45,606 nucleotides of DNA from a virus: UHGV virus genome UHGV-1352141; one strand, written 5' to 3'. A program made the translations under genes and the position numbers. Shown one piece after another: positions 1 through 45,606 of the stretch. The notes beneath the pieces are model-generated. The model searched no databases, was not told the origin of the DNA, and saw only the letters and a list, made by a program, of their open reading frames with translations. How positions within the stretch are numbered: position 1 is the stretch's first letter; each line of letters starts with the position of its first letter.

Positions 1-52
1 GAGCAGACGGCTCATAACCGTCCGGTCGTAGGTTCGAGTCCTACAGGGTACA
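1..52 (+). tRNA. 3' two-thirds of a tRNA with CAT anticodon (elongator Met or Ile2 type). The 5' part is at the window end 45586..45606.
   Basis: Readable D-stem 3' arm GAGC, anticodon stem GACGG/CCGTC with loop CTCATAA, variable loop CGGTC, T-arm GTAGG-TTCGAGT-CCTAC, acceptor 3' strand AGGGTAC plus discriminator A. CCA is not encoded. Confidence 0.8.
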
Positions 53-57
53 TAAAA

Positions 58-84
58 AGACTACCTTTACGGTAGTCTCGGTTT
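58..84 (+). terminator. Intrinsic terminator after the tRNA
   Basis: Stem AGACTACC/GGTAGTCT with loop TTTAC, followed by CGGTTT. Confidence 0.6.
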
Positions 85-321
85 ACATATTATAGAAGCT
101 TTATCAAGATGTCGATTAATAGAATTACAATTAATAGCCAAAGCGTTAACCTTTTCCATAATGGAGTTTTCCCGCGGAAAATTGTTATATCTTCATGTAT
201 TTTCTTTCTAATCTTTGTGATTTTCCTATTCGTCATGTTTGTCACCTTGAGTGCATTTTCTATATTTTATCAAATAGAGTATCTAGGTTGCAATAGGATG
301 ATTAATTAAAAGGTGTAACGC

Positions 322-897
322 TTATTTTAACAACTCTGATTTCTTTGCCTCAAATTCTTCTTCTGTTAGAATTCCTAAATCAAAAAGTTCTTTTAGTTTT
401 TTCAAATCTTCAAAGTTGGCAAGAGCACTATCTGTAGGTTCAGCTGATTCATTACAACTGATAATATAGTTGAATCCTTCTAATGTAGCTTTTGCGTTAA
501 CTTTAGCTTGATTGTACACTACTTTGGATTTGTCAGATTTAGCAAAAATGAAGGGAATAGTTCTTGTAGCCTGTTTGTTGTTTTTTACAGTATAAATAAT
601 CTGCATATTTGTACAGAATTCTTTGTCAGTCTTTTTGATCTTTGAAAGACCACCAATTCCAGCTCCAGTATTTCCAAAGAAAGATCCACCTAAAATAGCT
701 CGTCCGGCAGAGACTCCACCTTCTACGATCTTTTGATCATCCTCAACTAATTCAAAGCTAATTAAGTCCTCAAATTTGAATACTTTTCCAGAAGCTTTAA
801 ATAGTTTCCTTTCTTCATCTATTTTTATTACACCAAATTTCGTAGTTGTCTTAAAATCACTTTTTTCATCAGACTTATTTTTTGAAAATAAACCCAT
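322..897 (-). CDS. SHOCT-domain protein with an N-terminal PH-like or DUF-type domain
   Basis: C-terminus LKKLKELFDLGILTEEEFEAKKSELL matches the SHOCT motif. A GAAGGG ribosome-binding site lies upstream. Confidence 0.65.
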   Translation of the reverse strand: MGLFSKNKSDEKSDFKTTTKFGVIKIDEERKLFKASGKVFKFEDLISFELVEDDQKIVEGGVSAGRAILGGSFFGNTGAGIGGLSKIKKTDKEFCTNMQIIYTVKNNKQATRTIPFIFAKSDKSKVVYNQAKVNAKATLEGFNYIISCNESAEPTDSALANFEDLKKLKELFDLGILTEEEFEAKKSELLK

Positions 898-982
898 ATT
901 AACCCTTCTCTCTCATAATAATTGTCTAGATTTATTTTACCATTAAGAAATATAGAATGAGTAAATCATCATTAAAAATGAT

Positions 983-1722
983 TCATACAATAATTTTTCC
1001 GCGATTCACTCGAAAACTATAAATCGCTATCTTTCGATTATTCCAACAAAACAACTTCTTATTTTTATGTAATAGTAAAATAGAAAACAAGGTCTTTATT
1101 GTCATGGCTGATCTTCTATTCTGGCGAAAAAATATAAGATTTCCTTCATCATCAGGTTTAGCAGTGGTCAGTGGTATTAATGTGCTGCCTATCTGAGTGT
1201 AGATACCTTTGTATTCCTCGTGAAAAGGATTTGCAGTTAATTGTTGCAGTAATTCGCCAGCCTTCATTTCATACCTTCTTTCGTTGGAACCTACTTGATT
1301 CAAATTCTAACATGATACTAGTTTTGCCGACAACTGCATATTTTTTAATAATGAATTGTTTTCTACTATTGTAGTCACCAGCCACTACGACTCGCATTCC
1401 GTTCTCAACATCTGCCAAAAAAGATAGTGAGTGTGAGGCAATAAGACATGACTGATTATTCAGCTTAAAATAGACAAGGGGGCGTTCTGAAAGCTTTAAT
1501 ATTTTAATACTACTCACTAAACCACTCATGCTCATCATTTAAACCACTCCCATATCTAAGAATATAAAAATCGTCATTGTGAAAGGCGTTTGCTTTCATA
1601 CAGTAAAACTCAAAACATTTTTCTCCGACTTCAAAAATACTATTTGGTCCGAAATCCCACAATAAGTCTTGTAATGTAGAAAAAGGTATATAGCCTTGTT
1701 CGTAGAGCAAAATAGGGTTCAT
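983..1722 (-). pseudogene. Three overlapping minus-strand ORFs (983..1303, 1269..1538, 1510..1722) in different frames, possibly one gene broken by two frameshifts
   Basis: The ORFs overlap by 29 to 35 nt in successive frames and the last one overlaps the YolD-like gene by 4 nt. No strong individual ribosome-binding sites. Confidence 0.3.
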
Positions 1723-2117
1723 TTCAGCTCACTCCATTTGTGCCAGTCGTACAACTCTACATGTCGTATTTCATCGTAATCTACTTTTTGATCATCAATG
1801 TAGATTCCTAATTCGTCATAGCCTTTTATCATACCTACCACATCATCTAAATATTTACCTTCCATATCTAGCTGTTCTAGCTGAATTGCGACAGGGCGTC
1901 TTTTTAAGCGAGCATGCTCTAGAACGTGTTGTATTTCGTGAGGGTACATCTGTGGCTTTTGTTCATTGACTCGTGATCGTTCAGCAACATCTTTTTGCAT
2001 TGCTGCAGTGTGATCGGATAAAAAGAATCCTGTCATCCACTTCAACATGCCCCTATCCTCATAAACGCTTTTGGCCTCTAAAAAAAGCTTTTCTGCTGAC
2101 TCATCATCATAAATCAT
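1719..2117 (-). CDS. YolD-like protein (track ORF 1719..2273 trimmed to an internal ATG)
   Basis: Contains DRGMLKWMTGFFLSDH, resembling the YolD-family DRGxIKW...LPEH motif. The internal start has the ribosome-binding site TGAGGTGAAGGTT. The upstream N-terminal extension overlaps the att-like repeats. Confidence 0.5.
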   Translation of the reverse strand: MIYDDESAEKLFLEAKSVYEDRGMLKWMTGFFLSDHTAAMQKDVAERSRVNEQKPQMYPHEIQHVLEHARLKRRPVAIQLEQLDMEGKYLDDVVGMIKGYDELGIYIDDQKVDYDEIRHVELYDWHKWSELK

Positions 2118-2188
2118 AACCTTCACCTCATCGACATTATAAGAACGTATGTTCTGGATGTAAAGCGAACAAATTATTAAGAATAAAA

Positions 2189-2401
2189 TGACCATACTTT
2201 GACCATATATAATAGAAGAAACTAGATTAATCCAGAACTTCAAATTGAAGAATAAACTTCGACATGGTTGCATTTGAGTCTATCTAGAATAGGTTAGGAC
2301 TACCCTAGATAGACTATGCAAAATAATTACAAGGTGCTAAATTCCTTTATATCAAGGGGTTTAGCGCTTCTTTTTTTGTTTTGACCATACTTTTGACCAT
2401 A
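2189..2401. other. Candidate attP: an 11-bp perfect inverted repeat (2277..2315) flanked symmetrically by TGACCATA direct repeats (2189..2207 and 2382..2401)
   Basis: AGTCTATCTAG-N17-CTAGATAGACT. TGACCATACTTTGACCATA lies about 97 bp to the left and TGACCATACTTTTGACCATA about 96 bp to the right, immediately 3' of the integrase gene. Confidence 0.4.
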
Positions 2402-2405
2402 GTAT

Positions 2406-3557
2406 TTAAAAGTTGATGTATTTCGCGAATTTTTCAGCAGATTTTTCTTGCTGATTTTTTGTTACGTGGGAGTAAATTTCGAGGGTTGTTCTGGCGTTGC
2501 TATGACCTAATCTATATTGAACTTCTTGAATGGACAAGCCCGCTTCAAACAGAAGGCTGCAATGTGTGTGTCTAAGTCCATGAACTTTTATATCTTCAAA
2601 ATTGTTAGCTTTACATATTCTAGCTAAAATGCGGTTTATTCTTGCGTGATCTAGAATTTGATTAGACTTGCTAGAAAAAACCAATTGATTGGGAGCTAAG
2701 GAATTAATACCATAACTCAATAAATATTTTCTTTGATCGATTCGCCATTTTTTTAAAATTTTGATTGTTTCGTTGTCTAAGGAGATTCGGCGATTCGAAC
2801 TATGACTTTTAGGATCGGTAATTATAGGGCGACCATTATAATTTCTTGCTGATGTTTTATTAATGTCTAAGGTTTTATTATCGAAATCTATATCGTTCCA
2901 TGTTAATGCTAAAAGTTCTCCTTTACGTATTCCTGTAAAAGATAGAAGTCTAAATAAAGGATATGTTAAAGGGTAACTATCCTCAGAGCAACATTTTAGG
3001 AATCGTTCAAGTTCTTCCTTTTCGAAGAATTTCTTTTCTTTGATTACCTCCTTCTTTTTCTTTGGAACAGGCACATGTTCCATAGGGTTATCATCTATAA
3101 GACGTAGTTCTTTTGCGTAGTCAAAGACAGCCGATGTGTAAGAACGAATAGCTTTGTAAGTTTTGTACTCCTGATACCATTCATTAACAATATTTTGGCA
3201 ATAAGGAATATTAATCTTGGAAATTCTTTTTTCTTTAAAATGTGGCAGTATATTGCTTTGGAAGATAGTATACACTCTACTGTATGAACTTTCTTTCACT
3301 GTATTTTTGTAACTTTTGAGCCATTTGTCAGCAACTTCTCCAAAAGTCATATTTGATTGCGGCGTGTACTTATTATCTTTAGCTTGAAGTTCCAACTTTG
3401 CTAAAGCTAGTTTTGCCTCCTTTTTTGTTTTAAAACCTCTTTTTGTTGTGTACTGCTTTTTTCCAGTTAAGGGATTAATACCTAGATATGTTTTGAAATA
3501 CCATGCTTTATCTCCGTTTTTCTTCTGGTATTGTTTTATCATTGCCATGTGACTCAC
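2406..3557 (-). CDS. int: Tyrosine site-specific integrase
   Basis: C-terminal catalytic signature HGLRHTHCSLL...LGHSNARTTLEIYSHV (R-H-R-Y). First gene of the lysogeny module, next to the att candidate. Confidence 0.9.
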   Translation of the reverse strand: MSHMAMIKQYQKKNGDKAWYFKTYLGINPLTGKKQYTTKRGFKTKKEAKLALAKLELQAKDNKYTPQSNMTFGEVADKWLKSYKNTVKESSYSRVYTIFQSNILPHFKEKRISKINIPYCQNIVNEWYQEYKTYKAIRSYTSAVFDYAKELRLIDDNPMEHVPVPKKKKEVIKEKKFFEKEELERFLKCCSEDSYPLTYPLFRLLSFTGIRKGELLALTWNDIDFDNKTLDINKTSARNYNGRPIITDPKSHSSNRRISLDNETIKILKKWRIDQRKYLLSYGINSLAPNQLVFSSKSNQILDHARINRILARICKANNFEDIKVHGLRHTHCSLLFEAGLSIQEVQYRLGHSNARTTLEIYSHVTKNQQEKSAEKFAKYINF

Positions 3558-3572
3558 TCCTCTTATTTTCGT

Positions 3573-3887
3573 TTATGGAATTTCCAGTTCTGCCATAGAA
3601 TCATCAAAATTTTCTACATAGTCATTTTCAGCAAAAAAATCTAACCATATTTGATACCCATTAAATTTAGGAACACCTTTGTGTGTTTTGATTTGCTCGT
3701 AGGCGTTTTTCACAACATCAGCCCACATTGACTCTACTTGACGCTCCATTTGTTTATCAGTCCACTTTTTTGTTTTTCCGGTTCTCTTTTTATTCTTTTC
3801 TTTTCGTGACTCCATAGCCTTAATAATAAAGATTTCATGCCCACGAGTATTTTGTTCTAACCATTCTTTGAATTCTTGGTGTTGCAT
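3573..3887 (-). CDS. Hypothetical small phage protein
   Basis: ORF between int and the ImmA-like gene. Basic lysine-rich centre. Confidence 0.5.
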   Translation of the reverse strand: MQHQEFKEWLEQNTRGHEIFIIKAMESRKEKNKKRTGKTKKWTDKQMERQVESMWADVVKNAYEQIKTHKGVPKFNGYQIWLDFFAENDYVENFDDSMAELEIP

Positions 3888-3956
3888 TTTTATTGCTCCT
3901 TTCGAATGTATGTTCGGTAAAAATGATAAAAAATTAATAATAGCTTTAATAGCTAT

Positions 3957-4385
3957 TTATAGATACCTTATTAATTCGTGAGGTAAACCCAAATAATCCA
4001 TAATTTGAAACTCTGTTAATCCATTTAAGTCATCTTTGTCTTGCATATAAATTAATAGTTTCATAGCGAGAGAATTTGCTTCACACTCCATTTTGGAAAT
4101 AAATGAATCCAAACCAACTGATCGATAAAATGGGGTAGTAGAACCTCCATGCATTTTTATATGACTAAATTCATGAAGGATGACGAATTTTTGATACCAT
4201 TCGGGCCAATTCACATTCACAATAATTGTGTGACAACGATGACTAGTTAGAGTGCAACCACCCGTTTCATCATCTAAATCTGCATAAAGTAATTTGCAAT
4301 GAGCCTCTCGTATTAATTCATAGACGTTGAAGGGCCGATATTTCTTAATAATTTTATCAAACGCATCGTCTACGTAGTAACTCAT
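3957..4385 (-). CDS. ImmA/IrrE-family metallopeptidase (anti-repressor protease)
   Basis: HEFSH zinc-binding motif. Sits immediately downstream of the XRE repressor, the canonical pairing. Confidence 0.75.
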   Translation of the reverse strand: MSYYVDDAFDKIIKKYRPFNVYELIREAHCKLLYADLDDETGGCTLTSHRCHTIIVNVNWPEWYQKFVILHEFSHIKMHGGSTTPFYRSVGLDSFISKMECEANSLAMKLLIYMQDKDDLNGLTEFQIMDYLGLPHELIRYL

Positions 4386-4400
4386 ATAGGGCCCTCCTAA

Positions 4401-4814
4401 CTAGTCTCTATAATCTTTACGGGTAAATTTTTGTTTTGCTTCTTCTTTGTTCATCTCCATTGCAGTACGAATAGCTATCAATAGACGATCTTTTTGATCT
4501 TTCGTAGCTGGCTCACCGTAGAAGTTCAAATTTTCCCCGTTAGCAATCCCCTCTATTAATTCTTCTGCCTGAATAGCGATATCTTTTTTCTCTTTGTCAG
4601 ACAATTCATAGTATTTCTTTTTCTCAGTTCGACCTAGTAGATAGTCAGTGGAAACATCGAAGTAATCAGCAACTTTTTGCAGTTTGTCGGATGCAGGACT
4701 GGTTTTATCCCATCGGTATATAGAGTTCTCACCAATTCCAATATTTGCTGCAAGTTCTTTAATAGTTACGTCTCTTTGTTTAGCTAGTAGTTTTATTCTG
4801 TCTAAAGTATTCAT
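4401..4814 (-). CDS. CI-like XRE-family HTH repressor
   Basis: N-terminal HTH (TIKELAANIGIGENSIYRWDKT). Start chosen at the ATG after the AAAGGTGA ribosome-binding site. Transcribed divergently from cro. Confidence 0.8.
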   Translation of the reverse strand: MNTLDRIKLLAKQRDVTIKELAANIGIGENSIYRWDKTSPASDKLQKVADYFDVSTDYLLGRTEKKKYYELSDKEKKDIAIQAEELIEGIANGENLNFYGEPATKDQKDRLLIAIRTAMEMNKEEAKQKFTRKDYRD

Positions 4815-4869
4815 AAAAATCACCTTTCAAGGAAAAGAGCACACTAAATAAAATATCTACCGAAAACGG

Positions 4870-4898
4870 TTGACAACTACCAAATTAGATAGTATACT
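4870..4898 (+). promoter_or_regulatory. Sigma-70-like promoter facing cro (TTGACA-17-TATACT)
   Basis: TTGACA at 4870..4875, a 17-nt spacer, TATACT at 4893..4898. Confidence 0.5.
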
Positions 4899-4990
4899 CA
4901 GTTCAGGATATAAGAAATGAGCAAAAATTAAGATATAAAAAAGTAATAAATCTTGGCGGATTTAGAATGCTTATTTCTGTATGTCTATAG

Positions 4991-5004
4991 TACCACATGT
5001 GGTA
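4991..5004. promoter_or_regulatory. Perfect 14-bp palindrome TACCACATGTGGTA, a likely CI/Cro operator in the divergent region
   Basis: Perfect dyad between the cI and cro starts. The related half-site CTACCA is also present at 4877..4882. Confidence 0.5.
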
Positions 5005-5050
5005 GATTTGTCAATTGTTTTTATCAAAAAAGATTGGAGGTGTACGCATT

Positions 5051-5254
5051 ATGGTTTCGATTGTTGCCAATATAAAAAGTATAGCAAAAGAAAAAGAACT
5101 TACCATCAAGCAAATTGGTAAAGATTCGGGAGTGGGTGCAAATGCTATTTATAGGTGGGATAAGCAAAATCCTAACTTAGCTAGTCTAAAAAAAGTATCA
5201 AATTATTTGAATGTACCGATTGAAGAATTATTAGATGAAAAACAGGAGGTATAA
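5051..5254 (+). CDS. Cro-like XRE HTH regulator
   Basis: HTH LTIKQIGKDSGVGANAIYRWDK. GGAGG ribosome-binding site 10 nt upstream of the ATG at 5051 (track ORF 5015.. trimmed). Confidence 0.75.
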   Translation: MVSIVANIKSIAKEKELTIKQIGKDSGVGANAIYRWDKQNPNLASLKKVSNYLNVPIEELLDEKQEV

Positions 5255-5256
5255 CC

Positions 5257-5562
5257 ATGAAGACTGTTCAAGTCAACAACGAGTTTTTTATACCAGATGA
5301 AATTTTACATCAAATTGCTGATATTACCGCTGATATTGTTCTTGAAAAAATTAAAGATCAGTTGGATATCTGGGATAAGATAATCGATTTGCCGCCAGCA
5401 CCTAATAAATCACAAATCATGAAGACGTTAGGAATTGGGAACGATACCTTGAACTTTCTTATCGCGAACGGAGCAACACCAATGGTGTGGGGAGAGAATA
5501 CAGTTCGGATCGAACGATCTGATCTTAGAAAGGCATTCGAGAACACAAAAATAGCTATGTAA
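5257..5562 (+). CDS. Excisionase-like small DNA-binding protein
   Basis: Small protein after cro with an HTH-like segment SQIMKTLGIGNDTLNFLIANG. Confidence 0.45.
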   Translation: MKTVQVNNEFFIPDEILHQIADITADIVLEKIKDQLDIWDKIIDLPPAPNKSQIMKTLGIGNDTLNFLIANGATPMVWGENTVRIERSDLRKAFENTKIAM

Positions 5563-5569
5563 AGTCTAA

Positions 5570-7340
5570 TGGTAATAAGTCAAGATGAAAATTGAGATTA
5601 TTTTTATTGAGTAACCTGTTTTGAAACACACTGAACTAGACCCGACCAAAATCAAATTTTTTTCGGGTTATTTCAAGGATTTGCGTCAATAACGATTTGT
5701 TATTTATCTATCACGCTCCTTGGCGGCGTGTAGAGTTGATGGTTACGTAGTAGCGTATCCACCAGACGCGTAAATTTCCTTGCGGTTAAGACGAGTGCTC
5801 GTTTGTGTTGATGTTTTGGAACCTCTTTACATTTACTTTGATAAAAAGCTTTGTATTCGGGAAGATAGTTTTTTACAGAGTTGGCAGCTTCAACTAAGTA
5901 GTAACGAAAATATCGATTCCCTTGTTTTGTCAGAGGTGTATTTTGAGATTGGTAATTTCCGGATTGTTTGACTTTCCAACTTAATCCGGCATACTTTGCC
6001 AATTTTGTTTGATCTTCAAATCGTTCGATTTGACCAATTTCAGCGATCAAGCCGGCAGCATAAACTTTCCCAATGCCTGGAATACTGGTTAAGCATTGGT
6101 ATTCTGGGATGACGACAACTAGTTGTTCAATTGCTTTATCCAGTTCTCTGATGTTCTTTTCAAGAGCCCGAATTTCACAGACAAGAATGCCCAAAACAAT
6201 ATCAATAGACTCTTGAGCTACAGATCCTAGGCGATAGCTTGATCTGATTGCTCGTTGAATTGCCTTGGCAATTCTCTCTGGTTGCTTGAACCGACCTCTT
6301 CCTTTTTCTTGGATTAAGTTACAGAAGGCTTCCAAAGGAAGCTCGGCTAATTCATCTAGGGTAAAGTCATCTGTCATAAGTGAAATGATTGTGGCACTGA
6401 AAAGACTTGTCGATTCGTCTCGTATTTCTCGAGCAAGTGTATTGCATTTGTACGTTAGATTTTCCAGAAAGTGTTGTTTTGTACGAGTTAATTGCTTTAT
6501 GAGTTGATAGCGAGTACGTGTTAAACGCTGTAAGGCCATGTACTTCTCTTCTTTGATAGGGGAAGTTGTAAATCGCTGAATACGCAAGAAGTCAGCAATT
6601 CTTAACGCATCGTTTTGATCGGTTTTATCTTCATCAAACATGCGTCTAAATTGTTTAATTCGAAAAGGATTTTCAATGGTTACTAACGTATTGATTTTCT
6701 TCAGTTCTTCATCTTCGTGAAAAAACATTGAAGGGTGGAAGCTGTACATGGAGGTTGACTCCATGCCAATCACAATTTGATTGAAGCCGTAGCTTTCATT
6801 GAATTCAAGAATCATTTCTCGTATTAATGAAGCACCTTCAATATCATTGGCAACAGAGATTTCAGACAAGATTGATAATTGACAGTCGTCTGTTAGGAAG
6901 CAAACATCTAATTTTTCAGAACTAACGTCAATACCGATAAATAATTTCATGGAAGAAGGACCTCCTTTCGATTTGAATTTTGGAAAATGCTTCGATACTG
7001 TGGGATTTCCCAGAAACTCACTGTGTAGCCACAACCTCGCCTAATAGAATACGGTGATAAAAGAGCTAGAAGCTGCCTTCCAACTACTATTTGAAAGTCT
7101 AGTCCATTATCGAAACAGCTAATGAGTTGGTAGTGATAACAGTGGTTCGGGTAACAGACTTTGCAAGGTAGACAAAGCTACAGGAGGCAATAGCAAATTC
7201 CCGCTGGATCCTTTCCATATATCCATTGTACTCTGAGAAATCACACAATATCGAAACAAATTCCGTTAGGAATATGTTATTCAATAAATTTTACCGTTCA
7301 GAAACATTTTGGTTAAAAATCATTAGACAAATAATAGTTT
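5570..7340. mobile_element. IS110-family insertion sequence (boundaries approximate)
   Basis: Single DEDD-type transposase with non-coding flanks, interrupting the phage early-gene array between the xis-like gene and the first early gene. No terminal inverted repeats, as is typical for IS110. Confidence 0.5.
5700..6950 (-). CDS. IS110-family transposase
   Basis: N-terminal MKLFIGIDVSSEKLDVCF and DEDKTDQNDALRIADFLR (DEDD) motifs, C-terminal IPGIGKVYAAGLIAEIG. AGGAGG ribosome-binding site before the ATG at 6950 (track ORF trimmed). Confidence 0.85.
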   Translation of the reverse strand: MKLFIGIDVSSEKLDVCFLTDDCQLSILSEISVANDIEGASLIREMILEFNESYGFNQIVIGMESTSMYSFHPSMFFHEDEELKKINTLVTIENPFRIKQFRRMFDEDKTDQNDALRIADFLRIQRFTTSPIKEEKYMALQRLTRTRYQLIKQLTRTKQHFLENLTYKCNTLAREIRDESTSLFSATIISLMTDDFTLDELAELPLEAFCNLIQEKGRGRFKQPERIAKAIQRAIRSSYRLGSVAQESIDIVLGILVCEIRALEKNIRELDKAIEQLVVVIPEYQCLTSIPGIGKVYAAGLIAEIGQIERFEDQTKLAKYAGLSWKVKQSGNYQSQNTPLTKQGNRYFRYYLVEAANSVKNYLPEYKAFYQSKCKEVPKHQHKRALVLTARKFTRLVDTLLRNHQLYTPPRSVIDK

Positions 7341-7356
7341 ACGAGGAGGCACACAA

Positions 7357-7539
7357 ATGAAAATTTCCGAAGAAAAGCTCAAGCAGTTCACGCAGTTATT
7401 AGACGGATTAAACGCAATACAGTTTGATTTGCTAGTACAACAAGCAAGAAGCTTCTATTCAAGTCATCAACATAAGGTGCAACTTACGAGAGATGATCTA
7501 AATAAAATAGAAGCTAATTGCCAAAGAAACTTTAAGTAA
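7357..7539 (+). CDS. Hypothetical small early protein
   Basis: AGGAGG ribosome-binding site 8 nt upstream. Confidence 0.5.
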   Translation: MKISEEKLKQFTQLLDGLNAIQFDLLVQQARSFYSSHQHKVQLTRDDLNKIEANCQRNFK

Positions 7540-7780
7540 AGACTATTTGAATATGACAAGGAGCAACGCGATAATCTGTTCCTTTGTAGTGAATCATTAC
7601 GTAAGGAAATTGATAAAGGGTATCGGGAGATTCCCTATGGATAGGTGCCCATAATTCGGCATTTTCTTCCCACCAAGTGTTAGGAGGTACCATGTTTGGC
7701 CCCATCAAACAGTGATCATCATCGTTTAGACAGACCCAATTTCCAATCAGATTTGCATATATTTTGGTCATAATTTTCAC
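7532..7780 (-). CDS. Hypothetical protein
   Basis: Ribosome-binding site GTGAGGTGAAAATT before the ATG. Preceded by the conserved promoter/operator element 7771..7801. Confidence 0.55.
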   Translation of the reverse strand: MKIMTKIYANLIGNWVCLNDDDHCLMGPNMVPPNTWWEENAELWAPIHRESPDTLYQFPYVMIHYKGTDYRVAPCHIQIVFT

Positions 7781-7801
7781 CTCACTTTCATAGTGAGTAT
7801 A
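7771..7801 (-). promoter_or_regulatory. Conserved promoter-operator-RBS module: TATACT, dyad CTCACTTTCATAGTGAG, then GGTGAA. Copy 1 of 2.
   Basis: Read on the minus strand: TATACT -10 box, a dyad spanning the start site, then the ribosome-binding site. Near-identical copy at 8217..8248. Confidence 0.5.
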
Positions 7802-7834
7802 TCAAATAAACAAGTCAGCTAGGAGGTGTAGGTT

Positions 7835-7966
7835 GTGGAGGAAAACGAATTAGCAGAGGCAATATTAATCTTGTGTATCGAAAATAAAGTTACGATCTCC
7901 AAATTATTAAACGCAGTTTCTAAAGTCGTGAATGAATTTAAGGTAAGAGGAACTATAGAAAAATAA
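7835..7966 (+). CDS. Possible 43-aa small ORF with a GTG start (below the track cutoff)
   Basis: AGGAGG at 7821..7826, 8 nt before GTG. The region is otherwise covered only by the weak antisense ORF 7819..8022. Confidence 0.3.
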   Translation: MEENELAEAILILCIENKVTISKLLNAVSKVVNEFKVRGTIEK

Positions 7967-7991
7967 AAGCACTTGTTTCCAAGTGCAGATT

Positions 7992-8216
7992 TTAACCATC
8001 CGGTGTCATACAATAATCGCATTCTTCTTTATACGAGTAATGCTTTTTGATTTCAGAATATAAGTAGTCAGATGCAAAAACATGTTCAGGGTTCATTGAA
8101 TAAATCATACAACTAGCGCAATAGTTGTCCAAATCATGGCAGACTCCCGTATTTGTGTTAAGAATGTATCGCTTATTGTTGAACGGTGGCTTTGAAATAC
8201 GAACTCTCTTCCCCAT
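7992..8216 (-). CDS. Cys-rich zinc-ribbon-like small protein
   Basis: CxxxxxxCxxC and CxxC motifs. Preceded by the second copy of the promoter/operator/RBS element. Confidence 0.55.
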   Translation of the reverse strand: MGKRVRISKPPFNNKRYILNTNTGVCHDLDNYCASCMIYSMNPEHVFASDYLYSEIKKHYSYKEECDYCMTPDG

Positions 8217-8248
8217 AAATATTCACCTCACTTTCTAAAGTGAGTATA
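8217..8248 (-). promoter_or_regulatory. Conserved promoter-operator-RBS module, copy 2 of 2
   Basis: TATACT, dyad CTCACTTTAGAAAGTGAG, then GGTGAATATTT before the ATG. Confidence 0.5.
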
Positions 8249-8268
8249 CCAGAGAAGGAGGAACCAAA

Positions 8269-8982
8269 ATGACAGATTTAGTAATCATGAAGGATCGTCA
8301 AGCGGTCACGACAAGTTTGAACTTGGCAGAAAGTTTTGAGAAAGAACACAAGAATGTAATACAAGCAATTGAAGCCAAAATTCAATCGGCTGAAAATTCA
8401 GCTCATTACAAAAAGATGTTTGCTTTAGGTTCTTATGTAGATTCTCGTGGAAGAAAACAAAAAATGTACTACATGAATCGTGCCGGTTGGACTTTTATTG
8501 CAGTTGGCTTTTCAGGGCGCAAAGCAGATTCGTTCAAATTGAAATACATCGACGCGTTCGATCAAATGGAGGAACACATCAAGCAACAAGTGAAAATCCC
8601 ATCAACACCAAGAGATTTGGCGTTACTAGCTTTATCCGCTGGCGAAGAAACGAATCAGCGTGTTGATGAACTAGACACTCGCGTTGCTGATTTAGAAGAG
8701 AATACGGTACTAAGTGCTGGCGATTATGGATATATCAGCAGACGAATCAATCAGCGAGTTTCGGAAGTTGCCAGAGGATTTGGAAAACTTACTCAAGAAC
8801 AACGAGGAAAACTTCATAAAGATATCAATTCAGGTGTAAAAGCTGTGACAGGTGTATCTACGCGGACGCAACTAAGAAACAGACACTATGAAACAGTCTT
8901 AGATTTCATTAATGATTGGGAACCATCTACAGCAACAAAGATGCAAGTACGACAAATGAGTTTGGATTTAGAACCAGCGTAG
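8269..8982 (+). CDS. Rha-family phage regulatory protein / antirepressor
   Basis: N-terminus DRQAVTTSLNLAESFEKEHKNVIQAIE is typical of the Phage_pRha family. GAAGGAGG ribosome-binding site. Confidence 0.75.
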   Translation: MTDLVIMKDRQAVTTSLNLAESFEKEHKNVIQAIEAKIQSAENSAHYKKMFALGSYVDSRGRKQKMYYMNRAGWTFIAVGFSGRKADSFKLKYIDAFDQMEEHIKQQVKIPSTPRDLALLALSAGEETNQRVDELDTRVADLEENTVLSAGDYGYISRRINQRVSEVARGFGKLTQEQRGKLHKDINSGVKAVTGVSTRTQLRNRHYETVLDFINDWEPSTATKMQVRQMSLDLEPA

Positions 8983-8997
8983 GAGGGAGCCTAAAAA

Positions 8998-9198
8998 ATG
9001 AAAATTGAAGCAACGCCACAAGAAATAGCAGAATTGCTCCAAGCTATTGCGAGTAGCAAGGAGAAAAAGGTACCAAATATTCAACCTAATTCAACGATAG
9101 ATGGAAATAAAATAATTTCTGGAAATATCAATTCGCAAGAATTAGCTAGTCAGCTTCATCAGGGATTAGAAGGTATCCAGCATCGTTTAAATAGGTAG
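8998..9198 (+). CDS. Hypothetical protein
   Basis: GGAGGGAG ribosome-binding site upstream. Confidence 0.5.
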   Translation: MKIEATPQEIAELLQAIASSKEKKVPNIQPNSTIDGNKIISGNINSQELASQLHQGLEGIQHRLNR

Positions 9199-9209
9199 AT
9201 AGAAATGAG

Positions 9210-9482
9210 GTGAGAGAAATGGAAGGAAAACAAAGTAAAGGATTTTTTCAAGAAGGCGATTGTATTGAAGTCTCCGGGAAAATGATTGGATTTGTAGTAA
9301 AGGCAGATGAACAAACTTTTGGCTTAAGTAGAATTTTTGATGTTAAGGGAAAACATCTATTATGCCCAGATATTAGCATGTATTCAAATGAAGCCCAGCA
9401 TTATACAGGGAAATACTGGATCAAGAAAGTGCCGGCTCCAGATGAATACAAGGTTATGGAGGCAGTTCCTTTTAGAGGTTAG
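9210..9482 (+). CDS. Hypothetical protein
   Basis: GAGGTGAGAG ribosome-binding site upstream. Confidence 0.5.
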   Translation: MREMEGKQSKGFFQEGDCIEVSGKMIGFVVKADEQTFGLSRIFDVKGKHLLCPDISMYSNEAQHYTGKYWIKKVPAPDEYKVMEAVPFRG

Positions 9483-9681
9483 TCTTAAATGAACTATCGT
9501 ATCTAGTTTTATCGTCGATTATAGCTTTAAGAGAATGGTAGGTTTCTGTGTACAAATCATAAAGCTGCCAATCATCAGATGGGATATCTAATTTTGATAA
9601 TTTGAGCAAAGTTAAATCATGTGCAAGATGATTTGGTTCAACATCAAAACCGTACCTTCCCACTTTATCGTGTGTATTCAT
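9472..9681 (-). CDS. Hypothetical protein (track ORF trimmed to an internal ATG)
   Basis: Internal ATG preceded by AAGGCGGTGAAAATT, similar to the other minus-strand ribosome-binding sites. The track start is a TTG without a ribosome-binding site. Confidence 0.4.
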   Translation of the reverse strand: MNTHDKVGRYGFDVEPNHLAHDLTLLKLSKLDIPSDDWQLYDLYTETYHSLKAIIDDKTRYDSSFKTNL

Positions 9682-9758
9682 AATTTTCACCGCCTTATCA
9701 GTTATTTCAGCAGGCCACTTGCTGATAAGGAAAGTATACAACAGAAAGGAAACTGGAA

Positions 9759-9950
9759 ATGAAAAAAATCTATTGGCTACGACGATTATTGCTACTTATT
9801 ACAATGTTCGGAGTCGGAGCTGCAGCGACAGGAGTAACGCCTACATGGATCAAATTCATTTTAATTGCTGGAGGTGGCGGCTACTTACTTTTGATGGCAG
9901 AGTTCGAGTATGAACAACAAAAAAGCCTACCTCGGCGGCAACCGAAGTAA
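9759..9950 (+). CDS. Small membrane protein
   Basis: Two hydrophobic helices. AAAGGAAAC upstream. Confidence 0.45.
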   Translation: MKKIYWLRRLLLLITMFGVGAAATGVTPTWIKFILIAGGGGYLLLMAEFEYEQQKSLPRRQPK

Positions 9951-10015
9951 GCAAAGGTTAATAAGTCTATCTACACGGAAGTATATCACATTTTTTAAAT
10001 AGGAGGTAGGAGTAA

Positions 10016-10429
10016 TTGGTTAAAAACAAAGTTCTGCTGAGTGAGTTGAACGAAGGAGCGCTTCAAGAACGGTTCGATTTTGAATTGGAACAGGTAACAA
10101 AAAACATCTTAGACCCAAATACAGACCCAGATAAGAAGCGAAAGATCACAATTGATATTACTGTTTTATCTGATGAATATCGTGAAGATATGGTGTTTGA
10201 TTGTCAAATTAAATCCAAACTTGCGCCACGAGAGAATGTATCTTCAAGAGTGCTTATTGGGAAAAATGCAAAAGGTGAAGTTGTGACAAACGAATTGAAA
10301 AGTGGACAGCGAGGCCAAATGTATTTTGATCCAGAAGATTCAGAACTAAAAGATGATAAAGGAACGCCAGTTACTGAGATTGAAAAAATCCAAGAAACTG
10401 AGAAAATAAAAAAATTTAAAACGAATTAG
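10016..10429 (+). CDS. Hypothetical early protein
   Basis: TTG start after AGGAGGTAGGAG. Acidic protein. Confidence 0.5.
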   Translation: MVKNKVLLSELNEGALQERFDFELEQVTKNILDPNTDPDKKRKITIDITVLSDEYREDMVFDCQIKSKLAPRENVSSRVLIGKNAKGEVVTNELKSGQRGQMYFDPEDSELKDDKGTPVTEIEKIQETEKIKKFKTN

Positions 10430-10441
10430 GAGTGATCTTTT

Positions 10442-11185
10442 ATGACAGAAACAAGTAGAGAAGCTTTAGAGTATGCAGTTGAGCTTCGGGAAAAACAAGA
10501 TGTAATTTTTTATGAAGATGGGAAAACTTTCTATGATCGGAACAAGGCAACACTAGCTGAATTAAGTCCAATAAAAAGAGCGGAACCATTGGAGGTTAAT
10601 TCCTTATCAGGTTTGGTTGATTATATGAAATCAGAATTTCGTTCGATGGAGAATGATAAAAAATTATTGTTGCATGTAGAAGGCCCAACAAAAGTAGTGA
10701 TTTATTCTGAATTGGACGATGATCGAAAACGTGAAAGTGTAATTGAAGCAACAGCGTTGCTAGATAAATTTCCGTATGGTCGTTTCATGAATTCCGAAGA
10801 TTTTATTATCAATGTTCAATCATTAATCCAACGTGATCTTGACGCAGAAGCAATTTTGGCATGTGCAAGTTCTATTCGAATTGAAGGTGGCGGCGATTTA
10901 ACAGACAACGGAATTTCTCAAACGGTGACTGTTAAAGAAGGTGCAGCGACGCTTATGCAAGCAGAAGTACCAAGCCCAGCAGAATTGAGACCATATCGGA
11001 CATTTTTAGAAGTGGAACAACCATCCAGTCCTTTTGTTTTTAGAATTAATAGACTGGGTGAATGTGCTCTATTTGAAGCTGATGGCGGCATTTGGAAGCA
11101 CGAAGCAATGGAAAACGTGAGTCAGTATTTAGTAAATGAATTAAAAGAATTGATTGATAGTGGAAGTTTAACAATTATTGCGTAA
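10442..11185 (+). CDS. Hypothetical early protein
   Basis: Long ORF in the operon immediately upstream of the exo/recT pair. Confidence 0.55.
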   Translation: MTETSREALEYAVELREKQDVIFYEDGKTFYDRNKATLAELSPIKRAEPLEVNSLSGLVDYMKSEFRSMENDKKLLLHVEGPTKVVIYSELDDDRKRESVIEATALLDKFPYGRFMNSEDFIINVQSLIQRDLDAEAILACASSIRIEGGGDLTDNGISQTVTVKEGAATLMQAEVPSPAELRPYRTFLEVEQPSSPFVFRINRLGECALFEADGGIWKHEAMENVSQYLVNELKELIDSGSLTIIA

Positions 11186-11258
11186 CCCAAAAACTCGCCC
11201 TGATTCAACGATCATAAGCGAGCGAATAAAAGGATTACCTATCTAAGGAGAGAATAAC

Positions 11259-11588
11259 ATGATTAACGAAAAAATTCAAAATTTATTGAAAGAACTACAA
11301 CGGGAATGTGAAAAGGAAGGTGTATCAGCACTTTGTACACTCCATAAAGAAGCGAATGCCTTACAACTGCTTGTTGGTGGATTACCCGATGTAGCTGCAC
11401 TCTTAGCGATTCAAGAAAGTGAATTAGACAACAAGTTACTGGTTCCCGTGAAACTATTAAGGAATGCAGGATTAGAGGCATTGGGGATGGAAACGGGGAA
11501 AACTATGCCCGATCATACCTTTGTTCTTAATAATGTAAACGATATTCCAGATGTCCTTGAACGTATTAGGAAAGGTGAATTCGAATGA
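11259..11588 (+). CDS. Hypothetical protein
   Basis: AAGGAGAG ribosome-binding site. Confidence 0.5.
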   Translation: MINEKIQNLLKELQRECEKEGVSALCTLHKEANALQLLVGGLPDVAALLAIQESELDNKLLVPVKLLRNAGLEALGMETGKTMPDHTFVLNNVNDIPDVLERIRKGEFE

Positions 11589-11693
11589 GTTTCGATTATG
11601 ACACTGCAATGGCTGATCCTGATAACCACGTTTTCATAAATGTTACTCAATCAGGGGCAGAAGATAAGCCAGAGAACATGGAGGGATGGGCTG

Positions 11694-12635
11694 ATGATTA
11701 GTTCAATAATGAAAATGGCTCGTATAGATTGGTTGTTAGACCGCAGAAAAGGAATAGGCGGTTCAGATGTAGCAGCCATTATGGGATTAAATAAATGGAA
11801 ATCTGCCTATCAAATTTGGTTAGAAAAAACAGGACAGGTTGGATTATCTGAATCAGACAGCGAGCCAGCTTATTGGGGAACGGTTTTGGAAGAGGTTGTA
11901 GCAAAAGAATTCGCCGTGCGGACTGGAAAAAAAGTCCGTCGGCGTAATCAAGTATTTGAACATCCAGAATATCCATTTCTTAGAGCGAATATTGATCGTG
12001 ATGTAGTAGGAGAAAAAGCGATATTGGAGTGCAAAACAGCGAATCAATTTCTTAGCAAAGAATGGGATGGTGAGGAAGTCCCGCTTAGTTATCTGTGTCA
12101 AGTACAACATTATATGAATGTTCTTGATAGAGATTATTGCTATTTTGCTGTATTGATCGGTGGTCAAAAATTCATCTGGAAACGCATTGAACGAGATCAA
12201 GAATTGATTGACTCAATCACCAAACGCTTAATTGGATTTTGGGAAGAAAATGTAATTAAAGGCATAGAACCATCTATTGATGGCAGTGATGCCACTAAAA
12301 AATTCTTGAATGCTCATTATAACGAAGAAGGATTGAACGAAATTACTCTTTCAAATCATTTTGATGAATTAATTGAAAGTAAAAAGCAACTAAAAGAAAC
12401 TGAAAAATCAATCAAGATCCAAATACAAGAAATTGATAATCAAATTAAATCAGAGCTAGGGAAAAGGAATGCAGTAATAGGGATTTCTCCTAAACATGTC
12501 ATCTCTTGGAAACAACAAAATAGAATGACATTAGACAAGAAACTATTGACTGAGAAATACCCTGAAGTTGCAAATGATTCCAGCATATACAAAACATCAA
12601 GTTATAAAAAATTAGTTGAAAAGGAGATTGGCTAA
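11694..12635 (+). CDS. YqaJ-like viral recombinase-domain exonuclease (lambda Exo-like)
   Basis: IGGSDVAAIMGLNKWKSAYQIWLEKTG and ...AILECKTANQF (PD-(D/E)xK). GGAGGG ribosome-binding site before the ATG at 11694. Confidence 0.8.
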   Translation: MISSIMKMARIDWLLDRRKGIGGSDVAAIMGLNKWKSAYQIWLEKTGQVGLSESDSEPAYWGTVLEEVVAKEFAVRTGKKVRRRNQVFEHPEYPFLRANIDRDVVGEKAILECKTANQFLSKEWDGEEVPLSYLCQVQHYMNVLDRDYCYFAVLIGGQKFIWKRIERDQELIDSITKRLIGFWEENVIKGIEPSIDGSDATKKFLNAHYNEEGLNEITLSNHFDELIESKKQLKETEKSIKIQIQEIDNQIKSELGKRNAVIGISPKHVISWKQQNRMTLDKKLLTEKYPEVANDSSIYKTSSYKKLVEKEIG

Positions 12636-12636
12636 T

Positions 12637-13485
12637 ATGGCAACGAACAGTTCGTTAAAAAATCAGCTTGCAGAAAATAGTCAGAAGCAAGTTAATCCAA
12701 GCAAATTGGGTCTGAAAGCATTAATGAATACGCCGACGATGCGAAAAAAATTTGAAGATGTATTAAAAGATAAGTCAGATGGTTTTATGGCCAGTGTTCT
12801 TAATTTAGTAAGCAATGATTCCTATTTATCTTCAGTAGAACCTATGAGCATTATAACTAGTGCAATGGTAGCAGCATCATTAGATTTACCTGTAGATAAA
12901 AATTTAGGTTATGCATGGATCGTTCCTTATCGTGGAAAAGCTCAATTTCAGCTCGGATACAAAGGATACATTCAATTAGCCCAACGATCAGGACAGTATA
13001 AAGCACTTAATGTGATTGAAGTCTATGAAGGTGAATTGAAAGGTTGGAATCGTCTAACAGAAGAATTTGAGTTTGATCAAAGCGGACGACAGTCAAATCA
13101 GGTAATCGGTTATGTAGGATATTTTGAGTTACTAAACGGATTCAAAAAGACTGTTTATTGGACGAAGCAAGAAATCGAACGGCACAAACAGAAGTTTAGC
13201 AAATCAGATTTTGGATGGAAAAACGATTACGATGCTATGGCCAAGAAGACAGTATTACGAAATATGCTTTCTAAATGGGGAATATTATCTATTGAGATGC
13301 AGAAAGCGACGATTACTGACGAAACGATTGTTAATGATGTTACAGAAGATGGCAGCATCATTTCTGAGACAGAAATAGAAGATGGCTCTGAAAGAAAAGA
13401 AGCGGAGCCTATTATTGATCAATCAAATGATCAAACAGAAGAACAGACGGCTTTATTTGATGATACAAAGCCACCACTTAAATAA
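12637..13485 (+). CDS. recT: RecT-family single-strand annealing protein
   Basis: RecT core similarity (GYKGYIQLAQRSGQYKALNVIEVYEGE...). AAGGAG ribosome-binding site. Coupled to the exonuclease gene. Confidence 0.8.
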   Translation: MATNSSLKNQLAENSQKQVNPSKLGLKALMNTPTMRKKFEDVLKDKSDGFMASVLNLVSNDSYLSSVEPMSIITSAMVAASLDLPVDKNLGYAWIVPYRGKAQFQLGYKGYIQLAQRSGQYKALNVIEVYEGELKGWNRLTEEFEFDQSGRQSNQVIGYVGYFELLNGFKKTVYWTKQEIERHKQKFSKSDFGWKNDYDAMAKKTVLRNMLSKWGILSIEMQKATITDETIVNDVTEDGSIISETEIEDGSERKEAEPIIDQSNDQTEEQTALFDDTKPPLK

Positions 13486-13524
13486 CGAGGGAGATAATTC
13501 TCCCTCTGAATTGGAGGTGAAGCT

Positions 13525-14463
13525 GTGGCAAGACCAACAAAGAACGGTCTTGATTATTTTCCTCTTGATGTTCACATTTTTGAAGATGAAAAAATAGAAG
13601 CCATTGCTGGTGAATTTGGTATCAAAGGTGAGCTTGCAGTAATCAAACTGTTATGCGCGGTATATGAAAAAGGATACTTCGTTGTATGGAATGACCTGAC
13701 CAAAGCTAAACTTTTGAAAAGACTACCGGGCACCAGCAAGGATTTGTTAGAGCAAGTTGTCAACCGCTTAGTTACATGGGAATTTTTTAATAAAGACCTG
13801 TTTAACTCGGCTAAGGTATTGACCAGCAAAAAAATCCAAGACAACTATTTTGAAGCAACGAAAAGAAGGAAAATGCCAAAACCAACACAATACGTTATTA
13901 ATGCTGACAATAACTCACAAGTAAAGGGAGTTAATGTAGACATTAATCCACAAAGTAAAGTAAATAAAACTAAAGTAAATAAAACTAAAGCTTCTGAAAC
14001 TAGTATTACTAAAAATTCAGAAGATAGTGCTGTGCGTTATTGGCTCAATCAAGTCAACCCAGCAGAAGCACCATTCATTACTCAATCCATTCAGCATTGG
14101 GTAAATGACTTTGGAGGTCAGGACGAAATTATCATTTTAGCGATTGATGACATGTTGAAGCATGGCGCTAGAAGCTATAAATATCTTGACGCTGTGCTAA
14201 GAAGCTGGGAAAACAAGCAATTAGATACCGTTGAGAAAGTGAAGCGCCAGCTTGAAAGTCATTATGCTAAGCCAAGCAATAAGACTAAGAGCCGCAACTC
14301 GTTCAAGCAAGTAACAAACTACGGCGAGACATTGTACACGTATTACGAGCAGGAACTCCGCTTTTCGCCAAATATGACGTTCGATGAGTATGTCGCTAAG
14401 AAGCGCCTAAATGAGCGTGACCGACAAGCATTAGAACAATACGTTCACAGTCTGGGGGAGTGA
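13525..14463 (+). CDS. Phage replisome organiser with a C-terminal DnaD domain
   Basis: N-terminal phage_rep_org_N-like region and C-terminal DnaD-like segment (YKYLDAVLRSWENKQLDTVEKV). GTG start after GGAGGTG. Confidence 0.7.
   Translation: MARPTKNGLDYFPLDVHIFEDEKIEAIAGEFGIKGELAVIKLLCAVYEKGYFVVWNDLTKAKLLKRLPGTSKDLLEQVVNRLVTWEFFNKDLFNSAKVLTSKKIQDNYFEATKRRKMPKPTQYVINADNNSQVKGVNVDINPQSKVNKTKVNKTKASETSITKNSEDSAVRYWLNQVNPAEAPFITQSIQHWVNDFGGQDEIIILAIDDMLKHGARSYKYLDAVLRSWENKQLDTVEKVKRQLESHYAKPSNKTKSRNSFKQVTNYGETLYTYYEQELRFSPNMTFDEYVAKKRLNERDRQALEQYVHSLGE
13956..13990. repeat. Perfect 15-bp tandem repeat TAAAGTAAATAAAAC (2.3 copies) inside the replisome organiser gene
   Basis: Seen directly. Encodes KVNKTKVNKTK. 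Confidence 0.6.
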
Positions 14464-14467
14464 TAGA

Positions 14468-14752
14468 ATGACTGATTTAGAATTGGCAGACGCAATCACT
14501 TCGTTGTTACCCGATGACTATCGAGAAAAGTTGAGGGGAACACAAGAACGCTTTGAAAAGACCATGGAGCAAACGAAACTAGACACCAAAGAATCGAACG
14601 AATGTTTTTGTCGATACATGGAGATTTATTGGCTAGCGGTTTATAACGGGCGATACGAATACAGTGCGTTGCAAAAGCTAGAGTATTCCGAATGGCGCAA
14701 ACGTGCAAAAGAGATGCTACAAAGATTGCAACGTAAGGCGGTGACCGCATGA
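14468..14752 (+). CDS. Hypothetical protein
   Basis: Translationally coupled to the neighbouring genes. Confidence 0.5.
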   Translation: MTDLELADAITSLLPDDYREKLRGTQERFEKTMEQTKLDTKESNECFCRYMEIYWLAVYNGRYEYSALQKLEYSEWRKRAKEMLQRLQRKAVTA

Positions 14753-15105
14753 GGCGTAAGAAAACACCAGAACAACGACAGGCTAGACGTGAACTTTTTA
14801 TGCTAACTGACGAGGAACTAAATCCAGAGTGGTTCAATGATCCAGAAAAAGTAAAACGTCGGGATGAATTGCTGGGAATTATCGAATATCGTGAACCGGT
14901 TGTAATGAGCGACGATGAAAAGTATCAACGCTATTTAGACAAACGCCCAGGTTTAGAGGCTGCTGTCGTAAAGATGTTGCTTGAAAAGAAGTTAAGCAAA
15001 GAAATTCGAGACGAATTAAAAATGGATTTTAAAGTGATCGCATTTTGTCGGAGAAAATACAATTTGAATCCGAAAATACGTACGAAAAGAGTTAGGAGAA
15101 CATGA
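14749..15105 (+). CDS. Hypothetical basic protein
   Basis: ATGA overlap with the upstream gene. Confidence 0.5.
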   Translation: MRRKKTPEQRQARRELFMLTDEELNPEWFNDPEKVKRRDELLGIIEYREPVVMSDDEKYQRYLDKRPGLEAAVVKMLLEKKLSKEIRDELKMDFKVIAFCRRKYNLNPKIRTKRVRRT

Positions 15106-15415
15106 TGGACGAACTAATACAAATGATCGAAGAGTGGTCGAAAGAACGCGGAATCAATAAAGCAGATCCTCAAAAACAGATGCTTAAACTGTACGAGGAG
15201 ATCGGTGAAACGTCAGCGGCTGTCGTCAGGGACGATAAAGAAGCCCTCAGAGACGCGATAGGTGATTCGGTCATAACATTTTACTCAATCTAGCTTTGCA
15301 GAACGATATGAGCCTGTATGAGTGCGTGATGCACGCTTATGGAGAAATCAAAGGGCGAGACGGCAAAATGATCAACGGCATGTTCGTTAAATCTGACGAT
15401 ATGAGGATCGGTTAG
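15102..15415 (+). pseudogene. MazG-like nucleotide pyrophosphohydrolase interrupted by a frameshift in a T4 run (15279..15282)
   Basis: Frame A ends at the TAG at 15291. The -1 frame continues with LNLALQNDMSLYECVMHAYGEIKGRDGKMINGMFV, which is MazG-like. One extra T would restore a single approximately 104-aa ORF. Confidence 0.6.
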
Positions 15416-15461
15416 CAGTAAGCCTTGTATTTTTTTGGACAAAAATTAGGAGGAATACGAA

Positions 15462-15740
15462 TTGAACAAAGTAAAAATTACAGCAGTATTAATTATTACC
15501 GCTTTGGCTTTATCAGGATGTGCTAGTTGGGATCGTTTGAAAAAGAGTTGGTCCAGTGAATTAGGCAACGGTCTTGAAAGAGAGGTCGTCATTACAGACC
15601 AAACAGGCAAAGTGGTTTATGAAGACTCAGGTAAGTTCGATGTTGAAGTAAACGATTATCGCGTGAAGTACATTGATGAAAAGGGTAAGCTTCACATTAT
15701 TTATCTCGGTGCTAGTACAGCCGTTGTTAATGAGAAATAA
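15462..15740 (+). CDS. Lipoprotein
   Basis: Signal peptide with lipobox LSGC. TTG start 8 nt after AGGAGG. Confidence 0.6.
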   Translation: MNKVKITAVLIITALALSGCASWDRLKKSWSSELGNGLEREVVITDQTGKVVYEDSGKFDVEVNDYRVKYIDEKGKLHIIYLGASTAVVNEK

Positions 15741-15786
15741 AAGTTCTGCTAACTGGGGCTATCACGTAGAAAAAAGACCAGCTAGG

Positions 15787-16230
15787 CTAGTCTTTAGGTA
15801 AATATTTTTGTACTAGATATTTACGATATTCAGCAGCTTCTTCAATCGTTTTGAAACCAGCCTTTTGATAAACAGTACCGTTCACAGTAAGAACAGCTCG
15901 ATATTTTAGTTTACCCGCTTGCTTGTAAGTAACAACACCACGAACACCAGATTGGCTGTTTGATTGTGGTTTATCAGTTTGGAAGTAAGATGGCTTGATC
16001 CCATTTTTTACTACTTGCCGTGCTTTGATTGCAGGAGGACCTTTCTCTGCTTGAAGACAACCGCATGATTTGGTGAGTCCGTTTCGTAGTGAACCGCTAT
16101 CGACGGTTTTCTCGTTTCCGCATTCACATTTACAAAGAAAGGTGGCATGACCATATTTGTCAGTGCCGTTTCGTTCAATAACTAGAAGGCGACCAAAGCG
16201 TTGATTTGATAGATCAATAAATTTACCCAT
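15787..16230 (-). CDS. Zinc-ribbon plus AP2-domain DNA-binding protein
   Basis: CKCECG...SCGC cysteine cluster, then an AP2-like segment GVRGVVTYKQAGKLKYRAVLTVNGTVYQKAGFKTIEEAAEYRKY. Track ORF trimmed to the internal ATG. Confidence 0.5.
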   Translation of the reverse strand: MGKFIDLSNQRFGRLLVIERNGTDKYGHATFLCKCECGNEKTVDSGSLRNGLTKSCGCLQAEKGPPAIKARQVVKNGIKPSYFQTDKPQSNSQSGVRGVVTYKQAGKLKYRAVLTVNGTVYQKAGFKTIEEAAEYRKYLVQKYLPKD

Positions 16231-16480
16231 TGAGATCAATCCCAGCTTTTTCAGTCTCGTAGTCAATCTCGTATTTCATTAGCTTGTTAATGACTTCTTC
16301 ATACGGAAGTCCCGATTCAGCGACTAAATCAACTAAGAGTTGGATTGGAAGCTCATTAACAGATTTTTCCCGAGATTTCCATGTTGAAAAAGTAGATTGT
16401 TTTGATCCAATAGCTTTAGCAAATTTATTCGGTGTTGTCTTTAGATCATCTTCAATAAATCGATAAACGGAGTATTGCAT
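16223..16480 (-). CDS. HTH DNA-binding protein (XRE-like)
   Basis: TPNKFAKAIGSKQSTFSTWKS HTH-like segment. First gene of the antisense cassette. Confidence 0.5.
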   Translation of the reverse strand: MQYSVYRFIEDDLKTTPNKFAKAIGSKQSTFSTWKSREKSVNELPIQLLVDLVAESGLPYEEVINKLMKYEIDYETEKAGIDLNG

Positions 16481-16494
16481 AGTTAACGTCCTTT

Positions 16495-16881
16495 CTAAAT
16501 GAATTTAATAGTGATTTCGTAGTAACCCATTTCTTCGAAATCTAAATCAGTAGCAACTCTTGTAATAACGAATCTTGTTCCGGCAGGCAATAACACTTCA
16601 CACTCTTGATCACAGTCTTCGCAACCAAGTTCGGAACATTCTTCTTCGTTGTCGTAATCGACTTCGTGACCAGCAACTTTGTTTTCAGGGATAAAAGTGT
16701 ATTCGTATTCGCCAAATGTTTCAGGTGTGAACATACCAGCTTTTGTCCAAGATTCAGCTTTATCAAGAGTAATGATTTGACCTTCAACATAGTCGATTTT
16801 GTAATTTACAGCGATTGTTCTAGATACTTCATAAGTTCCTGTAATGTTGTGTGCAATTTCGTTTTTGTTCATGTTGGTCAA
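16495..16881 (-). CDS. Hypothetical acidic Cys-rich protein
   Basis: ECSELGCEDCDQEC cluster. Minus strand inside a plus-strand early region. Confidence 0.5.
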   Translation of the reverse strand: MTNMNKNEIAHNITGTYEVSRTIAVNYKIDYVEGQIITLDKAESWTKAGMFTPETFGEYEYTFIPENKVAGHEVDYDNEEECSELGCEDCDQECEVLLPAGTRFVITRVATDLDFEEMGYYEITIKFI

Positions 16882-16921
16882 ATCCTTTCAAATGGGTTAT
16901 CTCTTATCTACATTTATAGTG

Positions 16922-16958
16922 TAACGCATATGCGTTAGTTTGTCAACGCAATTGCGTT
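16922..16958. promoter_or_regulatory. Two perfect palindromic operators, TAACGCATATGCGTTA and AACGCAATTGCGTT, centred 22 bp apart
   Basis: 16922..16937 and 16945..16958. TTGTCA overlaps the second. Located in the divergent region between the minus-strand cassette and the plus-strand gene at 17018. Confidence 0.55.
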
Positions 16959-17017
16959 AAGATGTTTGAAAAAGTTTTATACATTATCGGAGGAAACAAT
17001 GGAGGCGAAAAAAGGAT

Positions 17018-17485
17018 TTGAAGACAGACTTGACTAGACAAGCCGAAAAATGCGTTTGGTATCACACGAATAAGCAAGGCGTTTTCGGATGCTTTGAGGT
17101 AACTATTGGATGGTTTGGAAAAGAGCGAGTTGATTTCATGACATACTCCACAGACAACACAATCCGTTGTTATGAAATCAAAGTCACTTTATCAGACTTG
17201 AAAAGTAAGGCTAGTCAAACTTTTATTGGTGACTACAACTACTTAGTGATAACGCAAGATTTATGGGAGATCATTCAAAAGGATGACTCACTAGGATGGA
17301 AATATTACCATCAAGGAATTTTAGTGTTTCGAGAAACGGGAATCGGAATAAAAAGTGTGAAAAAAGCTAAAAAACAAAATGTAACTCTTGGAACAAGGTC
17401 AACTGTTTTAGAAAGCATGGTCAGATCATTAAATCGAGAAGTTGGAAAGTATTACAAAGCTACTCCTTTTTGGGAAGTAAGCTAA
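17018..17485 (+). CDS. Hypothetical protein
   Basis: TTG start. First gene after the antisense cassette. Confidence 0.45.
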   Translation: MKTDLTRQAEKCVWYHTNKQGVFGCFEVTIGWFGKERVDFMTYSTDNTIRCYEIKVTLSDLKSKASQTFIGDYNYLVITQDLWEIIQKDDSLGWKYYHQGILVFRETGIGIKSVKKAKKQNVTLGTRSTVLESMVRSLNREVGKYYKATPFWEVS

Positions 17486-17508
17486 CGACCACTATCAAGG
17501 AGGTTTTT

Positions 17509-17739
17509 ATGAACACAGACAATACATGCGATTTTCAAATAGGGCGATTAGATGGAGAGAAATATGTAATCATGCAGAACTTTCAATCGATGGCTGAATT
17601 TTGGAAACGGAATAACGGTGGTATCACGGTTCAATACACTTTAAGCTTCCAAAAATTGGATATGCCTGACAAAGTTATATGCATGGCACAGATGCAACGT
17701 TTCTGCGAGAAAACTTTACTACGGGAGGACGGCGAATGA
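17509..17739 (+). CDS. Hypothetical protein
   Basis: AAGGAGG ribosome-binding site before the ATG at 17509. Confidence 0.5.
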   Translation: MNTDNTCDFQIGRLDGEKYVIMQNFQSMAEFWKRNNGGITVQYTLSFQKLDMPDKVICMAQMQRFCEKTLLREDGE

Positions 17740-18074
17740 ACATTATCAAAATAGTTTTTGACGTTATCAGTTTTGCTTTAAACACCGCACTAATTATTTG
17801 TTGGGCGAGTTTCATTTTTTACGGTGGGATATGGCAAGCTGGAAACTTTATGAGTATAGAACTTAACGGATTACTGAGAAACAGCAAGAAGGCCTATAAA
17901 CCAAACAGCGAACAGTTCGAAGTAATAGAACGCTCCAATGTCATACAATTTGACGAAATGGGCTATCCACTCCGATTGGTAATGATTAATTTGGGCAATG
18001 GTACCGTCGATCATGTTTGGCGAGATACCACTGAAAGAGAAGATGATGTGGTGTTGGAGTGGACTAAAATTTAG
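17736..18074 (+). CDS. Small membrane protein
   Basis: GGGAGGA ribosome-binding site. One transmembrane helix (IVFDVISFALNTALIICWASFIFYGG). Confidence 0.5.
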   Translation: MNIIKIVFDVISFALNTALIICWASFIFYGGIWQAGNFMSIELNGLLRNSKKAYKPNSEQFEVIERSNVIQFDEMGYPLRLVMINLGNGTVDHVWRDTTEREDDVVLEWTKI

Positions 18075-18114
18075 TTCCGGTAACCACGCCTATTAAGTAG
18101 GAAGGAGAAATAGT

Positions 18115-18297
18115 ATGGAGGACATACTTAGATTGTTGAATGAAAGAGAACGACAGAGTGAAGATGCATTTGATAATTTCTCAAAAACTGAGCCAAATAA
18201 TATTGATGATTGGCGACAAGGATATATGTATGGACTTAAGGAAGGGCGACTAAGAGAGATCAAAGATATAAAAGAAATGGTCTTAAAGAATCGTTAA
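18115..18297 (+). CDS. Hypothetical protein
   Basis: GGAAGGAG ribosome-binding site. Confidence 0.5.
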   Translation: MEDILRLLNERERQSEDAFDNFSKTEPNNIDDWRQGYMYGLKEGRLREIKDIKEMVLKNR

Positions 18298-18327
18298 ACC
18301 AAGCCAATTTTATTAGAAGGAGCACCT

Positions 18328-19278
18328 ATGACGAGAAAAAAACAAAAAGAAATACTCTTTTGTGACTATTTTGATCAATGGGTTGAGACCTACAAGGTCG
18401 GGGCAATAAAACAAGTGACACTTAATAAGTATTATATGTCTGGTAAGCAACTGAGAAATATTTGCCCGAAACTACTCATGTCAAATTTTGATCGCATTGA
18501 GTATCAAAAAATCATTAACGAGTATGCAAAAACGCACGAGAAACAAACTACCGTTGATTTCCACCACACAATCAAGGGTTGCATCTTGGACGCGTTTCAC
18601 GATGGCGTACTTGATAAAGACCCGACGTATCGTGCTGTAATTAAAGGAAAAGAACCAGGAAAAAAACGCATGAAATTCTTACAAAAAGAAGAGTTAACTA
18701 AACTACTTCATTCGTTAGATTTAACGCACGGAATCAATAAAGATTGGTTCATCTTACTACTAGCTAAAACAGGAATGCGTTTCGCAGAAGGTTTAGCTAT
18801 TACACCAGCAGATTTTGATTGGTCAACGAATCAATTAAGCATAAATAAAACGTGGAATTACAAAAAATTTAATGGCGGTTTTGAAACGACTAAAACCGAA
18901 AGTAGCATTCGAAAAATCGCTATTGATTGGCAGATCGTCGGACAGTTCAAACCGCTTATAGAAGGTCTAGAACCGAACGAGCCTATCTTTATTGAGAAAT
19001 TGGCAGATGGTCACTACAAAAGGCAGCATAATTCAACATACGGCAACTATTTATTATCAAAATGTAGAGAATTAGGCATTACAGAAATAACGTTGCATGC
19101 CTTGAGGCATACACATGCCAGTGTTCTTTTAGCTGAAGGTGTATCAATCAACACAATATCGGCACGACTAGGGCATGCGGATGTTGGAGTGACACAAGAG
19201 ACATACGCTCATGTTTTAGACGAACTAAAGAGAAAAGACGATCAAAAAATGATGAGCGTTCTGATGCAGATTGCATAG
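18328..19278 (+). CDS. Second, complete tyrosine recombinase (phage-integrase family)
   Basis: TGMRFAE (Arg), LHALRHTHASVLL (H-x-x-R), LGHADVGVTQETYAHV (H...Y). Full length, 316 aa. Confidence 0.8.
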   Translation: MTRKKQKEILFCDYFDQWVETYKVGAIKQVTLNKYYMSGKQLRNICPKLLMSNFDRIEYQKIINEYAKTHEKQTTVDFHHTIKGCILDAFHDGVLDKDPTYRAVIKGKEPGKKRMKFLQKEELTKLLHSLDLTHGINKDWFILLLAKTGMRFAEGLAITPADFDWSTNQLSINKTWNYKKFNGGFETTKTESSIRKIAIDWQIVGQFKPLIEGLEPNEPIFIEKLADGHYKRQHNSTYGNYLLSKCRELGITEITLHALRHTHASVLLAEGVSINTISARLGHADVGVTQETYAHVLDELKRKDDQKMMSVLMQIA

Positions 19279-19292
19279 CGAGGTGATCAAGC

Positions 19293-19820
19293 ATGGCAAG
19301 TAGATGGACTGAAGATGAAGACGTTTATCTAGAATATTTTGCTTATGAGGGCGATTCGGGCATTCAAGAGGCGGCTGAATACTTGAATAGATCAAAAGCG
19401 GCTGTTGTATCACGACTACAATACTTGCGAAAAAAAGATAGCAATGTTCGATGCCTGAAAAGGAAATGGTCAGAAAAAGAAGATGAATTTCTTAGAAAAA
19501 ACTATCGTGTCATGAAAAATAATGAGTTAGCAAAACGTTTAGGGCGAACATGCGCAGCAGTGGATCAACGAAAAAAAATATTAGAACTGAGGACTATCAG
19601 ACCGATTACCGTTCATAAGGACAAGATTATTGAACTCATACAGAAGGGATATTACAGACCTGAAATAGCGAAAGAATTGAATATCAATGAGGCTTCATTA
19701 GTAAAATTTTTGATAATTAACAAAATCTACTGCAAGCCTGTTCCATACAAAATGAGAACCAAACAAATTAGAGAAATTAATGAGAGGCGACTTTATGTTA
19801 ACTGCGAAAATAGTAAATAA
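19293..19820 (+). CDS. SANT/Myb-like repeat DNA-binding protein
   Basis: Two W-x-E-D-E/D-x-x-L repeats (WTEDEDVYL, WSEKEDEFL) plus a C-terminal HTH-like segment IAKELNINEASLVKFL. Confidence 0.5.
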   Translation: MASRWTEDEDVYLEYFAYEGDSGIQEAAEYLNRSKAAVVSRLQYLRKKDSNVRCLKRKWSEKEDEFLRKNYRVMKNNELAKRLGRTCAAVDQRKKILELRTIRPITVHKDKIIELIQKGYYRPEIAKELNINEASLVKFLIINKIYCKPVPYKMRTKQIREINERRLYVNCENSK

Positions 19821-20388
19821 CCTTTTGGAAGTAGATGACAGCTACAAAGCGCCTGAATCACTTTTAAAAAAGATGCTAGATAATGACGATAGGGTCAAAT
19901 TATTTGATGATTTCTTGAAGATCGAACAAGAACTGGATCGTGATTGGTTTGTCGATTACTTCCAAGAAGAACACTCAGAACGTAAGAGATTTAATCAAGA
20001 TTTTACTCCATTACCAATGGCCGAGCTTTTAAATAAACTGACTGGAAATTCAAGAACCTATTTCGAATCAGCAGCAGGGTCAGGCGGTTTACTGATCAGT
20101 GCATGGGATCAGAACAGAGCTGAAGCTTGCGAACATAGGTTAGATTCAAGGGCCTATTGGTATCAAGTAGAAGAGCTGTCAGATAGAGCCGTTCCGTTCT
20201 TAATCTTCAATATGGCGATCCGTGGGATGAATGGTGTGATATTGCACGGCGATAGCTTGGAACGAACATTCAAAGAAGTCTATTTCATTCGAAATGAATC
20301 AACTGAGTTTTTAAAGTATAGCGAAGTCTTTGTAATGCCAAAAACGGAGATGTTAATGGCTGAGTTGGATATTAAAAAGTTCATCTAA
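19795..20388 (+). CDS. Methyltransferase-like protein (SAM-binding motif I present, catalytic motif IV not evident)
   Basis: DFTPLPMAELL...YFESAAGSGGLL resembles motif I of N6-adenine DNA methyltransferases. No (D/N)PP(Y/F) motif found. Short at about 198 aa. Confidence 0.4.
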   Translation: MLTAKIVNNLLEVDDSYKAPESLLKKMLDNDDRVKLFDDFLKIEQELDRDWFVDYFQEEHSERKRFNQDFTPLPMAELLNKLTGNSRTYFESAAGSGGLLISAWDQNRAEACEHRLDSRAYWYQVEELSDRAVPFLIFNMAIRGMNGVILHGDSLERTFKEVYFIRNESTEFLKYSEVFVMPKTEMLMAELDIKKFI

Positions 20389-20461
20389 CTCAGCCTATCA
20401 AGTAAGAATCTATGTGATCATTAATCGATTTTTTGATCACATAGAATTAAGGAGGTATGAA

Positions 20462-20947
20462 ATGAATAAACAAGAATTGATTAAAAAAGTAAAAGCGCTT
20501 GAGGGATACAACAGTGCCTTTTCAAGAGATTATGAAATCGGACATGACGAATGTATGGACAAAGTCGTATTGCTAATTGAACAACTAGACGAACCGCAGA
20601 AAGTCAAAGCTAGGTTGGCAAAACATTGGGATGAAGATTTAGGAGATTGCTTGTGGTGGGATTTCCCAGTAGAAGAGCCGCCATATTGTGGCACACCACT
20701 AGATGACGATTTTCCAAAGTATAAGACACATTTTACTGAACTTCATATTCCAGACGAGGTCGAGAAAGAGCCAAAGTGGGTGGTTAAGATAGAAGACAAT
20801 GGGTCAGCGTACTTTGTTGACTTTTTCGATGAATTACAGCCTCATCTCGTCTACGGTTTAAGCGGCGAAGTAATGAGATTTGATAGCGAAGATAAAGCGA
20901 ATGCGATTGTTACATTGATTGAATGTGGCACAGTTGAGAAAGTGTAG
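20462..20947 (+). CDS. Hypothetical protein
   Basis: AAGGAGGT ribosome-binding site. Trimmed from track ORF 20414. Confidence 0.55.
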   Translation: MNKQELIKKVKALEGYNSAFSRDYEIGHDECMDKVVLLIEQLDEPQKVKARLAKHWDEDLGDCLWWDFPVEEPPYCGTPLDDDFPKYKTHFTELHIPDEVEKEPKWVVKIEDNGSAYFVDFFDELQPHLVYGLSGEVMRFDSEDKANAIVTLIECGTVEKV

Positions 20948-20956
20948 GTGTGAGAG

Positions 20957-21136
20957 ATGGATAAGCAAGAAGTTTTAGATGAACTTCAGAAGAAATATGA
21001 CGAGGCGATTGAAGCCCAAGAAAGATGCCTTGTTGGATATGGTATGTGGCAAGCATATGAAAACAGAGCTATCGCATATTCAAATGCAATAAGTATTGTT
21101 CATCACCTAAATGAGAGAGAGCAGGTAAGAGAATGA
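20957..21136 (+). CDS. Small ORF (59 aa)
   Basis: Translationally coupled chain. Below the track length cutoff. Confidence 0.35.
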   Translation: MDKQEVLDELQKKYDEAIEAQERCLVGYGMWQAYENRAIAYSNAISIVHHLNEREQVRE

Positions 21137-21300
21137 TCAATAAAAAATATAAAACAATTTATCCGAGTATTGTTCCAAAAGGATCAATTGGAACTTGCGT
21201 GGATGTTGAGATCGGAGTTCTTATAGCCTTTCGGCTTGAGTTTGAGAATGGTGAATCTCTGTGGTTCATGAAACGGGACTTGGAGGAGGTGGCGGAATGA
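21133..21300 (+). CDS. Small ORF (55 aa)
   Basis: ATGA overlap with the neighbouring ORFs. Confidence 0.35.
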   Translation: MINKKYKTIYPSIVPKGSIGTCVDVEIGVLIAFRLEFENGESLWFMKRDLEEVAE

Positions 21301-21470
21301 GCAAGTTTTTCGAAGAACTATTCGCTGCAACGATGATCCTTTTTAAAGAGATTATTGGTTTTATCAGTTATTGTTGGAACCTTGAAAATAGAGATAAAAG
21401 CTGGAAAGACTTTCCGGTAACCGAAGCGATAGCAGAAAAAAGACTGCCGCGGTATGAAACGGCAGTCTAG
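21297..21470 (+). CDS. Small hydrophobic protein (57 aa)
   Basis: GGAGGAGGTG ribosome-binding site. ATGA coupled. Confidence 0.45.
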   Translation: MSKFFEELFAATMILFKEIIGFISYCWNLENRDKSWKDFPVTEAIAEKRLPRYETAV

Positions 21471-21598
21471 TGCTAGGTGGGGAACCTAGCTGCGCACAAT
21501 TGGTGTCTTCTCAAAAGACACCAAAAGCGTAACAAGTAACCGTTTTAGTTTCAAGCGCGAACGGTAGTTAAGAAGAAATAAGTTATAAATAATTTGTA

Positions 21599-22432
21599 AC
21601 AAAAAAGACCGCTGGGGATTGGTCAGCGGTCGTGAGCTGATTGAAATATGCTTTTAACCCGATTAAAAAGGAGGGGCCAGCTCATCACTATTGTACACCT
21701 AGTAGCGCAATAAAAAAAGACCGCTAGGCAGTCAGTTAGCGGTCAATGAGCCGATTGCGAAAGTTGTTTGTAGTCAACAAAAGAAAATATCAGCTCTTCA
21801 TAATTGTATCATAAAAAGGACCGCTTTTTCATATGGCAGTCCCTAAGCTAGTGTAGTATTCTTGGATTATTTATGGATTTTTCTAGCTCAAATATATTGT
21901 ACACCTATGTGAATCAAAGTGAAATAACAAAAAAATAAATTAAGAAGCCTAGGTTTTATGAATTTGAAAGGTATAATGCCTGGTTTTCGTTAGACAAAAT
22001 AGACCACTAAAAAAGCGGTCTACGAGCTAGATGAAATAGGTTTTGACGTTAACGAAAATTAGAAAGGAAAGAACTAGCTCATTTAGATGATACCATAGAA
22101 AAAGACCACTGAATAGTTATATCAGTGGTCCCTGAGTTAGGTAGTTGTGCTTATAATAAGTGGGTTGTTTTTTTATTTAACCTAACTCGTTGGGCTAGTG
22201 CAGTATCAAAATTGTCGGTCTCAAACTTCAAGAAAATTACTAGCCCAATTCTTATTTTACACAGAGATAAGTAAGAAAAAAAGGCCGCTGAGTAAAAAAA
22301 CAGCGGCTTGTGAACTAGAAAAATTCGGGTAATATGGAAAAATTAGAAACCAGCTCACACTAAAAGTTTATCAAATTCATTTTTCCGTTTCAAGATCGTA
22401 CAAAAAAACGCTGGGAAAGTTCCCAACGCCTC
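21599..22432 (-). repeat. Array A: at least seven tandem divergent hairpin units that look like small-RNA transcription units on the minus strand, in about 1 kb of ORF-free DNA
   Basis: Each unit has an A-run plus a GC hairpin on the plus strand, which is a hairpin plus T-run terminator on the minus strand (e.g. 21607..21630, 21719..21744, 22104..22130, 22283..22308). Each also has a second, larger co-varying stem and a TGnTAnnAT element on the minus strand. No ORF of 60 aa or more on either strand. Confidence 0.6.
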
Positions 22433-22481
22433 TTTATGAATAAAAACTGACAAGATAATTATACCATAAGGAGTGGCGATT

Positions 22482-22961
22482 GTGAGATTTCAATGGTTAA
22501 GGGATTATCAAGATTTGGAAGAACAGTTACTCTACTTAAAGTGGAATCTGAATAAAAGTAAACTTGAATTGATTCGGTGGACAACTGGTGATTTATCGAA
22601 AGTACGTATAGAAAAAAACTCTCGATCGTCATTGCTCGAAGAGAATATTACTCAAATTGAAAATGAGATTGAATTGTTAGAAGAACAACAAAAGGAAATG
22701 TTGGTCATTATTCAATCTTTCAAAGGAGTCGAAAATGAAATTGTTCGTATGAAGTACATTGAGGGATTAACTTTGGAAGAAATAGTGGAAGAAACCGGAT
22801 ATAGCGATTCTTACATAAGAAAAAAGCATGCGGAAATCAGAAGTAAGCTTCAATTTATTGATGATTACGAGGCTCGCCATTTAGATAGAAAAGCAAAAAA
22901 AGAAGAGCTTGAATACTACGATGAAAAAAGGAGAAAAACTCAGCAACTTTCCCTTTTTTGA
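22482..22961 (+). CDS. ArpU-family late transcription regulator
   Basis: C-terminal sigma-70 region-4-like HTH (GLTLEEIVEETGYSDSYIRKKHAEI). GTG start 8 nt after AAGGAG. Confidence 0.65.
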   Translation: MRFQWLRDYQDLEEQLLYLKWNLNKSKLELIRWTTGDLSKVRIEKNSRSSLLEENITQIENEIELLEEQQKEMLVIIQSFKGVENEIVRMKYIEGLTLEEIVEETGYSDSYIRKKHAEIRSKLQFIDDYEARHLDRKAKKEELEYYDEKRRKTQQLSLF

Positions 22962-23245
22962 AAATTTCAACATTCACTAAATGTGCACTCATTTTGTGTA
23001 TGGAAGTATTGAAATAGGCATGATATTTTATTAGCATAGAAAATTTTGAAAGGAGGAAGCTCCTCTTCGTTTCAATTTTTTCGATCGTTTGCAAGACGAT
23101 AAATACTAGACGGCACAAAAAATAAATAATGAATGGAGTTGAAAAGTTTCATTTCCGTTGAAAGTTCGCTGTGCTGTCTATTGTTATCAAATAATTTTTA
23201 TTAAAATTTATAGATTTCGAATATGTTCTTTTGTATAATATTTAA

Positions 23246-23396
23246 CGTAGAGAAGTTAAGATGAGTAGCTCCATTTTTATGACTCTGCACAAGTTAAAAA
23301 ATGATATATCTGAATGATTCTTTTAAACAATTCAAAAAACGATCTTACTCATCTTAACAACTCTACAGGATGTGAGTACATCACGTTCTTTTTTGC
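23246..23396 (+). ncRNA. Candidate small RNA of about 150 nt, from a TGTATAAT promoter to an intrinsic terminator
   Basis: -10 box at 23234..23239. A long internal stem GTAGAGAAGTTAAGATGAGTAG / CTTACTCATCTTAACAACTCTAC. Terminator ATGTGA-GTACA-TCACGT plus T-run at 23370..23396. No convincing ORF. Confidence 0.35.
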
Positions 23397-23536
23397 TGTT
23401 AAATTAAAACATACTAGCATGATTATTAGTCTTTTTGTATAATATTTGCGTAGAAAAGTGAAAAGATGGTGGCTAATCTCTTGAATAAAGGGGTGATGCC
23501 TATGGTTCATAGCTTTATCCCTAGAAGGGAGTAGGC

Positions 23537-23623
23537 ATGTCTGTTTATCAAGCGTTGTCGCTGATGATCGCATTTGCGACGTTAGTGTTGCTGATTACAG
23601 ATCACACGAACACAAAAAAATAA
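23537..23623 (+). CDS. Candidate type I toxin-like peptide (28 aa)
   Basis: MSVYQALSLMIAFATLVLLITDHTNTKK. The ribosome-binding site GGGAGTAGGC sits inside an inverted repeat GCCTAT...ATAGGC. Driven by a second copy of the TGTATAAT promoter at 23445..23453. Confidence 0.4.
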   Translation: MSVYQALSLMIAFATLVLLITDHTNTKK

Positions 23624-23702
23624 TCATCTTTTAACACTTTAGCGAGAGTTAAGATGATTATCTTCTTAATATTCAGCTACCGTCTTTTTAACGGTTCTAC
23701 AT

Positions 23703-23729
23703 GGACGTGTTTGCAGCACGTCCTTTTTC
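23703..23729 (+). terminator. Intrinsic terminator after the toxin-like ORF
   Basis: GGACGTG-TTTGCAG-CACGTCC followed by TTTTT. Confidence 0.6.
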
Positions 23730-23819
23730 TATATCTATTATAACATGTGAATAAAGAAAATCAATTGAGATCGCTTCGGCGGTCTTTTTATTTTGAAATA
23801 CTTTTGAGGAGTGATTGCT

Positions 23820-23894
23820 ATGAAGCAAGTGTTAGATCGAGTGAAACGATTGTTTGGTAGGCGTAATGGATTAGTGACAGCAGTCTCCTCGTGA
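23820..23894 (+). CDS. Possible 24-aa basic peptide ORF
   Basis: GAGGAG ribosome-binding site 8 nt upstream. Peptide MKQVLDRVKRLFGRRNGLVTAVSS. Bracketed by terminator-like hairpins at 23769..23794 and CCTCGTGAGG plus T-run at 23888..23910. Confidence 0.3.
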   Translation: MKQVLDRVKRLFGRRNGLVTAVSS

Positions 23895-23917
23895 GGCTGT
23901 TTTATTTTGCTCACAAA

Positions 23918-24135
23918 AATAGACCACTACCGGGTAATAGTGGTCAGGAATTAAATGAAAAAGATGTTAAAGGGTTGTTAGACAAGTATAACATCATAGC
24001 GTTTACATAGCAATACAAAAAAGAGCCACTGTTTCCGCAGCAGCCCTTTAGTGTAACAAGTAACTATAAATATATCATCCTTGGCCATGTATTTCAACAC
24101 ACAAAAATAGACCGCTGTTTCCGCAGCGATCTATC
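23918..24135 (-). repeat. Array B: three more hairpin/terminator units of the same family
   Basis: GACCACTA/TAGTGGTC at 23922..23945 and GACCGCTG/CAGCGATC at 24110..24131, each followed on the minus strand by T-runs. GTAACAAGTAAC motif at 24052, shared with 21529. Confidence 0.5.
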
Positions 24136-24210
24136 TGTGAAACGTAAACAATTTATACATAAAGCATACAATAATAACGCTTACATTGCAACGCAGAAAG
24201 GGATAGAGCA

Positions 24211-24468
24211 ATGAAAACTTACTGGTACGTGTCATTAAACAATAAATATCCGAAGCCAATGAAAGGACAGCATAGACGTGTAGTCATGTCTGTTCAAATG
24301 AAGGCGAAGTATTCGATTGTAGAAATGATCAGAGAGGCAACGCCAGTAGAGATTGATCATTGCAAATTGATCTATCTTGGAAAAGGCTTCTTTTTTGATA
24401 CTCAAATTCAACAAGGATTGGCCAAGCATTTAAGTAGAATGAAAATCTGGAAACAAAACTCAACCTAA
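24211..24468 (+). CDS. Hypothetical protein
   Basis: AAAGGGATAGAG ribosome-binding site. Immediately upstream of terS. Confidence 0.5.
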   Translation: MKTYWYVSLNNKYPKPMKGQHRRVVMSVQMKAKYSIVEMIREATPVEIDHCKLIYLGKGFFFDTQIQQGLAKHLSRMKIWKQNST

Positions 24469-24493
24469 AGGAATGTGAGGTGGTGATTTATGA

Positions 24494-25363
24494 ATGGCAA
24501 GAAAACGTGATCCTAGACGTGACGAAGCGTTTGAGTTATTTAAAAAGTCTAATGGATCAATAACTAATCGGGAAATTGCCGAAAAACTTTCTGTTCCCGA
24601 AAAAACGATCTCCGCTTGGAAATCGAGAGATAAATGGAATGCAGTACTACAAAACGATAATTGTAGTACTGCAAAAAATGATTGTAGTACTACAAACAGA
24701 GGCGGCGCTCCTACAGGAAACAAAAATGCTAAAGGGAATAAAGGAAACAGCCGAGCTTCACCGCCTTTAAGAAATAAGAATGCTCTTAAAACTGGGGAGT
24801 TTGAGTCAATATATTTTGATACTTTAAGTGAGGAGGAAAAGGAACTTTATTCAACTATGAATGATGATCCTTTTTTTGTGTTGTCTGGAGAAGTTCGAAT
24901 GTTGCAAATCAGACAACGGCGCATGATGAAAAGAATACAAGATGCAGAAACAGGATTAAACGATGAAGAAATCGAACGCCTTCAACAATTAAGGAAAGTC
25001 AAAACGCCTGTCGAACATGACGGGAAGAAGCTTGAAATTAAGTATGAGGTTCTAAAAGATGTTCAGGTAACAAGAAAAACGTATCGAAAGATCGACGATA
25101 TATTGTCTATCGAAGAGGCGTTGACTAGGATTAGTAATCAATTATCCAGATCAATTAAGCAATTGGCCGAACTAGAAATGAATAATCATAGAGCTGGATT
25201 GTTTGATAAGCAAAAAGAAAAAGCAGAAGCTGAAATTCGTCGCCTGAAGATTCAGAATGGTGAGTTTGAACAAGACGAGATCGGTGATGATGGATTTGTT
25301 GAAGCAATCAAAGGAATAGCGAATGATCCGGAGGTGTGGTCTGATGACGACATCGAAACATAA
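24494..25363 (+). CDS. terS: Terminase small subunit
   Basis: N-terminal HTH (SITNREIAEKLSVPEKTISAWKSRDKWN). Directly upstream of and overlapping terL. Confidence 0.75.
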   Translation: MARKRDPRRDEAFELFKKSNGSITNREIAEKLSVPEKTISAWKSRDKWNAVLQNDNCSTAKNDCSTTNRGGAPTGNKNAKGNKGNSRASPPLRNKNALKTGEFESIYFDTLSEEEKELYSTMNDDPFFVLSGEVRMLQIRQRRMMKRIQDAETGLNDEEIERLQQLRKVKTPVEHDGKKLEIKYEVLKDVQVTRKTYRKIDDILSIEEALTRISNQLSRSIKQLAELEMNNHRAGLFDKQKEKAEAEIRRLKIQNGEFEQDEIGDDGFVEAIKGIANDPEVWSDDDIET

Positions 25364-26639
25364 ATCTAAGATGAAGGTGGTTTTTAAGTTTAGACCATTT
25401 TCAAAAAGGCAGAAGCAAGTTTTGTCTTGGTGGGAGAACCCGAAGTATAAAGATAAAGAAGCAATCATTTGCGATGGGTCAGTTCGTGCGGGTAAAACGG
25501 TCATCATGTCATTGGCATTCATTATCTGGGCTATGTGTTCATTCAATGAAGAACAGTTTGGAATGGCCGGCAAGACGATTGGATCATTAAGACGGAATGT
25601 TATTCGTCCGTTAAAGCGAATGCTGCGAGGTCGTGGTTATGTCGTTAAGGATAATCGAACCGACAATATTATTGAAATCAGCAAAAACGATGTCACCAAT
25701 TATTTTTTTCTTTTTGGTGGAAAAGATGAAGCTTCCCAAGATTTAGTCCAAGGATTAACCGCCGCTGGTTTCTTTTTTGATGAAGTTGCACTTATGCCAC
25801 AATCATTCGTTAATCAAGCGACAGCTCGTTGTAATATTGAAGGTTCAAAGTATTGGTTTAACTGTAACCCAGCAGGCCCGCATCATTGGTTCAAACTAGA
25901 ATGGATTGACAAGTTAACCGAGAAGAATGCGATTCGGATTCATTTTGAAATGACTGATAATCCTTCGTTAAGTCAAAAAGTTATCGAAAGATATAAGCGA
26001 ATGTATAGCGGTGTATTCTACGATCGTTTTATTCGAGGGTTGTGGGTTCTTTCAGAGGGAATCATTTACGATAACTTCGATAAAGATAAAATGGTGAAAA
26101 AACCACCGGAAAATATTTCAGCAAGTCAATATTATGTATCGATAGACTATGGTACTCAAAATGCCACAGTCTTTTTATTGTGGGCAAAGCATGGTAAACA
26201 ATGGTATTGCATAGATGAGTATTACTATTCTGGTCGTGATTCTTCAAGACAAAAAACAGATGCTGAATATAGTCAAGAGCTTAAATCATTTCTTGCTGAT
26301 AGAAAAGCCACAATTATTGTCGACCCGTCAGCGGCCTCTTTTATTGCAGAATTGCAGAAAAATGGTTTTAAAGTAATAAAAGCGAAAAACGATGTTTTGG
26401 ACGGAATACGAGCTACACAAACAGCAATGAATCAAGGGGAAATATATTTTACAGATAGATGCAAAAATTTATTTATTGAATTTGCATCCTATATTTGGGA
26501 TGAAAAAGCCGGAGAACGAGGCGAAGATAAACCAATCAAGCAGTTTGATCATGCATGTGATGCATTGAGGTACTTCGTGTATACGATACTAAATAATCGT
26601 GTTGCAGTGATTGGTAATAAAGCGAAAATTGGACTATAA
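25344..26639 (+). CDS. terL: Terminase large subunit
   Basis: Walker A DGSVRAGKT, then a nuclease domain. GGAGGTG ribosome-binding site before the ATG at 25344. Confidence 0.85.
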   Translation: MTTSKHKSKMKVVFKFRPFSKRQKQVLSWWENPKYKDKEAIICDGSVRAGKTVIMSLAFIIWAMCSFNEEQFGMAGKTIGSLRRNVIRPLKRMLRGRGYVVKDNRTDNIIEISKNDVTNYFFLFGGKDEASQDLVQGLTAAGFFFDEVALMPQSFVNQATARCNIEGSKYWFNCNPAGPHHWFKLEWIDKLTEKNAIRIHFEMTDNPSLSQKVIERYKRMYSGVFYDRFIRGLWVLSEGIIYDNFDKDKMVKKPPENISASQYYVSIDYGTQNATVFLLWAKHGKQWYCIDEYYYSGRDSSRQKTDAEYSQELKSFLADRKATIIVDPSAASFIAELQKNGFKVIKAKNDVLDGIRATQTAMNQGEIYFTDRCKNLFIEFASYIWDEKAGERGEDKPIKQFDHACDALRYFVYTILNNRVAVIGNKAKIGL

Positions 26640-26655
26640 GGAGGGATAAAGTTTT

Positions 26656-28074
26656 ATGGCAATTGTGGTAAATAGGGAAATAGCTGGGGATTTACGTTCG
26701 CCTTCAACAGAGCTTTTAAATTACTGCCTGCAGGAACATCAGAAACAGCTAAAGCGTTTGGAGAAGTTATCTGATTACTACGATGGTAATCAAGAGATAC
26801 TTAAACGAAAAAAAGAAAACGAATCTGCACCAAACAACAAAGTACTGATCAACCATGCGAAGTATGTAGTTGATATGAATGTTGGTTTTATGGTTGGCAA
26901 TCCTGTTGCTTATTCAGGAACTGGAGAAGTTGATTTGTCGCCTATTCTTGACGAGTATGATCGTATTGATATTGTTTCACATGACACGGAATTAGAAAAA
27001 GATTTATCGACCTTTGGAATAGGTTATGAATTAATTTATTTGAAAGATGAGGCAGAATTATCTATAAAATGTATTGATCCACGAGGGATTTTTTTAGTTA
27101 CTGATGACACTATCGACAAAAATCCGCTATTTGCGATTCACTATCAACCAGTATTCACTTTGCAAGGTGGCATTAGCCATTATATTGTTAAGTATTACAG
27201 TGATGATCGGATACTTACGTATAGAACTGAATCGAGAGGATTTGGCTCCTATCAGTTAGTTAAAGCTTTACCACACTATTTTGGAAGAGTTCCTGTAATT
27301 GAGTACAGAAACAATGAAGAAAAGCAGGGGGACTTTGAGCAAGCAATCTCATTAATTGACGCATATAACTTATTACAATCGGATCGACTGAACGACAAAG
27401 AAGCGTTCGTTGATGCGATTCTTTTTATTCAGGGGTTTGTTCTCCAAGACGGTGATGGTGAAAAGCTTCAGAAAGAAAAAATGCTCCAAGCTCCAGGTTC
27501 AAAATCTGATACAGCTGCAAGCTATCTAACAAAAGCATTAGATGAATCAAGTGTGACTTTGTTGCGTGATGCAATCCTAGATGACATTCATAAAGTAACG
27601 TATGTTCCAAATATGAATGATGAGAAGTTCGCGGGAAACGTTTCGGGTGAGGCAATGAAATATAAATTGTTTGGTTTGTTGCAATTAATGTCTGTGAAGT
27701 CTCGATACATGATTAAGGGATTAAGGCAACGCTTAGAAATATTTTCAACAGTGTTGAGGTACACAGAGCCAGAGATAGATATTTCAGGAGTGAAAATTAA
27801 GTTAAAACCTAATCTCCCAATTAACACGAGCGACATAATCAATCAGATTGTGACTGCTTATAACGCAGGGATTTTGCCACTAAAAATTTTATTGTCGTGG
27901 TTGCCCGATATTGATGATGTCGATGAAGTAATTGAACAATTGAATCTAGAAAAGGAAGAAAAAATTGAGCTACAGAAGAAAGTGATGGGCGTTCAAGCAG
28001 AAGACAGTCATTCGGATTTAGATGAACCACCTGAGGAGGAAGACGATGATCAAAGCAACGTTCATAAAGAGTAA
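26656..28074 (+). CDS. Portal protein (SPP1 gp6-like)
   Basis: Its size and its position after terL fit the portal family. Acidic C-terminal tail. Confidence 0.75.
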   Translation: MAIVVNREIAGDLRSPSTELLNYCLQEHQKQLKRLEKLSDYYDGNQEILKRKKENESAPNNKVLINHAKYVVDMNVGFMVGNPVAYSGTGEVDLSPILDEYDRIDIVSHDTELEKDLSTFGIGYELIYLKDEAELSIKCIDPRGIFLVTDDTIDKNPLFAIHYQPVFTLQGGISHYIVKYYSDDRILTYRTESRGFGSYQLVKALPHYFGRVPVIEYRNNEEKQGDFEQAISLIDAYNLLQSDRLNDKEAFVDAILFIQGFVLQDGDGEKLQKEKMLQAPGSKSDTAASYLTKALDESSVTLLRDAILDDIHKVTYVPNMNDEKFAGNVSGEAMKYKLFGLLQLMSVKSRYMIKGLRQRLEIFSTVLRYTEPEIDISGVKIKLKPNLPINTSDIINQIVTAYNAGILPLKILLSWLPDIDDVDEVIEQLNLEKEEKIELQKKVMGVQAEDSHSDLDEPPEEEDDDQSNVHKE

Positions 28075-28522
28075 CGGCTCGTATATTAGTTATGAGATTA
28101 CTGGTCATGCTCACTACGCTGAACCGGGCAAAGATATCGTTTGCGCTGGTGTGTCTACTCTTTTTATCACGATTACTAATCAATTACTTTGTAAATCGTA
28201 CGTGAAGTTGCAAGACAAGAAAGTTTCCATTCTTAATCCGGATGAGATTGATAATGCGTTAGTCGAAGCGTTATTATGCGGTTTGTATGATATTCAACAA
28301 AACTATCCTAATTATGTTTCTGTTGAAGTATCTAAAAAATGGACAGCAAACATGAAGTATGCTGTCCATGGGTATTCAAAAACTTTTCATTCTAGAGATG
28401 AAGCAATCAAGTTTGCAGAGTCTGTTTCAGTTTCTCGTAGTCGGGTTTTGATGATTTGTCCACCGGGACTGCTACAGAAAAACTTTGATAGGGGGAAGTT
28501 AGTTGCCGAAAAAACAAGATGA
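28046..28522 (+). CDS. prp: Prp-like cysteine protease (homologue of the ribosomal-processing protease)
   Basis: MIKATFIKSNGSYISYEITGHAHYAEPGKDIVCAGVSTL matches the Prp His/Cys signature. GGAGGAAGACG ribosome-binding site. Confidence 0.65.
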   Translation: MIKATFIKSNGSYISYEITGHAHYAEPGKDIVCAGVSTLFITITNQLLCKSYVKLQDKKVSILNPDEIDNALVEALLCGLYDIQQNYPNYVSVEVSKKWTANMKYAVHGYSKTFHSRDEAIKFAESVSVSRSRVLMICPPGLLQKNFDRGKLVAEKTR

Positions 28523-29741
28523 TTCCTACTGGCTCGATCGAGGGATTAAGCAAGAGAAAAAAATTAATGACGCTGCGAAACAAGTCGAACAAAAGATAAT
28601 TGTAGCTTATCGACAGGCTCAAAGTTATTTGACGAGGCAAGTTAGAAAACTATTTAGTCGAGCGAAACAACGTTCTGGAATGGATGAGGGAGAAACAAGA
28701 GCGTTACTTAATCAAACTGTTCAACCTGATGAGTTAGTAGAATTGAGAAAGCTTGCTGATGATGTTTCTCATCCTGAACTTCAAGAGTCCGCAAGAAAAC
28801 GATTGAATGGATTGGCATTTAAAGAGCGAATAACACGAGCTGAAGACTTGAAAGCCAAGTCTTTTTTAGTTTCCAAACAGATTGCTTCTGTGCAACTAGA
28901 TAAATCGACTGAATTTTATATTGATGTTATTCACGATTCGTATAATGAGACAACTGCCGAAACAATCATAAGGCAAGTTGAGCAAACAAAATCTGATCAG
29001 ATCATCAGTGTTCGGAATGGAAAAAAGCATGGTTCAAAAATAGAAGCATCTAAACAGACGCAAAAACGTGACGTACCGATTGAGGTGTGGAATGATCCTG
29101 ATATTCGATCGACTGATTACGAATTCAAGGAGCTTTCAACTAAGTACACCAAGAATATTCTTGATTCTCATTGGCATGGTTCAAATTATTCAAAACGTAT
29201 CTGGAAAGATACTGAAGCATTGGCCAAACGTCTTGAAGAGTTATTTACTGTTGAGTCTATGACAGGGATGTCCGAGTTTGAAATGGCTAAAGCGATAGCG
29301 ACTGAATTTGACCGCTCAATTGGTGTTGCTCAGCGTTTAATACGAACCGAGGCCAATTATATGGCAAATCAAGCAAAGCTCAAAGCATGGCGAGACAGAG
29401 GTGTAAAAGAGTATCGTTTGATTGCTGTATTAGATTTAAGAACATCTGAAATTTGCCAGAAGAAAGACGGAAAGATTTATCTTGTTTCCGAAGCTGTTGT
29501 TAATGGGGAAGCCGGAACGTATCCACCGTTTCATCCTTGGTGTCGAACTGTTGCTGTTGCTATTATTGGCAAACGATCACTAACAGGCAAACGAATAGCC
29601 CATGATCCGATCAGCGGAAAAACAATTACCATGGAACAAAGAGAAACATATGATGATTGGATGAATAAGTTAAAACAACGATATTCTAAAAAAGAAATTG
29701 AGCTTCAGAAAAAGAAGCTTCGGAATTACAGAAAAAAATAA
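28503..29741 (+). CDS. Head morphogenesis protein (Mu F / SPP1 gp7 family)
   Basis: C-terminal LRTSEICQKKDGKIY...PPFHPWCRT matches the Phage_Mu_F motif. Confidence 0.75.
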   Translation: MPKKQDDSYWLDRGIKQEKKINDAAKQVEQKIIVAYRQAQSYLTRQVRKLFSRAKQRSGMDEGETRALLNQTVQPDELVELRKLADDVSHPELQESARKRLNGLAFKERITRAEDLKAKSFLVSKQIASVQLDKSTEFYIDVIHDSYNETTAETIIRQVEQTKSDQIISVRNGKKHGSKIEASKQTQKRDVPIEVWNDPDIRSTDYEFKELSTKYTKNILDSHWHGSNYSKRIWKDTEALAKRLEELFTVESMTGMSEFEMAKAIATEFDRSIGVAQRLIRTEANYMANQAKLKAWRDRGVKEYRLIAVLDLRTSEICQKKDGKIYLVSEAVVNGEAGTYPPFHPWCRTVAVAIIGKRSLTGKRIAHDPISGKTITMEQRETYDDWMNKLKQRYSKKEIELQKKKLRNYRKK

Positions 29742-29899
29742 TTAACTGCCCTGAATATGGCGTTAAACTGTTCGAAAATATCAAACATACTGATTGGGTC
29801 TATCAATCAAAAATCAAGTGGACTGGTTAAACTGGGCTGCTTTTTTTGCGTGCGCTAGGACTGATTGGGATAGGAGAGATTGAATTGAAAAATTTACTA

Positions 29900-30541
29900 A
29901 TGAAATTAGACCTGCAACTTTTTGCTGAAGAACAACCCTCAGATCAGAATTCCGAACAAATCAGGAATCCATATGAAGCTGGAAATCCTGAGTTTGATGC
30001 TGCAGTTTCTAAAGCAGTCAATACGGCTTTGGAAAATAATGACAAAAAATGGCAATCGAAACTTGATGAGAAATTGGAAAAGGTTCGGCAAGATGCGAAA
30101 ACAGAAGCTGAAAAAATGGCGCAAATGAATGCTGAACAAAAAGCGGATTATGATCGCCAACAGCGTGAAGCGGCATTAGATCAGCGAGAATTGGAACTAA
30201 ATATGCGTGAATTACGAGCGCAGTCAATTACGCAGTTAACAGAGGATAATTTACCTGTTGAATTAGTTGATCTTTTAGATTTGTCAGATGCAGATAAATG
30301 TCAAACTGCATATAACAAATTGAAAACAACGTGGGAAAAAGCTGTGGGAACTTGGGAAAAATCCTTACAAAAGAAAGTGAAAGAAGAACTAAAAAATAGT
30401 GTTGATAATCCTTTGGGGGATGCAACAAATCCAGAAGTTAACCCTTGGAAAAAGGAAACACTCAACCTTACAAAACAAGGTCAGATTTTGAAAGAAGATC
30501 CAGAGCGGGCAAAAGTGCTAATGGCTCAAGCCAATAAATAA
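29900..30541 (+). CDS. Scaffolding protein carrying a Prp cleavage motif
   Basis: Starts MKLDLQLFA-EEQ (L27-like LxLQ(F/L)FA). Coiled-coil-rich acidic and basic body. Its position before the major capsid gene fits a scaffold. Confidence 0.6.
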   Translation: MKLDLQLFAEEQPSDQNSEQIRNPYEAGNPEFDAAVSKAVNTALENNDKKWQSKLDEKLEKVRQDAKTEAEKMAQMNAEQKADYDRQQREAALDQRELELNMRELRAQSITQLTEDNLPVELVDLLDLSDADKCQTAYNKLKTTWEKAVGTWEKSLQKKVKEELKNSVDNPLGDATNPEVNPWKKETLNLTKQGQILKEDPERAKVLMAQANK

Positions 30542-30558
30542 GAAAGAAGGATAAAATC

Positions 30559-31593
30559 GTGGATAAATTAAAAATGAATTTACAGTTTTTCGCTAAAAAA
30601 ACAAAAATTGAAGATGTTATTGTTCCAGAAGTTTTTAATAAGTATGTAATCGAGCGTACAGCTGAATTATCAGCTTTATACCAATCGGGTATTGTAAGCC
30701 ATAATCCGGAGCTAGATGCTCTAGCTAGTGCCGGTGGTAAACTAATCAACATGCCTTTTTGGGCTGATTTAACTGGTGAAGACGAAGTCTTATCTGATAC
30801 GAATCCATTAGAAACGGATAAAATCACCGCGAATCAAGATCAGGCGGTTCTATTGATGCGTGGTAAAGCTTGGAAAGCGAACGATTTAGCAAAAGCACTT
30901 TCTGGTGATGATCCTATGCGAGCAATTGGTGATTTAGTTGCCGCTTATTGGGCGCGTCGTCAACAAGTAACTTTGCTTTCTATATTGAAAGGTGTGTTCG
31001 GAGGAACATCAACTAAAATGGCTGGAAATAGTCTAGATATTTCCGCTGAAACTGGAAATGATGCAGCATTTACAGGGGAAACATTTATCAATGCTTCTTA
31101 CAAACTGGGAGATGCAGAAGAAAAATTAACAGCATTAGCTGTTCATTCTTCAGTATACGCTAATTTACGAAAACAAAACTTAATTGAATTCTTGTTAGCT
31201 TCTGACAATACTAAAATTCCAACTTATATGGGGAAACGTGTCATTGTTGATGATGGTATGCCGTTAGATGGAGATGTGTTCACTTCTTATATTTTCGGAG
31301 AAGGAGCAATCGGTTTAGGAAACGGCGCGGCTCCTGTGCCAACGGAAACTGATCGTGATGCTTTAGCAGGAGATGATATTTTGATTAATCGCCAACACTT
31401 CTTGTTACATCCAAGAGGGGTGAAATTTACTAATAAATCTGTCGCAGGTTCTTCTCCTACGAATGCCGAATTGGCAACGGCAAGTAATTGGGAACGTGTA
31501 TATGAGCCAAAAAATATTCGTATTGTTCAATTCAAACATAAGCTTTATGTTCCTAATGTCACGGCTTCTGGTAGAACTGGAACAGGTAAGTAA
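30559..31593 (+). CDS. Major capsid protein (HK97 fold) with an N-terminal Prp motif
   Basis: MDKLKMNLQFFA-KKT N-terminus. Its size and its position after the scaffold gene fit a major capsid protein. GTG start after GAAGGA. Confidence 0.75.
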   Translation: MDKLKMNLQFFAKKTKIEDVIVPEVFNKYVIERTAELSALYQSGIVSHNPELDALASAGGKLINMPFWADLTGEDEVLSDTNPLETDKITANQDQAVLLMRGKAWKANDLAKALSGDDPMRAIGDLVAAYWARRQQVTLLSILKGVFGGTSTKMAGNSLDISAETGNDAAFTGETFINASYKLGDAEEKLTALAVHSSVYANLRKQNLIEFLLASDNTKIPTYMGKRVIVDDGMPLDGDVFTSYIFGEGAIGLGNGAAPVPTETDRDALAGDDILINRQHFLLHPRGVKFTNKSVAGSSPTNAELATASNWERVYEPKNIRIVQFKHKLYVPNVTASGRTGTGK

Positions 31594-31608
31594 AGAAGGT
31601 AAAGGAAA

Positions 31609-31956
31609 ATGAATGATGAGTTACTGGAAAAACACACGGATGTGTTGATGGAACGTCTCGACGATGTTGAGGAAAAGGAAAGACCTAAAATTAAAGGCAT
31701 GTTAGAGGACGCGATTACTCTCATTCTTGATTATACCGCTCGAACAACCGAACAGATGAACGATAGCCTTTATTACTATGCGCGACAATTAGTTGTGATT
31801 GCTTGGAATCAGGAAGGAAATGAGGGAGATGCTGCTCGTTCTGAAGGCGGCGTCTCCCATACCTTTATTACAGATATTCCGCCTAAATTAAAATCGTGCT
31901 TAAATAATCACAGGCTGGGAAAGGTCGTGAGTTTTCATGCGCCTAAGGAAACGTGA
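31609..31956 (+). CDS. Head-tail connector protein (gp6/gp15-like)
   Basis: Typical size and position. Confidence 0.55.
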   Translation: MNDELLEKHTDVLMERLDDVEEKERPKIKGMLEDAITLILDYTARTTEQMNDSLYYYARQLVVIAWNQEGNEGDAARSEGGVSHTFITDIPPKLKSCLNNHRLGKVVSFHAPKET

Positions 31957-32290
31957 CCTTTCAACCGTTTATTTAAAAGAGCGGTTAACTGGGCAAGATG
32001 ATGAAGGAAACTTTCAAGAAGGTTTTTCAGATGAATCAACAGAGATTCAAATGAATATTCAATCCGCAGGAGGACAAGTAATGGCTTCTGTCTATGGTCA
32101 AAGTCTTCCATACATCAAATCTTGCAAGTATCAAGGTGACAAAATCAAAGAAGGAAAGAATGAGAAAGATGGTATTTGTCTTTATGTGAGCAAAGATAAA
32201 GAACCAGACTATGAAATTGTTGCCATTCAAACATTTTCTGCTCATTGTAATGTGACCTTGAAGAAACTAGGTGATGAAGATGGGCGTTGA
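31937..32290 (+). CDS. Head closure / head-tail adaptor protein
   Basis: Position in the conserved neck module. Confidence 0.45.
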   Translation: MRLRKRDLSTVYLKERLTGQDDEGNFQEGFSDESTEIQMNIQSAGGQVMASVYGQSLPYIKSCKYQGDKIKEGKNEKDGICLYVSKDKEPDYEIVAIQTFSAHCNVTLKKLGDEDGR

Positions 32291-32819
32291 GTTCAGAGGT
32301 GCTGACCGACTGATGTCAAAAATACGAGCGATTCCTAAAGTGATGGAAGACGCTGTTTTTGAAGCGACATTCGATATTGTAGATGAAACTGTGGCAAGAG
32401 CAACAAGTCACCTGCAATCGTCAATTAAGTATGGATCAGGTGAATTAAGTGGTTCTCCAAAGCAGGAAGTCGTGATCGATGGTAAAGGTAAAATAATAGG
32501 GCGTGTGTGGTCAGACAAGATGGAAGCATTGTTTCGAGAGTTTGGTACAGGTCCAGTCGGAGCAGAGTCACCAAAAGATCTGCCGCCTGGAGTTAATCCT
32601 GTTTATTCTACTGAACGGTGGTTTATTCCTGTACACAAAACATCTGTTGACCTTGAGATGGTATACGGTATTTCAAGAGTGACTATCAAGGGACAAGATT
32701 TCTTTATGACTCGTGGGCAGCCGGCAAGACCTTGGCTATATCCGTCAATGAAAGAAGTGGTTGAAATGGCCGAAGACATTTATAAAGATCGTGTGAAGGA
32801 AGGACTGAGGAAACTATGA
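32271..32819 (+). CDS. HK97 gp10-like neck/tail component
   Basis: Position and size fit the HK97 gp10 family. Confidence 0.5.
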   Translation: MMKMGVEFRGADRLMSKIRAIPKVMEDAVFEATFDIVDETVARATSHLQSSIKYGSGELSGSPKQEVVIDGKGKIIGRVWSDKMEALFREFGTGPVGAESPKDLPPGVNPVYSTERWFIPVHKTSVDLEMVYGISRVTIKGQDFFMTRGQPARPWLYPSMKEVVEMAEDIYKDRVKEGLRKL

Positions 32820-33181
32820 CAGAGCGTTATAACATAAAGTCTGATATTGTTGCTCAGTTGAAAAAAGTCGCTGAGCTGAAGCTCGTATCTGCGGAGTATC
32901 CTAACACATGGTCGAATATGCCCGCTGCAATTTATTCGACAAAGGCAAAGCCGCACAAGAAAGATATATCCGACAAAGAAGCACTAACTGAATGGACAGT
33001 AAAAATCGATTTATACGGAAACAAATCTCTATCTACAATACAGAGTGAAATAATTAAAGTATTGAAAGAGATTGGATTTAAGAATACAGCCAGTGATGAT
33101 GGCAATCAAGATGCATTGAAGCGTTCGATTCTAACATTCCGAGGAGTGGTAGATAATCGAACGCTTTTTGTATACCAATAA
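32816..33181 (+). CDS. Tail completion / tail terminator protein
   Basis: Position immediately before the major tail protein. Confidence 0.45.
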   Translation: MTERYNIKSDIVAQLKKVAELKLVSAEYPNTWSNMPAAIYSTKAKPHKKDISDKEALTEWTVKIDLYGNKSLSTIQSEIIKVLKEIGFKNTASDDGNQDALKRSILTFRGVVDNRTLFVYQ

Positions 33182-33196
33182 CAAGGAGGAAATACC

Positions 33197-33634
33197 ATGA
33201 AGAAAACAAAAATTTTACCGATGAACTTACAATTATTTGCCGGTTTACTAACTAAGGGCACGGCGTTATCAATGAAATCAGGCTCCGAGTCTGGCTTTAC
33301 TGAAATTGAAGGATTACAAGCTGTTCCTGAAATCGGTGGAGATCCAGAACAAGTTGATGTTACGACGCTAAAAGACGCAAATAAAAAATATATTTCGGGT
33401 ATTCAAGATATGGATTCATTAGAGTTCACTTTCTTATATGACAAAGCTGTATTTACAAAGTTAAAGGCAGTGCAAACGTCAGGAAAAGAAGCAAAATTTG
33501 AATTGTCTTATCCTGACGGTGCGAAATGCACATTTACTGGCGGCGTGACTGTGAAAATGGGTTCTGGTGAAGTAAACGGAGCCTATCAATTTACGCTGTC
33601 TGTAACTGTTTCAGATGGACCGGATTGGGCATAA
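33197..33634 (+). CDS. Major tail protein, N-terminus also carries a Prp-type motif
   Basis: MKKTKILPMNLQLFA-GLL. Gly/Thr-rich beta-type protein before the chaperone and tape-measure genes. Confidence 0.6.
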   Translation: MKKTKILPMNLQLFAGLLTKGTALSMKSGSESGFTEIEGLQAVPEIGGDPEQVDVTTLKDANKKYISGIQDMDSLEFTFLYDKAVFTKLKAVQTSGKEAKFELSYPDGAKCTFTGGVTVKMGSGEVNGAYQFTLSVTVSDGPDWA

Positions 33635-33705
33635 ACGTTTAACGAAAACTATATGGGCTAGAGATAACCCTCTGGCCCTATTTAAATCTTAGGAGGAAAA
33701 ACAAT

Positions 33706-34077
33706 ATGAAACCAATGAAAGTAGAATTTGGAACTAAAACTCTATCCCTTGTATTAGATGGAAGTGCAACGGTAGACATTGAGAAGAAATTAGGTAAATC
33801 GTTATTTGGAATTATGATGACTGGCAACGGTGGAATGAAAATGCCGCGATTAGGTGAAATGCTAACTATCTTGCATTCTGCGAACCAAACAGCAAACATC
33901 AAGTCTGCCGATATGACGAAACTTTATGATGAATATATTTCTAAAGGCGGATCGATGATGAAGCTTTTCGAAGTCATTCAAGAATTGATGGAGAAGGCAG
34001 GTTTTTTCGAGTCGGAAACGACGGACGGAGAAGACCTAGTTGGGGAAGAGAAAAACGAGGAAGAGAGTCTAGTGTAG
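33706..34077 (+). CDS. Tail assembly chaperone (gpG-like)
   Basis: Acidic small protein between the major tail protein and the tape measure. Confidence 0.55.
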   Translation: MKPMKVEFGTKTLSLVLDGSATVDIEKKLGKSLFGIMMTGNGGMKMPRLGEMLTILHSANQTANIKSADMTKLYDEYISKGGSMMKLFEVIQELMEKAGFFESETTDGEDLVGEEKNEEESLV

Positions 34078-34097
34078 GCTTCTCTTCCTTTTCTGAT

Positions 34098-34457
34098 TTG
34101 CTGCAGGAGATGTATCCAAAAGCAGTAGAAGCAGGAATACCCGCAGAAAAATACTGGTCAATGACCTATGAAGAAATAGTCATACAAGCTGAAGCAAATG
34201 TTGCGATTAGAAAACAACAGCTAGAAGAAAAAGCCATGATGGATTACAAAGCTGCACAATTAAATGCTTATGGTTTTAATGATCCGAAGAAAATGCCTAA
34301 ACCAGATCAACACTATCCATTCTTGAAAACGGAAGATAAGCAGGAACAATCAAATCGGCCGCAAGATTGGGAAATTATGAAGGCTCGGATGATTGAACGA
34401 ACGGAATTGATTAAAGCTACACGAGAGCGGAAAAATAAACAGGAAAAGGAGGGATAG
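34098..34457 (+). CDS. Tail assembly chaperone, gpT-like part, possibly made as a -1 frameshift fusion with the upstream ORF
   Basis: In the -1 frame relative to the G ORF. That frame is open from 34041. G-AAA-AAC lies in the overlap. Confidence 0.45.
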   Translation: MLQEMYPKAVEAGIPAEKYWSMTYEEIVIQAEANVAIRKQQLEEKAMMDYKAAQLNAYGFNDPKKMPKPDQHYPFLKTEDKQEQSNRPQDWEIMKARMIERTELIKATRERKNKQEKEG

Positions 34458-34460
34458 ATC

Positions 34461-37400
34461 ATGGAGCTGGATAGACTTGAAGTCGTTTTTGATGGTGACT
34501 TGAACCCCATTGAGGAAAAGGTCGCACGATTTGAACAAAAGATGGATTCTATGATGAGCCGAGTCAAGAGTTCATCTGGTCAAGGGATGGACGCTGTAGA
34601 AAAAAACTTATCTGATTCAAAAGGGTTCGATAAATTTACCAAACAATTCGAGAAAATGAATTCAAATTTTGATTCTATGCTGAAGAGAATGAATCAATCG
34701 GCGGCAAAAAATGGCGAAGAAGTTGGGAAGTCACTTTCTGCTGGAGTATCCAAAGGCGCTGTTAAAATGACAAAAGATGTTCAAACCGCAGTTGATAAAG
34801 TGAACACGCAAATGCAGCAAGCCAAAGCAGCACAACAACGAATTGCCAACTTGCAGGCTAATAAAAATGGTGCGCGGTTGTCTGGGGATACTAAAAGTGA
34901 ATCGAGAATAGGCGAACAAATTTCAAAAGCTCAAATTCAGATGAACAAGTCGCAACAACAAGCACAAGCGATTGTGCGCGGATTAAAATCCGAATATGAT
35001 GCTATCCCTAATTCTCTGTCTAACATTTCAGCTAAGATGGAAGGCAATGAGCGGCAGATTGAAGCTATGAGAGCTAAAGTTAAGGCTCTGAAAAATGAAA
35101 TGAAGATGCAGCAAACAGAAACAGGAAGTTTCGCATCTGGAAAGTGGAAATCTACAGGGATACAAGATACACCACAATCAACCAAAACCGCTGAAGCTAT
35201 TTCTAAACAATCAGCAAAAATGGAAAAATTGATTGCAGACAATGATGCTTTGCAACGTTCATATGCTCAGTTGGAAGATCGTTCTGGTGTTCTAAAGACA
35301 GCGTTGTCTAGTGTAAATACGGAACTTGGCGAGCAACCTGTAAAAGCTCGTATGGCAGCAAATGGAATGAGGAATCTGTCGGGTTCCACGAAACAATCAG
35401 AAGGACTCTTTTCACGTTTCAAAAATATGATGAGTAATTCTATTGGTAGATTTGGAAGTTTATTTGACAGACAATCGAAACAAGTCACTAGCGGAACATC
35501 TAGAATGGCTCAAGGCATGGGTGGTTTTGGACGCTCCATGAAGATGCTATGGTCGCAGTTATTCTTGTTCACGTTCTTATACCAAGGAATCATGACTCTA
35601 GCTGGCGGGCTTTTTAAAGCGTTACAGACTAACGCACAGTTTTCAGCTAGTTTAAATCAAATTAAGGTCAATTTACTAACTGCATTTTATCCAATTTACC
35701 AAGCAGCTTTGCCAGCGATAAATGCTTTGATGTCGGCCTTAGCTAAAGTTACTGGCTATATTGCTGGATTTATATCCACACTTTTCGGAATGAACATCGG
35801 TGATGCATTCAACGGTGCTCAGGGACTAATGAACAATGTCCAAGCTTTAGATGATACTGGAAGTGCTGCATCTGATGCATCAGATGGATACGATGAGATG
35901 GCTCAATCCATTAAGGATTCAAATAAGCAACTTAAAGATCAGCATGATAGAACAGAAGCAGCTCGAAAAAAAGCAAAAGAATATAAACGTCTTTTAGCTG
36001 GGTTTGATGAATTAAACATTTTGGATTTCAGTGATGACTCTGACGACGAATCAAATGAGTTCATTCCTCAGGAAATTCCAACAAGACCGAAGAATCCGAA
36101 TGGATCTGGTTCTGATCCATGGGCTGACTTTGGATCAGCAGCAGTTCCAGAAACTCCGAAATGGTTAACGGATTTTGCCAAGAAATTTAAAGACATCATG
36201 TCAAAACTCTTTGATCCAATAAAGAAAGCTTGGGACGCTCAAGGAAAACGTGTTATGGATGCGTTCAAGTATTCATTATCTGAAATTGGAAAATTGATTA
36301 AGGCAATTGGTAAATCATTCTTGGAGGTATGGACTAATGGAACCGGACAAAAGTTTGTAGAAAATCTTTTAGTATTATTGGGCGATGTTCTTTATATCAT
36401 TGGTGATATTGCAAGGGCTTTTAGAATTGCTTGGGAAGAAAACGGCCGAGGCACTAAATTGATTCAGCAAATATTTAATGCTTTAAATCAGTGGTTAGAA
36501 GTCTTGCATGATATCGCGGAGTCATTCCGAGAAGTTTGGAATAATGGCACTGGGGTAGAGCTTGCAAGACAATTGATAGAATTCTATACTAAGCTATTTC
36601 ATTTAATAGAAACTATAGGTAAAGTATTTCAAAATGCTTGGAACGACAACGGTCGAGGGACGGCGATCATTCAAGCTATCTTTAACGCGTTATCAGAAGT
36701 TCTTAAGCTAATCAATTCAATCATGACAGCATTTGACAAGGCTTTTGCTTCGGGAATTGGCGAAAGTATTCTAGCTAATATCATGGAGATCATTACGAAT
36801 ATTTTCAATACTGTTGGAAATCTGGCAAAAAGCTTTCGAGAGGCATGGGATGAAAATAACCGAGGTCAAACAATCTTCGAAGGGATTATGAAGATAATTG
36901 ACACAGTCCTTGGGACAATCAAACGAATGACAGGAGCGACTGCAGAGTGGGCTAAGACTCTTGACTTCCGTCCACTCCTTAATTCTATTAATGGGTTACT
37001 TAAATCAATACAACCATTGACAAAAAACATTGGAGATGGGTTGGAATGGTTTTATAATAACGTTCTACTTCCTTTAGCCAAATACACAATTCAAGATTTA
37101 ATTCCAGCATTTCTTAAAGCATTAAGTGGTGCACTAGATGCACTTAACGGGATAATCAATGGATGTAAACCTGCTTTTGATTTCTTTTGGAATTCCATGC
37201 TCAAACCAATTGCTGAATGGACTGGAGGAGTAATCGTTGATGTATTGAAAAAACTAGGTGACGCTCTTTCGGGTATTGGGGATTGGATATCTGAACATCA
37301 AGAAGGATTTTCTACATTTGTAACTGTTTTCGGAACTTTTGCAGGGGTTCTTTTAGCTATTAGTAAATTAGCTGGTTTGGCAGAAGTTCTTGTAGGAGTT

Positions 37401-39119
37401 TTTAACTTTATTACTTCAATAAAAAGTCTAGCCGGAGCATTGTCTTTAGTTAAATTTGGACTTGAAGCGTTTATGACTGCTCTTGGAGGACCATGGGCCA
37501 TTGCGATAGGCGCAGCCATTGCCGTTGGTGTTTTGTTATGGCAAAATTGGGATACCATCAAAGAGAAAGCTAGCCAGTTGAAAGACTGGATCGGTGAAAA
37601 ATGGGAAGGTATAAAGACGGCAACATCTAATGCTTGGAATAATGTCAAAAATTGGACTTCGGAAAAATGGAATGCAGCGAAAGATGCTGTGACTAGTAAA
37701 GCAGGTGAAATTTATACCGCCGCTAAAGATAAATTTACGAATACTGCAAATACAGTTCGCGATAAAGCAGGTCAAGCAAAAGATTGGGTTTCTAGCAAAT
37801 GGTCTGATTTAAAGAATTCCACTTCAACTAAATTTGAAGAAATACGTTCAACTGCTGGTTCGAAAATGAACAGCGCAGCTGAAGCGGTTAGGTCTGGTGC
37901 AGAGACAGCTAAAAGTAAAGCTGTTTCTGCATTTTCAAGTTTGAAGGATGGAGTCGGAGGACATTTAAATTCAATAAAAACTACAGCTTCAGAAGTCTTT
38001 AAGAAAGTAGGGGGATGGGCGTCCGATTTACCTGGTGATATTGCAAAAGGCCTGTCTAGCGGTCTTAATACGATTAAACAAGCCATGAACAATATTGCCA
38101 ATGGATTAGCCTCTGGAATAGGAAAAGGTGTTAATGGCATTATCTCTGGAGTTAACTGGGTTATGAGTAGTTTAGGTGCAGGTTGGCGATTATCTTCTTG
38201 GCACGTACCATATTTCAGTTATGCAACTGGGACGAGTTTTCATCCAGGCGGATTAGCTATGGTAAATGACGGAGATGGCAGCAATTGGCGTGAGATGTAT
38301 AAGTTGCCAAGTGGTCAGATTGGCATGTTCCCTAAACAAAAGGATTACATGGTTAACCTTCCCAAAGGTACCCAAGTCCTAAATGGTAGGGACACCAATA
38401 ACTTTATGAATAATATTCCTCACTATAAAGGTGGATTAATCGACAGTGTTAAGAATTTCTTTGGTTCGATAAGTCCGAGTGCTTTATTAGATCGAGCATT
38501 CGAAAAATTCGTTGATGTAGCAGGTATACCTGAACCAGGAGCTTCGATGGCTCTAGGCGCGGCTAAGAGAATTAAATCAAGTGCTTTTCGTGTCGTGAGT
38601 GATCGTATTTCTGAACTATTCAGACTCGATCGAGAAAACGAAAGTAAGAAAAAGGGATTTGCTAACGGAGGTAGAGTAGATCAGTTTGGCTGGTACAAAA
38701 TGTCTGAAGGCAATAACACTGAATGGGTTGTTCCAGTAACTAAGCCAGAACTAGCCTTTCAAAGAATCAACGAAGCGCTTGATTTCATGGGGTATGATGG
38801 TATCCCTGATTTAACAATGCCAGAAGTATTTAGAGATTCATCTGATAGTTATACTGGTTCAAGTTCATCTGGTAAAAAGAATAAAGGTTTTTCTATTACT
38901 GGTAATGGGATGGAAAACTTATCAGATAATCTACTTTCAAGTCTTGGTAATACAATCGCGAATGCCATTATTAACGCGCTCTCTAATTTGGATCTGAAGG
39001 GGAACGACGGGCCCTTGGAAGTTGTTCTAGAGGTAGATTCAACTAGATTAGGACAAGTAACTGTACGAGGCATTAATCAGTATCATGAACAGATAGGAAA
39101 TGTAGAACTAAACTTATAA
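34461..39119 (+). CDS. Tape measure protein (1552 aa)
   Basis: Coiled-coil N-terminus, hydrophobic segments, about 36-aa tandem repeats (...FREVWNNGTG...), Trp-periodic repeats (KDWIGEKWEG...). AAGGAGGG ribosome-binding site. Confidence 0.9.
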   Translation: MELDRLEVVFDGDLNPIEEKVARFEQKMDSMMSRVKSSSGQGMDAVEKNLSDSKGFDKFTKQFEKMNSNFDSMLKRMNQSAAKNGEEVGKSLSAGVSKGAVKMTKDVQTAVDKVNTQMQQAKAAQQRIANLQANKNGARLSGDTKSESRIGEQISKAQIQMNKSQQQAQAIVRGLKSEYDAIPNSLSNISAKMEGNERQIEAMRAKVKALKNEMKMQQTETGSFASGKWKSTGIQDTPQSTKTAEAISKQSAKMEKLIADNDALQRSYAQLEDRSGVLKTALSSVNTELGEQPVKARMAANGMRNLSGSTKQSEGLFSRFKNMMSNSIGRFGSLFDRQSKQVTSGTSRMAQGMGGFGRSMKMLWSQLFLFTFLYQGIMTLAGGLFKALQTNAQFSASLNQIKVNLLTAFYPIYQAALPAINALMSALAKVTGYIAGFISTLFGMNIGDAFNGAQGLMNNVQALDDTGSAASDASDGYDEMAQSIKDSNKQLKDQHDRTEAARKKAKEYKRLLAGFDELNILDFSDDSDDESNEFIPQEIPTRPKNPNGSGSDPWADFGSAAVPETPKWLTDFAKKFKDIMSKLFDPIKKAWDAQGKRVMDAFKYSLSEIGKLIKAIGKSFLEVWTNGTGQKFVENLLVLLGDVLYIIGDIARAFRIAWEENGRGTKLIQQIFNALNQWLEVLHDIAESFREVWNNGTGVELARQLIEFYTKLFHLIETIGKVFQNAWNDNGRGTAIIQAIFNALSEVLKLINSIMTAFDKAFASGIGESILANIMEIITNIFNTVGNLAKSFREAWDENNRGQTIFEGIMKIIDTVLGTIKRMTGATAEWAKTLDFRPLLNSINGLLKSIQPLTKNIGDGLEWFYNNVLLPLAKYTIQDLIPAFLKALSGALDALNGIINGCKPAFDFFWNSMLKPIAEWTGGVIVDVLKKLGDALSGIGDWISEHQEGFSTFVTVFGTFAGVLLAISKLAGLAEVLVGVFNFITSIKSLAGALSLVKFGLEAFMTALGGPWAIAIGAAIAVGVLLWQNWDTIKEKASQLKDWIGEKWEGIKTATSNAWNNVKNWTSEKWNAAKDAVTSKAGEIYTAAKDKFTNTANTVRDKAGQAKDWVSSKWSDLKNSTSTKFEEIRSTAGSKMNSAAEAVRSGAETAKSKAVSAFSSLKDGVGGHLNSIKTTASEVFKKVGGWASDLPGDIAKGLSSGLNTIKQAMNNIANGLASGIGKGVNGIISGVNWVMSSLGAGWRLSSWHVPYFSYATGTSFHPGGLAMVNDGDGSNWREMYKLPSGQIGMFPKQKDYMVNLPKGTQVLNGRDTNNFMNNIPHYKGGLIDSVKNFFGSISPSALLDRAFEKFVDVAGIPEPGASMALGAAKRIKSSAFRVVSDRISELFRLDRENESKKKGFANGGRVDQFGWYKMSEGNNTEWVVPVTKPELAFQRINEALDFMGYDGIPDLTMPEVFRDSSDSYTGSSSSGKKNKGFSITGNGMENLSDNLLSSLGNTIANAIINALSNLDLKGNDGPLEVVLEVDSTRLGQVTVRGINQYHEQIGNVELNL

Positions 39120-39131
39120 GGAGATGAGCTA

Positions 39132-39491
39132 ATGGATTTCTTGATATCAGGGTCAAATGTAGTAACACCAAAAGAATTATCTGTCAGCATACAAACCTTA
39201 GACAGTGGTTCTAGCGGAAGAAATGCTAATGGAGATATGGTTCGCGATATTCTCGGAAGAAAAACTAAATTAGATGTAAAATGGGGACCTTTGGAAATTT
39301 CAGAGGTCTCTTTAATTTTGCGTTTAATTGATTCTGCCTTTTTTACAGTAAGGTATTTTGACCCACAGGAGGCAGGATTGATTACAAAAACATTTTACTG
39401 TGGTGATAGAGTAGTACCTGTTTACTCTTGGAATGAAAAATTCTCGAAGATGATGTGGCAAGGCTTGTCCGTATCGTTAATTGAAAAGTAG
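39132..39491 (+). CDS. Small tail protein, possibly a reduced distal tail protein
   Basis: Position immediately after the tape measure. Only 119 aa, short for a Dit protein. Confidence 0.4.
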   Translation: MDFLISGSNVVTPKELSVSIQTLDSGSSGRNANGDMVRDILGRKTKLDVKWGPLEISEVSLILRLIDSAFFTVRYFDPQEAGLITKTFYCGDRVVPVYSWNEKFSKMMWQGLSVSLIEK

Positions 39492-39502
39492 GTGAATACT
39501 GA

Positions 39503-42124
39503 ATGCTGATAGTTTCAAATGAATTCTTTGAAGCCTGTAAAGATAAAGAAAGGGAAGCTTTTGCACGCATCATTGTTAATGATAAAGTCATATATCTTAA
39601 AGATAAAATAAAGAAAATTGATTATTCAATGGGGGCCTTGGGAGGAGAAAGTTTCCAGATTGGGTCAACGCAATCAGCCACAGTTAAAATTGTTTTTTCT
39701 GAAATTATTGAAGGGTTAAAAGAACTAGACGAGATCAAGGTAGAAGTAGGATTTAAAATAAGAGGAACCGGCTTGCCATCAAATATCAATCATGTTTCAA
39801 AAGTTGATCGAGCAAAAGTTGGAAGAGCAAGATTGGTGAGCTATGTTCCCGATAGATATGAATTTGTTCCTCTAGGAACGTTTTACATTAGTGGTCGAGT
39901 TGATCCCGACAGGAATGAAAAGACTACAACTGTTGAAGCTAGAGACGGATTTATTTTTTTGGAAGACAAATATGAGTCCGAGTTGAAATATCCAACAAAA
40001 TTAGCAGACATTGCTTTAGAAATAGCAAACAAAAGTGGAAGTATTATCGATCCTGTTTCGTTTAACCATTTGAGTAATTACACGATAAATAAGTTTGAGG
40101 GATACACATATCGGCAAGCAATAGGTTTAGTCGGACAATTTGAAGGTGGGTTTGTTTGTTTTGATAGAGAAGGTAGACTGTCAATTCGAAAACTAGCAGA
40201 CCCGAACTTTAAGATTGAACCAAATGAATACTTTTTAAAAGGCCTTGTAAAAAGTGAATTACTTTATCAACCTAGAGGGATTACATGTAAAGTTGTTAAC
40301 CAAACTAATGAATCTAGTAATGAAACAGTTATTCTTCAATCAGGGTCAACAAATGGTGCGCAGATTTCTCTGGAAAATAATGCGATGACTCAGATTTTAT
40401 TAGATGATGTTTTCCAGAAAATAAGATACATCAATTTTTACCCAATCAGTTTGAAGTGGCGAGGGAATCCAGCTTTAGAGGTTGGAGACTGGGTAACTAT
40501 GACAGATAGAGAGGGAAATAAATTTAAATCTCCTGTTCTAAATTATACGATGTCTTTCGACGGTGGTTTCAGTTCAACTATTAGTGCTGACACTAAAGCT
40601 TATTCAGCTAACGTCTCATCATTCAAAGGACCGTTGCAACAAAAGCTTGATGACATCGATTATAGAATCGATGCAGCTGGCAAGAACAATGTTTATGAAG
40701 GAACAGAGGAACCGACAAATCCAAAAGAAGGCGACATCTGGTTTAAAAAGAATGGACCAGATGATGAGATATGGGTTTATAAGCAAACGGCACCTGGAGT
40801 ATTCGAGTGGGTAATGACGACATCCACCGCTTTAGAGGAAAGTATCAAAGAGCAAATTGAAAACTCGACTCCTAAAGATGAAATAGTTAAAACCATTAAT
40901 CTGAGTGATGAGATGGATGGTAAAGAGTGGCTGAAAATTAAAGGCGCAAAATTATGGCTAACTAACGAGACGAAGATTGACAAAGCTATAATCACATCGG
41001 CAATGATTGGATCAGTTGATGCTGGAACAATTAGTGTTGGTACTCTAGATGCTTCTAAAATAAGAGTCGTCAATCTTGACGCTTCATCTATATCCACTGG
41101 AACGTTGAATGCTATAACGATTAAAGGGGCGACTATAACAGGATCTAAAATCACGTCAACTGGTACGGATTATAATATGACCTTAGATAACGGAGCAATT
41201 CGGTGGAACAGAAAGTCTGATGGAAAAAAAGTATTCGAAATATATAGTGCGATCAGAAATCAAAATGAAGGTGTCATGTATTTTGCAGTTGAAGACGGCG
41301 GAACCTTCAATTTGAAAAGCAATAAACTGAATAGGAATTTTATCACTGCATATGGTTCAACCAGCAATATGCAATTAAACCTTGATTTAGATAGATTAAG
41401 TCTTTATTCATCAACTGGGAATACTTTAAGTTTTAGTGTTGAACGAACTGGTTTTTCTTATAGTACGAACGACAATGGGACATATAGAAATTTGTATTTA
41501 CGTAACAATTCGTTCAGAGCAGATATTGGAGGTAACAAATATCTGAACTTAACGAATACTGGTTTTTCAATAAATACTGAAGGCATAATGAGCTTTATGA
41601 CAAACAACTCAATCCAATTGAGAGGAACATCGGCAAGAATCATGAGCGATGCTTCAGTTGATAAATCATTTTATGTGTATGGGACAAAAAGCTCCATTGT
41701 AAGGACTGAAAATTTTGGTGAGCGTTTGCTATATGCTTATGAAACACCAGAATATTTATTTGCGACATATGGTAAGGCAATTACTGATGAAAATGGGTTT
41801 ATAGAGATTGAAATTGAACCAATATTTTTAGAAACAATCAATACTGATTCAAAAAACTATCATGTTTTTGTTACACCATATGAGAATGCAAATGTTCATG
41901 CGTGCCATTTAGAGCGTGATCGTTTCATGGTTAAGTCTGACAAACCTAACATAGAATTTAGTTGGCAAATAGTAGCTTATAGAAAAGGATACGAAGAATT
42001 TTATTTGGAAACTCTATCCAGCAATAACGATAAAGCGCCAAATTTGCTTCAATATCCAATAAGTATTTCTGACATGACAGAGAAAAACTCTAATCAAATA
42101 TTAAATTACGAGAAGGTGAATTAA
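39503..42124 (+). CDS. Tail-associated protein / prophage tail endopeptidase family (Tal-like)
   Basis: N-terminal region resembles the Prophage_tail family. 873 aa with a C-terminal beta-rich region. Confidence 0.7.
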   Translation: MLIVSNEFFEACKDKEREAFARIIVNDKVIYLKDKIKKIDYSMGALGGESFQIGSTQSATVKIVFSEIIEGLKELDEIKVEVGFKIRGTGLPSNINHVSKVDRAKVGRARLVSYVPDRYEFVPLGTFYISGRVDPDRNEKTTTVEARDGFIFLEDKYESELKYPTKLADIALEIANKSGSIIDPVSFNHLSNYTINKFEGYTYRQAIGLVGQFEGGFVCFDREGRLSIRKLADPNFKIEPNEYFLKGLVKSELLYQPRGITCKVVNQTNESSNETVILQSGSTNGAQISLENNAMTQILLDDVFQKIRYINFYPISLKWRGNPALEVGDWVTMTDREGNKFKSPVLNYTMSFDGGFSSTISADTKAYSANVSSFKGPLQQKLDDIDYRIDAAGKNNVYEGTEEPTNPKEGDIWFKKNGPDDEIWVYKQTAPGVFEWVMTTSTALEESIKEQIENSTPKDEIVKTINLSDEMDGKEWLKIKGAKLWLTNETKIDKAIITSAMIGSVDAGTISVGTLDASKIRVVNLDASSISTGTLNAITIKGATITGSKITSTGTDYNMTLDNGAIRWNRKSDGKKVFEIYSAIRNQNEGVMYFAVEDGGTFNLKSNKLNRNFITAYGSTSNMQLNLDLDRLSLYSSTGNTLSFSVERTGFSYSTNDNGTYRNLYLRNNSFRADIGGNKYLNLTNTGFSINTEGIMSFMTNNSIQLRGTSARIMSDASVDKSFYVYGTKSSIVRTENFGERLLYAYETPEYLFATYGKAITDENGFIEIEIEPIFLETINTDSKNYHVFVTPYENANVHACHLERDRFMVKSDKPNIEFSWQIVAYRKGYEEFYLETLSSNNDKAPNLLQYPISISDMTEKNSNQILNYEKVN

Positions 42125-42277
42125 ATGAATAAGGATGGTTTTGAAGTAAATGCGGAAAGCGTTATTGATCAATTATTAAAAAGACTGTCTCAAGTAGAGT
42201 TGGAAAATGCTTCACTAAAAGTAGCTCTTGATCAGGTTTCGGTTAATAAACAAAACGTTACAAAAGAAGGTGAGTAA
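42125..42277 (+). CDS. Small ORF (50 aa) between Tal and the tail fibre
   Basis: GAAGGTGA ribosome-binding site. Coiled-coil-like. Confidence 0.4.
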   Translation: MNKDGFEVNAESVIDQLLKRLSQVELENASLKVALDQVSVNKQNVTKEGE

Positions 42278-43312
42278 ATGGCTTATGAAAAGCAAAATTG
42301 GATTTCGTATGATGACAATAAAACAGAAGAGCAAAATATTCAGGACGGTGCGGTTGTTACTGCCGAAAGAATGAATCATTTGGAGACAGGGTTAGACGAA
42401 CACGATAAAAATACTACTAATCCGCACAAGGTAAATAAAGATCAGGTTGGCTTAGGTAATGTAACAAATGTGGAGCAAGCTAGTAAAACGGAGTTTAATT
42501 CTCACACATCGAATAAAACTAATCCACATGGCGTTACTAAAACACAAGTGGGGCTAGGAAACGTATCAAATGTGGAGCAAGCCAGTAAAACGGAGTTCAA
42601 TAGTCATGTTGCTGATAAAACGAATCCGCATTCCGTAACGAAGGCTCAAGTTAACCTCGGTAACGTCGACAACTACGCTACTGCCAATCAGACTGATGCG
42701 GAACAGGGGCTTGCAGGAAATAAATTTATTACGCCAATGGGTGTAAAGCAGCATGTAGATAAGCGTATAGCGACGCAGGAAGAAGTAAACGCAGGGGAAG
42801 CAAGGGATAAAATTGTTAGTCCTAAGACGCTTGATAAAAAGTTAGATGATTTAAATGTATCAGGTGGTTTTGGTGCATTTAACATGAGTGTTTTCAATGG
42901 GGAGCAAGGACAAATAACTGGTAGTGGAATTCATGGGAAAGAGGTCAAATCAGGAACTCAAGTGCTACACATGCGGCCAGATGACCCAGTGGCAGAGAGA
43001 GCGTCCAATGGTCGGATTAAAATCCAAAAAGCTGGTACGTATTTATTTATCATTCACACGTGGTATCAAATAGGCACACAAACAAATGGTTACCTGTATT
43101 TCAATTTGTTAAAGAATGGCTCTCGTGCCGGCAACAATGATCGAGTGACTGGTCAAGGGGTAGATGCACTCAAGAATAGATGGGACGGCACAGGGCAGTG
43201 TGTAAACACAGCGAATGCAGGAGATGAGTTTTCTGTAGGTATTGAAACCAATATTACCGGCAGTTTCACGAATGTTGGCACAAAAACTATTACAGTTATC
43301 AAATTAGCATAG
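42278..43312 (+). CDS. Tail fibre / receptor-binding protein with three 34-aa tandem repeats
   Basis: The unit TNPHxVxKxQVGLGNVxNVEQASKTEFNSH occurs three times. AAGAAGGTGAG ribosome-binding site. Confidence 0.7.
   Translation: MAYEKQNWISYDDNKTEEQNIQDGAVVTAERMNHLETGLDEHDKNTTNPHKVNKDQVGLGNVTNVEQASKTEFNSHTSNKTNPHGVTKTQVGLGNVSNVEQASKTEFNSHVADKTNPHSVTKAQVNLGNVDNYATANQTDAEQGLAGNKFITPMGVKQHVDKRIATQEEVNAGEARDKIVSPKTLDKKLDDLNVSGGFGAFNMSVFNGEQGQITGSGIHGKEVKSGTQVLHMRPDDPVAERASNGRIKIQKAGTYLFIIHTWYQIGTQTNGYLYFNLLKNGSRAGNNDRVTGQGVDALKNRWDGTGQCVNTANAGDEFSVGIETNITGSFTNVGTKTITVIKLA
42416..42700 (+). repeat. 102-bp tandem repeats (about 2.8 copies) inside the tail fibre gene
   Basis: Units start at 42416, 42518 and 42620. 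Confidence 0.7.
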
Positions 43313-43382
43313 ATAAATAAGCAACGATTTAGCACACTTTCGAGTGTGCTTTTTCAATTATTGAAAGGAAGGCGGAAGGCAT

Positions 43383-43721
43383 GTGTTAGAAAAATTTCTG
43401 GAAATTAACAGTTTCTTGATGGCAATTGGATTAGGGGGATTCTTAAAGATTTTCCACAATATTTATAAAGCGGTCAAGGGAAATAAGGATCAAACGGAAA
43501 ATAGATTCAAACGTTTGGAATATGCGAATGTAGCCATTCTGCATGACAAAATTTATAAGCAATGCTCCGAATTTTTGGAGCAGGGTTGGATTTCTATAGA
43601 TGATCTCGAAAACTTAGAGTATTTATGGCGTGGTTATCGGGAACTTGGCGGTAACGGAACTGGCGAAACACTGTATAAAAAAGTGTTGGATTTGCCGAAT
43701 AAACTAAAGGAGGAAAACTAA
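43383..43721 (+). CDS. Membrane-anchored protein upstream of the holin (possibly lysis-associated)
   Basis: N-terminal transmembrane segment FLMAIGLGGFLKIF. Confidence 0.45.
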   Translation: MLEKFLEINSFLMAIGLGGFLKIFHNIYKAVKGNKDQTENRFKRLEYANVAILHDKIYKQCSEFLEQGWISIDDLENLEYLWRGYRELGGNGTGETLYKKVLDLPNKLKEEN

Positions 43722-43723
43722 TT

Positions 43724-43993
43724 ATGGATTTATCATTTATCACAGAAAATTTCGTACCAGTGATTGTGGTGGCGTGTTTAATTGTGGGGCATGTAATTAA
43801 GGTGACGCCACTATTCAATAAAGTAGCAAATGCTTATATCCCATTGATTGTAGCAGCGTTAGGAGCGATTTTGGGCGGTGTTATGAACGGTATAGATGTG
43901 GAGTCAATTGTTTATGGCGCAGTGAGTGGTTTAGCTTCTACAGGCTTGCATCAAATGTTTTCAAAATTATTGAATTTAGGAGGGAATGAGTAA
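43724..43993 (+). CDS. Holin
   Basis: 89 aa with two transmembrane segments and a charged C-terminus. Immediately upstream of the endolysin. Confidence 0.65.
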   Translation: MDLSFITENFVPVIVVACLIVGHVIKVTPLFNKVANAYIPLIVAALGAILGGVMNGIDVESIVYGAVSGLASTGLHQMFSKLLNLGGNE

Positions 43994-44110
43994 CATGGAC
44001 ATGAAAAAAGCGAAGGAACTTTACGAAAAATCAGATGATAAAAATGTTGGTCTGCAACCTCAACCAAAAGAAATCGAAAACGTCAAAGAAGGAAGAGAGG
44101 AGAAAAAATA

Positions 44111-45124
44111 ATGGCTATTAATATCGAAAAAGGATTAGCTGTCGTTCAAAAATTTGTAAATAATTGCTACTACAGCATGTATGGTTCTCGTTATTACACA
44201 GATGGTACATGCGACTGTTCAGGCTCTGTTTATCGTATTTTACGTGAATCTGGTGGTTTTAACTATGGATATATTCCTAGCACTGAAACGCTACATGACT
44301 ATCTTCTAAAGCTAGGGTATGAAAAGATCGCAGAAAATACAGACTTTCCAATGCAACGCGGCGATGTAATTATTTGGGGGAAAAAGGGTTACTCTGCAGG
44401 GGCAGGCGGTCATACAGGCGTAGCACTAGATAATCAAAACTGGATTGAATGCACTGGTTGGAAAATGACTACGATCATTGCTAATCACGATCAACGATGG
44501 GTGATGGCCGGATGTCCTTATTTTTATGCGTACCGTTTAAAAACTGGAGCATCTAGCTCAACATCGTCGAATACAGCGACAACAACACCTGCAACTGGAA
44601 ATAAAAGCGGTATCGCGATTGACAACGTGTCGAAAGATCAAGCGGTTAAAATGGTGCAACGCATTCAAACACGATATGCATGGACTTTATTGCGCGATCA
44701 AGTAAAACGAGTGTTGCAGCCGAACAAGGTTTATACTTTAGTAATCTCGTGCGATTCTAAGTGGAAGTACGAAAACGCTGTAAATCGTTTGAAGCAGGAA
44801 CTTAAGACATACTATCCTGGATATATGCAACAGAACATTGCGATTGTTGATGGAGATAAACCTATCATTAAAATTGAGGCTAGAAATCTCAACGACGCAC
44901 AAAGTAAAAAGATGGAAGATCATATGCGCAACTTCCTGAAAGATGTATTGTTGGATAAACAAACGTATGCTGAGGCTAATAGTTACGGTACTTGGGATGT
45001 GCGCGTAAGAGGTGAAGGCTTTAACGATCACGACGCACCAATCGTCTTGAAAGAAATTCAGGAGATGGGTAAAGCGAAAGACGTGAAGATTAATCCGGCA
45101 CATATAAAAGGATTTAGATATTAG
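44111..45124 (+). CDS. Endolysin with an N-terminal papain-like NlpC/P60 or CHAP-type peptidase domain
   Basis: DCSGSVYRIL (catalytic Cys) and GHTGVAL (His). Ser/Thr-rich linker. C-terminal putative cell-wall-binding region. Confidence 0.8.
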   Translation: MAINIEKGLAVVQKFVNNCYYSMYGSRYYTDGTCDCSGSVYRILRESGGFNYGYIPSTETLHDYLLKLGYEKIAENTDFPMQRGDVIIWGKKGYSAGAGGHTGVALDNQNWIECTGWKMTTIIANHDQRWVMAGCPYFYAYRLKTGASSSTSSNTATTTPATGNKSGIAIDNVSKDQAVKMVQRIQTRYAWTLLRDQVKRVLQPNKVYTLVISCDSKWKYENAVNRLKQELKTYYPGYMQQNIAIVDGDKPIIKIEARNLNDAQSKKMEDHMRNFLKDVLLDKQTYAEANSYGTWDVRVRGEGFNDHDAPIVLKEIQEMGKAKDVKINPAHIKGFRY

Positions 45125-45197
45125 AATACGCTTGAAAAAAATAATTTTTAGTAGTACTCTATACGTACCAAGAGCAAACCTTTTAGTTTTTCATTTA

Positions 45198-45236
45198 AGA
45201 TCAGCCGTTTCTTTATTGTGGCTGATCTTTTGTTTT
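45198..45236 (+). terminator. Intrinsic terminator after the endolysin
   Basis: AGATCAGCC / GGCTGATCT stem followed by TTTGTTTT. Confidence 0.7.
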
Positions 45237-45257
45237 GTACCCTTAGCTCAGCTGGTG
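45237..45257 (+). other. 21-nt fragment copying the 5' end of the tRNA (acceptor plus D-arm)
   Basis: GTACCCTTAGCTCAGCTGGTG. The acceptor GTACCCT is the perfect complement of the AGGGTAC at 45..51. Confidence 0.6.
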
Positions 45258-45313
45258 TCATCATTGCAGGGATAAAACTTCTATAGATACTGGTATCACG
45301 ATATTAAATAGTA

Positions 45314-45343
45314 TTGACTAATGATTAATCAAAATTGTATAAT
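45314..45343 (+). promoter_or_regulatory. Strong sigma-70-like promoter TTGACT-18-TATAAT
   Basis: TTGACT at 45314..45319 and TATAAT at 45338..45343, with TG immediately upstream of the -10 box. Confidence 0.6.
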
Positions 45344-45349
45344 TTTTTT

Positions 45350-45424
45350 GGTGGTATTCGCTTACCGCTAACACTAACACCTTTAGGCTGACCGATACTA
45401 GCTTTTCGGTCAGTCTTTTTATTT
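45350..45424 (+). ncRNA. Short terminated transcript of about 65 to 75 nt (sRNA or leader)
   Basis: Begins after the promoter. Ends at terminator CTGACCGA...TCGGTCAG (45388..45413) plus TCTTTTTATTTT. Followed by a 9-codon ORF MVAIKPVYE with a GAGG ribosome-binding site. Confidence 0.35.
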
Positions 45425-45473
45425 TGAGGCAAAATGGTTGCTATAAAACCAGTATATGAATAATATCAAAATA

Positions 45474-45538
45474 GGGATTCCTGATACAGCAAGGTTGAGA
45501 GAGAAACAGAATATGCTGTGGGGAAGATCAGGAATCCC
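45474..45538. repeat. 12-bp perfect inverted repeat GGGATTCCTGAT / ATCAGGAATCCC with a 41-nt spacer, immediately upstream of the tRNA
   Basis: Seen directly. Confidence 0.6.
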
Positions 45539-45585
45539 CAATTTATATTCTAACGCTTTGTATGTTTATCTACAAATGATCTTTC

Positions 45586-45606
45586 GTACCTTTAGCTCAG
45601 TTGGTA
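45586..45606 (+). tRNA. 5' part of a tRNA (acceptor GTACCTT, D-arm TAGCTCAGTTGGTA) cut by the window end. Continues in phase with position 1.
   Basis: Concatenating 45586..45606 with 1..52 gives a complete 73-nt tRNA with a canonical cloverleaf. Confidence 0.75.

Follow-up and report, generated by a model that had tools for sequence, protein, structure and literature searches.

[quoted passage not shown] The described systems closest to the locus reported here are the EfiA-type invertases, represented by Enterococcus faecalis EfiA and the integrase of the Listeria monocytogenes CC8 hsd locus. An EfiA-type inverton is borne by E. faecalis (Huang et al. 2020, PMC7672463), and the hsd inverton of L. 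monocytogenes CC8 has the same repeat (Fagerlund et al. 2016, PMC4783014). We describe a conserved phage module that, like these systems, combines an invertase with a gene of the HsdM type but has neither hsdS nor hsdR. We found no published description of this module, of a phage Int-HsdM module, or of a phage HsdM decoy in the literature.

Three genes in the early operon

Positions 18328-20388 of the window (the whole 45,606-nucleotide stretch analyzed, UHGV virus genome UHGV-1352141) carry three ORFs, all on the plus strand and at the coordinates given by an earlier sequence-only reading, which encode a tyrosine recombinase (Int2), an HTH protein, and a methyltransferase-like protein (M*). 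Among the neighbors in the early operon are RusA, SSB, Gam, and other genes of replication and recombination, and the HTH and M* ORFs overlap by 26 to 41 nt. Chance ORFs are ruled out, because all three proteins have large homolog families and Int2 and M* show dN/dS values of 0.02 to 0.09.

Int2 (18328..19278, plus strand; 316 aa) has a core-binding and a catalytic domain and no arm-binding domain; Pfam returned no Arm-DNA-bind match in it. Residues 116-298 match Phage_integrase (PF00589; E = 5.7e-21, 75.5 bits against a cut-off of 27.1), the protein matches PHROG 1 "integrase" (E = 1.3e-56), and an alignment of 17 sequences from several genera shows no variation at R151, K189, H257-x-x-R260, H283, or Y293. 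Int2 is therefore placed in the tyrosine recombinase superfamily by its above-threshold catalytic domain together with the R-K-H-R-H/W-Y set, and the earlier proposal of a complete second recombinase is borne out: the gene is catalytically intact and no truncated remnant. Its dN/dS of 0.02 to 0.05 against close relatives indicates strong purifying selection. The att-proximal integrase of the window (2406-3557, minus strand; 383 aa, with Arm-DNA-bind_4, SAM_3, and catalytic domains in Pfam) lies ~15 kb away and is only 27.6% identical to Int2, which sits inside the early operon. A lambda-type att-integrase is ruled out by the absent arm domain, the 316-aa length, and the distance from the lysogeny module. 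Identification as an Xer resolvase was likewise rejected, with scores far below the NCBIfam cut-offs for XerA (63.5 versus 220), XerD (45.6 versus 329.6), XerC (40.4 versus 335), and XerS (26 versus 267). Like P1 Cre/lox and Xer-type systems, Int2 has no arm-binding domain and, within a temperate phage, is a second tyrosine recombinase apart from the integration function, but unlike them it comes with no lox- or dif-like site that we could find.

The HTH protein (19293..19820, plus strand; 175 aa) is a triple-HTH DNA-binding protein of homeodomain/Myb-like type that matches PHROG 323, "D5-like regulator" (E = 8.9e-22). Both repeats earlier called Myb/SANT-like are present (WTEDEDVYL, residues 5-13; WSEKEDEFL, residues 59-67), and an AlphaFold2 model (pLDDT 77.5) contains three 3-helix bundles (7-48, 61-96, 105-142) and a C-terminal helix. 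Myb_DNA-binding (PF00249) is not among its Pfam matches at E ≤ 0.01, which comprise only weak sigma-70 r4/HTH hits, and on the model the likeness to Myb/SANT holds at the level of the fold only. A fold search with this model gave no significant match; the best nonsignificant folds were tandem HTH arrays, e.g., Cbp1, double homeodomains, Tc3, and CDC5L Myb.

M* (19795..20388, plus strand) covers only the N-terminal half of an N6-adenine methyltransferase of the phage HsdM type. It is 202 aa long from its first ATG, at 19780, and 197 aa from the ATG at 19795 preferred by gene callers and by the ribosome-binding site; neither length is the 198 aa first reported, while the rest of that description (motif I, YFESAAGSGGLL, present and (D/N)PP(Y/F) absent) is correct. 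The end of M* reads "...SEVFVMPKT...", at which point full-length phage M and HsdM run on with NPPYS and about 230 aa more. M* matches PHROG 1071 (E = 2.1e-73) and aligns with Pfam N6_Mtase (PF02384) over profile positions 13-118 of 311 only. Among 60 homologs, motif X (QDFTP), motif I (AAGSGG), the acidic pair of motif II (EE), and FN...HGDSL are invariant or nearly so and align with HsdM; M* accordingly has the SAM-binding motifs X and I-III of the HsdM type and lacks motif IV, motifs V-VIII, and the C-terminal half. In contrast to HsdM, it lacks the HsdM_N domain and NPPY as well as the whole C-terminal half, through which HsdM completes its Rossmann fold and binds HsdS, and at its N terminus it has a helical bundle of ~55 aa that is particular to the phage proteins. 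The AlphaFold2 model (pLDDT 85.4, pTM 0.84) gave weak fold matches to HsdM and PacII M.

M* aligns to residues 1 to about 160 of full-length phage enzymes (loci L105 and L148) that have NPPY, share 46% identity with type I HsdM, and match PADLOC MTase_I (E = 4e-95). These enzymes lack HsdM_N and have no HsdS alongside; in EcoKI HsdM, the preference for hemimethylated DNA and the sensitivity to Ral map to HsdM_N. Judged by its sequence, M* is catalytically dead and represents the N-terminal half of an HsdM-like phage enzyme, which some phages keep at full length. Its family is stable at about 197 to 237 aa (505 homologs), and its dN/dS against close relatives is 0.05 to 0.09. The earlier suggestion of a nonenzymatic role is reasonable, as the catalytic motif and the whole C-terminal half are missing and yet the protein is under purifying selection. 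No fewer than 212 records of sequenced phages of Streptococcus, Lactococcus, and Lactobacillus contain M* under the name "DNA methyltransferase," a label that is very probably wrong; in Streptococcus and Lactococcus phages it is commonly found without Int2. Int2, the HTH protein, M*, and ORF4 had no PADLOC match at E ≤ 0.001.

Kinship with type I R-M invertons

The nearest cellular relatives of Int2, about 51% identical over the full length, are recombinases inside phase-variable type I R-M loci, where, across phyla, they sit between hsdS fragments and adjoin hsdM and hsdR. Identity to 66 such R-M-embedded recombinases averages 51% (range, 45 to 66%), and phage-type and R-M-embedded recombinases form one family, parted by a long branch from the att-integrases. 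The two clades have the same residue at 88 of the 89 positions conserved in both. In each of the two domains, the identity of phage to R-M recombinases is as high as that among phage recombinases, and there is therefore no sign of a specificity shift; the residues common to the two clades may be structural rather than specificity determining. A shared host genus brings no special similarity between phage and R-M recombinases (50 to 55%).

The R-M recombinase clade appears to be of the EfiA type, an assignment based on the size of the gene, the layout of the locus, and the identity of the repeat rather than on the sequence of EfiA itself. The exact core of the published EfiA repeat, CAGYGTAAGTTRG, has 60 matches across the 67 R-M loci, 47 of which carry the 30-bp repeat; in the window and 67 phage loci the core has no exact match, and the 30-bp repeat occurs in none of the phage loci. 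HsdS, HsdR, and full HsdM are likewise absent from the window and from every one of the 67 phage-type loci. Like the EfiA-type invertases, Int2 is of the same size (about 309 to 316 aa), two-domain, arm-less, and genetically linked to an HsdM-type gene; unlike them, it lies outside any R-M locus, has an HTH gene and a truncated HsdM in place of hsdS and hsdR neighbors, belongs to a phage without the hsdS repeat core, and has a recombination activity and a target that are putative. Matching invertons exist in hosts: one is carried by an E. raffinosus megaplasmid, and a single Pisciglobus genome holds both phage-type and R-M-type recombinase copies. The suggestion of a shufflon-type switch fits in one respect, as Int2 has its nearest cellular relatives among the hsdS invertases of phase-variable type I R-M loci, and fails in another, as the phage has no invertible segment. 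What the sequence-only reading overlooked is that Int2 and M* both trace to components of type I R-M invertons and that the three genes are one recurrent, order-shuffled module.

Spread, borders, and candidate sites

The module recurs in temperate phages of Enterococcus, Listeria, Lactococcus, Sporolactobacillus, and their relatives. M or M* lies within 2.5 kb of Int2, in several gene orders, in 59 of the 64 phage-clade loci with adequate flanks, and short M* is found in 0 of 67 R-M loci. All eight Enterococcus relatives share the order and orientation of the trio, and the module often adjoins genuine phage methyltransferases. It usually stands near the early/late boundary; in B025-like phages it is at the start of the early region.

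Listeria phages B025 (gp42-gp43-gp44) and B054 (gp64-gp65) carry true orthologs (Int2, 72% identity to gp43 and gp64; HTH, 52%) in the same early-operon context as in the window, likewise with a separate att-proximal integrase. The order is M*-Int2-HTH in B025, versus Int2-HTH-M* in the window, and B054 has Int2-HTH without any M or M*; Listeria phage M* ends in an extra "HIES" tail absent from the 197-aa form of the window. These Listeria genes are annotated as "DNA methyltransferase," "site-specific integrase," and "transcriptional regulator, D5-like." The module occupies different positions in B025 and B054 and is also carried by otherwise unrelated phage backbones. In a comparison of the two Listeria phages, homology begins at the ATG of Int2 and ceases at the stop codon of HTH; the exchanged unit brings no non-coding DNA on either side. 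The two phages have exactly Int2 and HTH in common, and the HTH gene co-travels with Int2 and not with M. It is swapped as whole alleles and has been replaced between conserved flanks in relatives (L175 and L181).

Two apparent further cases were set aside. An L. monocytogenes "plasmid" match, which would have backed dimer resolution on a phage-plasmid, is merely a B025-like prophage segment in a plasmid record. The paper on pneumophage SpSL1 reports an early "N6 MTase" without detectable adenine methylation, plus a "recombinase"; by sequence comparison, its cds16 is an unrelated DPPY-type methylase and its cds27 a 180-aa integrase-like protein.

Long inverted and direct repeats in the window amount to imperfect matches at chance level. 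The 12-bp perfect inverted repeat at 20409-20445, the only perfect one nearby, was rejected as a module site, being a hairpin tied to the downstream DUF1642 gene. K-mer sharing and a palindrome scan (11-bp arms, 6- to 8-bp spacers) uncovered no common lox-like site within 5 kb of Int2 in 20 diverse phages, and the synonymous-site profile of the module shows no extended constraint of the kind expected of a cis site hidden in coding sequence. No independent promoter for the module stands out, and promoter-like sites in the region fall below chance expectation. The phage has no hsdS of its own, no invertase repeats, no invertible or excisable segment, and no att-like borders. With respect to the earlier claims, the window holds no convincing pair of inverted repeats, close relatives show no alternative orientation, and alignment to related phages reveals ordinary ribosome-binding sites and gene borders at the junctions rather than the edges of an indel cassette.

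Possible functions of the module

Our preferred reading, which we hold tentatively, is that of an early module derived from type I R-M systems and acting in trans, probably on hsdS invertons or type I restriction of the host. The module would stem from the invertase and hsdM genes of type I R-M invertons, or share an ancestor with them, and would act in early lytic growth. Int2, perhaps guided or helped by the HTH protein, would probably recombine short repeats in DNA other than the phage's own; the likeliest target would be the conserved hsdS repeat, with the core given above, of the host's own type I inverton, and a candidate substrate is ATCGCTCTTCATCAGCGTAAGTTAGA. M*, or full-length M in some phages, would probably bind SAM, type I subunits, or both, and the net effect would be that host type I restriction-modification is blunted or co-opted. 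The family relationship between Int2 and R-M invertases, the linkage to M, the purifying selection, the hosts with matching invertons, the frequent adjacency of the module to genuine phage methyltransferases, and the failure of a search for a cis substrate in the phage all point this way. Against it, flipping of hsdS leaves existing restriction complexes in place, which makes a benefit within one infection cycle less obvious; M* has no PADLOC match and is missing the C-terminal part with which HsdM binds HsdS; and recombinases of phage and R-M loci from one genus are not specially alike. The trio is perhaps a loose neighborhood rather than an obligate system, because M* is common without Int2 and B054 has no M*. 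A bolder and unlikely version casts the module as a counter-measure of temperate Firmicutes phages against phase-variable type I R-M, in which early Int2, guided by a swappable HTH protein, would flip or scramble the host's hsdS inverton in trans while the HsdM-derived partner, as full-length M or dead M*, would hijack or poison the type I complexes, with progeny modified for, or escaping, all phase variants in the bacterial population.

The main rival is Cre-like resolution of the phage genome, in which Int2 and an accessory HTH protein would recombine a single phage site so as to circularize terminally redundant DNA after injection or resolve replication multimers, the link to M* being historical only. 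Int2 lacks an arm domain, as do Cre and the Xer recombinases, is strongly conserved and intact, and is embedded among RusA, SSB, and Gam; yet no conserved palindrome or k-mer accompanies it within 5 kb in 20 diverse phages, no stretch of suppressed synonymous change marks the module, the unit exchanged between phages brings no non-coding DNA, and the persistent linkage to HsdM-derived genes goes unexplained. Such a function is not a general need of these phages, because only about 14 of 50,697 phage records carry an Int2-type recombinase, and we consider this explanation improbable, though worth serious weight. Prospects are slimmer still for an epigenetic or regulatory unit that belongs to the phage itself, in which the HTH protein would serve as the specificity or regulatory subunit of M and Int2 would be kept for DNA binding or occasional rearrangement; in M* phages such as that of the window, only a DNA-binding or SAM-sensing regulator of early-to-late expression would be left. 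Full-length M, without HsdM_N and HsdS, would need another DNA-recognition partner, HTH alleles are replaced whole between conserved flanks as in specificity subunits, and the usual place near the early/late boundary would suit a regulator. However, B054 keeps Int2-HTH without M or M*, the HTH gene follows Int2 rather than M, the module opens the early region in B025-like phages, and the unvarying catalytic residues of Int2 speak for genuine recombination.

Lysogenic conversion, whereby leaky prophage expression would supply the invertase in trans and drive or speed type I R-M phase variation in the host to the benefit of the lysogen and not as a counter-defense, draws on the same homology and host-inverton evidence as action on hsdS during lytic growth, and on the proposal from an inverton survey that invertase-less invertons may use invertases encoded elsewhere (PMC7672463). 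We regard it as quite unlikely, as the module lies on the lytic-strand early operon, distant from the lysogeny module and with no independent promoter standing out, and M* is left unexplained. A nested mobile or selfish cassette, or the decaying remnant of a captured R-M fragment useless to the phage, is very improbable and largely refuted. The differing positions in B025 and B054, the otherwise unrelated backbones, and the truncated nature of M* would fit it, but homology ends exactly at the Int2 start and HTH stop codons, where neither repeats nor att-like sites are found, Int2 and M* evolve under strong purifying selection, the M* family has a stable length, and the catalytic residues of Int2 do not vary.

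The sequence relationships hint that the parts of this module were borrowed by phages from restriction systems, perhaps to fight those same systems. A conserved phage module with the invertase and HsdM-type gene of type I invertons points to one of three things: a new counter-defense strategy, a phage origin of the bacterial invertases, or a new use of a dead methyltransferase half-domain.

An intact second recombinase in a conserved early-phage module

The window, a siphophage-like temperate prophage from the Enterococcus avium group, carries three consecutive plus-strand ORFs within its long rightward early operon: the second tyrosine recombinase (Int2, 18328-19278; tyrosine recombinase profile), a triple helix-turn-helix (HTH) protein (19293-19820; PHROG 323, "D5-like regulator"), and the methyltransferase half M* (19780/19795-20388; PHROG 1071, partial N6_Mtase), which matches the first third only of the N6_Mtase profile. 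Int2, 96% identical to an E. avium protein, is intact, with a complete catalytic domain and a weak SAM-like N-terminal domain; the profile search found no arm-binding domain in it. The att-proximal integrase (2406-3557, minus strand) is a classical arm-binding enzyme with which Int2 shares only 27.6% identity, and the two are separate genes, as the sequence-only reading had proposed. The 3′ fragment of a tRNA occupies window positions 1-56; it matches tRNA-Met/Ile sequences from several phage records at 98% identity and is probably the att-flanking host tRNA. ARAGORN called no complete tRNA in the window.

The trio is a conserved, selected, order-shuffled early-phage module. We classified 160 loci taken from genome and viral collections; M* or its full-length form M lies within 2.5 kb of Int2 in 59 of the 64 phage-clade loci with adequate flanks, which are mutually nonindependent yet cover at least 10 lineages, and the module is present across phages differing in replication and packaging modules. 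Gene order is Int2-HTH-M* in the window and other Enterococcus phages, M*-Int2-HTH in Listeria, Int2-M*-HTH in Sporolactobacillus, and M*-Int2 in Lactococcus, and genuine phage methyltransferases often adjoin the module. In the nearest characterized genomes, Listeria phages B025 and B054, a recombinase 72% identical to Int2 (gp43 and gp64, respectively) is directly followed by the HTH protein (gp44 and gp65), and in B025 a 237-aa "DNA methyltransferase," an M* homologue, precedes gp43. Int2-HTH is the tightest unit of the module, because the only sequence common to B025 and B054 begins precisely at the Int2 start codon and ends at the HTH stop codon (81% nucleotide identity). Database labels of the module genes are generic ("site-specific integrase," "N-6 DNA methylase," "hypothetical protein," or "D5-like regulator"), and we found no published account of the module or its kinship to type I invertons in the full-text literature, a coverage that leaves an earlier mention possible in subscription-only papers.

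Int2 is 100% identical in a mosaic relative (L091, IMGVR_UViG_2811995062_000001), a different phage that shares with the window only 14001-15759 and 18073-20475, at 99.8 to 99.9%. On one IMG/VR contig (L139, 6148-9577), two Int2-family recombinases (317 and 310 aa) are encoded in tandem, their genes separated by one for a 291-aa protein without a Pfam match and followed by M*. The Listeria monocytogenes plasmid pCFSAN008100 (NZ_CP011399, 54668-68224), typed in its record as mobilizable, contains the lysogeny and early region of a B025-like prophage, with M*-Int2-HTH, adjoining bcrABC disinfectant-resistance genes. Farther downstream in the window, an ORF-poor stretch (21440-24140) around a sigma-70 r4-like late regulator gene (22473-22961) contains 17 terminator-like hairpins, compared to 3.6 expected, many with GACCGC/GCGGTC stems; a direct repeat at 24015/24101 lies just upstream of the gene at 24211.

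Homology to type I restriction-modification invertons

In a scan limited to a single genome from each species, we recovered hundreds of full-length Int2 relatives at ∼50% identity, from Firmicutes, Bacteroidota, Actinomycetota, Proteobacteria, Veillonella, and Saccharibacteria. [quoted passage not shown] In Enterococcus faecalis, the experimentally studied invertase EfiA is encoded by a 930-bp gene placed between hsdSA and hsdSB (hsdM-hsdSA-efiA-hsdSB-hsdR) and flips hsdS at two repeats (PMC7672463). Their common core, CAGYGTAAGTTRG, has 60 exact matches in 67 R-M loci, mostly as inverted pairs around the recombinase; the 30-bp EfiA-type repeat is recognizable in 47 of the 67, and it is also the repeat used by the L. 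monocytogenes CC8 inverton (PMC4783014). The central hsdS repeat ATCACCCTTCATCAGCGTAAG is kept almost base-for-base across phyla in R-M-type loci (e.g., L040 2369, L049 3614, L050 2736), a conservation that looks to exceed the need of the encoded peptide ITLHQRK and fits a role as invertase crossover site.

A rough neighbor-joining tree groups the phage and R-M recombinases in a single family well away from ordinary integrases; within the family, R-M invertases nest largely among phage lineages, which are basal or paraphyletic. Both groups have the same residue at 88 of the 89 positions conserved at ≥85% in each, and phage and R-M recombinases are as similar to each other (identity 0.50 in the N-terminal domain, 0.54 in the C-terminal domain) as phage recombinases are among themselves. 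That the recombinase and methyltransferase-like genes of the module are homologous to the invertase and HsdM of EfiA-type invertons is firmly shown. Whereas the inverton has hsdS, hsdR, and repeats, the window's module has an HTH partner and half an HsdM: hsdS, hsdR, the HsdM C-half, and the EfiA-type repeat were not found in the phage.

The methyltransferase half and its HTH partner

In some phages (L104-L108, L122, L148), Int2 adjoins full-length M (about 400 to 411 aa), which carries NPPYSAKW, matches PADLOC MTase_I (E 4e-95), and, across 359 residues, is 46% identical to a type I HsdM (62% for the C-terminal half); in place of HsdM_N, its N terminus is a phage-specific helical segment. Two IMG/VR contigs (L105, 6758-7993; L148, 7629-8831) encode it beside Int2 as an orphan HsdM-type methyltransferase with NPPY and no hsdS gene nearby. 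M* is equivalent to the first 160 or so residues of M, with the phage-specific N-terminal helices, motifs X and I, the acidic pair of motif II, and the FN...HGDSL region, and its short, family-specific tail ends in MP(K/H)(T/S) where enzymes run on to NPPY, in agreement with the catalytic motif first noted as missing from the sequence. Its confident AlphaFold2 model (pLDDT 85, pTM 0.84), a helical bundle plus partial Rossmann sheet, weakly matches HsdM-type and other class I methyltransferases. The stable size of the 505 homologues (nearly all 193 to 210 aa), the invariant SAM-binding residues, and a dN/dS of 0.05 to 0.09 mark M* as a stable, maintained family that is almost certainly catalytically dead and probably binds SAM. 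At least 212 phage records have M* and no Int2 (e.g., Streptococcus pyogenes 315.2, S. thermophilus TP-J34). In a Sporolactobacillus shoreicorticis prophage (L009 3839-5821; L010 is the same), the HsdM-like methyltransferase is encoded by two genes, one for a 168-aa N-half and one for a 238-aa C-half with NPPY (62% identical to a cellular HsdM), and the triple-HTH gene lies between them; the halves may work together as one enzyme, or an insertion may have divided the gene.

The AlphaFold2 model of the HTH protein comprises three tandem three-helix bundles and a C-terminal helix, with the repeat signatures already recognized in its sequence (W-x-E-D-E-D) falling in the first two bundles. No PDB fold matched significantly; DNA binders with homeodomain-, Myb-, or paired-like folds in tandem head the nonsignificant matches. 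In E. avium-type relatives, Int2 and M* match the window genes at about 92% nucleotide identity, and the HTH allele between them is different (window 19305-19775 versus L175 7965-8483 and L181 7965-8489), with breakpoints at the gene borders. The swapped allele (about 40% nucleotide and 25 to 30% amino acid identity) keeps the architecture of three HTH units and lacks the W-x-E-D-E-D signatures; the window allele is 65% identical to a Listeria allele.

Candidate sites and roles

A perfect 12-bp inverted repeat (TCTATGTGATCA/TGATCACATAGA, 13-nt spacer; 20409-20445) lies between the M* stop codon and a DUF1642-like gene. The repeat is also present in L091 and two further loci (L177, L180), immediately preceding the DUF1642 gene each time, with M* 1.8 kb away in L177; we rejected it as a module site, as it travels with the downstream gene. 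Starting ORF4 at its listed GTG (20414) would take the coding sequence through this hairpin, and the true start is probably an ATG near 20459.

An invertible or shufflon-type switch in the phage, one role suggested by the sequence-only reading, finds no counterpart in the window, which has no convincing inverted repeats, or among close relatives, which show no alternative orientations of the module. The main rival, a Cre-like role of Int2 on an undetected phage site, accommodates an intact recombinase and is unlikely: 20 diverse phages have no common lox-like site within 5 kb, and the module has no internal synonymous-site constraint. A phage-owned regulatory or epigenetic unit with the HTH protein as specificity subunit seems improbable, and lysogenic conversion of host phase variation no more probable. 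PADLOC gave no match for the window's module. The module borders lack att-like junctions, which speaks against the nested integrative element also suggested, and a selfish cassette or remnant is largely refuted.

The mechanism that we tentatively favor as most economical is trans action of the module on host hsdS repeats, type I complexes, or both, because no cis substrate was found, the residues show no sign of a changed specificity, and matching invertons occur in host genera (e.g., an Enterococcus raffinosus megaplasmid, L. monocytogenes CC8, E. faecalis); Pisciglobus has a phage-type and an R-M-type copy in one genome. Its weak points are that the kinetic benefit of hsdS flipping within one infection is unclear, that M* lacks the HsdS-binding region, and that M* and Int2-HTH can each occur alone. 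Such trans action by the phage module would serve as counter-defense or hijack.

Follow-up and report, generated by a model that had tools for sequence, protein, structure and literature searches.

RESULTS

Location and organization of the locus

The locus lies in a window (the whole stretch of DNA that was analysed, viral genome UHGV-1352141) of 45,606 nucleotides, within a prophage that is carried by a megaplasmid of Enterococcus raffinosus. A type I toxin-antitoxin-like module had been proposed here in an initial annotation made from the sequence, and all of the elements that it described were found, with small corrections to their coordinates. The following features were assigned.

23229-23396, plus strand: RNA 1, a truncated paralogue of the toxin gene with a promoter copy, the arms of the closing helix and a terminator-like hairpin
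23433-23447, plus strand: toxin promoter block, with a -10 TATAAT at 23438-23443 and a weak -35
23450-23729, plus strand: toxin mRNA (rli28-family RNA) of ~280 nt, ends presumed
23450-23474, plus strand: 5' arm of the long-range closing helix, GTAGAAAAGTGAAAAGATGGTGGCT, carrying the AGATGG motif
23518-23530, plus strand: anti-Shine-Dalgarno UCCCU (23518-23522) and Shine-Dalgarno AGGGA (23526-23530), paired in the minimum-free-energy (MFE) structure
23537-23623, plus strand: putative toxin open reading frame (ORF) of 28 amino acids, MSVYQALSLMIAFATLVLLITDHTNTKK, Hol_Tox family
23614-23667, either strand: post-stop hairpin with arms at 23614-23630 and 23651-23667, assigned from inverted repeat I3 and folding
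23675-23700, plus strand: 3' arm of the closing helix, AGCTACCGTCTTTTTAACGGTTCTAC; on the minus strand, the middle hairpin CCGTT..ACGG of the antitoxin
23703-23728, plus strand: intrinsic terminator of the toxin mRNA, with its stem at 23703-23723 and T run at 23724-23728
23610-23730, minus strand: putative antitoxin antisense RNA of ~120 nt, ends presumed
23737-23764, minus strand: antitoxin promoter, with TTGATT at 23764-23759, a 16-nt spacer, TATAAT at 23742-23737 and TG at 23745-23744

The upstream neighbour (22473-22961) is a gene for a sigma-like regulator. Its earlier name, ArpU, was not borne out, as Pfam searches detected only sub-threshold matches to sigma-70 region 4. Downstream lies terS (24494-25363), encoding the small terminase subunit. 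Antisense ORFs of at least 60 codons do occur in the interval, as had been noted, but two of them (22855-23118 and 23349-23573) overlap it rather than one. Repeats D3 and D6 had hinted at a third, older copy of the unit upstream, at 23018-23215; aligned globally, this segment matched neither RNA 1 nor the cassette better than shuffled sequences did (z = -0.7 and 1.2), and this candidate was rejected.

Toxin promoter and mRNA

A perfect TATAAT, nearly invariant among 69 relatives, forms the -10 element of the toxin promoter. The 15-nt block around it, TTTTGTATAATATTT, is repeated exactly at 23229-23243 and 23433-23447, with a second perfect TATAAT at 23234-23239, and a 1-nt indel separates the two copies of a longer version of the motif. 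The near-identical promoters described earlier are hence a genuine repeat, but their positions of 23231 and 23445 required correction. Neither plus-strand promoter was called by a consensus scan, and the -35 elements were unconvincing. Transcription of the toxin gene probably starts near 23450.

The transcribed region is a member of Rfam family RF01492 (rli28), with a full-length match (model positions 1 to 186) at 23428-23610 of the plus strand that scored 130.9 bits against a gathering cut-off of 45 bits. E values of the family matches were 2e-18 and below. Matches to CopA, microRNAs and snoRNAs elsewhere in the Rfam scan of the interval fell far under their cut-offs and were discarded as noise. 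The mRNA is predicted to be highly structured, with an MFE of -101.3 kcal/mol (z = -7.4). The strong terminator expected after the toxin gene was found, and the terminator scan assigned it nine pairs, five of which are G-C. The scan detected 11 terminator-like sites in the region, compared to 0.7 expected by chance. The complement of this terminator (23703-23728) forms the first hairpin of the antitoxin.

The toxin ORF is coding and under purifying selection

The 28-codon ORF is present as had been described. Its product matched Pfam family PF16935 (Hol_Tox) over residues 1 to 20 with 32.6 bits (E = 7.4e-8; gathering cut-off, 23.3 bits), and an identical peptide is already in the NCBI database as "putative holin-like toxin [Enterococcus]". 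Hol_Tox was the sole Pfam family matched above its cut-off, and no match to the Fst family was obtained. An NCBIfam match to ComI was far below its cut-off (17 versus 55 bits), and a tblastn search with the peptide gave no Bacillus plasmid match at an E value of 1 or less.

The ORF was retained in all 69 relatives, with conservation of both its length and its Lys-Lys-stop ending. Start codons were confined to ATG (n = 34), GTG (n = 20) and TTG (n = 15). Entropies at the three codon positions were 1.14, 0.71 and 1.49, the third position being the most variable, and the fraction of synonymous changes was 0.56 compared to an expected 0.24. In the hydrophobic core, the window and its sister strain differed by synonymous changes only. 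These results demonstrated that the ORF is genuinely coding and is subject to purifying selection.

The first annotation of rli28 in Listeria implied another reading, namely that the plus-strand transcript is a noncoding regulatory small RNA whose 28-codon ORF is untranslated. Rfam files rli28 as a small RNA gene, and the Shine-Dalgarno (SD) sequence is predicted to be sequestered. However, type I toxin mRNAs typically have a sequestered SD (PMC6562991, PMC8594479), and the universal retention of ORF length, start-codon class and ending, the coding-type surplus of synonymous changes and the Hol_Tox match all argue against a noncoding transcript, which we consider highly improbable. With the ORF read as a toxin gene, toxicity of the peptide and its repression by RNA would follow by analogy with characterized systems, EF3263 and BsrE lending indirect support (PMC2887945, PMC6562991).

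Structure of the toxin mRNA

In the MFE structure, the 5' end of the mRNA (23450-23474) pairs with 23675-23700, just before the terminator. The corresponding consensus helices (helices 1 to 3) were 89% to 99% paired and contained compensatory changes at five pairs, and the CCGT...ACGG element was nearly invariant (63 to 69 relatives). Compensatory changes were also detected in four of the seven pairs of helix 8, the post-stop hairpin, and in three of the five pairs of helix 9, the toxin terminator; AAAAAATAA was present in 56 of the 69 relatives. Over the alignment, 92.6% of cells were paired compared to at most 56.5% when the partners were slid. Compensatory changes occurred in 22 of 50 pairs, and none of 500 shuffles reached the observed values.

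The SD sequence AGGGA (23526-23530) was predicted to be paired with a probability of 0.81 to 0.98. Among 14 relatives, the pairing probability of the SD core was at least 0.8 in 11, and one more exhibited this level at three of the four core positions. Burial of the ribosome-binding site was thereby upheld as a prediction, but its partner is mainly UCCCU at 23518-23522 and not GCCTATGG as previously proposed. An alternative pairing of CCCU with an upstream GGGG, as in the Rfam structure, fits the variation equally well. The model suggests that the mRNA would be held in a poorly translatable state by the paired SD together with the 5'-3' closing helix.

The recurring motif AG(A/T)GnnAAGATG(A/G) of the initial annotation was confirmed, with copies AGTTAAGATGAGTAGCT at 23254, AGTGAAAAGATGG at 23457 and AGTTAAGATGATTATCT at 23647, the first and last of which are 88% identical. 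The first copy fits the regular expression only if a 1-nt gap is allowed, and the third starts from ~23645 rather than at 23656. The AGATGG repeats mark stretches that base-pair with each other within the toxin mRNA. GA(T/C)GG in the 5' untranslated region (UTR) closes the mRNA through ACCGTC, located ~215 nt downstream, and varies in concert with a post-stop segment, CC(A/G)TC, as well as with the hairpin partner of that segment.

[quoted passage not shown]

The minus-strand promoter had been viewed as a possible promoter with a suboptimal spacer of 15 nt. The promoter is there, with a spacer of 16 nt, 10 of 12 matches to the consensus in the promoter scan and a TG element, and it is better founded than that description implied: a TGnTATAAT-like -10 was found at the equivalent place in 13 of 14 aligned relatives.

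Rfam family RF01776 (RatA) matched the minus strand at 23740-23655 with 43.3 bits (E = 2.4e-4), slightly short of the 49-bit gathering cut-off; BsrG gave a weak match as well. A model of the antitoxin (R1) was built from 63 other homologous loci, with the window excluded, and matched the minus strand of the window at 23736-23606 with 98.5 bits (E = 5e-20). At the equivalent position, 7 of 13 relatives exceeded the RatA cut-off, and rli28 on the plus strand was paired with RatA on the minus strand in 11 of the 13 relatives compared. On this sequence evidence, the putative antisense RNA of the window is homologous to the RatA-like RNAs that flank rli28 genes.

The antisense RNA is predicted to fold into three hairpins (z = -6.1). 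Its complementarity to the toxin mRNA is complete, with a Watson-Crick run of 121 nt that extends from the final codons of the ORF through the 3' UTR and across the toxin mRNA terminator. The post-stop hairpin (23614-23667), read on the minus strand and followed by a U run, constitutes the antitoxin terminator. This U run is the complement of the toxin Lys-Lys codons (23615-23620) and the preceding A (23614), and the toxin stop codon (23621-23623) falls in the adjoining stem. The Lys-Lys-stop codons hence exhibit dual coding, serving also as the U run of the antitoxin terminator.

RNA 1 is a partial duplicate of the toxin gene

A long internal stem, a terminator and the absence of an ORF had been attributed to RNA 1, and each was borne out. 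Inverted arms of 32 nt (23247-23278 and 23335-23366) are followed by a terminator-like hairpin (23367-23389) and a T run, and the RNA is without an SD, an ORF or a post-stop hairpin. Alignment with the cassette gave a local score of 44 compared to a shuffle maximum of 33 to 35, and a global z of 5.6 to 6.3. RNA 1 occurred in three E. raffinosus megaplasmids only. A search with the antitoxin model detected no antisense RNA opposite RNA 1, and the plus strand gave only a noise-level match (10.3 bits; E = 2.5).

An alternative reading is that RNA 1 (23246-23396) is a functional partner acting in trans, either as a second antitoxin on the toxin mRNA or as a decoy that titrates the antisense antitoxin. 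Its promoter is identical to that of the toxin gene, which implies probable coexpression, and it is well folded (z = -5.8). The helix arms are the same in two strains that differ elsewhere in RNA 1. Furthermore, a stem of RNA 1, GTTAAGATGAGTA/TACTCATCTTAAC, resembles or complements the 3' hairpin of the toxin in this strain (repeats D5 and I11). The matching hairpin allele, however, was also present in Enterococcus gallinarum and Vagococcus, both of which are without RNA 1. Because E. gallinarum and Vagococcus silagei share the allele in the absence of RNA 1, there is also no need to invoke gene conversion of the hairpin by RNA 1, or the reverse, in this strain.

Predictions of pairing did not favour a role in trans. 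The cofolding gain of RNA 1 with the toxin mRNA was 0.0 kcal/mol compared to -0.6 ± 0.8 kcal/mol for shuffles; with the antitoxin it was -6.3 compared to -4.8 ± 2.0, and the longest Watson-Crick run between RNA 1 and the antitoxin (11) equalled the shuffle maximum. An unconstrained duplex energy had pointed to pairing with the antitoxin (-62 versus -32 kcal/mol), but this gain, which is due to shared ancestry, vanished once intramolecular folding was allowed. All relatives outside E. raffinosus lack RNA 1, nearly all of them having the cis-antisense RNA instead, and other decayed tandem copies are known in the family (locus L020). These results made a partner role for RNA 1 very unlikely. RNA 1 is best regarded as a partial tandem copy that has decayed and for which no role could be demonstrated, and the antitoxin would be the cis-antisense RNA from the minus-strand promoter and not RNA 1.

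The cassette is an insulated and widespread unit

The cassette was detected in 327 plasmid records, at 70 genome loci across Bacilli and in 25 viral contigs. Its position in the window, between the gene for the sigma-like regulator and terS and in the same orientation as the packaging genes, could indicate that its transcripts serve the phage late operon as leaders or attenuators, and the term "holin-like" in the Pfam name could point to a phage holin acting in lysis. The distribution argues against both, as hundreds of plasmids and chromosomes carry the cassette without phage late genes close by, and in the window the lysis module is nowhere near. The strong toxin terminator ends the cassette, a second terminator follows at 23767-23786, and ~480 nt separate the cassette from the next gene. 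A late-operon leader or a holin is highly improbable, and the cassette forms an insulated insertion that divides the regulatory module of the prophage from its packaging module.

DISCUSSION

We put a probability of about 85% on the region holding a single intact type I toxin-antitoxin cassette, which belongs to the family that combines rli28/Hol_Tox with a RatA-like RNA, a group that includes bsrH/as-bsrH and bsrE/SR5 of Bacillus subtilis. The earlier type I interpretation was supported by the matches to Rfam rli28 and Pfam Hol_Tox, the RatA-type antisense RNA, the retention of the ORF in every relative and the covarying RNA structure. Its core, namely a single-helix peptide whose ribosome-binding site is sequestered and which has a partner RNA, as in modules carried by Firmicutes prophages, was upheld. 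The cassette is an ordinary copy of a widespread and already catalogued module and is not new as a discovery.

In the proposed mechanism, a rightward promoter dominated by its -10 element would produce the ~280-nt mRNA for a single-helix membrane peptide of 28 amino acids. The 5' end of this mRNA would pair ~225 nt downstream and close the molecule, and the SD would be paired with the anti-SD just upstream, with the result that the mRNA alone would be poorly translated. The convergent promoter just past the toxin terminator would produce the ~120-nt antisense RNA with its three hairpins. Its sequence is a perfect complement of the toxin mRNA from the final codons through the 3' UTR, in which the 3' arm of the closing helix lies, and across the terminator. 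When in excess, the antitoxin would anneal over a long stretch to the 3' portion of the toxin mRNA, and by analogy with the characterized Bacillus systems the mRNA would then be degraded by RNase III, by other RNases or by both. If the element were lost or transcription of the cassette stopped, the antitoxin would presumably decay first, and the peptide could then be made and damage the membrane. BsrE shows only weak toxicity in its B. subtilis host (PMC6562991), and strong killing is therefore not to be assumed.

The closest relatives of the cassette are bsrH/bsrE and txpA/RatA, with the 3'-overlap layout. [quoted passage not shown] The window shares with bsrH/as-bsrH (skin element) and bsrE/SR5 (P6 prophage) a toxin of 28 to 30 amino acids that has a single membrane-spanning helix and a polar tail, a structured toxin mRNA of 255 to 285 nt with a paired SD, a prophage location and a convergent antitoxin with a 3'-end overlap of more than 100 nt; the predicted antitoxin is shorter, at ~120 nt compared to 163 to 200 nt (PMC6562991). 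The presumed likeness of the peptide to BsrH and BsrE in sequence rests on the Listeria homologue, which has 38% identity to BsrH (PMC9484302). RatA resembles the antitoxin of the window, whereas TxpA, at 59 amino acids, is a member of the BsrG group.

In Listeria, plasmids pLM80, pLM7802 and pLM5446 carry an rli28 that overlaps a BsrH-like ORF and is convergent with RatA; both RNAs are highly expressed, and a putative toxin-antitoxin function has been proposed for them (PMC9484302). The two RNA families, the convergent arrangement and a homologous peptide are common to these loci and the window. Listeria plasmid loci L008 and L009 align to the cassette across the whole unit, sharing the 5' UTR, the SD region, the Lys-Lys-stop ending, the post-stop hairpin, the CCGT hairpin and the antisense -10. 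The window differs in its host (Enterococcus), in its carrier (a prophage on a megaplasmid), in a DNA identity of ~70% to 73% and in an antisense RNA slightly under the RatA cut-off.

EF3263 of Enterococcus faecalis is a TxpA-family toxin of 27 amino acids that has a ~110-nt antisense RNA and is toxic in Escherichia coli (PMC2887945, PMC3074167). According to the published description, the antisense RNA of this V583 locus (EF3263 [Ref40]/Ref46) lies over the 3' UTR, as in the window. In V583, part of the toxin RNA is directly duplicated (the 167-nt drm1/drm2 motif), which offers a precedent for RNA 1 (PMC2887945, PMC3074167); that duplication flanks an inserted mazEF operon, whereas the copies in the window are directly tandem. 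The par locus (Fst/RNA I-RNA II) of pAD1 is also an enterococcal type I system in which transcription is convergent and a small hydrophobic peptide is encoded. Complementarity in par involves 5' direct repeats and a shared terminator; in the window it is a single continuous 3' overlap of 121 nt. The likeness to par/Fst direct repeats drawn in the initial annotation was not sustained, as the peptide belongs to Hol_Tox and not to Fst or Ldr and the AGATGG segments pair within the toxin mRNA.

The AGATGG motif could also represent a switch not described for the rli28/Hol_Tox family. Either the 5' UTR might pair transiently with the post-stop segment while transcription proceeds, or the antitoxin terminator stem might make a second contact with the 5' UTR. 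RNA 1 retains exactly the pairing arms of such a switch without the ORF and might tune it in E. raffinosus. We regard this proposal as speculative and unlikely.

The discovery value of the locus is small, as the peptide is in the NCBI database, the mRNA is over the Rfam threshold and RatA-type pairing has been described on Listeria plasmids. The analysis nevertheless indicates that "rli28" loci in Enterococcus should be annotated as toxin mRNAs and that the Rfam cut-off misses the antisense antitoxin of the window genome. The cassette also illustrates tandem duplication followed by decay within the family. If active, it would probably stabilize the prophage or the megaplasmid or respond to a shut-off of transcription.

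A catalogued toxin-antitoxin cassette upstream of the packaging genes

The region was found to be 100% identical to ~1-Mb Enterococcus raffinosus megaplasmids (NZ_CP104393 and NZ_CP104765), and the prophage in the window is siphophage-like. A 1.25-kb gap between a regulator gene and the packaging genes is occupied by the toxin cassette and by RNA 1, an ORF-less upstream element, and terminator-like hairpins were over-represented in this gap (11 versus 0.7 expected). The main features were as follows.

22473-22961: regulator gene, for which the name ArpU is plausible; Pfam sigma-70 region 4, subthreshold (23.3 bits versus a cut-off of 24.1)
23229-23396, plus strand: RNA 1
~23450-23729, plus strand: toxin mRNA
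~23730 to 23610, minus strand: convergent antisense antitoxin RNA
Antitoxin hairpin 1, minus strand: complement of the toxin terminator
Antitoxin hairpin 2, minus strand: CCGTT..ACGG, nearly invariant
Antitoxin hairpin 3, minus strand: long and A/U rich, followed by seven U's
24494-25363: small terminase subunit
25323-26639: large terminase subunit

At the left edge of the window, a partial tRNA (1-52, plus strand; Rfam tRNA, 35.4 bits), whose 5' end is cut by the edge, adjoins the leftward genes at 322-7034 and is possibly the prophage attachment site.

An Rfam scan detected a full-length match to rli28 (RF01492) at 23428-23610 on the plus strand (130.9 bits versus a cut-off of 45) and, directly downstream on the opposite strand, a match to RatA (RF01776) of 43.3 bits, below the cut-off of 49, with a weak BsrG match alongside. 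The toxin peptide scored above the Pfam Hol_Tox threshold, and an identical 28-aa peptide is present in NCBI on 38 contigs under the name "putative holin-like toxin [Enterococcus]." The initial annotation had correctly recognized a type I toxin-antitoxin module from the sequence, and all of the elements that it described were present, with corrections limited to coordinates; its likeness to par/Fst loci was unsupported. The same arrangement of rli28, RatA and a BsrH-like ORF occurs on Listeria plasmids, for which a type I toxin-antitoxin function was suggested (PMC9484302), and bsrE/bsrH-like systems have been reported in Enterococcus (PMC6562991). The E. faecalis toxin EF3263, 27 aa in length, has an ~110-nt antisense RNA, and toxicity was reported for it in E. 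coli (PMC2887945). Overall, the type I toxin-antitoxin cassette in the window is one that had been catalogued before, and we infer its putative function from homology alone.

By BLAST, 327 plasmid records carried the 23429-23745 unit (Enterococcus, 247; Staphylococcus, 33; Listeria, 32; Lactococcus, 12), and a search with the conserved 5' UTR pattern identified 70 genomic loci, spread over many Bacilli, as well as 25 viral contigs. All 13 fetched relatives contained rli28, followed in 11 by a convergent RatA, 7 of these being above the cut-off. Staphylococcus-type cassettes were also observed in assemblies from unrelated phyla, namely, Rhodococcus sp. (a 630-bp contig with a coverage of 0.66), Herbaspirillum sp. 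and a Dehalococcoidia MAG; the aligned cassettes of the first two were near-identical, and all three are most likely contaminant contigs. Streptococcus phages Javan424, 426, 638 and 269 exhibited ~80% identity to the antitoxin and terminator part only (23656-23746), without the rli28 part, suggesting that streptococcal prophages may combine RatA-like antitoxins with other toxin genes.

Toxin ORF and mRNA structure

The 28-codon ORF at 23537-23623 was confirmed and, judged by comparison of sequences, is coding. An ORF of 23 to 29 codons was retained in all 69 aligned relatives, with ATG (n = 34), GTG (n = 20) or TTG (n = 15) as the only start codons. Entropies of the three codon positions were 1.14, 0.71 and 1.49, and 56% of single-base codon differences were synonymous versus 24% expected. 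Between the window and the sister E. raffinosus strain, the hydrophobic core had two changes, both synonymous, and further changes were present in the polar tail.

Duplicated promoters had been proposed; an exact 15-mer is indeed present in two copies, starting at 23229 and 23433 instead of 23231 and 23445; in each copy the TATAAT is perfect and the -35 weak. The strong terminator of the toxin mRNA lies at 23703-23723. Folding of the mRNA (23450-23730) gave -101 kcal/mol (z = -7.4), with predicted pairing of the 5' end (23450-74) to 23675-23700 (the closing helix) and of the Shine-Dalgarno (SD) AGGGA to a UCCCU just upstream. In the consensus structure of 14 relatives, 92.6% of cells were paired versus ≤56.5% with the partners slid, and 22 of 50 pairs had compensatory changes; 0 of 500 shuffles reached these values. 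The SD core was predicted to be paired (P ≥ 0.8) in 11 of the 14 and at three of four core positions in one more. Two candidate partners of CCCU, the SD and an upstream GGGG (Rfam structure), both fit the variation.

The repeated motif of the initial annotation corresponds to three segments, which are AGATGGT in the 5' UTR, ACCATCT after the stop codon and AGATGGT as the hairpin partner of the latter. A T/C change in the 5' UTR tracks an A/G change after the stop codon across the family. Cognate duplexes of these segments had a mean of -9.78 versus -8.75 kcal/mol for noncognate duplexes, with 0 of 2,000 permutations as low, a comparison confounded by shared ancestry, and the pattern does not hold in some staphylococcal members. 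This covariation is a hint that is as yet unexplained.

Antitoxin RNA

The minus-strand promoter, previously considered suboptimal, is a good extended -10 promoter (TTGATT, 16 nt and TATAAT with an upstream TG; 23764..23737), and of 14 aligned relatives, 13 kept a TGnTATAAT-like -10 on the minus strand beyond the toxin terminator. Folding of a minus-strand RNA that starts near 23730 gave three hairpins (z = -6.1). With 63 homologous antisense regions as its input, the window and its sister strain being left out, a covariance model matched 23736..23606 on the minus strand with 98.5 bits (E = 5e-20), and no other match above noise was detected in this search. Complementarity to the toxin mRNA extends over 121 nt, a 3'-overlap layout shared with txpA/RatA, bsrG/SR4, bsrE/SR5 and bsrH/as-bsrH (PMC6562991). 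At 23614-23623 the DNA is dually coding: the last two Lys codons of the toxin (AAAAAA) and the preceding A template the U run of the antitoxin terminator, and hence AAAAAATAA was present in 56 of 69 relatives. The toxin stop codon (TAA) sits in the stem adjoining this U run.

RNA 1 and neighboring mosaic patches

RNA 1 has the long stem and terminator described initially (inverted arms of 32 nt; a terminator-like hairpin). It had been proposed as a possible partner of the toxin mRNA; cofolding with either the toxin mRNA or the antitoxin predicted no net interaction beyond that of shuffles, and the partner is corrected to the antisense RNA. The 5' end of RNA 1 aligned to the cassette promoter and the first ~40 nt of the 5' UTR, and its 3' end aligned to the closing-helix 3' arm plus the terminator (local score of 44 versus a shuffle maximum of 33 to 35; global z of 5.6 to 6.3), while the SD, ORF and post-stop hairpin are missing. 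Its antisense strand did not match the antitoxin model, which gave only a noise-level plus-strand match (10.3 bits; E = 2.5), and direct reading indicated decay of the antisense -10 to TTTAAT. RNA 1 was limited to three E. raffinosus megaplasmids. Tandem or multiple cassettes were found in E. ureilyticus, in S. simiae and on one IMG/VR contig (three loci); the second E. ureilyticus copy is truncated, its ORF having 23 aa and the antitoxin hairpins being absent, and parallels RNA 1. In E. faecalis V583, the EF3263 toxin RNA is partly duplicated (PMC3074167). Because of the cassette-like ends, the missing parts, the restriction to E. raffinosus, the null cofolding results and the tandem or partial copies elsewhere, RNA 1 is best read as a relic of tandem duplication, which may still be transcribed.

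Minus-strand terminator-like hairpins were observed at 23912-23945, 24015-24049 and 24100-24136, with the common motif ACAAAAA(T)AGA(C/G)C(A/G)CT (repeats D1 and D4). A sigma-70-like promoter that includes an upstream TG closely precedes each of the two downstream hairpins (24097..24069 and 24013..23985); for 24100-24136, a weaker promoter match was seen by eye only. The predicted RNAs would be only ~50 to 65 nt long and lie a short way upstream of the packaging genes; these sites could be very small sRNA genes, insulators of transcription or repeats bound by terminase near a cos/pac site.

Comparison of 23799-23877 with ~2170-2400 of the ATCC 49464 prophage locus detected a swapped cassette between two otherwise identical E. 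raffinosus prophages, with the terminators at 23767-23786 and 23879-23901 flanking it in both. The alleles were as follows.

23811/23820-23894: short basic ORF, MKQVLDRVKRLFGRRNGLVTAVSS, window allele
Strain ATCC 49464 allele: unrelated ORF of ~60 aa

Mosaic patches in otherwise identical DNA were also present in the toxin-antitoxin 3' hairpin and in the RNA 1 loop and terminator. The swapped cassette and these patches suggest that the patchwork differences between strains arose by recombination between alleles and not by point mutation.

Follow-up and report, generated by a model that had tools for sequence, protein, structure and literature searches.

The window examined here, the whole 45,606-nucleotide stretch of viral DNA, corresponds to an almost complete prophage, a temperate siphophage of the Enterococcus raffinosus/avium group, and its late genes include a Prp-family cysteine protease, encoded between the portal and MuF genes, which probably processes the scaffold, capsid and tail tube proteins by removing N-terminal propeptides that mimic the extension of ribosomal protein L27. 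A sequence-only reading of the same DNA had proposed a phage-encoded Prp-like protease with three candidate substrates, and the open reading frames and N-termini on which it relied are as it described them (Table 1).

Table 1. Protease, candidate substrates and neighbouring genes, by position in the window; an apostrophe marks the predicted cut, MCP is the major capsid protein and MTP the major tail (tube) protein.
Feature	Position	Strand	Extent	Basis or sequence
SPP1-type portal protein	26656..28074	+		PF05133 at E 1.6e-115
Prp-family cysteine protease	28046..28522	+	158 aa	PF04327, phrog_4478, PDB sequence hits 2g0i, 2idl, 1s12
Prp core	about 28046-28333		residues 1-96	
A6 run joining Prp core and extension	28336-28341			
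Prp C-terminal extension	28334..28519	+	about 60 aa	homologue conservation, structure model
MuF-like minor head protein	28503..29741	+		PF04233, phrog_115
Scaffolding protein	29900..30541	+	213 aa	PF14265, phrog_172, 80alpha gp46 homology
Predicted scaffold propeptide	29900-29923		residues 1-8	MKLDLQLF'A
LQ[FL]FA copy, scaffold	29906-29926			six-frame scan
MCP	30559..31593	+	344 aa	PF20036 (Gp13-like), phrog_247 at E 6e-125
Predicted MCP propeptide	30559-30591		residues 1-11	MDKLKMNLQFF'A
LQ[FL]FA copy, MCP	30580-30594			six-frame scan
MTP	33197..33634	+	145 aa	PF08813, PF16460, phrog_158
Predicted MTP propeptide	33197-33238		residues 1-14	MKKTKILPMNLQLF'AGLLTKG
LQ[FL]FA copy, MTP	33227-33241			six-frame scan

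Assignment of the protease to the Prp family (MEROPS C108) is supported by its match to the Pfam Peptidase_Prp profile, which spans residues 1-91 of 158 and profile positions 1-89 of 90 (E 2.9e-22; 79.1 bits against a gathering score of 27), and the PHROG family that it matches is annotated 'peptidase'. In SaPrp, catalysis has been attributed to a His/Cys dyad, H22 and C34, with supporting D31 and S38 (PMC9405229); alignment to the Prps in the PDB pairs these with His21, Cys33, Asp30 and Ser37 of the phage protein, located within the motifs TGHA...GKDIVCAGVS and invariant across an alignment of 44 homologues. The AF2 model (E2-9, E12-19, H31-48, E53-56, E59-62, H67-86 and E91-97, with residues 21-30 at low pLDDT) has 2g0j, 2idl, 7kld and 1s12 as its best Foldseek matches, at probability 1.00, and its predicted fold agrees with the solved Prp structures; as far as sequence analysis can show, the Prp-like protease of the earlier reading is borne out. 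Its ATG is preceded by a GAGGAGG ribosome-binding site, and the 5' end of the gene overlaps the 3' end of the portal gene. Pfam and PHROG searches of the head-to-tail module found no other protease domain. The gene is located in a prophage with integrase, terminase and endolysin rather than between rplU (L21) and rpmA (L27), and none of the 12 NCBIfam Prp equivalog cut-offs was reached, the best being NF011134 with 65.9 against 185 bits.

The three candidate substrates are the assembly proteins that had been proposed. The scaffold matches the DUF4355 (Gp46 scaffold) family at E 1.4e-17 as well as its PHROG family, and shares 28% identity with gp46 of phage 80alpha (E 1e-7), the two leaders aligning at the experimentally proven Prp site; no clear ribosome-binding site precedes its start. 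The capsid protein is Gp13-like by Pfam and also matches its PHROG family, and its alignment with 80alpha gp47 is confined to the leader and a few residues after it; its propeptide would shrink to 6 residues if translation started at ATG 30574. The tail protein belongs to the Phage_tail_3/TTP_11 families, is modelled with a lambda gpV-like tube fold (Foldseek 8k36, 7t2e and 9mfe; TMq 0.66 for 8k36), has AAGGAGG upstream of its ATG, and is encoded between phrog_78 (tail terminator) and phrog_183 (tail chaperone) genes. All three carry (N/D)LQ(F/L/H)F'A within about their first 15 residues. When set beside the leaders of 80alpha, Staphylococcus aureus L27 and Enterococcus faecium L27, those of the window (LDLQLF'A, MNLQFF'A and MNLQLF'A) closely match the E. 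faecium L27 leader, MNLQLF'A, and the P2 residue is L or F, as in host L27. The earlier reading had placed the cut after the alanine; Prp cleaves at the F-A bond (PMC5744158, PMC9405229), which would leave the alanine on the mature protein, and the predicted cut would remove 8 residues from the scaffold, 11 from the capsid protein and 14 from the tube protein.

The link between leaders and a phage-borne enzyme comes from related phages. The order portal, Prp, MuF recurs in TP712, BL3, phiFL3A, PLgT-1, TMW P1 and phi9805, whereas in Prp-less relatives, otherwise homologous in their neck and tail genes, the portal gene directly adjoins MuF. Seventy-five related morphogenesis modules with enough upstream DNA were surveyed, 58 encoding a Prp and 17 lacking one. 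The tube leader is found in 45 of the 58 and in none of the 17, and the capsid leader in 48/58 and 1/17 respectively; leaderless tube proteins occur in 13 Prp-encoding phages. One apparent case of a leader without Prp, L103, was rejected, its Prp gene lying 250 bp past the surveyed stretch. For the co-occurrence of tube leader and Prp, Fisher's test gives p = 4e-9 with raw counts, 4e-5 after clustering at 95% and 7e-4 at 80%, and it is without power when clusters are drawn at 60% identity; the association is inflated by shared ancestry, because both genes are 5 kb apart in one module. In L007, which has the Prp and tube protein of the window together with another capsid type, capsid and tube both bear the leader, and the differing scaffold has the variant MNLQLFS. 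Among distinct leaders, a polar or basic P2 residue (K/R/H/Q) is present in 27 of 53 from Prp-encoding phages and in 0 of 7 from Prp-less ones.

These distributions also bear on the possibility that the chromosomal Enterococcus Prp cuts all three propeptides, as in 80alpha, which would leave the phage copy redundant, a supplement, or serving another purpose such as host L27 or a non-catalytic chaperone function. The resemblance of the window's leaders to that of host L27, P2 residue included, means that the host enzyme could suffice; 80alpha and phi13 have leader-bearing proteins with no Prp gene of their own, in phi13 none in the morphogenesis region from terminase to tail genes, and the scaffold leader persists in 10 of the 17 Prp-less relatives. 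We nevertheless regard this account as unlikely, given that within this module family the tube leader never, and the capsid leader almost never, occurs without a phage Prp, and that the invariance of the catalytic residues in the homologues argues for selection on the activity of the phage enzyme.

A further possibility is that the leader serves as an assembly or folding handle that binds Prp or another factor, in a chaperone or timing role, with cleavage incidental. Phage 80alpha needs its scaffold leader but not the cleavage of scaffold or capsid (PMC5744158), and SaPrp, which binds its product tightly, has been proposed to act as a chaperone. Among tube-protein homologues the leader core (N/D)(L/I)Q.F(A/G) is kept and the preceding residues vary, whereas leaderless homologues start M(A/S)GLL(S/T)K (MAGLLTKG, MSGLLSKG or MATFAGLLSKG), which after Met removal equals the predicted cleavage product of the leader-bearing protein. 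The propeptide thus behaves as a separable module, leaderless orthologues beginning at the predicted mature end. Tails are evidently built from naturally leaderless tube proteins in TP712-like phages and in every Prp-less relative, so tube folding does not intrinsically require the leader, and a handle with incidental cleavage seems improbable, although a handle function as such is compatible with processing by the phage Prp and does not exclude it. No experimentally cleaved homologue of the tube protein was found, nor N-terminal data for its family or homologues in the searchable literature.

The protease bears a C-terminal segment that is absent from the earlier reading. It is modelled as a small beta-beta-alpha-beta unit with pLDDT 65-80, has no Pfam or PHROG match, and by tblastn weakly resembles an unannotated region of Streptococcus phages. 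As it begins at a homopolymer run, and a frame-shifted short form with 20 member sequences exists (P0063), the 158-aa frame might be a frameshift fusion, and an inactive Prp or an annotation artefact would also accord with scores below the NCBIfam cut-offs. This is very improbable: the long form is kept, with amino-acid substitutions, in diverged homologues (P0060-P0062, 69-74% identity overall), it is also present in IMG/VR contigs L088, L089 and L091, and in long and short forms alike the core is complete and retains every catalytic residue. As for the motif itself, chance can be dismissed, short as the motif is, because exactly three LQ[FL]FA copies occur in the six-frame translation of the window, against a mean of 0.18 expected and 0/200 first-order Markov simulations reaching three, and all of them, as the earlier reading had it, lie at the N-termini of major assembly proteins, in frame and at most 15 residues from the start, in a pattern that recurs in dozens of related phages.

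Processing by the phage's own enzyme would probably proceed as follows. The late operon would supply the Prp along with the structural proteins, and scaffold, capsid and tube protein would each be made with a short propeptide mimicking the host L27 extension (MLLSMNLQLF'AHKK in E. faecium). The (N/D)LQx(F/L) segment would be bound by a Prp dimer and cut between Phe and Ala, with loss of the propeptide, so that the remaining tube protein would start AGLLTKG. The Prp of S. aureus is slow, with a kcat of 0.26 per s, and retains its product (PMC9261936); a phage-borne copy, possibly with a more tolerant specificity, could provide enough processing capacity for three very abundant substrates without relying on a slow host enzyme. 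Judging from the parallel with L27 and the 80alpha scaffold, the propeptide probably serves as a temporary handle or block against premature assembly of the subunits. The N-terminal arm of lambda-type tube proteins is part of the ring-to-ring contacts, which makes such a block plausible for the tube protein as well. It is a more speculative and rather doubtful extension that tail-tube polymerisation is itself under proteolytic control, the L27-mimic cap blocking ring stacking until the phage's Prp paralogue, co-expressed from the head operon, removes it, and that the phage Prp is more tolerant than the host's at P2, accepting K/R/H/Q. If this were true, the phage Prp would be a combined head-and-tail maturation protease in a widespread group of Firmicutes siphophages.

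The system is not of a new kind, and the novelty implied by the earlier reading was overstated: 80alpha provides the precedent, the phi13 major tail protein was already reported to bear the motif (Kizziah 2017), and phage Prp genes are annotated in RefSeq and in PHROGs, there as "peptidase". Where the protease gene belongs to the phage, it can be knocked out or altered with no harm to the host, and isolates from this group, among them BL3 and phiFL3A, are candidates for such work. To our knowledge, 80alpha is the only phage in which the processing of proteins by Prp has been investigated. Actual cleavage of the tube protein would mean that a siphophage tail tube matures by proteolysis, and the proposed association of Prp with large self-assembling structures, so far ribosomes and capsids, would then take in tails as well. 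A testable prediction also follows from the co-variation: tube and capsid leaders should almost never occur without a phage Prp gene, and polar P2 residues should be confined to phages that have one. In addition, prophage proteins of this sort are now named "ribosomal-processing cysteine protease", which matters for annotation, and prophage copies could provide a second Prp activity in the face of Prp-targeted antibiotics.

The closest known system is that of 80alpha, in which host Prp (YsxB, MEROPS C108) cleaves the gp46 scaffold and gp47 capsid protein at an L27-like motif (Wall 2015; Kizziah 2017, PMC5744158). Both systems share the protease family, the (K)LNLQ(F/H)F'A type of propeptide on scaffold and capsid, homologous scaffolds with aligned leaders, and the order portal, MuF, scaffold, MCP; 80alpha itself encodes no Prp, and gp53, its tail tube protein, is leaderless, whereas in the window the protease is phage-encoded, with a C-terminal extension, and the tube protein bears a leader. 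In the Staphylococcus prophage phi13, whose tail protein motif is the subject of one sentence in Kizziah 2017 (PMC5744158), the major tail protein starts with a Prp-type leader, MIEKLKQAPRFLKLNLQHF'ADTG, as we confirmed from its sequence. That protein (318 aa) is unrelated to the tube protein of the window, the head is of HK97 type with a ClpP-like prohead protease, and as no Prp gene was found in the morphogenesis region from terminase to tail genes, host Prp presumably acts on the leader. The chromosomal Prps of Firmicutes, encoded in rplU-prp-rpmA operons with a long L27, share with the phage enzyme its fold, catalytic His and Cys, supporting Asp and Ser, and substrate motif, and identity to the streptococcal structure 2g0i/2g0j is about 37-39% (the PDB header and PMC9405229 disagree on which organism it comes from); the phage enzyme differs in its late-operon location, its extra C-terminal segment and its scores below the equivalog cut-offs. 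Among annotated phages, relatives with this module are Brochothrix phage BL3, Enterococcus phiFL3A/B, Oenococcus phi9805, the Latilactobacillus TMW phages, Lactococcus TP712 and PLgT-1; they have the order portal, Prp, MuF, scaffold, MCP ... MTP and leaders on scaffold and MCP throughout, the tube leader being present in BL3, phiFL3A, TMW and phi9805 and missing from TP712 and PLgT-1. Their proteins are 38-44% identical to those of the window, their Prps, of 95-104 aa, lack the extension, and no nucleotide-level match to the window was found in the phage collection. Classical prohead proteases (HK97 gp4/S78, ClpP-like S14, T4 gp21/U9) are likewise phage-encoded in the head cluster and trim capsid and scaffold proteins N-terminally, but they are of unrelated fold and catalytic type and act inside the procapsid, and we know of none that processes tail tube proteins; the window, by contrast, uses the family of a cytoplasmic ribosome-maturation protease and has a tail protein among the candidate substrates.

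The phage encodes a Prp-like protease, as the sequence-only reading had proposed, and the gene lies in the late operon of this prophage. Its ORF, which starts MIKATFIKSNGSYISYEITGHA...DIVCAGVS and is preceded by a GAGGAGG ribosome-binding site, matches phrog_4478, 'peptidase', and, with residues 1-91 of its 158, the Pfam family Peptidase_Prp (PF04327), at E 2.9e-22 and a score of 79 bits where 27 is the cut-off. Alignment to a streptococcal Prp structure (2g0i, labelled SMU.848) indicates that the TGHA and DIVCAGVS motifs are kept. In the Staphylococcus aureus enzyme, SaPrp, residues H22, D31, C34 and S38 constitute the catalytic dyad and two helpers (PMC9405229); their counterparts here, H21, D30, C33 and S37, are invariant in a 44-sequence alignment. 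The top structural matches of the AlphaFold model (mean pLDDT 78, core mostly above 90) are the solved Prps 2g0j, 2idl, 7kld and 1s12. Since the gene lies in the phage late operon and its product scores under the curated cut-offs of all NCBIfam Prp equivalog models (65.9 against 185 bits), it is not the housekeeping gene.

At its C-terminus the protein is extended by about 60 residues, with a homopolymer run at the junction. Prps of related phages measure 95-104 aa, and most phage Prps lack the extension; the diverged homologues P0060-P0062 conserve it with substitutions, and homologue P0063 (20 member sequences) is a short frame-shifted variant that differs at the homopolymer run. The extension is modelled with moderate confidence as a small beta-beta-alpha-beta unit. 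No family match was found in Pfam or PHROG. The one similarity found is a weak tblastn hit (E 7e-5) in Streptococcus phages (e.g. Javan493), on unannotated DNA close to lysogeny genes.

A six-frame scan of the whole 45.6 kb window finds exactly three copies of LQ[FL]FA, each in frame and at the extreme N-terminus of an assembly protein: the scaffold, the major capsid protein (MCP) and the major tail (tube) protein (MTP). These are the three motif-bearing N-termini already singled out from the sequence, and no others. A chance origin is dismissed, as simulated sequences of the same composition average 0.18 copies and none of 200 reaches three. The Prp cut falls between Phe and Ala (PMC5744158; PMC9405229), and the Ala is accordingly retained in the predicted products, with cuts (marked by a slash) at MKLDLQLF/AEEQ in the scaffold, MDKLKMNLQFF/AKKTKIE in the MCP and MKKTKILPMNLQLF/AGLLTKG in the MTP, which would lose 14 residues; the cut after Ala assumed in the sequence-only reading is late by one residue. 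A strong ribosome-binding site, AAGGAGG, precedes the MTP start. No obvious ribosome-binding site was found upstream of the scaffold ATG, the frame being open from an earlier TTG, and the true scaffold start, hence the leader length, is uncertain. The scaffold, which has 28% identity to gp46 of the staphylococcal phage 80alpha (E 1e-7), the leaders aligning at the proven cleavage site, is by sequence a true homologue of that protein; alignment of the MCP with 80alpha gp47 extends no further than the leader and a few residues after it. The MTP shows the tube fold of lambda gpV (TMq 0.66 to 8k36), with the first 20 residues disordered in the model. The Enterococcus faecium L27 leader is MLLSMNLQLF'AHKK, so the phage leaders closely copy the host L27 tag. 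Escherichia coli lacks both Prp and the long form of L27.

Features of the prophage and of the Prp/leader module (window coordinates)
Feature	Position	Strand	Remarks
SHOCT-domain protein	322-897	minus	past integrase, left window end
Integrase	2406-3557	minus	
IS110-family transposase	5700-7034	minus	DEDD_Tnp_IS110 and Transposase_20 domains
Small and large terminase subunits			
SPP1-type portal			
Prp	28046-28522		
Prp C-terminal extension	28334-28519		
A6 run at extension junction	28336-28341		
MuF-like minor head protein			412 aa
Upstream TTG of scaffold frame	29846		region 29846-29926
Scaffold	start 29900 (ATG)		PF14265 (family of 80alpha scaffold Gp46), phrog_172
MCP	start 30559		PF20036, phrog_247
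Neck proteins			
MTP	start 33197		PF08813/PF16460, phrog_158
Tail chaperones			
Tape measure protein			1552 aa
Distal tail proteins			
Endolysin			Amidase_5

The window amounts to an almost complete prophage. The transposase represents an insertion in the early/lysogeny region, and the SHOCT-domain protein may be prophage cargo or host flank. Near-identical tube proteins have the source names Enterococcus raffinosus, E. gilvus, E. hulanensis, E. avium and E. malodoratus, and the nearest genome locus is L007, a mosaic relative from an Enterococcus sp. prophage. A megablast of 28000-34000 against the phage collection found no nucleotide-level match among sequenced phage isolates, and there is therefore no close sequenced isolate. 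Assignment of the MuF-like protein to phrog_595, "head maturation protease", was rejected, the match falling on the MuF domain and the protease domain being absent. The MuF-like proteins of L007 (573 aa, 7584-9305) and of another close relative, L103 (605 aa, 791-2608), have long C-terminal additions, and L007 has an additional 93-aa ORF between Prp and MuF.

The order portal, Prp, MuF, scaffold, MCP ... MTP is common to the Lactococcus phages TP712 and PLgT-1, Brochothrix BL3, Enterococcus phiFL3A/B, the Latilactobacillus TMW phages and Oenococcus phi9805. Tube-protein leaders occur in BL3 (MDLQKF/A), phiFL3A (LDLQLL/A), TMW (TDLQKF/A) and phi9805 (INLQRF/A); the tube proteins of TP712 and PLgT-1 begin MATVAGLLSKG. 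Across 59 database homologues of the tube protein, the residues ahead of the leader core drift and the core itself is conserved; leaderless homologues start M(A/S)GLL(S/T)K, which, minus the initiator Met, is the N-terminus expected from F/A cleavage.

Co-occurrence of protease and leaders was surveyed with a Prp HMM and a leader pattern in 80 IMG/VR loci, fetched with the tube-protein alignment, and eight reference loci, the 75 modules with sufficient upstream DNA being scored (leaders of loci L132-L146 and L102 by eye). A Prp gene was present in 58 loci, with leaders on the scaffold in 50, on the MCP in 48 and on the MTP in 45; for the 17 loci in which it was absent, the corresponding counts were 10, 1 and 0. 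For the association between Prp and the MTP leader, Fisher's test yields 4e-9 with the raw counts, 4e-5 after clustering at 95% and 7e-4 after clustering at 80%; clustering removes relatedness only partly, and at 60% it leaves no power. In all 17 Prp-less loci MuF lies directly next to the portal gene, the neck and tail genes being otherwise homologous. L103, an apparent exception with a tube leader and no Prp, was rejected as such, its Prp gene being found 250 bp beyond the fetched stretch. In L007 the Prp and the tube protein are as in the window and the capsid type is different; leaders are present on capsid and tube proteins, and the scaffold, which differs from that of the window, bears the variant leader MNLQLFS. 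The ten Prp-less phages with a scaffold leader (L129, L135, L137, L142, L144, L145, L150, L153, L157 and L158; e.g. PLNLQLF/ADGD) presumably rely on host Prp, like 80alpha.

In loci L001-L007 and L088-L167, the residue ahead of the P1 Phe (P2) was compared among distinct leaders. Where a Prp gene is present, 27 of 53 leaders have K, R, H or Q at this position; where it is absent, 0 of 7 do, a small sample, and these few leaders have solely L, M, F or Y. This distribution may be a sign that polar residues at P2 are tolerated or preferred by phage Prps.

In the mechanism that we consider most likely, Prp would be co-produced with the phage structural proteins, recognise the L27-like tag and strip it off the scaffold, capsid and tube subunits. 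Possession of its own Prp might provide the phage with capacity, since the three proteins that bear the tag are among the most abundant of the virion and the S. aureus enzyme works slowly (kcat 0.26 per s, with slow product release; PMC9261936). It might also provide specificity, polar P2 residues being found only alongside the phage's own enzyme. The leaders in the window are host-like, and host Prp may therefore contribute here. In 80alpha the leader of the scaffold is essential, its cleavage dispensable (PMC5744158). If that scaffold and L27 are a guide, the tag may keep subunits chaperoned or in a form that does not assemble. In lambda-type tubes, as seen in lambda tube structures, the N-terminal arm helps to connect successive rings, which makes such a holding role plausible for the tube protein as well.

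Literature searches on Prps encoded by phages and on tail proteins cut by Prp yield 80alpha papers and reviews only; within that searchable literature there is no account of a Prp from a phage that processes the structural proteins of the same phage (the original Wall et al. papers may mention phage copies), no proof of tube-protein cleavage and no report of Prp/leader co-variation. N-terminal processing data are absent from the phiEf11 virion proteomics and NF5 cryo-EM papers. An "alternate protease" for pneumococcal L27 (2026 preprint) was rejected as a phage Prp, being an Ntn hydrolase. Phage Prp genes are already catalogued, as phrog_4478, as RefSeq 'peptidase' and as NCBI 'ribosomal-processing cysteine protease Prp', and the window system belongs to a large group of Firmicutes phages that already has annotation.

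The motif on a tail protein has likewise been remarked already: the phi13 major tail protein carries it, and Prp seemingly associates with ribosomes, procapsids and tails (Kizziah et al. 2017, PMC5744158). The phi13 leader was confirmed as MIEKLKQAPRFLKLNLQHF/ADTG; the fetched phi13 morphogenesis region encodes a ClpP-type prohead protease, and Prp is absent from it. The finding of a phage protease with three candidate substrates is both genuine and correctly interpreted, and although no great surprise is expected for Prp specialists, the system offers a tractable route to the role of Prp cleavage in virus assembly. The closest known system is that of 80alpha, whose scaffold and capsid proteins are substrates of host Prp; unlike the present prophage, 80alpha lacks both a Prp gene and a leader on the tube protein. 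The window system is a variant of the known pairing of Prp with the L27 tag; here the phage supplies the protease, and the candidate substrates extend to the tail tube.

Follow-up and report, generated by a model that had tools for sequence, protein, structure and literature searches.

Prophages of Latilactobacillus curvatus carry a full-length tRNA-Ile2(CAU) gene, whose CAT anticodon led to its being labelled Met at first and reclassified as Ile2 later (PMC10688831). ATA makes up 15.7% of the Ile codons of these phages, versus 4.3% in the host, and the tRNA has been proposed to depend on host TilS and to compensate for codon usage by supplementing AUA decoding (PMC10688831). The same work describes temperate phages that integrate into tRNA genes, in groups using tRNA-Arg, Leu, Ser, Gln and Glu (PMC10688831). 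Here we analyze a viral genome record of 45,606 nucleotides (the window), both ends of which lie within a tRNA gene. The contigs and loci with which it was compared carry numbers prefixed by L.

Topology of the record and the split tRNA gene

A preliminary description of the window had proposed that its two ends are the halves of one CAT tRNA and that the record is a circular or permuted genome opened within that gene. Both proposals hold. The end sequences are as quoted there, and 45586..45606 and 1..52, once joined, fold into a single cloverleaf tRNA of 73 nt, whose anticodon is CAT and which ARAGORN places at [45586,52] in a rotated copy or in circular mode. This is the single tRNA(cat) that running a tRNA finder on the rotated sequence had been suggested to check for; in the linear window, ARAGORN finds no tRNA. 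The Rfam tRNA model (RF00005) matches over its full length (positions 1-71) with 70 bits, against a gathering score of 29, in L004, a contig containing the join, and a permissive Rfam search of the contiguous region returns the tRNA alone. The predicted fold has stems of 7/4/5/5 bp, a 7-nt anticodon loop, G18, G19 and a conserved T-loop, with standard pairing at all 21 pairs. CCA is not encoded in the part of the gene at 1..52. Read across the join, the region comprises the following features.

44111..45124, plus strand: endolysin (Amidase_5), final late gene ahead of the tRNA region (gene call, Pfam)
45199..45236, plus strand: terminator-like hairpin of the endolysin (GATCAGCC/GGCTGATC) with T-run, directly before the 21-nt copy (read from sequence)
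45237..45257, plus strand: putative vestigial 5' fragment of a phage-type tRNA, C6 variant (GTACCCTTAGCTCAGCTGGTG; 3 mismatches to the tRNA 5' end)
45410..45585, plus strand: leader inherited as part of the module of tRNA and cargo (L014, L020 and L160 are homologous from 45410), with a 12-bp inverted repeat, 45474..45485 with 45527..45538 (read from sequence)
45586..45606, plus strand: tRNA nt 1-21, comprising the acceptor 5' strand, D-arm 5' strand and D-loop (GTACCTTTAGCTCAGTTGGTA; ARAGORN, Rfam)
1..52, plus strand: tRNA nt 22-73, comprising the D-stem 3' strand, CAT anticodon arm, variable loop, T-arm, acceptor 3' strand and discriminator A (GAGCAG...GGGTACA; ARAGORN, Rfam, 70/74 match to the host Ile2-class gene)
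57..79, minus strand: hairpin terminator shortly beyond the tRNA 3' end, with a minus-strand T-run (scan; L004 10450..10428 corresponds to window 79..57)
322..2273, minus strand: five cargo genes between tRNA and attP, encoding a 191-aa SHOCT-domain protein and then products of 94, 89, 70 and 184 aa (gene calls)
2277..2315, no strand: 11-bp perfect inverted repeat (AGTCTATCTAG / CTAGATAGACT), its right arm overlapping the att core (read from sequence)
2312..2325, no strand: att core GACTATGCAAAATA, 14 bp, common to both prophage junctions and overlapping the last codons of host rny (junction mapping)
2406..3548, minus strand: tyrosine integrase, 380 aa (Pfam Phage_integrase and Arm-DNA-bind_4 on the identical product)

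Exact-protein look-ups with the endolysin, the 191-aa cargo gene and the integrase yielded 28 loci from isolate genomes and gut metagenomes, and the record ends are adjacent in independent contigs that run across the join (L001-L019). L004 matches a query composed of 44007..45606 and 1..4000 with 100% identity over the full 5600 nt, a stretch with, in order, the lysin, tRNA, cargo, attP and integrase; the join is likewise continuous in L013 and L008, which extend at least as far as the att region. This order, lysin - tRNA - cargo - attP - integrase, present in all three contigs, is that of an excised or replicative form. The window has no terminal overlap and constitutes exactly one unit. It encodes a Terminase_6N/6C large subunit, an SPP1-type portal and a small terminase (Pfam). 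SPP1-like phages package by the headful mechanism and so have permuted genomes, which assemble as circles; the large subunit and portal found here fit such headful (pac-type) packaging and a permuted genome. We are confident that the window comprises one genome unit, neither more nor less, of a temperate phage of Enterococcus avium, of siphovirus type, in a circular permutation opened between nt 21 and nt 22 of a phage-borne tRNA. Among 50,697 phage records, megablast of 43000..45606 and of 20600..45580 returned no match, and the tRNA was the sole match for 1..4000.

It is very improbable that the window is instead a linear piece of a chromosome, bounded by two different tRNA genes that had been cut at the same point, or, in a variant of this explanation, a unit cut from a tandem double lysogen. 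The tandem variant would also produce the gene order of L004 and L013, but every contig has a single tRNA per phage unit, and the two window ends correspond to the cargo and lysin sides of this tRNA. The lack of terminal overlap in a window of exactly one unit also counts against such a segment, and the host flanks expected beside two host tRNA genes are absent. A tandem lysogen may still be the source, which would leave the identity of the element unchanged.

The position of the break is probably not arbitrary, since it falls inside a 47-nt block, tRNA nt 20-66, that is identical in the phage gene and a host gene. The end of contig L010 (tRNA nt 49) lies within the same block, and the tRNA of L007 is a chimera, with the 5' strand and short D-loop of the phage gene, the 3' strand of the host gene and the crossover in the block; L007 then continues into the host tRNA array Ser-Met-Asp-Phe-Gly-Ile-Glu. 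By simple arithmetic, a random opening point would fall in the block with a probability of 47/45606, about 0.001. The break is probably an assembly effect, in which a short-read assembly graph would fork at the repeat shared with the host and the circular contig would be opened there. Identity over 47 nt between a phage tRNA and a host gene can thus fragment short-read assemblies or give rise to chimeras. For annotation, the record is best regarded as a circle and given another starting point; scanned in linear form, it yields no tRNA, and software that predicts prophage boundaries might take the two tRNA parts for att halves.

Attachment site, exchangeable modules and the truncated tRNA copy

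Integrated copies of the phage locate its junctions with the host chromosome. On the cargo side, homology to the window ends at 2325 (L001, L003, L005, L006, L011, L012, L015 and L017-L019), and the host genes beyond this point include EntA_Immun-like, MprF and HSP20 genes. On the integrase side, homology starts at 2312 and abuts host rny, recA and cinA (L021-L023 and L025-L028; L024 is the exception among L021-L028). The 14 bp from 2312 to 2325, at which one homology ends and the other begins, are therefore the att core. The end of rny lies 80 nt from the integrase stop, and the core likewise lies 80 nt past that stop. In the lysogen, the phage sits at this core, 2312..2325, at the 3' end of host rny, and the order reads rny, integrase, structural genes, endolysin, tRNA, five cargo genes and again host DNA. 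Three of the loci (L001, L011 and L022) come from the chromosome of Enterococcus avium strain 352 (CP034169.1; PMC6480912), in which, against this reading, the two prophage ends are 1.25 Mb apart.

Lysin, tRNA and cargo are contiguous in every integrated copy, both in E. avium 352 and in many gut metagenome contigs, and the tRNA is internal to the prophage, 2.3 kb from the att core and integrase. The preliminary description had argued that the tRNA and the minus-strand cargo are phage-borne and that the phage does not integrate classically into the tRNA, and had proposed BLAST to distinguish junctions at the tRNA from junctions at the inverted repeat 2277..2315. The integrated copies bear out the first point, with both tRNA and cargo staying with the lysin, and some 17 integrated contigs settle the second, with junctions at 2312 and 2325, at the repeat and not at the tRNA. 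The reported lack of a copy of the tRNA 3' end near the right end also stands: the window contains no second copy at 3 or fewer mismatches.

We assign a vanishingly small probability to the tRNA being the attachment site of the phage, with the window ends as the attL and attR halves. Many temperate phages do integrate into tRNA genes, the same tRNA body is present in the host, and solitary tRNA copies with the U2-A71 pair of the phage gene are set in apparently chromosomal surroundings in the E. faecium clade (L084, L120 and L130), where they are possible attB sites for other phages. Against this, about 10 independent integrated copies run contiguously from lysin through tRNA to cargo, with the host joined at 2325 and rny at 2312. 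Both junctions are outside the tRNA, and neither the window nor the far prophage end holds a duplicate of the tRNA 3' end at 3 or fewer mismatches; the sole partial copy is a 5' fragment, 350 nt upstream and on the same side. The integrase lies 2.3 kb from the tRNA but only 80 nt from the mapped core, and in the Enterococcus phages EH-TP1, B1578 and 4995_1 accessory genes also part the tRNA from the integrase. For this phage, junction mapping refutes the tRNA as attP.

Temperate phages of Gram-positive bacteria usually keep accessory genes between the lysis genes and attP, and the tRNA lies in this usual accessory-gene region. SHOCT is the sole Pfam match among the cargo proteins, and PADLOC found no match among the cargo genes. 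Two loci with a different lysin and a different host locus, comG (L014 and L020), have only 45410..2189 in common with the window, at ∼95% identity. L002 and L016 adjoin host tRNA-Leu and lose similarity at 2184, and L024 possesses this integrase and attP from 2185 onward, joined to other cargo and another lysin, such that the boundary 2184/2185 recurs in all three. These shared blocks define two exchangeable modules, one comprising the tRNA, its 176-nt leader and the cargo and the other comprising the integrase and attP. The tRNA and cargo travel together among phages whose lysins and integrases differ.

A module exchange may account for a second tRNA fragment. The preliminary description had reported a 21-nt copy of the tRNA 5' end, with 3 mismatches, after the endolysin terminator. 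This copy is present at 45237..45257 and is the only other match in the window at 3 or fewer mismatches; none of 100 shuffles contained any match. True similarity covers nt 1-20, with nt 21 mismatched, and the length of 21 nt derives from the amount of tRNA at the right window end. Like orthologs from other phages, the copy has C6. It aligns, along with the T-run before it, to the start of the intact tRNA in L080, a prophage of Enterococcus sp. AZ128, in which the intact tRNA directly follows the lysin terminator and a 75%-identical SHOCT gene lies downstream. In the window, the arms of this terminator (45199..45206 with 45220..45227) precede a T-run at 45228..45236; a simple terminator scan missed the hairpin because its loop is 13 nt long. 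L197, whose lysin is 93% identical, lacks 45127..45387, and its similarity to the window resumes at 45388; the copy thus lies within a segment peculiar to this lineage. A distant blastn search with 45125..45585 found no match in the phage records. The copy is best read as the dead remnant of an earlier tRNA gene that stood directly after the lysin terminator, left behind by a module exchange. The reported copy is accordingly retained, with its role refined to that of a putative recombination scar rather than a functional tRNA partner.

Identity and lineage of the tRNA

The CAT-anticodon genes of Enterococcus tRNA arrays fall into three classes, namely the initiator, the elongator Met and a third gene, GGACCTTTAGCTCAGTTGGTTAGAGCAGACGGCTCATAACC...AAGGTCCA. 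The window tRNA is identical to this third class at 70/74 positions, versus 46-47/76 for the initiator and elongator Met. In Enterococcus arrays, the third gene occupies position X in the order Ala-Met-X-Ser-Met-Asp-Phe; in the trnB cluster of Bacillus subtilis, tRNA-Ile(CAU) holds this place. The best E. coli matches of the window tRNA are genes annotated as tRNA-Ile with CAT, and PGAP/tRNAscan-SE annotates the ortholog in phage 4995_1 (OP745419.1) as tRNA-Ile. Three consecutive G-C pairs next to the anticodon loop mark initiator tRNAs; the window tRNA has no such run in its anticodon stem and has a paired G1-C72. The label "Met" given by ARAGORN is its default for every CAT anticodon. Judged by its sequence, the phage tRNA is of the tRNA-Ile2 class, in which CAU is converted to a lysidine-containing anticodon that reads AUA, and not of the Met class, and both modification of C34 and charging with Ile are predicted. 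The label tRNA-Ile2(CAU) is preferable to tRNA-Met, and public records of the orthologs disagree on this point.

Alignment indicates that the phage tRNA and the host tRNA-Ile2(CAU) are paralogs and that the phage copy has diverged, with the body and anticodon arm kept. It differs from the host gene in having U2-A71 (host G2-C71), U6.G67 (host U6-A67) and a D-loop one base shorter, while A3-U70, C4-G69 and C5-G68 are the same in both. In E. coli, the published TilS identity elements are 4:69 and 5:68, and in B. cenocepacia they are 3:70 and 4:69; an inversion at 6:67 is tolerated (PMC11947777). The pairs published for these two species are unchanged in the phage tRNA, although Enterococcus TilS may use others.

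The U2-A71 pair separates two populations of this gene. Among 120 sampled species genomes, 115 copies have G2-C71, 112 of them in tRNA arrays, and 5 copies have U2-A71, all of them in Enterococcus and all solitary. In IMG/VR, the U2-A71 type occurs in 70 viral contigs and is solitary in every one, with C6-G67 in 65 and U6.G67 in 5. Three Enterococcus phages, 4995_1, B1578 and EH-TP1, also carry it, and in all three it follows the endolysin gene. All five solitary genome copies were expected in prophages; only L080 is clearly in one, and L084, L120 and L130 look chromosomal. The U6.G67 type occurs twice in the LM 4-11-1 record in addition to the 5 IMG/VR contigs. The 73-nt form with a short D-loop has been seen in this phage lineage only, all 120 genomic and all 70 IMG/VR copies being 74 nt long. 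An exact IMG/VR search with the last 42 nt of the window had no match, such that the 73-nt form and its flank are absent from that collection.

Across 12 distinct variants, 98.8% of cells pair, and both sides of the stem have changed at 2:71 and at 6:67. These paired changes argue for selection on tRNA structure. The L014 tRNA has a U7-U66 mismatch, and the L020 tRNA has an 11-nt duplication that destroys the cloverleaf; with such decay in a related module, selection on the tRNA gene is not universal.

We also considered the window tRNA as an attL-type hybrid, combining a host-like T6 with a phage-like G67 and with 45258..45585 as captured host DNA. This idea was dropped: the U6.G67 type recurs, both in LM 4-11-1 and in the IMG/VR contigs, other phages have the tRNA together with the 176 nt that precede it, and the upstream flanks of the chromosomal solitary copies are without similarity.

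The distribution of the U2-A71 type could reflect a phage-adapted tRNA-Ile2 lineage among Enterococcus temperate phages, in which the change at 2:71 is functional rather than a neutral marker of descent. We advance this only tentatively and consider it unlikely to be correct. Under such a reading, the type would also have settled at a chromosomal locus in the E. faecium clade. If it were true, U2-A71 might protect the phage copy from a host activity by which tRNA-Ile2 is depleted or cleaved, or might alter the processing, modification or charging of that copy. Independently of any such function, the phage-specific acceptor-stem variant would allow phage and host tRNAs to be distinguished in tRNA-sequencing data by U2, A71 and G67.

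Proposed function and comparison with known phage tRNAs

ATA is used 14.9 times per 1000 codons in the phage (46 genes), versus 3.2 in 12 host genes flanking the prophage, an excess of ∼4.7-fold, and represents 22% of phage Ile codons versus 4.4% in the host sample. This host sample is small, consisting of 4108 codons plus 4 highly expressed genes from another contig, rpsL, rpsG, fusA and tuf, in which ATA does not occur. ATG is not enriched in phage genes. Among the ATA-rich phage genes is that of an 873-aa tail protein, with 24 ATA codons. The phage has a G+C content of 37.6%, versus 42% for the host, and the ATA excess could be a by-product of this lower G+C. A similar ATA excess is found in a prophage without the tRNA (PMC10688831), which makes the codon argument permissive and not decisive. 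The tRNA is phage-borne in both the integrated and excised forms, and ATA is more common in the phage than in the host sample, as expected if the tRNA offsets codon usage. Once transcribed, the tRNA would have its C34 converted to lysidine by host TilS and would then be charged with Ile, providing extra capacity for AUA decoding. There is no convincing promoter directly upstream of the tRNA; the sole strong promoter nearby is at 45314..45343, and a terminator-like hairpin lies between it and the tRNA.

A smaller but appreciable probability attaches to the tRNA being a functionless passenger, a captured and slowly decaying copy of the host gene kept by its linkage to the cargo module. The duplication in L020 and the acceptor mismatch in L014 fit slow decay, as do the U.G wobble and D-loop deletion of the window copy itself; no clear promoter was found directly upstream of the tRNA, and the ATA excess may be compositional (PMC10688831). 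Yet U2-A71 is a compensatory change, fixed in the 70 viral contigs and in several sequenced phages, and position 6:67 varies among standard pairs only (U-A, C-G and U.G). The body is otherwise invariant, with G18, G19, the T-loop and the anticodon loop intact, and the position of the tRNA after the lysin is constant across phages with unrelated lysins.

An alternative function, to which we give a slim chance, is that the phage tRNA mainly replaces host tRNA-Ile2 depleted or cleaved during infection, whether by host shut-off or by a tRNA-targeting defence, with the acceptor-stem change conferring resistance or distinguishability. The idea that phages carry tRNAs to make up for degraded host tRNAs has been published (Yang et al., 2021, cited in PMC10688831), and the difference from the host gene is in the acceptor stem only and marks the whole phage lineage. 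However, no nuclease or defence gene was identified nearby, with PADLOC blank on the cargo, and the anticodon loop is unchanged here. It is this loop that known anticodon nucleases recognise.

Compared with known systems, the extra AUA decoding proposed for this tRNA most directly recalls the L. curvatus phages, with which the present phage shares a prophage-borne, full-length CAT tRNA and ATA-rich Ile codons (here 22% vs 4.4%). It differs from them in host genus and in the acceptor stem, which has G2-C71 in TMW 1.1365 P3 (L032, the only one compared) and U2-A71 here. The U2-A71 tRNAs of 4995_1 (OP745419.1), vB_ElaS_B1578 (PQ283533.1) and EH-TP1 (PQ571301.1) are 96-97% identical to that of the window and are placed as here, on the same strand, with the endolysin before them and minus-strand accessory genes and the integrase after them; SHOCT or PH-domain genes are found in this region of B1578 and EH-TP1 too. 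In contrast, these three phages have no nucleotide similarity to the window outside the tRNA, and their tRNA is 74 nt long with C6-G67, whereas that of the window is 73 nt long with U6.G67. Their annotation of the tRNA is inconsistent, being tRNA-Ile, tRNA-Met or none.

With the host Ile2 gene of Bacilli arrays, the phage gene shares 70 of 74 positions, including the anticodon arm, the T-arm and pairs 1:72, 3:70, 4:69, 5:68 and 7:66. The host gene is invariant across 21 sampled Enterococcus genomes and Bacillus spizizenii, from which the phage gene differs at 2:71, at 67 and in D-loop length, and it resides in arrays (median of 17 tRNAs per 8-kb piece), whereas the phage gene is solitary. Like the phages that integrate into tRNA genes, the present phage combines a tyrosine integrase and an adjacent att site with tRNA sequence in its genome. 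Unlike in those phages, a complete tRNA is present, 2.3 kb away from the integrase and at neither junction, the target being the 3' end of rny. The feature is in this sense ordinary, as a prophage-borne tRNA-Ile2(CAU) with raised ATA use has already been published for Latilactobacillus phages, and with the present locus an E. avium phage joins the temperate phages of Lactobacillales that have a predicted AUA-reading tRNA.

Elements flanking the tRNA gene

Both sides of the phage tRNA(CAT) gene, which spans the junction of the window ends, carry compact elements that could be expressed or act on the tRNA transcript:

45314..45343, near-consensus promoter (TTGACT, 18 nt, TATAAT; 11 of 12 positions match)
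45474..45485 and 45527..45538, perfect 12-bp inverted repeat, arms GGGATTCCTGAT / ATCAGGAATCCC separated by a 41-nt spacer
90..236, minus strand, uncalled 48-aa ORF, MTNRKITKIRKKIHEDITIFRGKTPLWKRLTLWLLIVILLIDILIKLL

The tRNA starts 48 nt downstream of the inverted repeat, which might form a structure in the tRNA precursor with a role in processing or regulation. The repeat is kept, with an altered spacer, at three of the compared loci (L014, L020 and L197). Further upstream, positions 45314..45420 form a candidate small RNA unit: the ∼75 nt that follow the promoter fold into a pair of hairpins (−28.4 kcal/mol, z = −6.4), and a T-run accompanies the second of these. Searches for this candidate in Rfam and in phage records returned no match. 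Its counterpart in L197 differs in the 5′ part and ends in the same terminator hairpin.

On the other side, the 48-aa ORF converges with the tRNA and ends at a hairpin (57..79). Its product has a basic N terminus and a hydrophobic C terminus and may be either a small membrane peptide or a toxin; the sole Pfam match is DUF6606, at a sub-threshold 20.7 bits (cut-off 27).

Mosaic junctions and altered copies of the tRNA

The cargo module has a recurrent mosaic boundary at 2184/2185, in the 184-aa ORF and within its 5′ portion. Four loci with other integrases (L002, L016, L014 and L020) lose similarity to the window at 2184–2189; in L024, which combines a window-type integrase with other cargo, similarity begins at 2185. 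Three of the compared loci carry altered forms of the tRNA:

L007 11476..11548, chimeric tRNA (ENA ERZ783290 NODE_45, coverage 4)
L020 10846..10930, decaying tRNA ortholog
L014 10846..10919, decaying tRNA ortholog

In the chimeric tRNA the 5′ strand and the short D-loop are those of the phage and the 3′ strand is that of the host, which leaves a U2-C71 mismatch; this tRNA joins the phage lysis genes directly to a host tRNA array. Misassembly through the 47-nt block common to the phage and host tRNAs is the most likely origin of this junction, with a real recombinant the less probable one. The two decaying orthologs lie in a cargo module ∼95% identical to that of the window. The L020 copy has an 11-nt duplication in the D-arm, GGTTAGAGCAT, because of which ARAGORN miscalls it as tRNA-Cys, and the L014 copy has a U7-U66 mismatch and a G27·U43 wobble pair.

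The prophage of E. avium 352

In the finished chromosome of E. avium 352 (CP034169.1), a distance of 1.25 Mb separates the two ends of this prophage (L001 and L022), which map to ∼0.18 Mb and 1.44 Mb; both match the window at 100% identity. The tape-measure gene is disrupted by IS110-family transposases, as is the early region. Together, the separation and these interruptions suggest that the prophage is rearranged and defective, that there are two prophages, or that the assembly is at fault.

The U2-A71 tRNA in other genomes and phage records

Solitary U2-A71 tRNA(CAT) genes occur in Enterococcus sp. ZJ1622 (L084), E. lactis CCM 8412 (L120) and E. durans NBRC 100479 (L130). Their surroundings look chromosomal and conserved: upstream lies a gene for a pyrimidine-dimer glycosylase, and downstream lie isochorismatase, HAD hydrolase and GT8 genes. 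The copies in L084 and L120 are of a U6-A67 subtype found in none of the 70 viral contigs. These solitary genes may be domesticated phage genes, or attB sites for other phages.

Two full U2-A71/U6·G67 copies are present on a wastewater contig deposited as “Listeria phage LM 4-11-1” (OR846730.1, UNVERIFIED_ORG):

1330..1403, first tRNA copy
3341..3414, second tRNA copy, same orientation, 2 kb away

Each has one substitution, in the T-stem of one and the variable loop of the other. As this tRNA type is otherwise met only in Enterococcus, the Listeria assignment may be doubtful. Among the Enterococcus phages 4995_1 (OP745419.1), vB_ElaS_B1578 (PQ283533.1) and EH-TP1 (PQ571301.1), the same tRNA is labeled tRNA-Ile in one record, tRNA-Met in another and left unannotated in the third.
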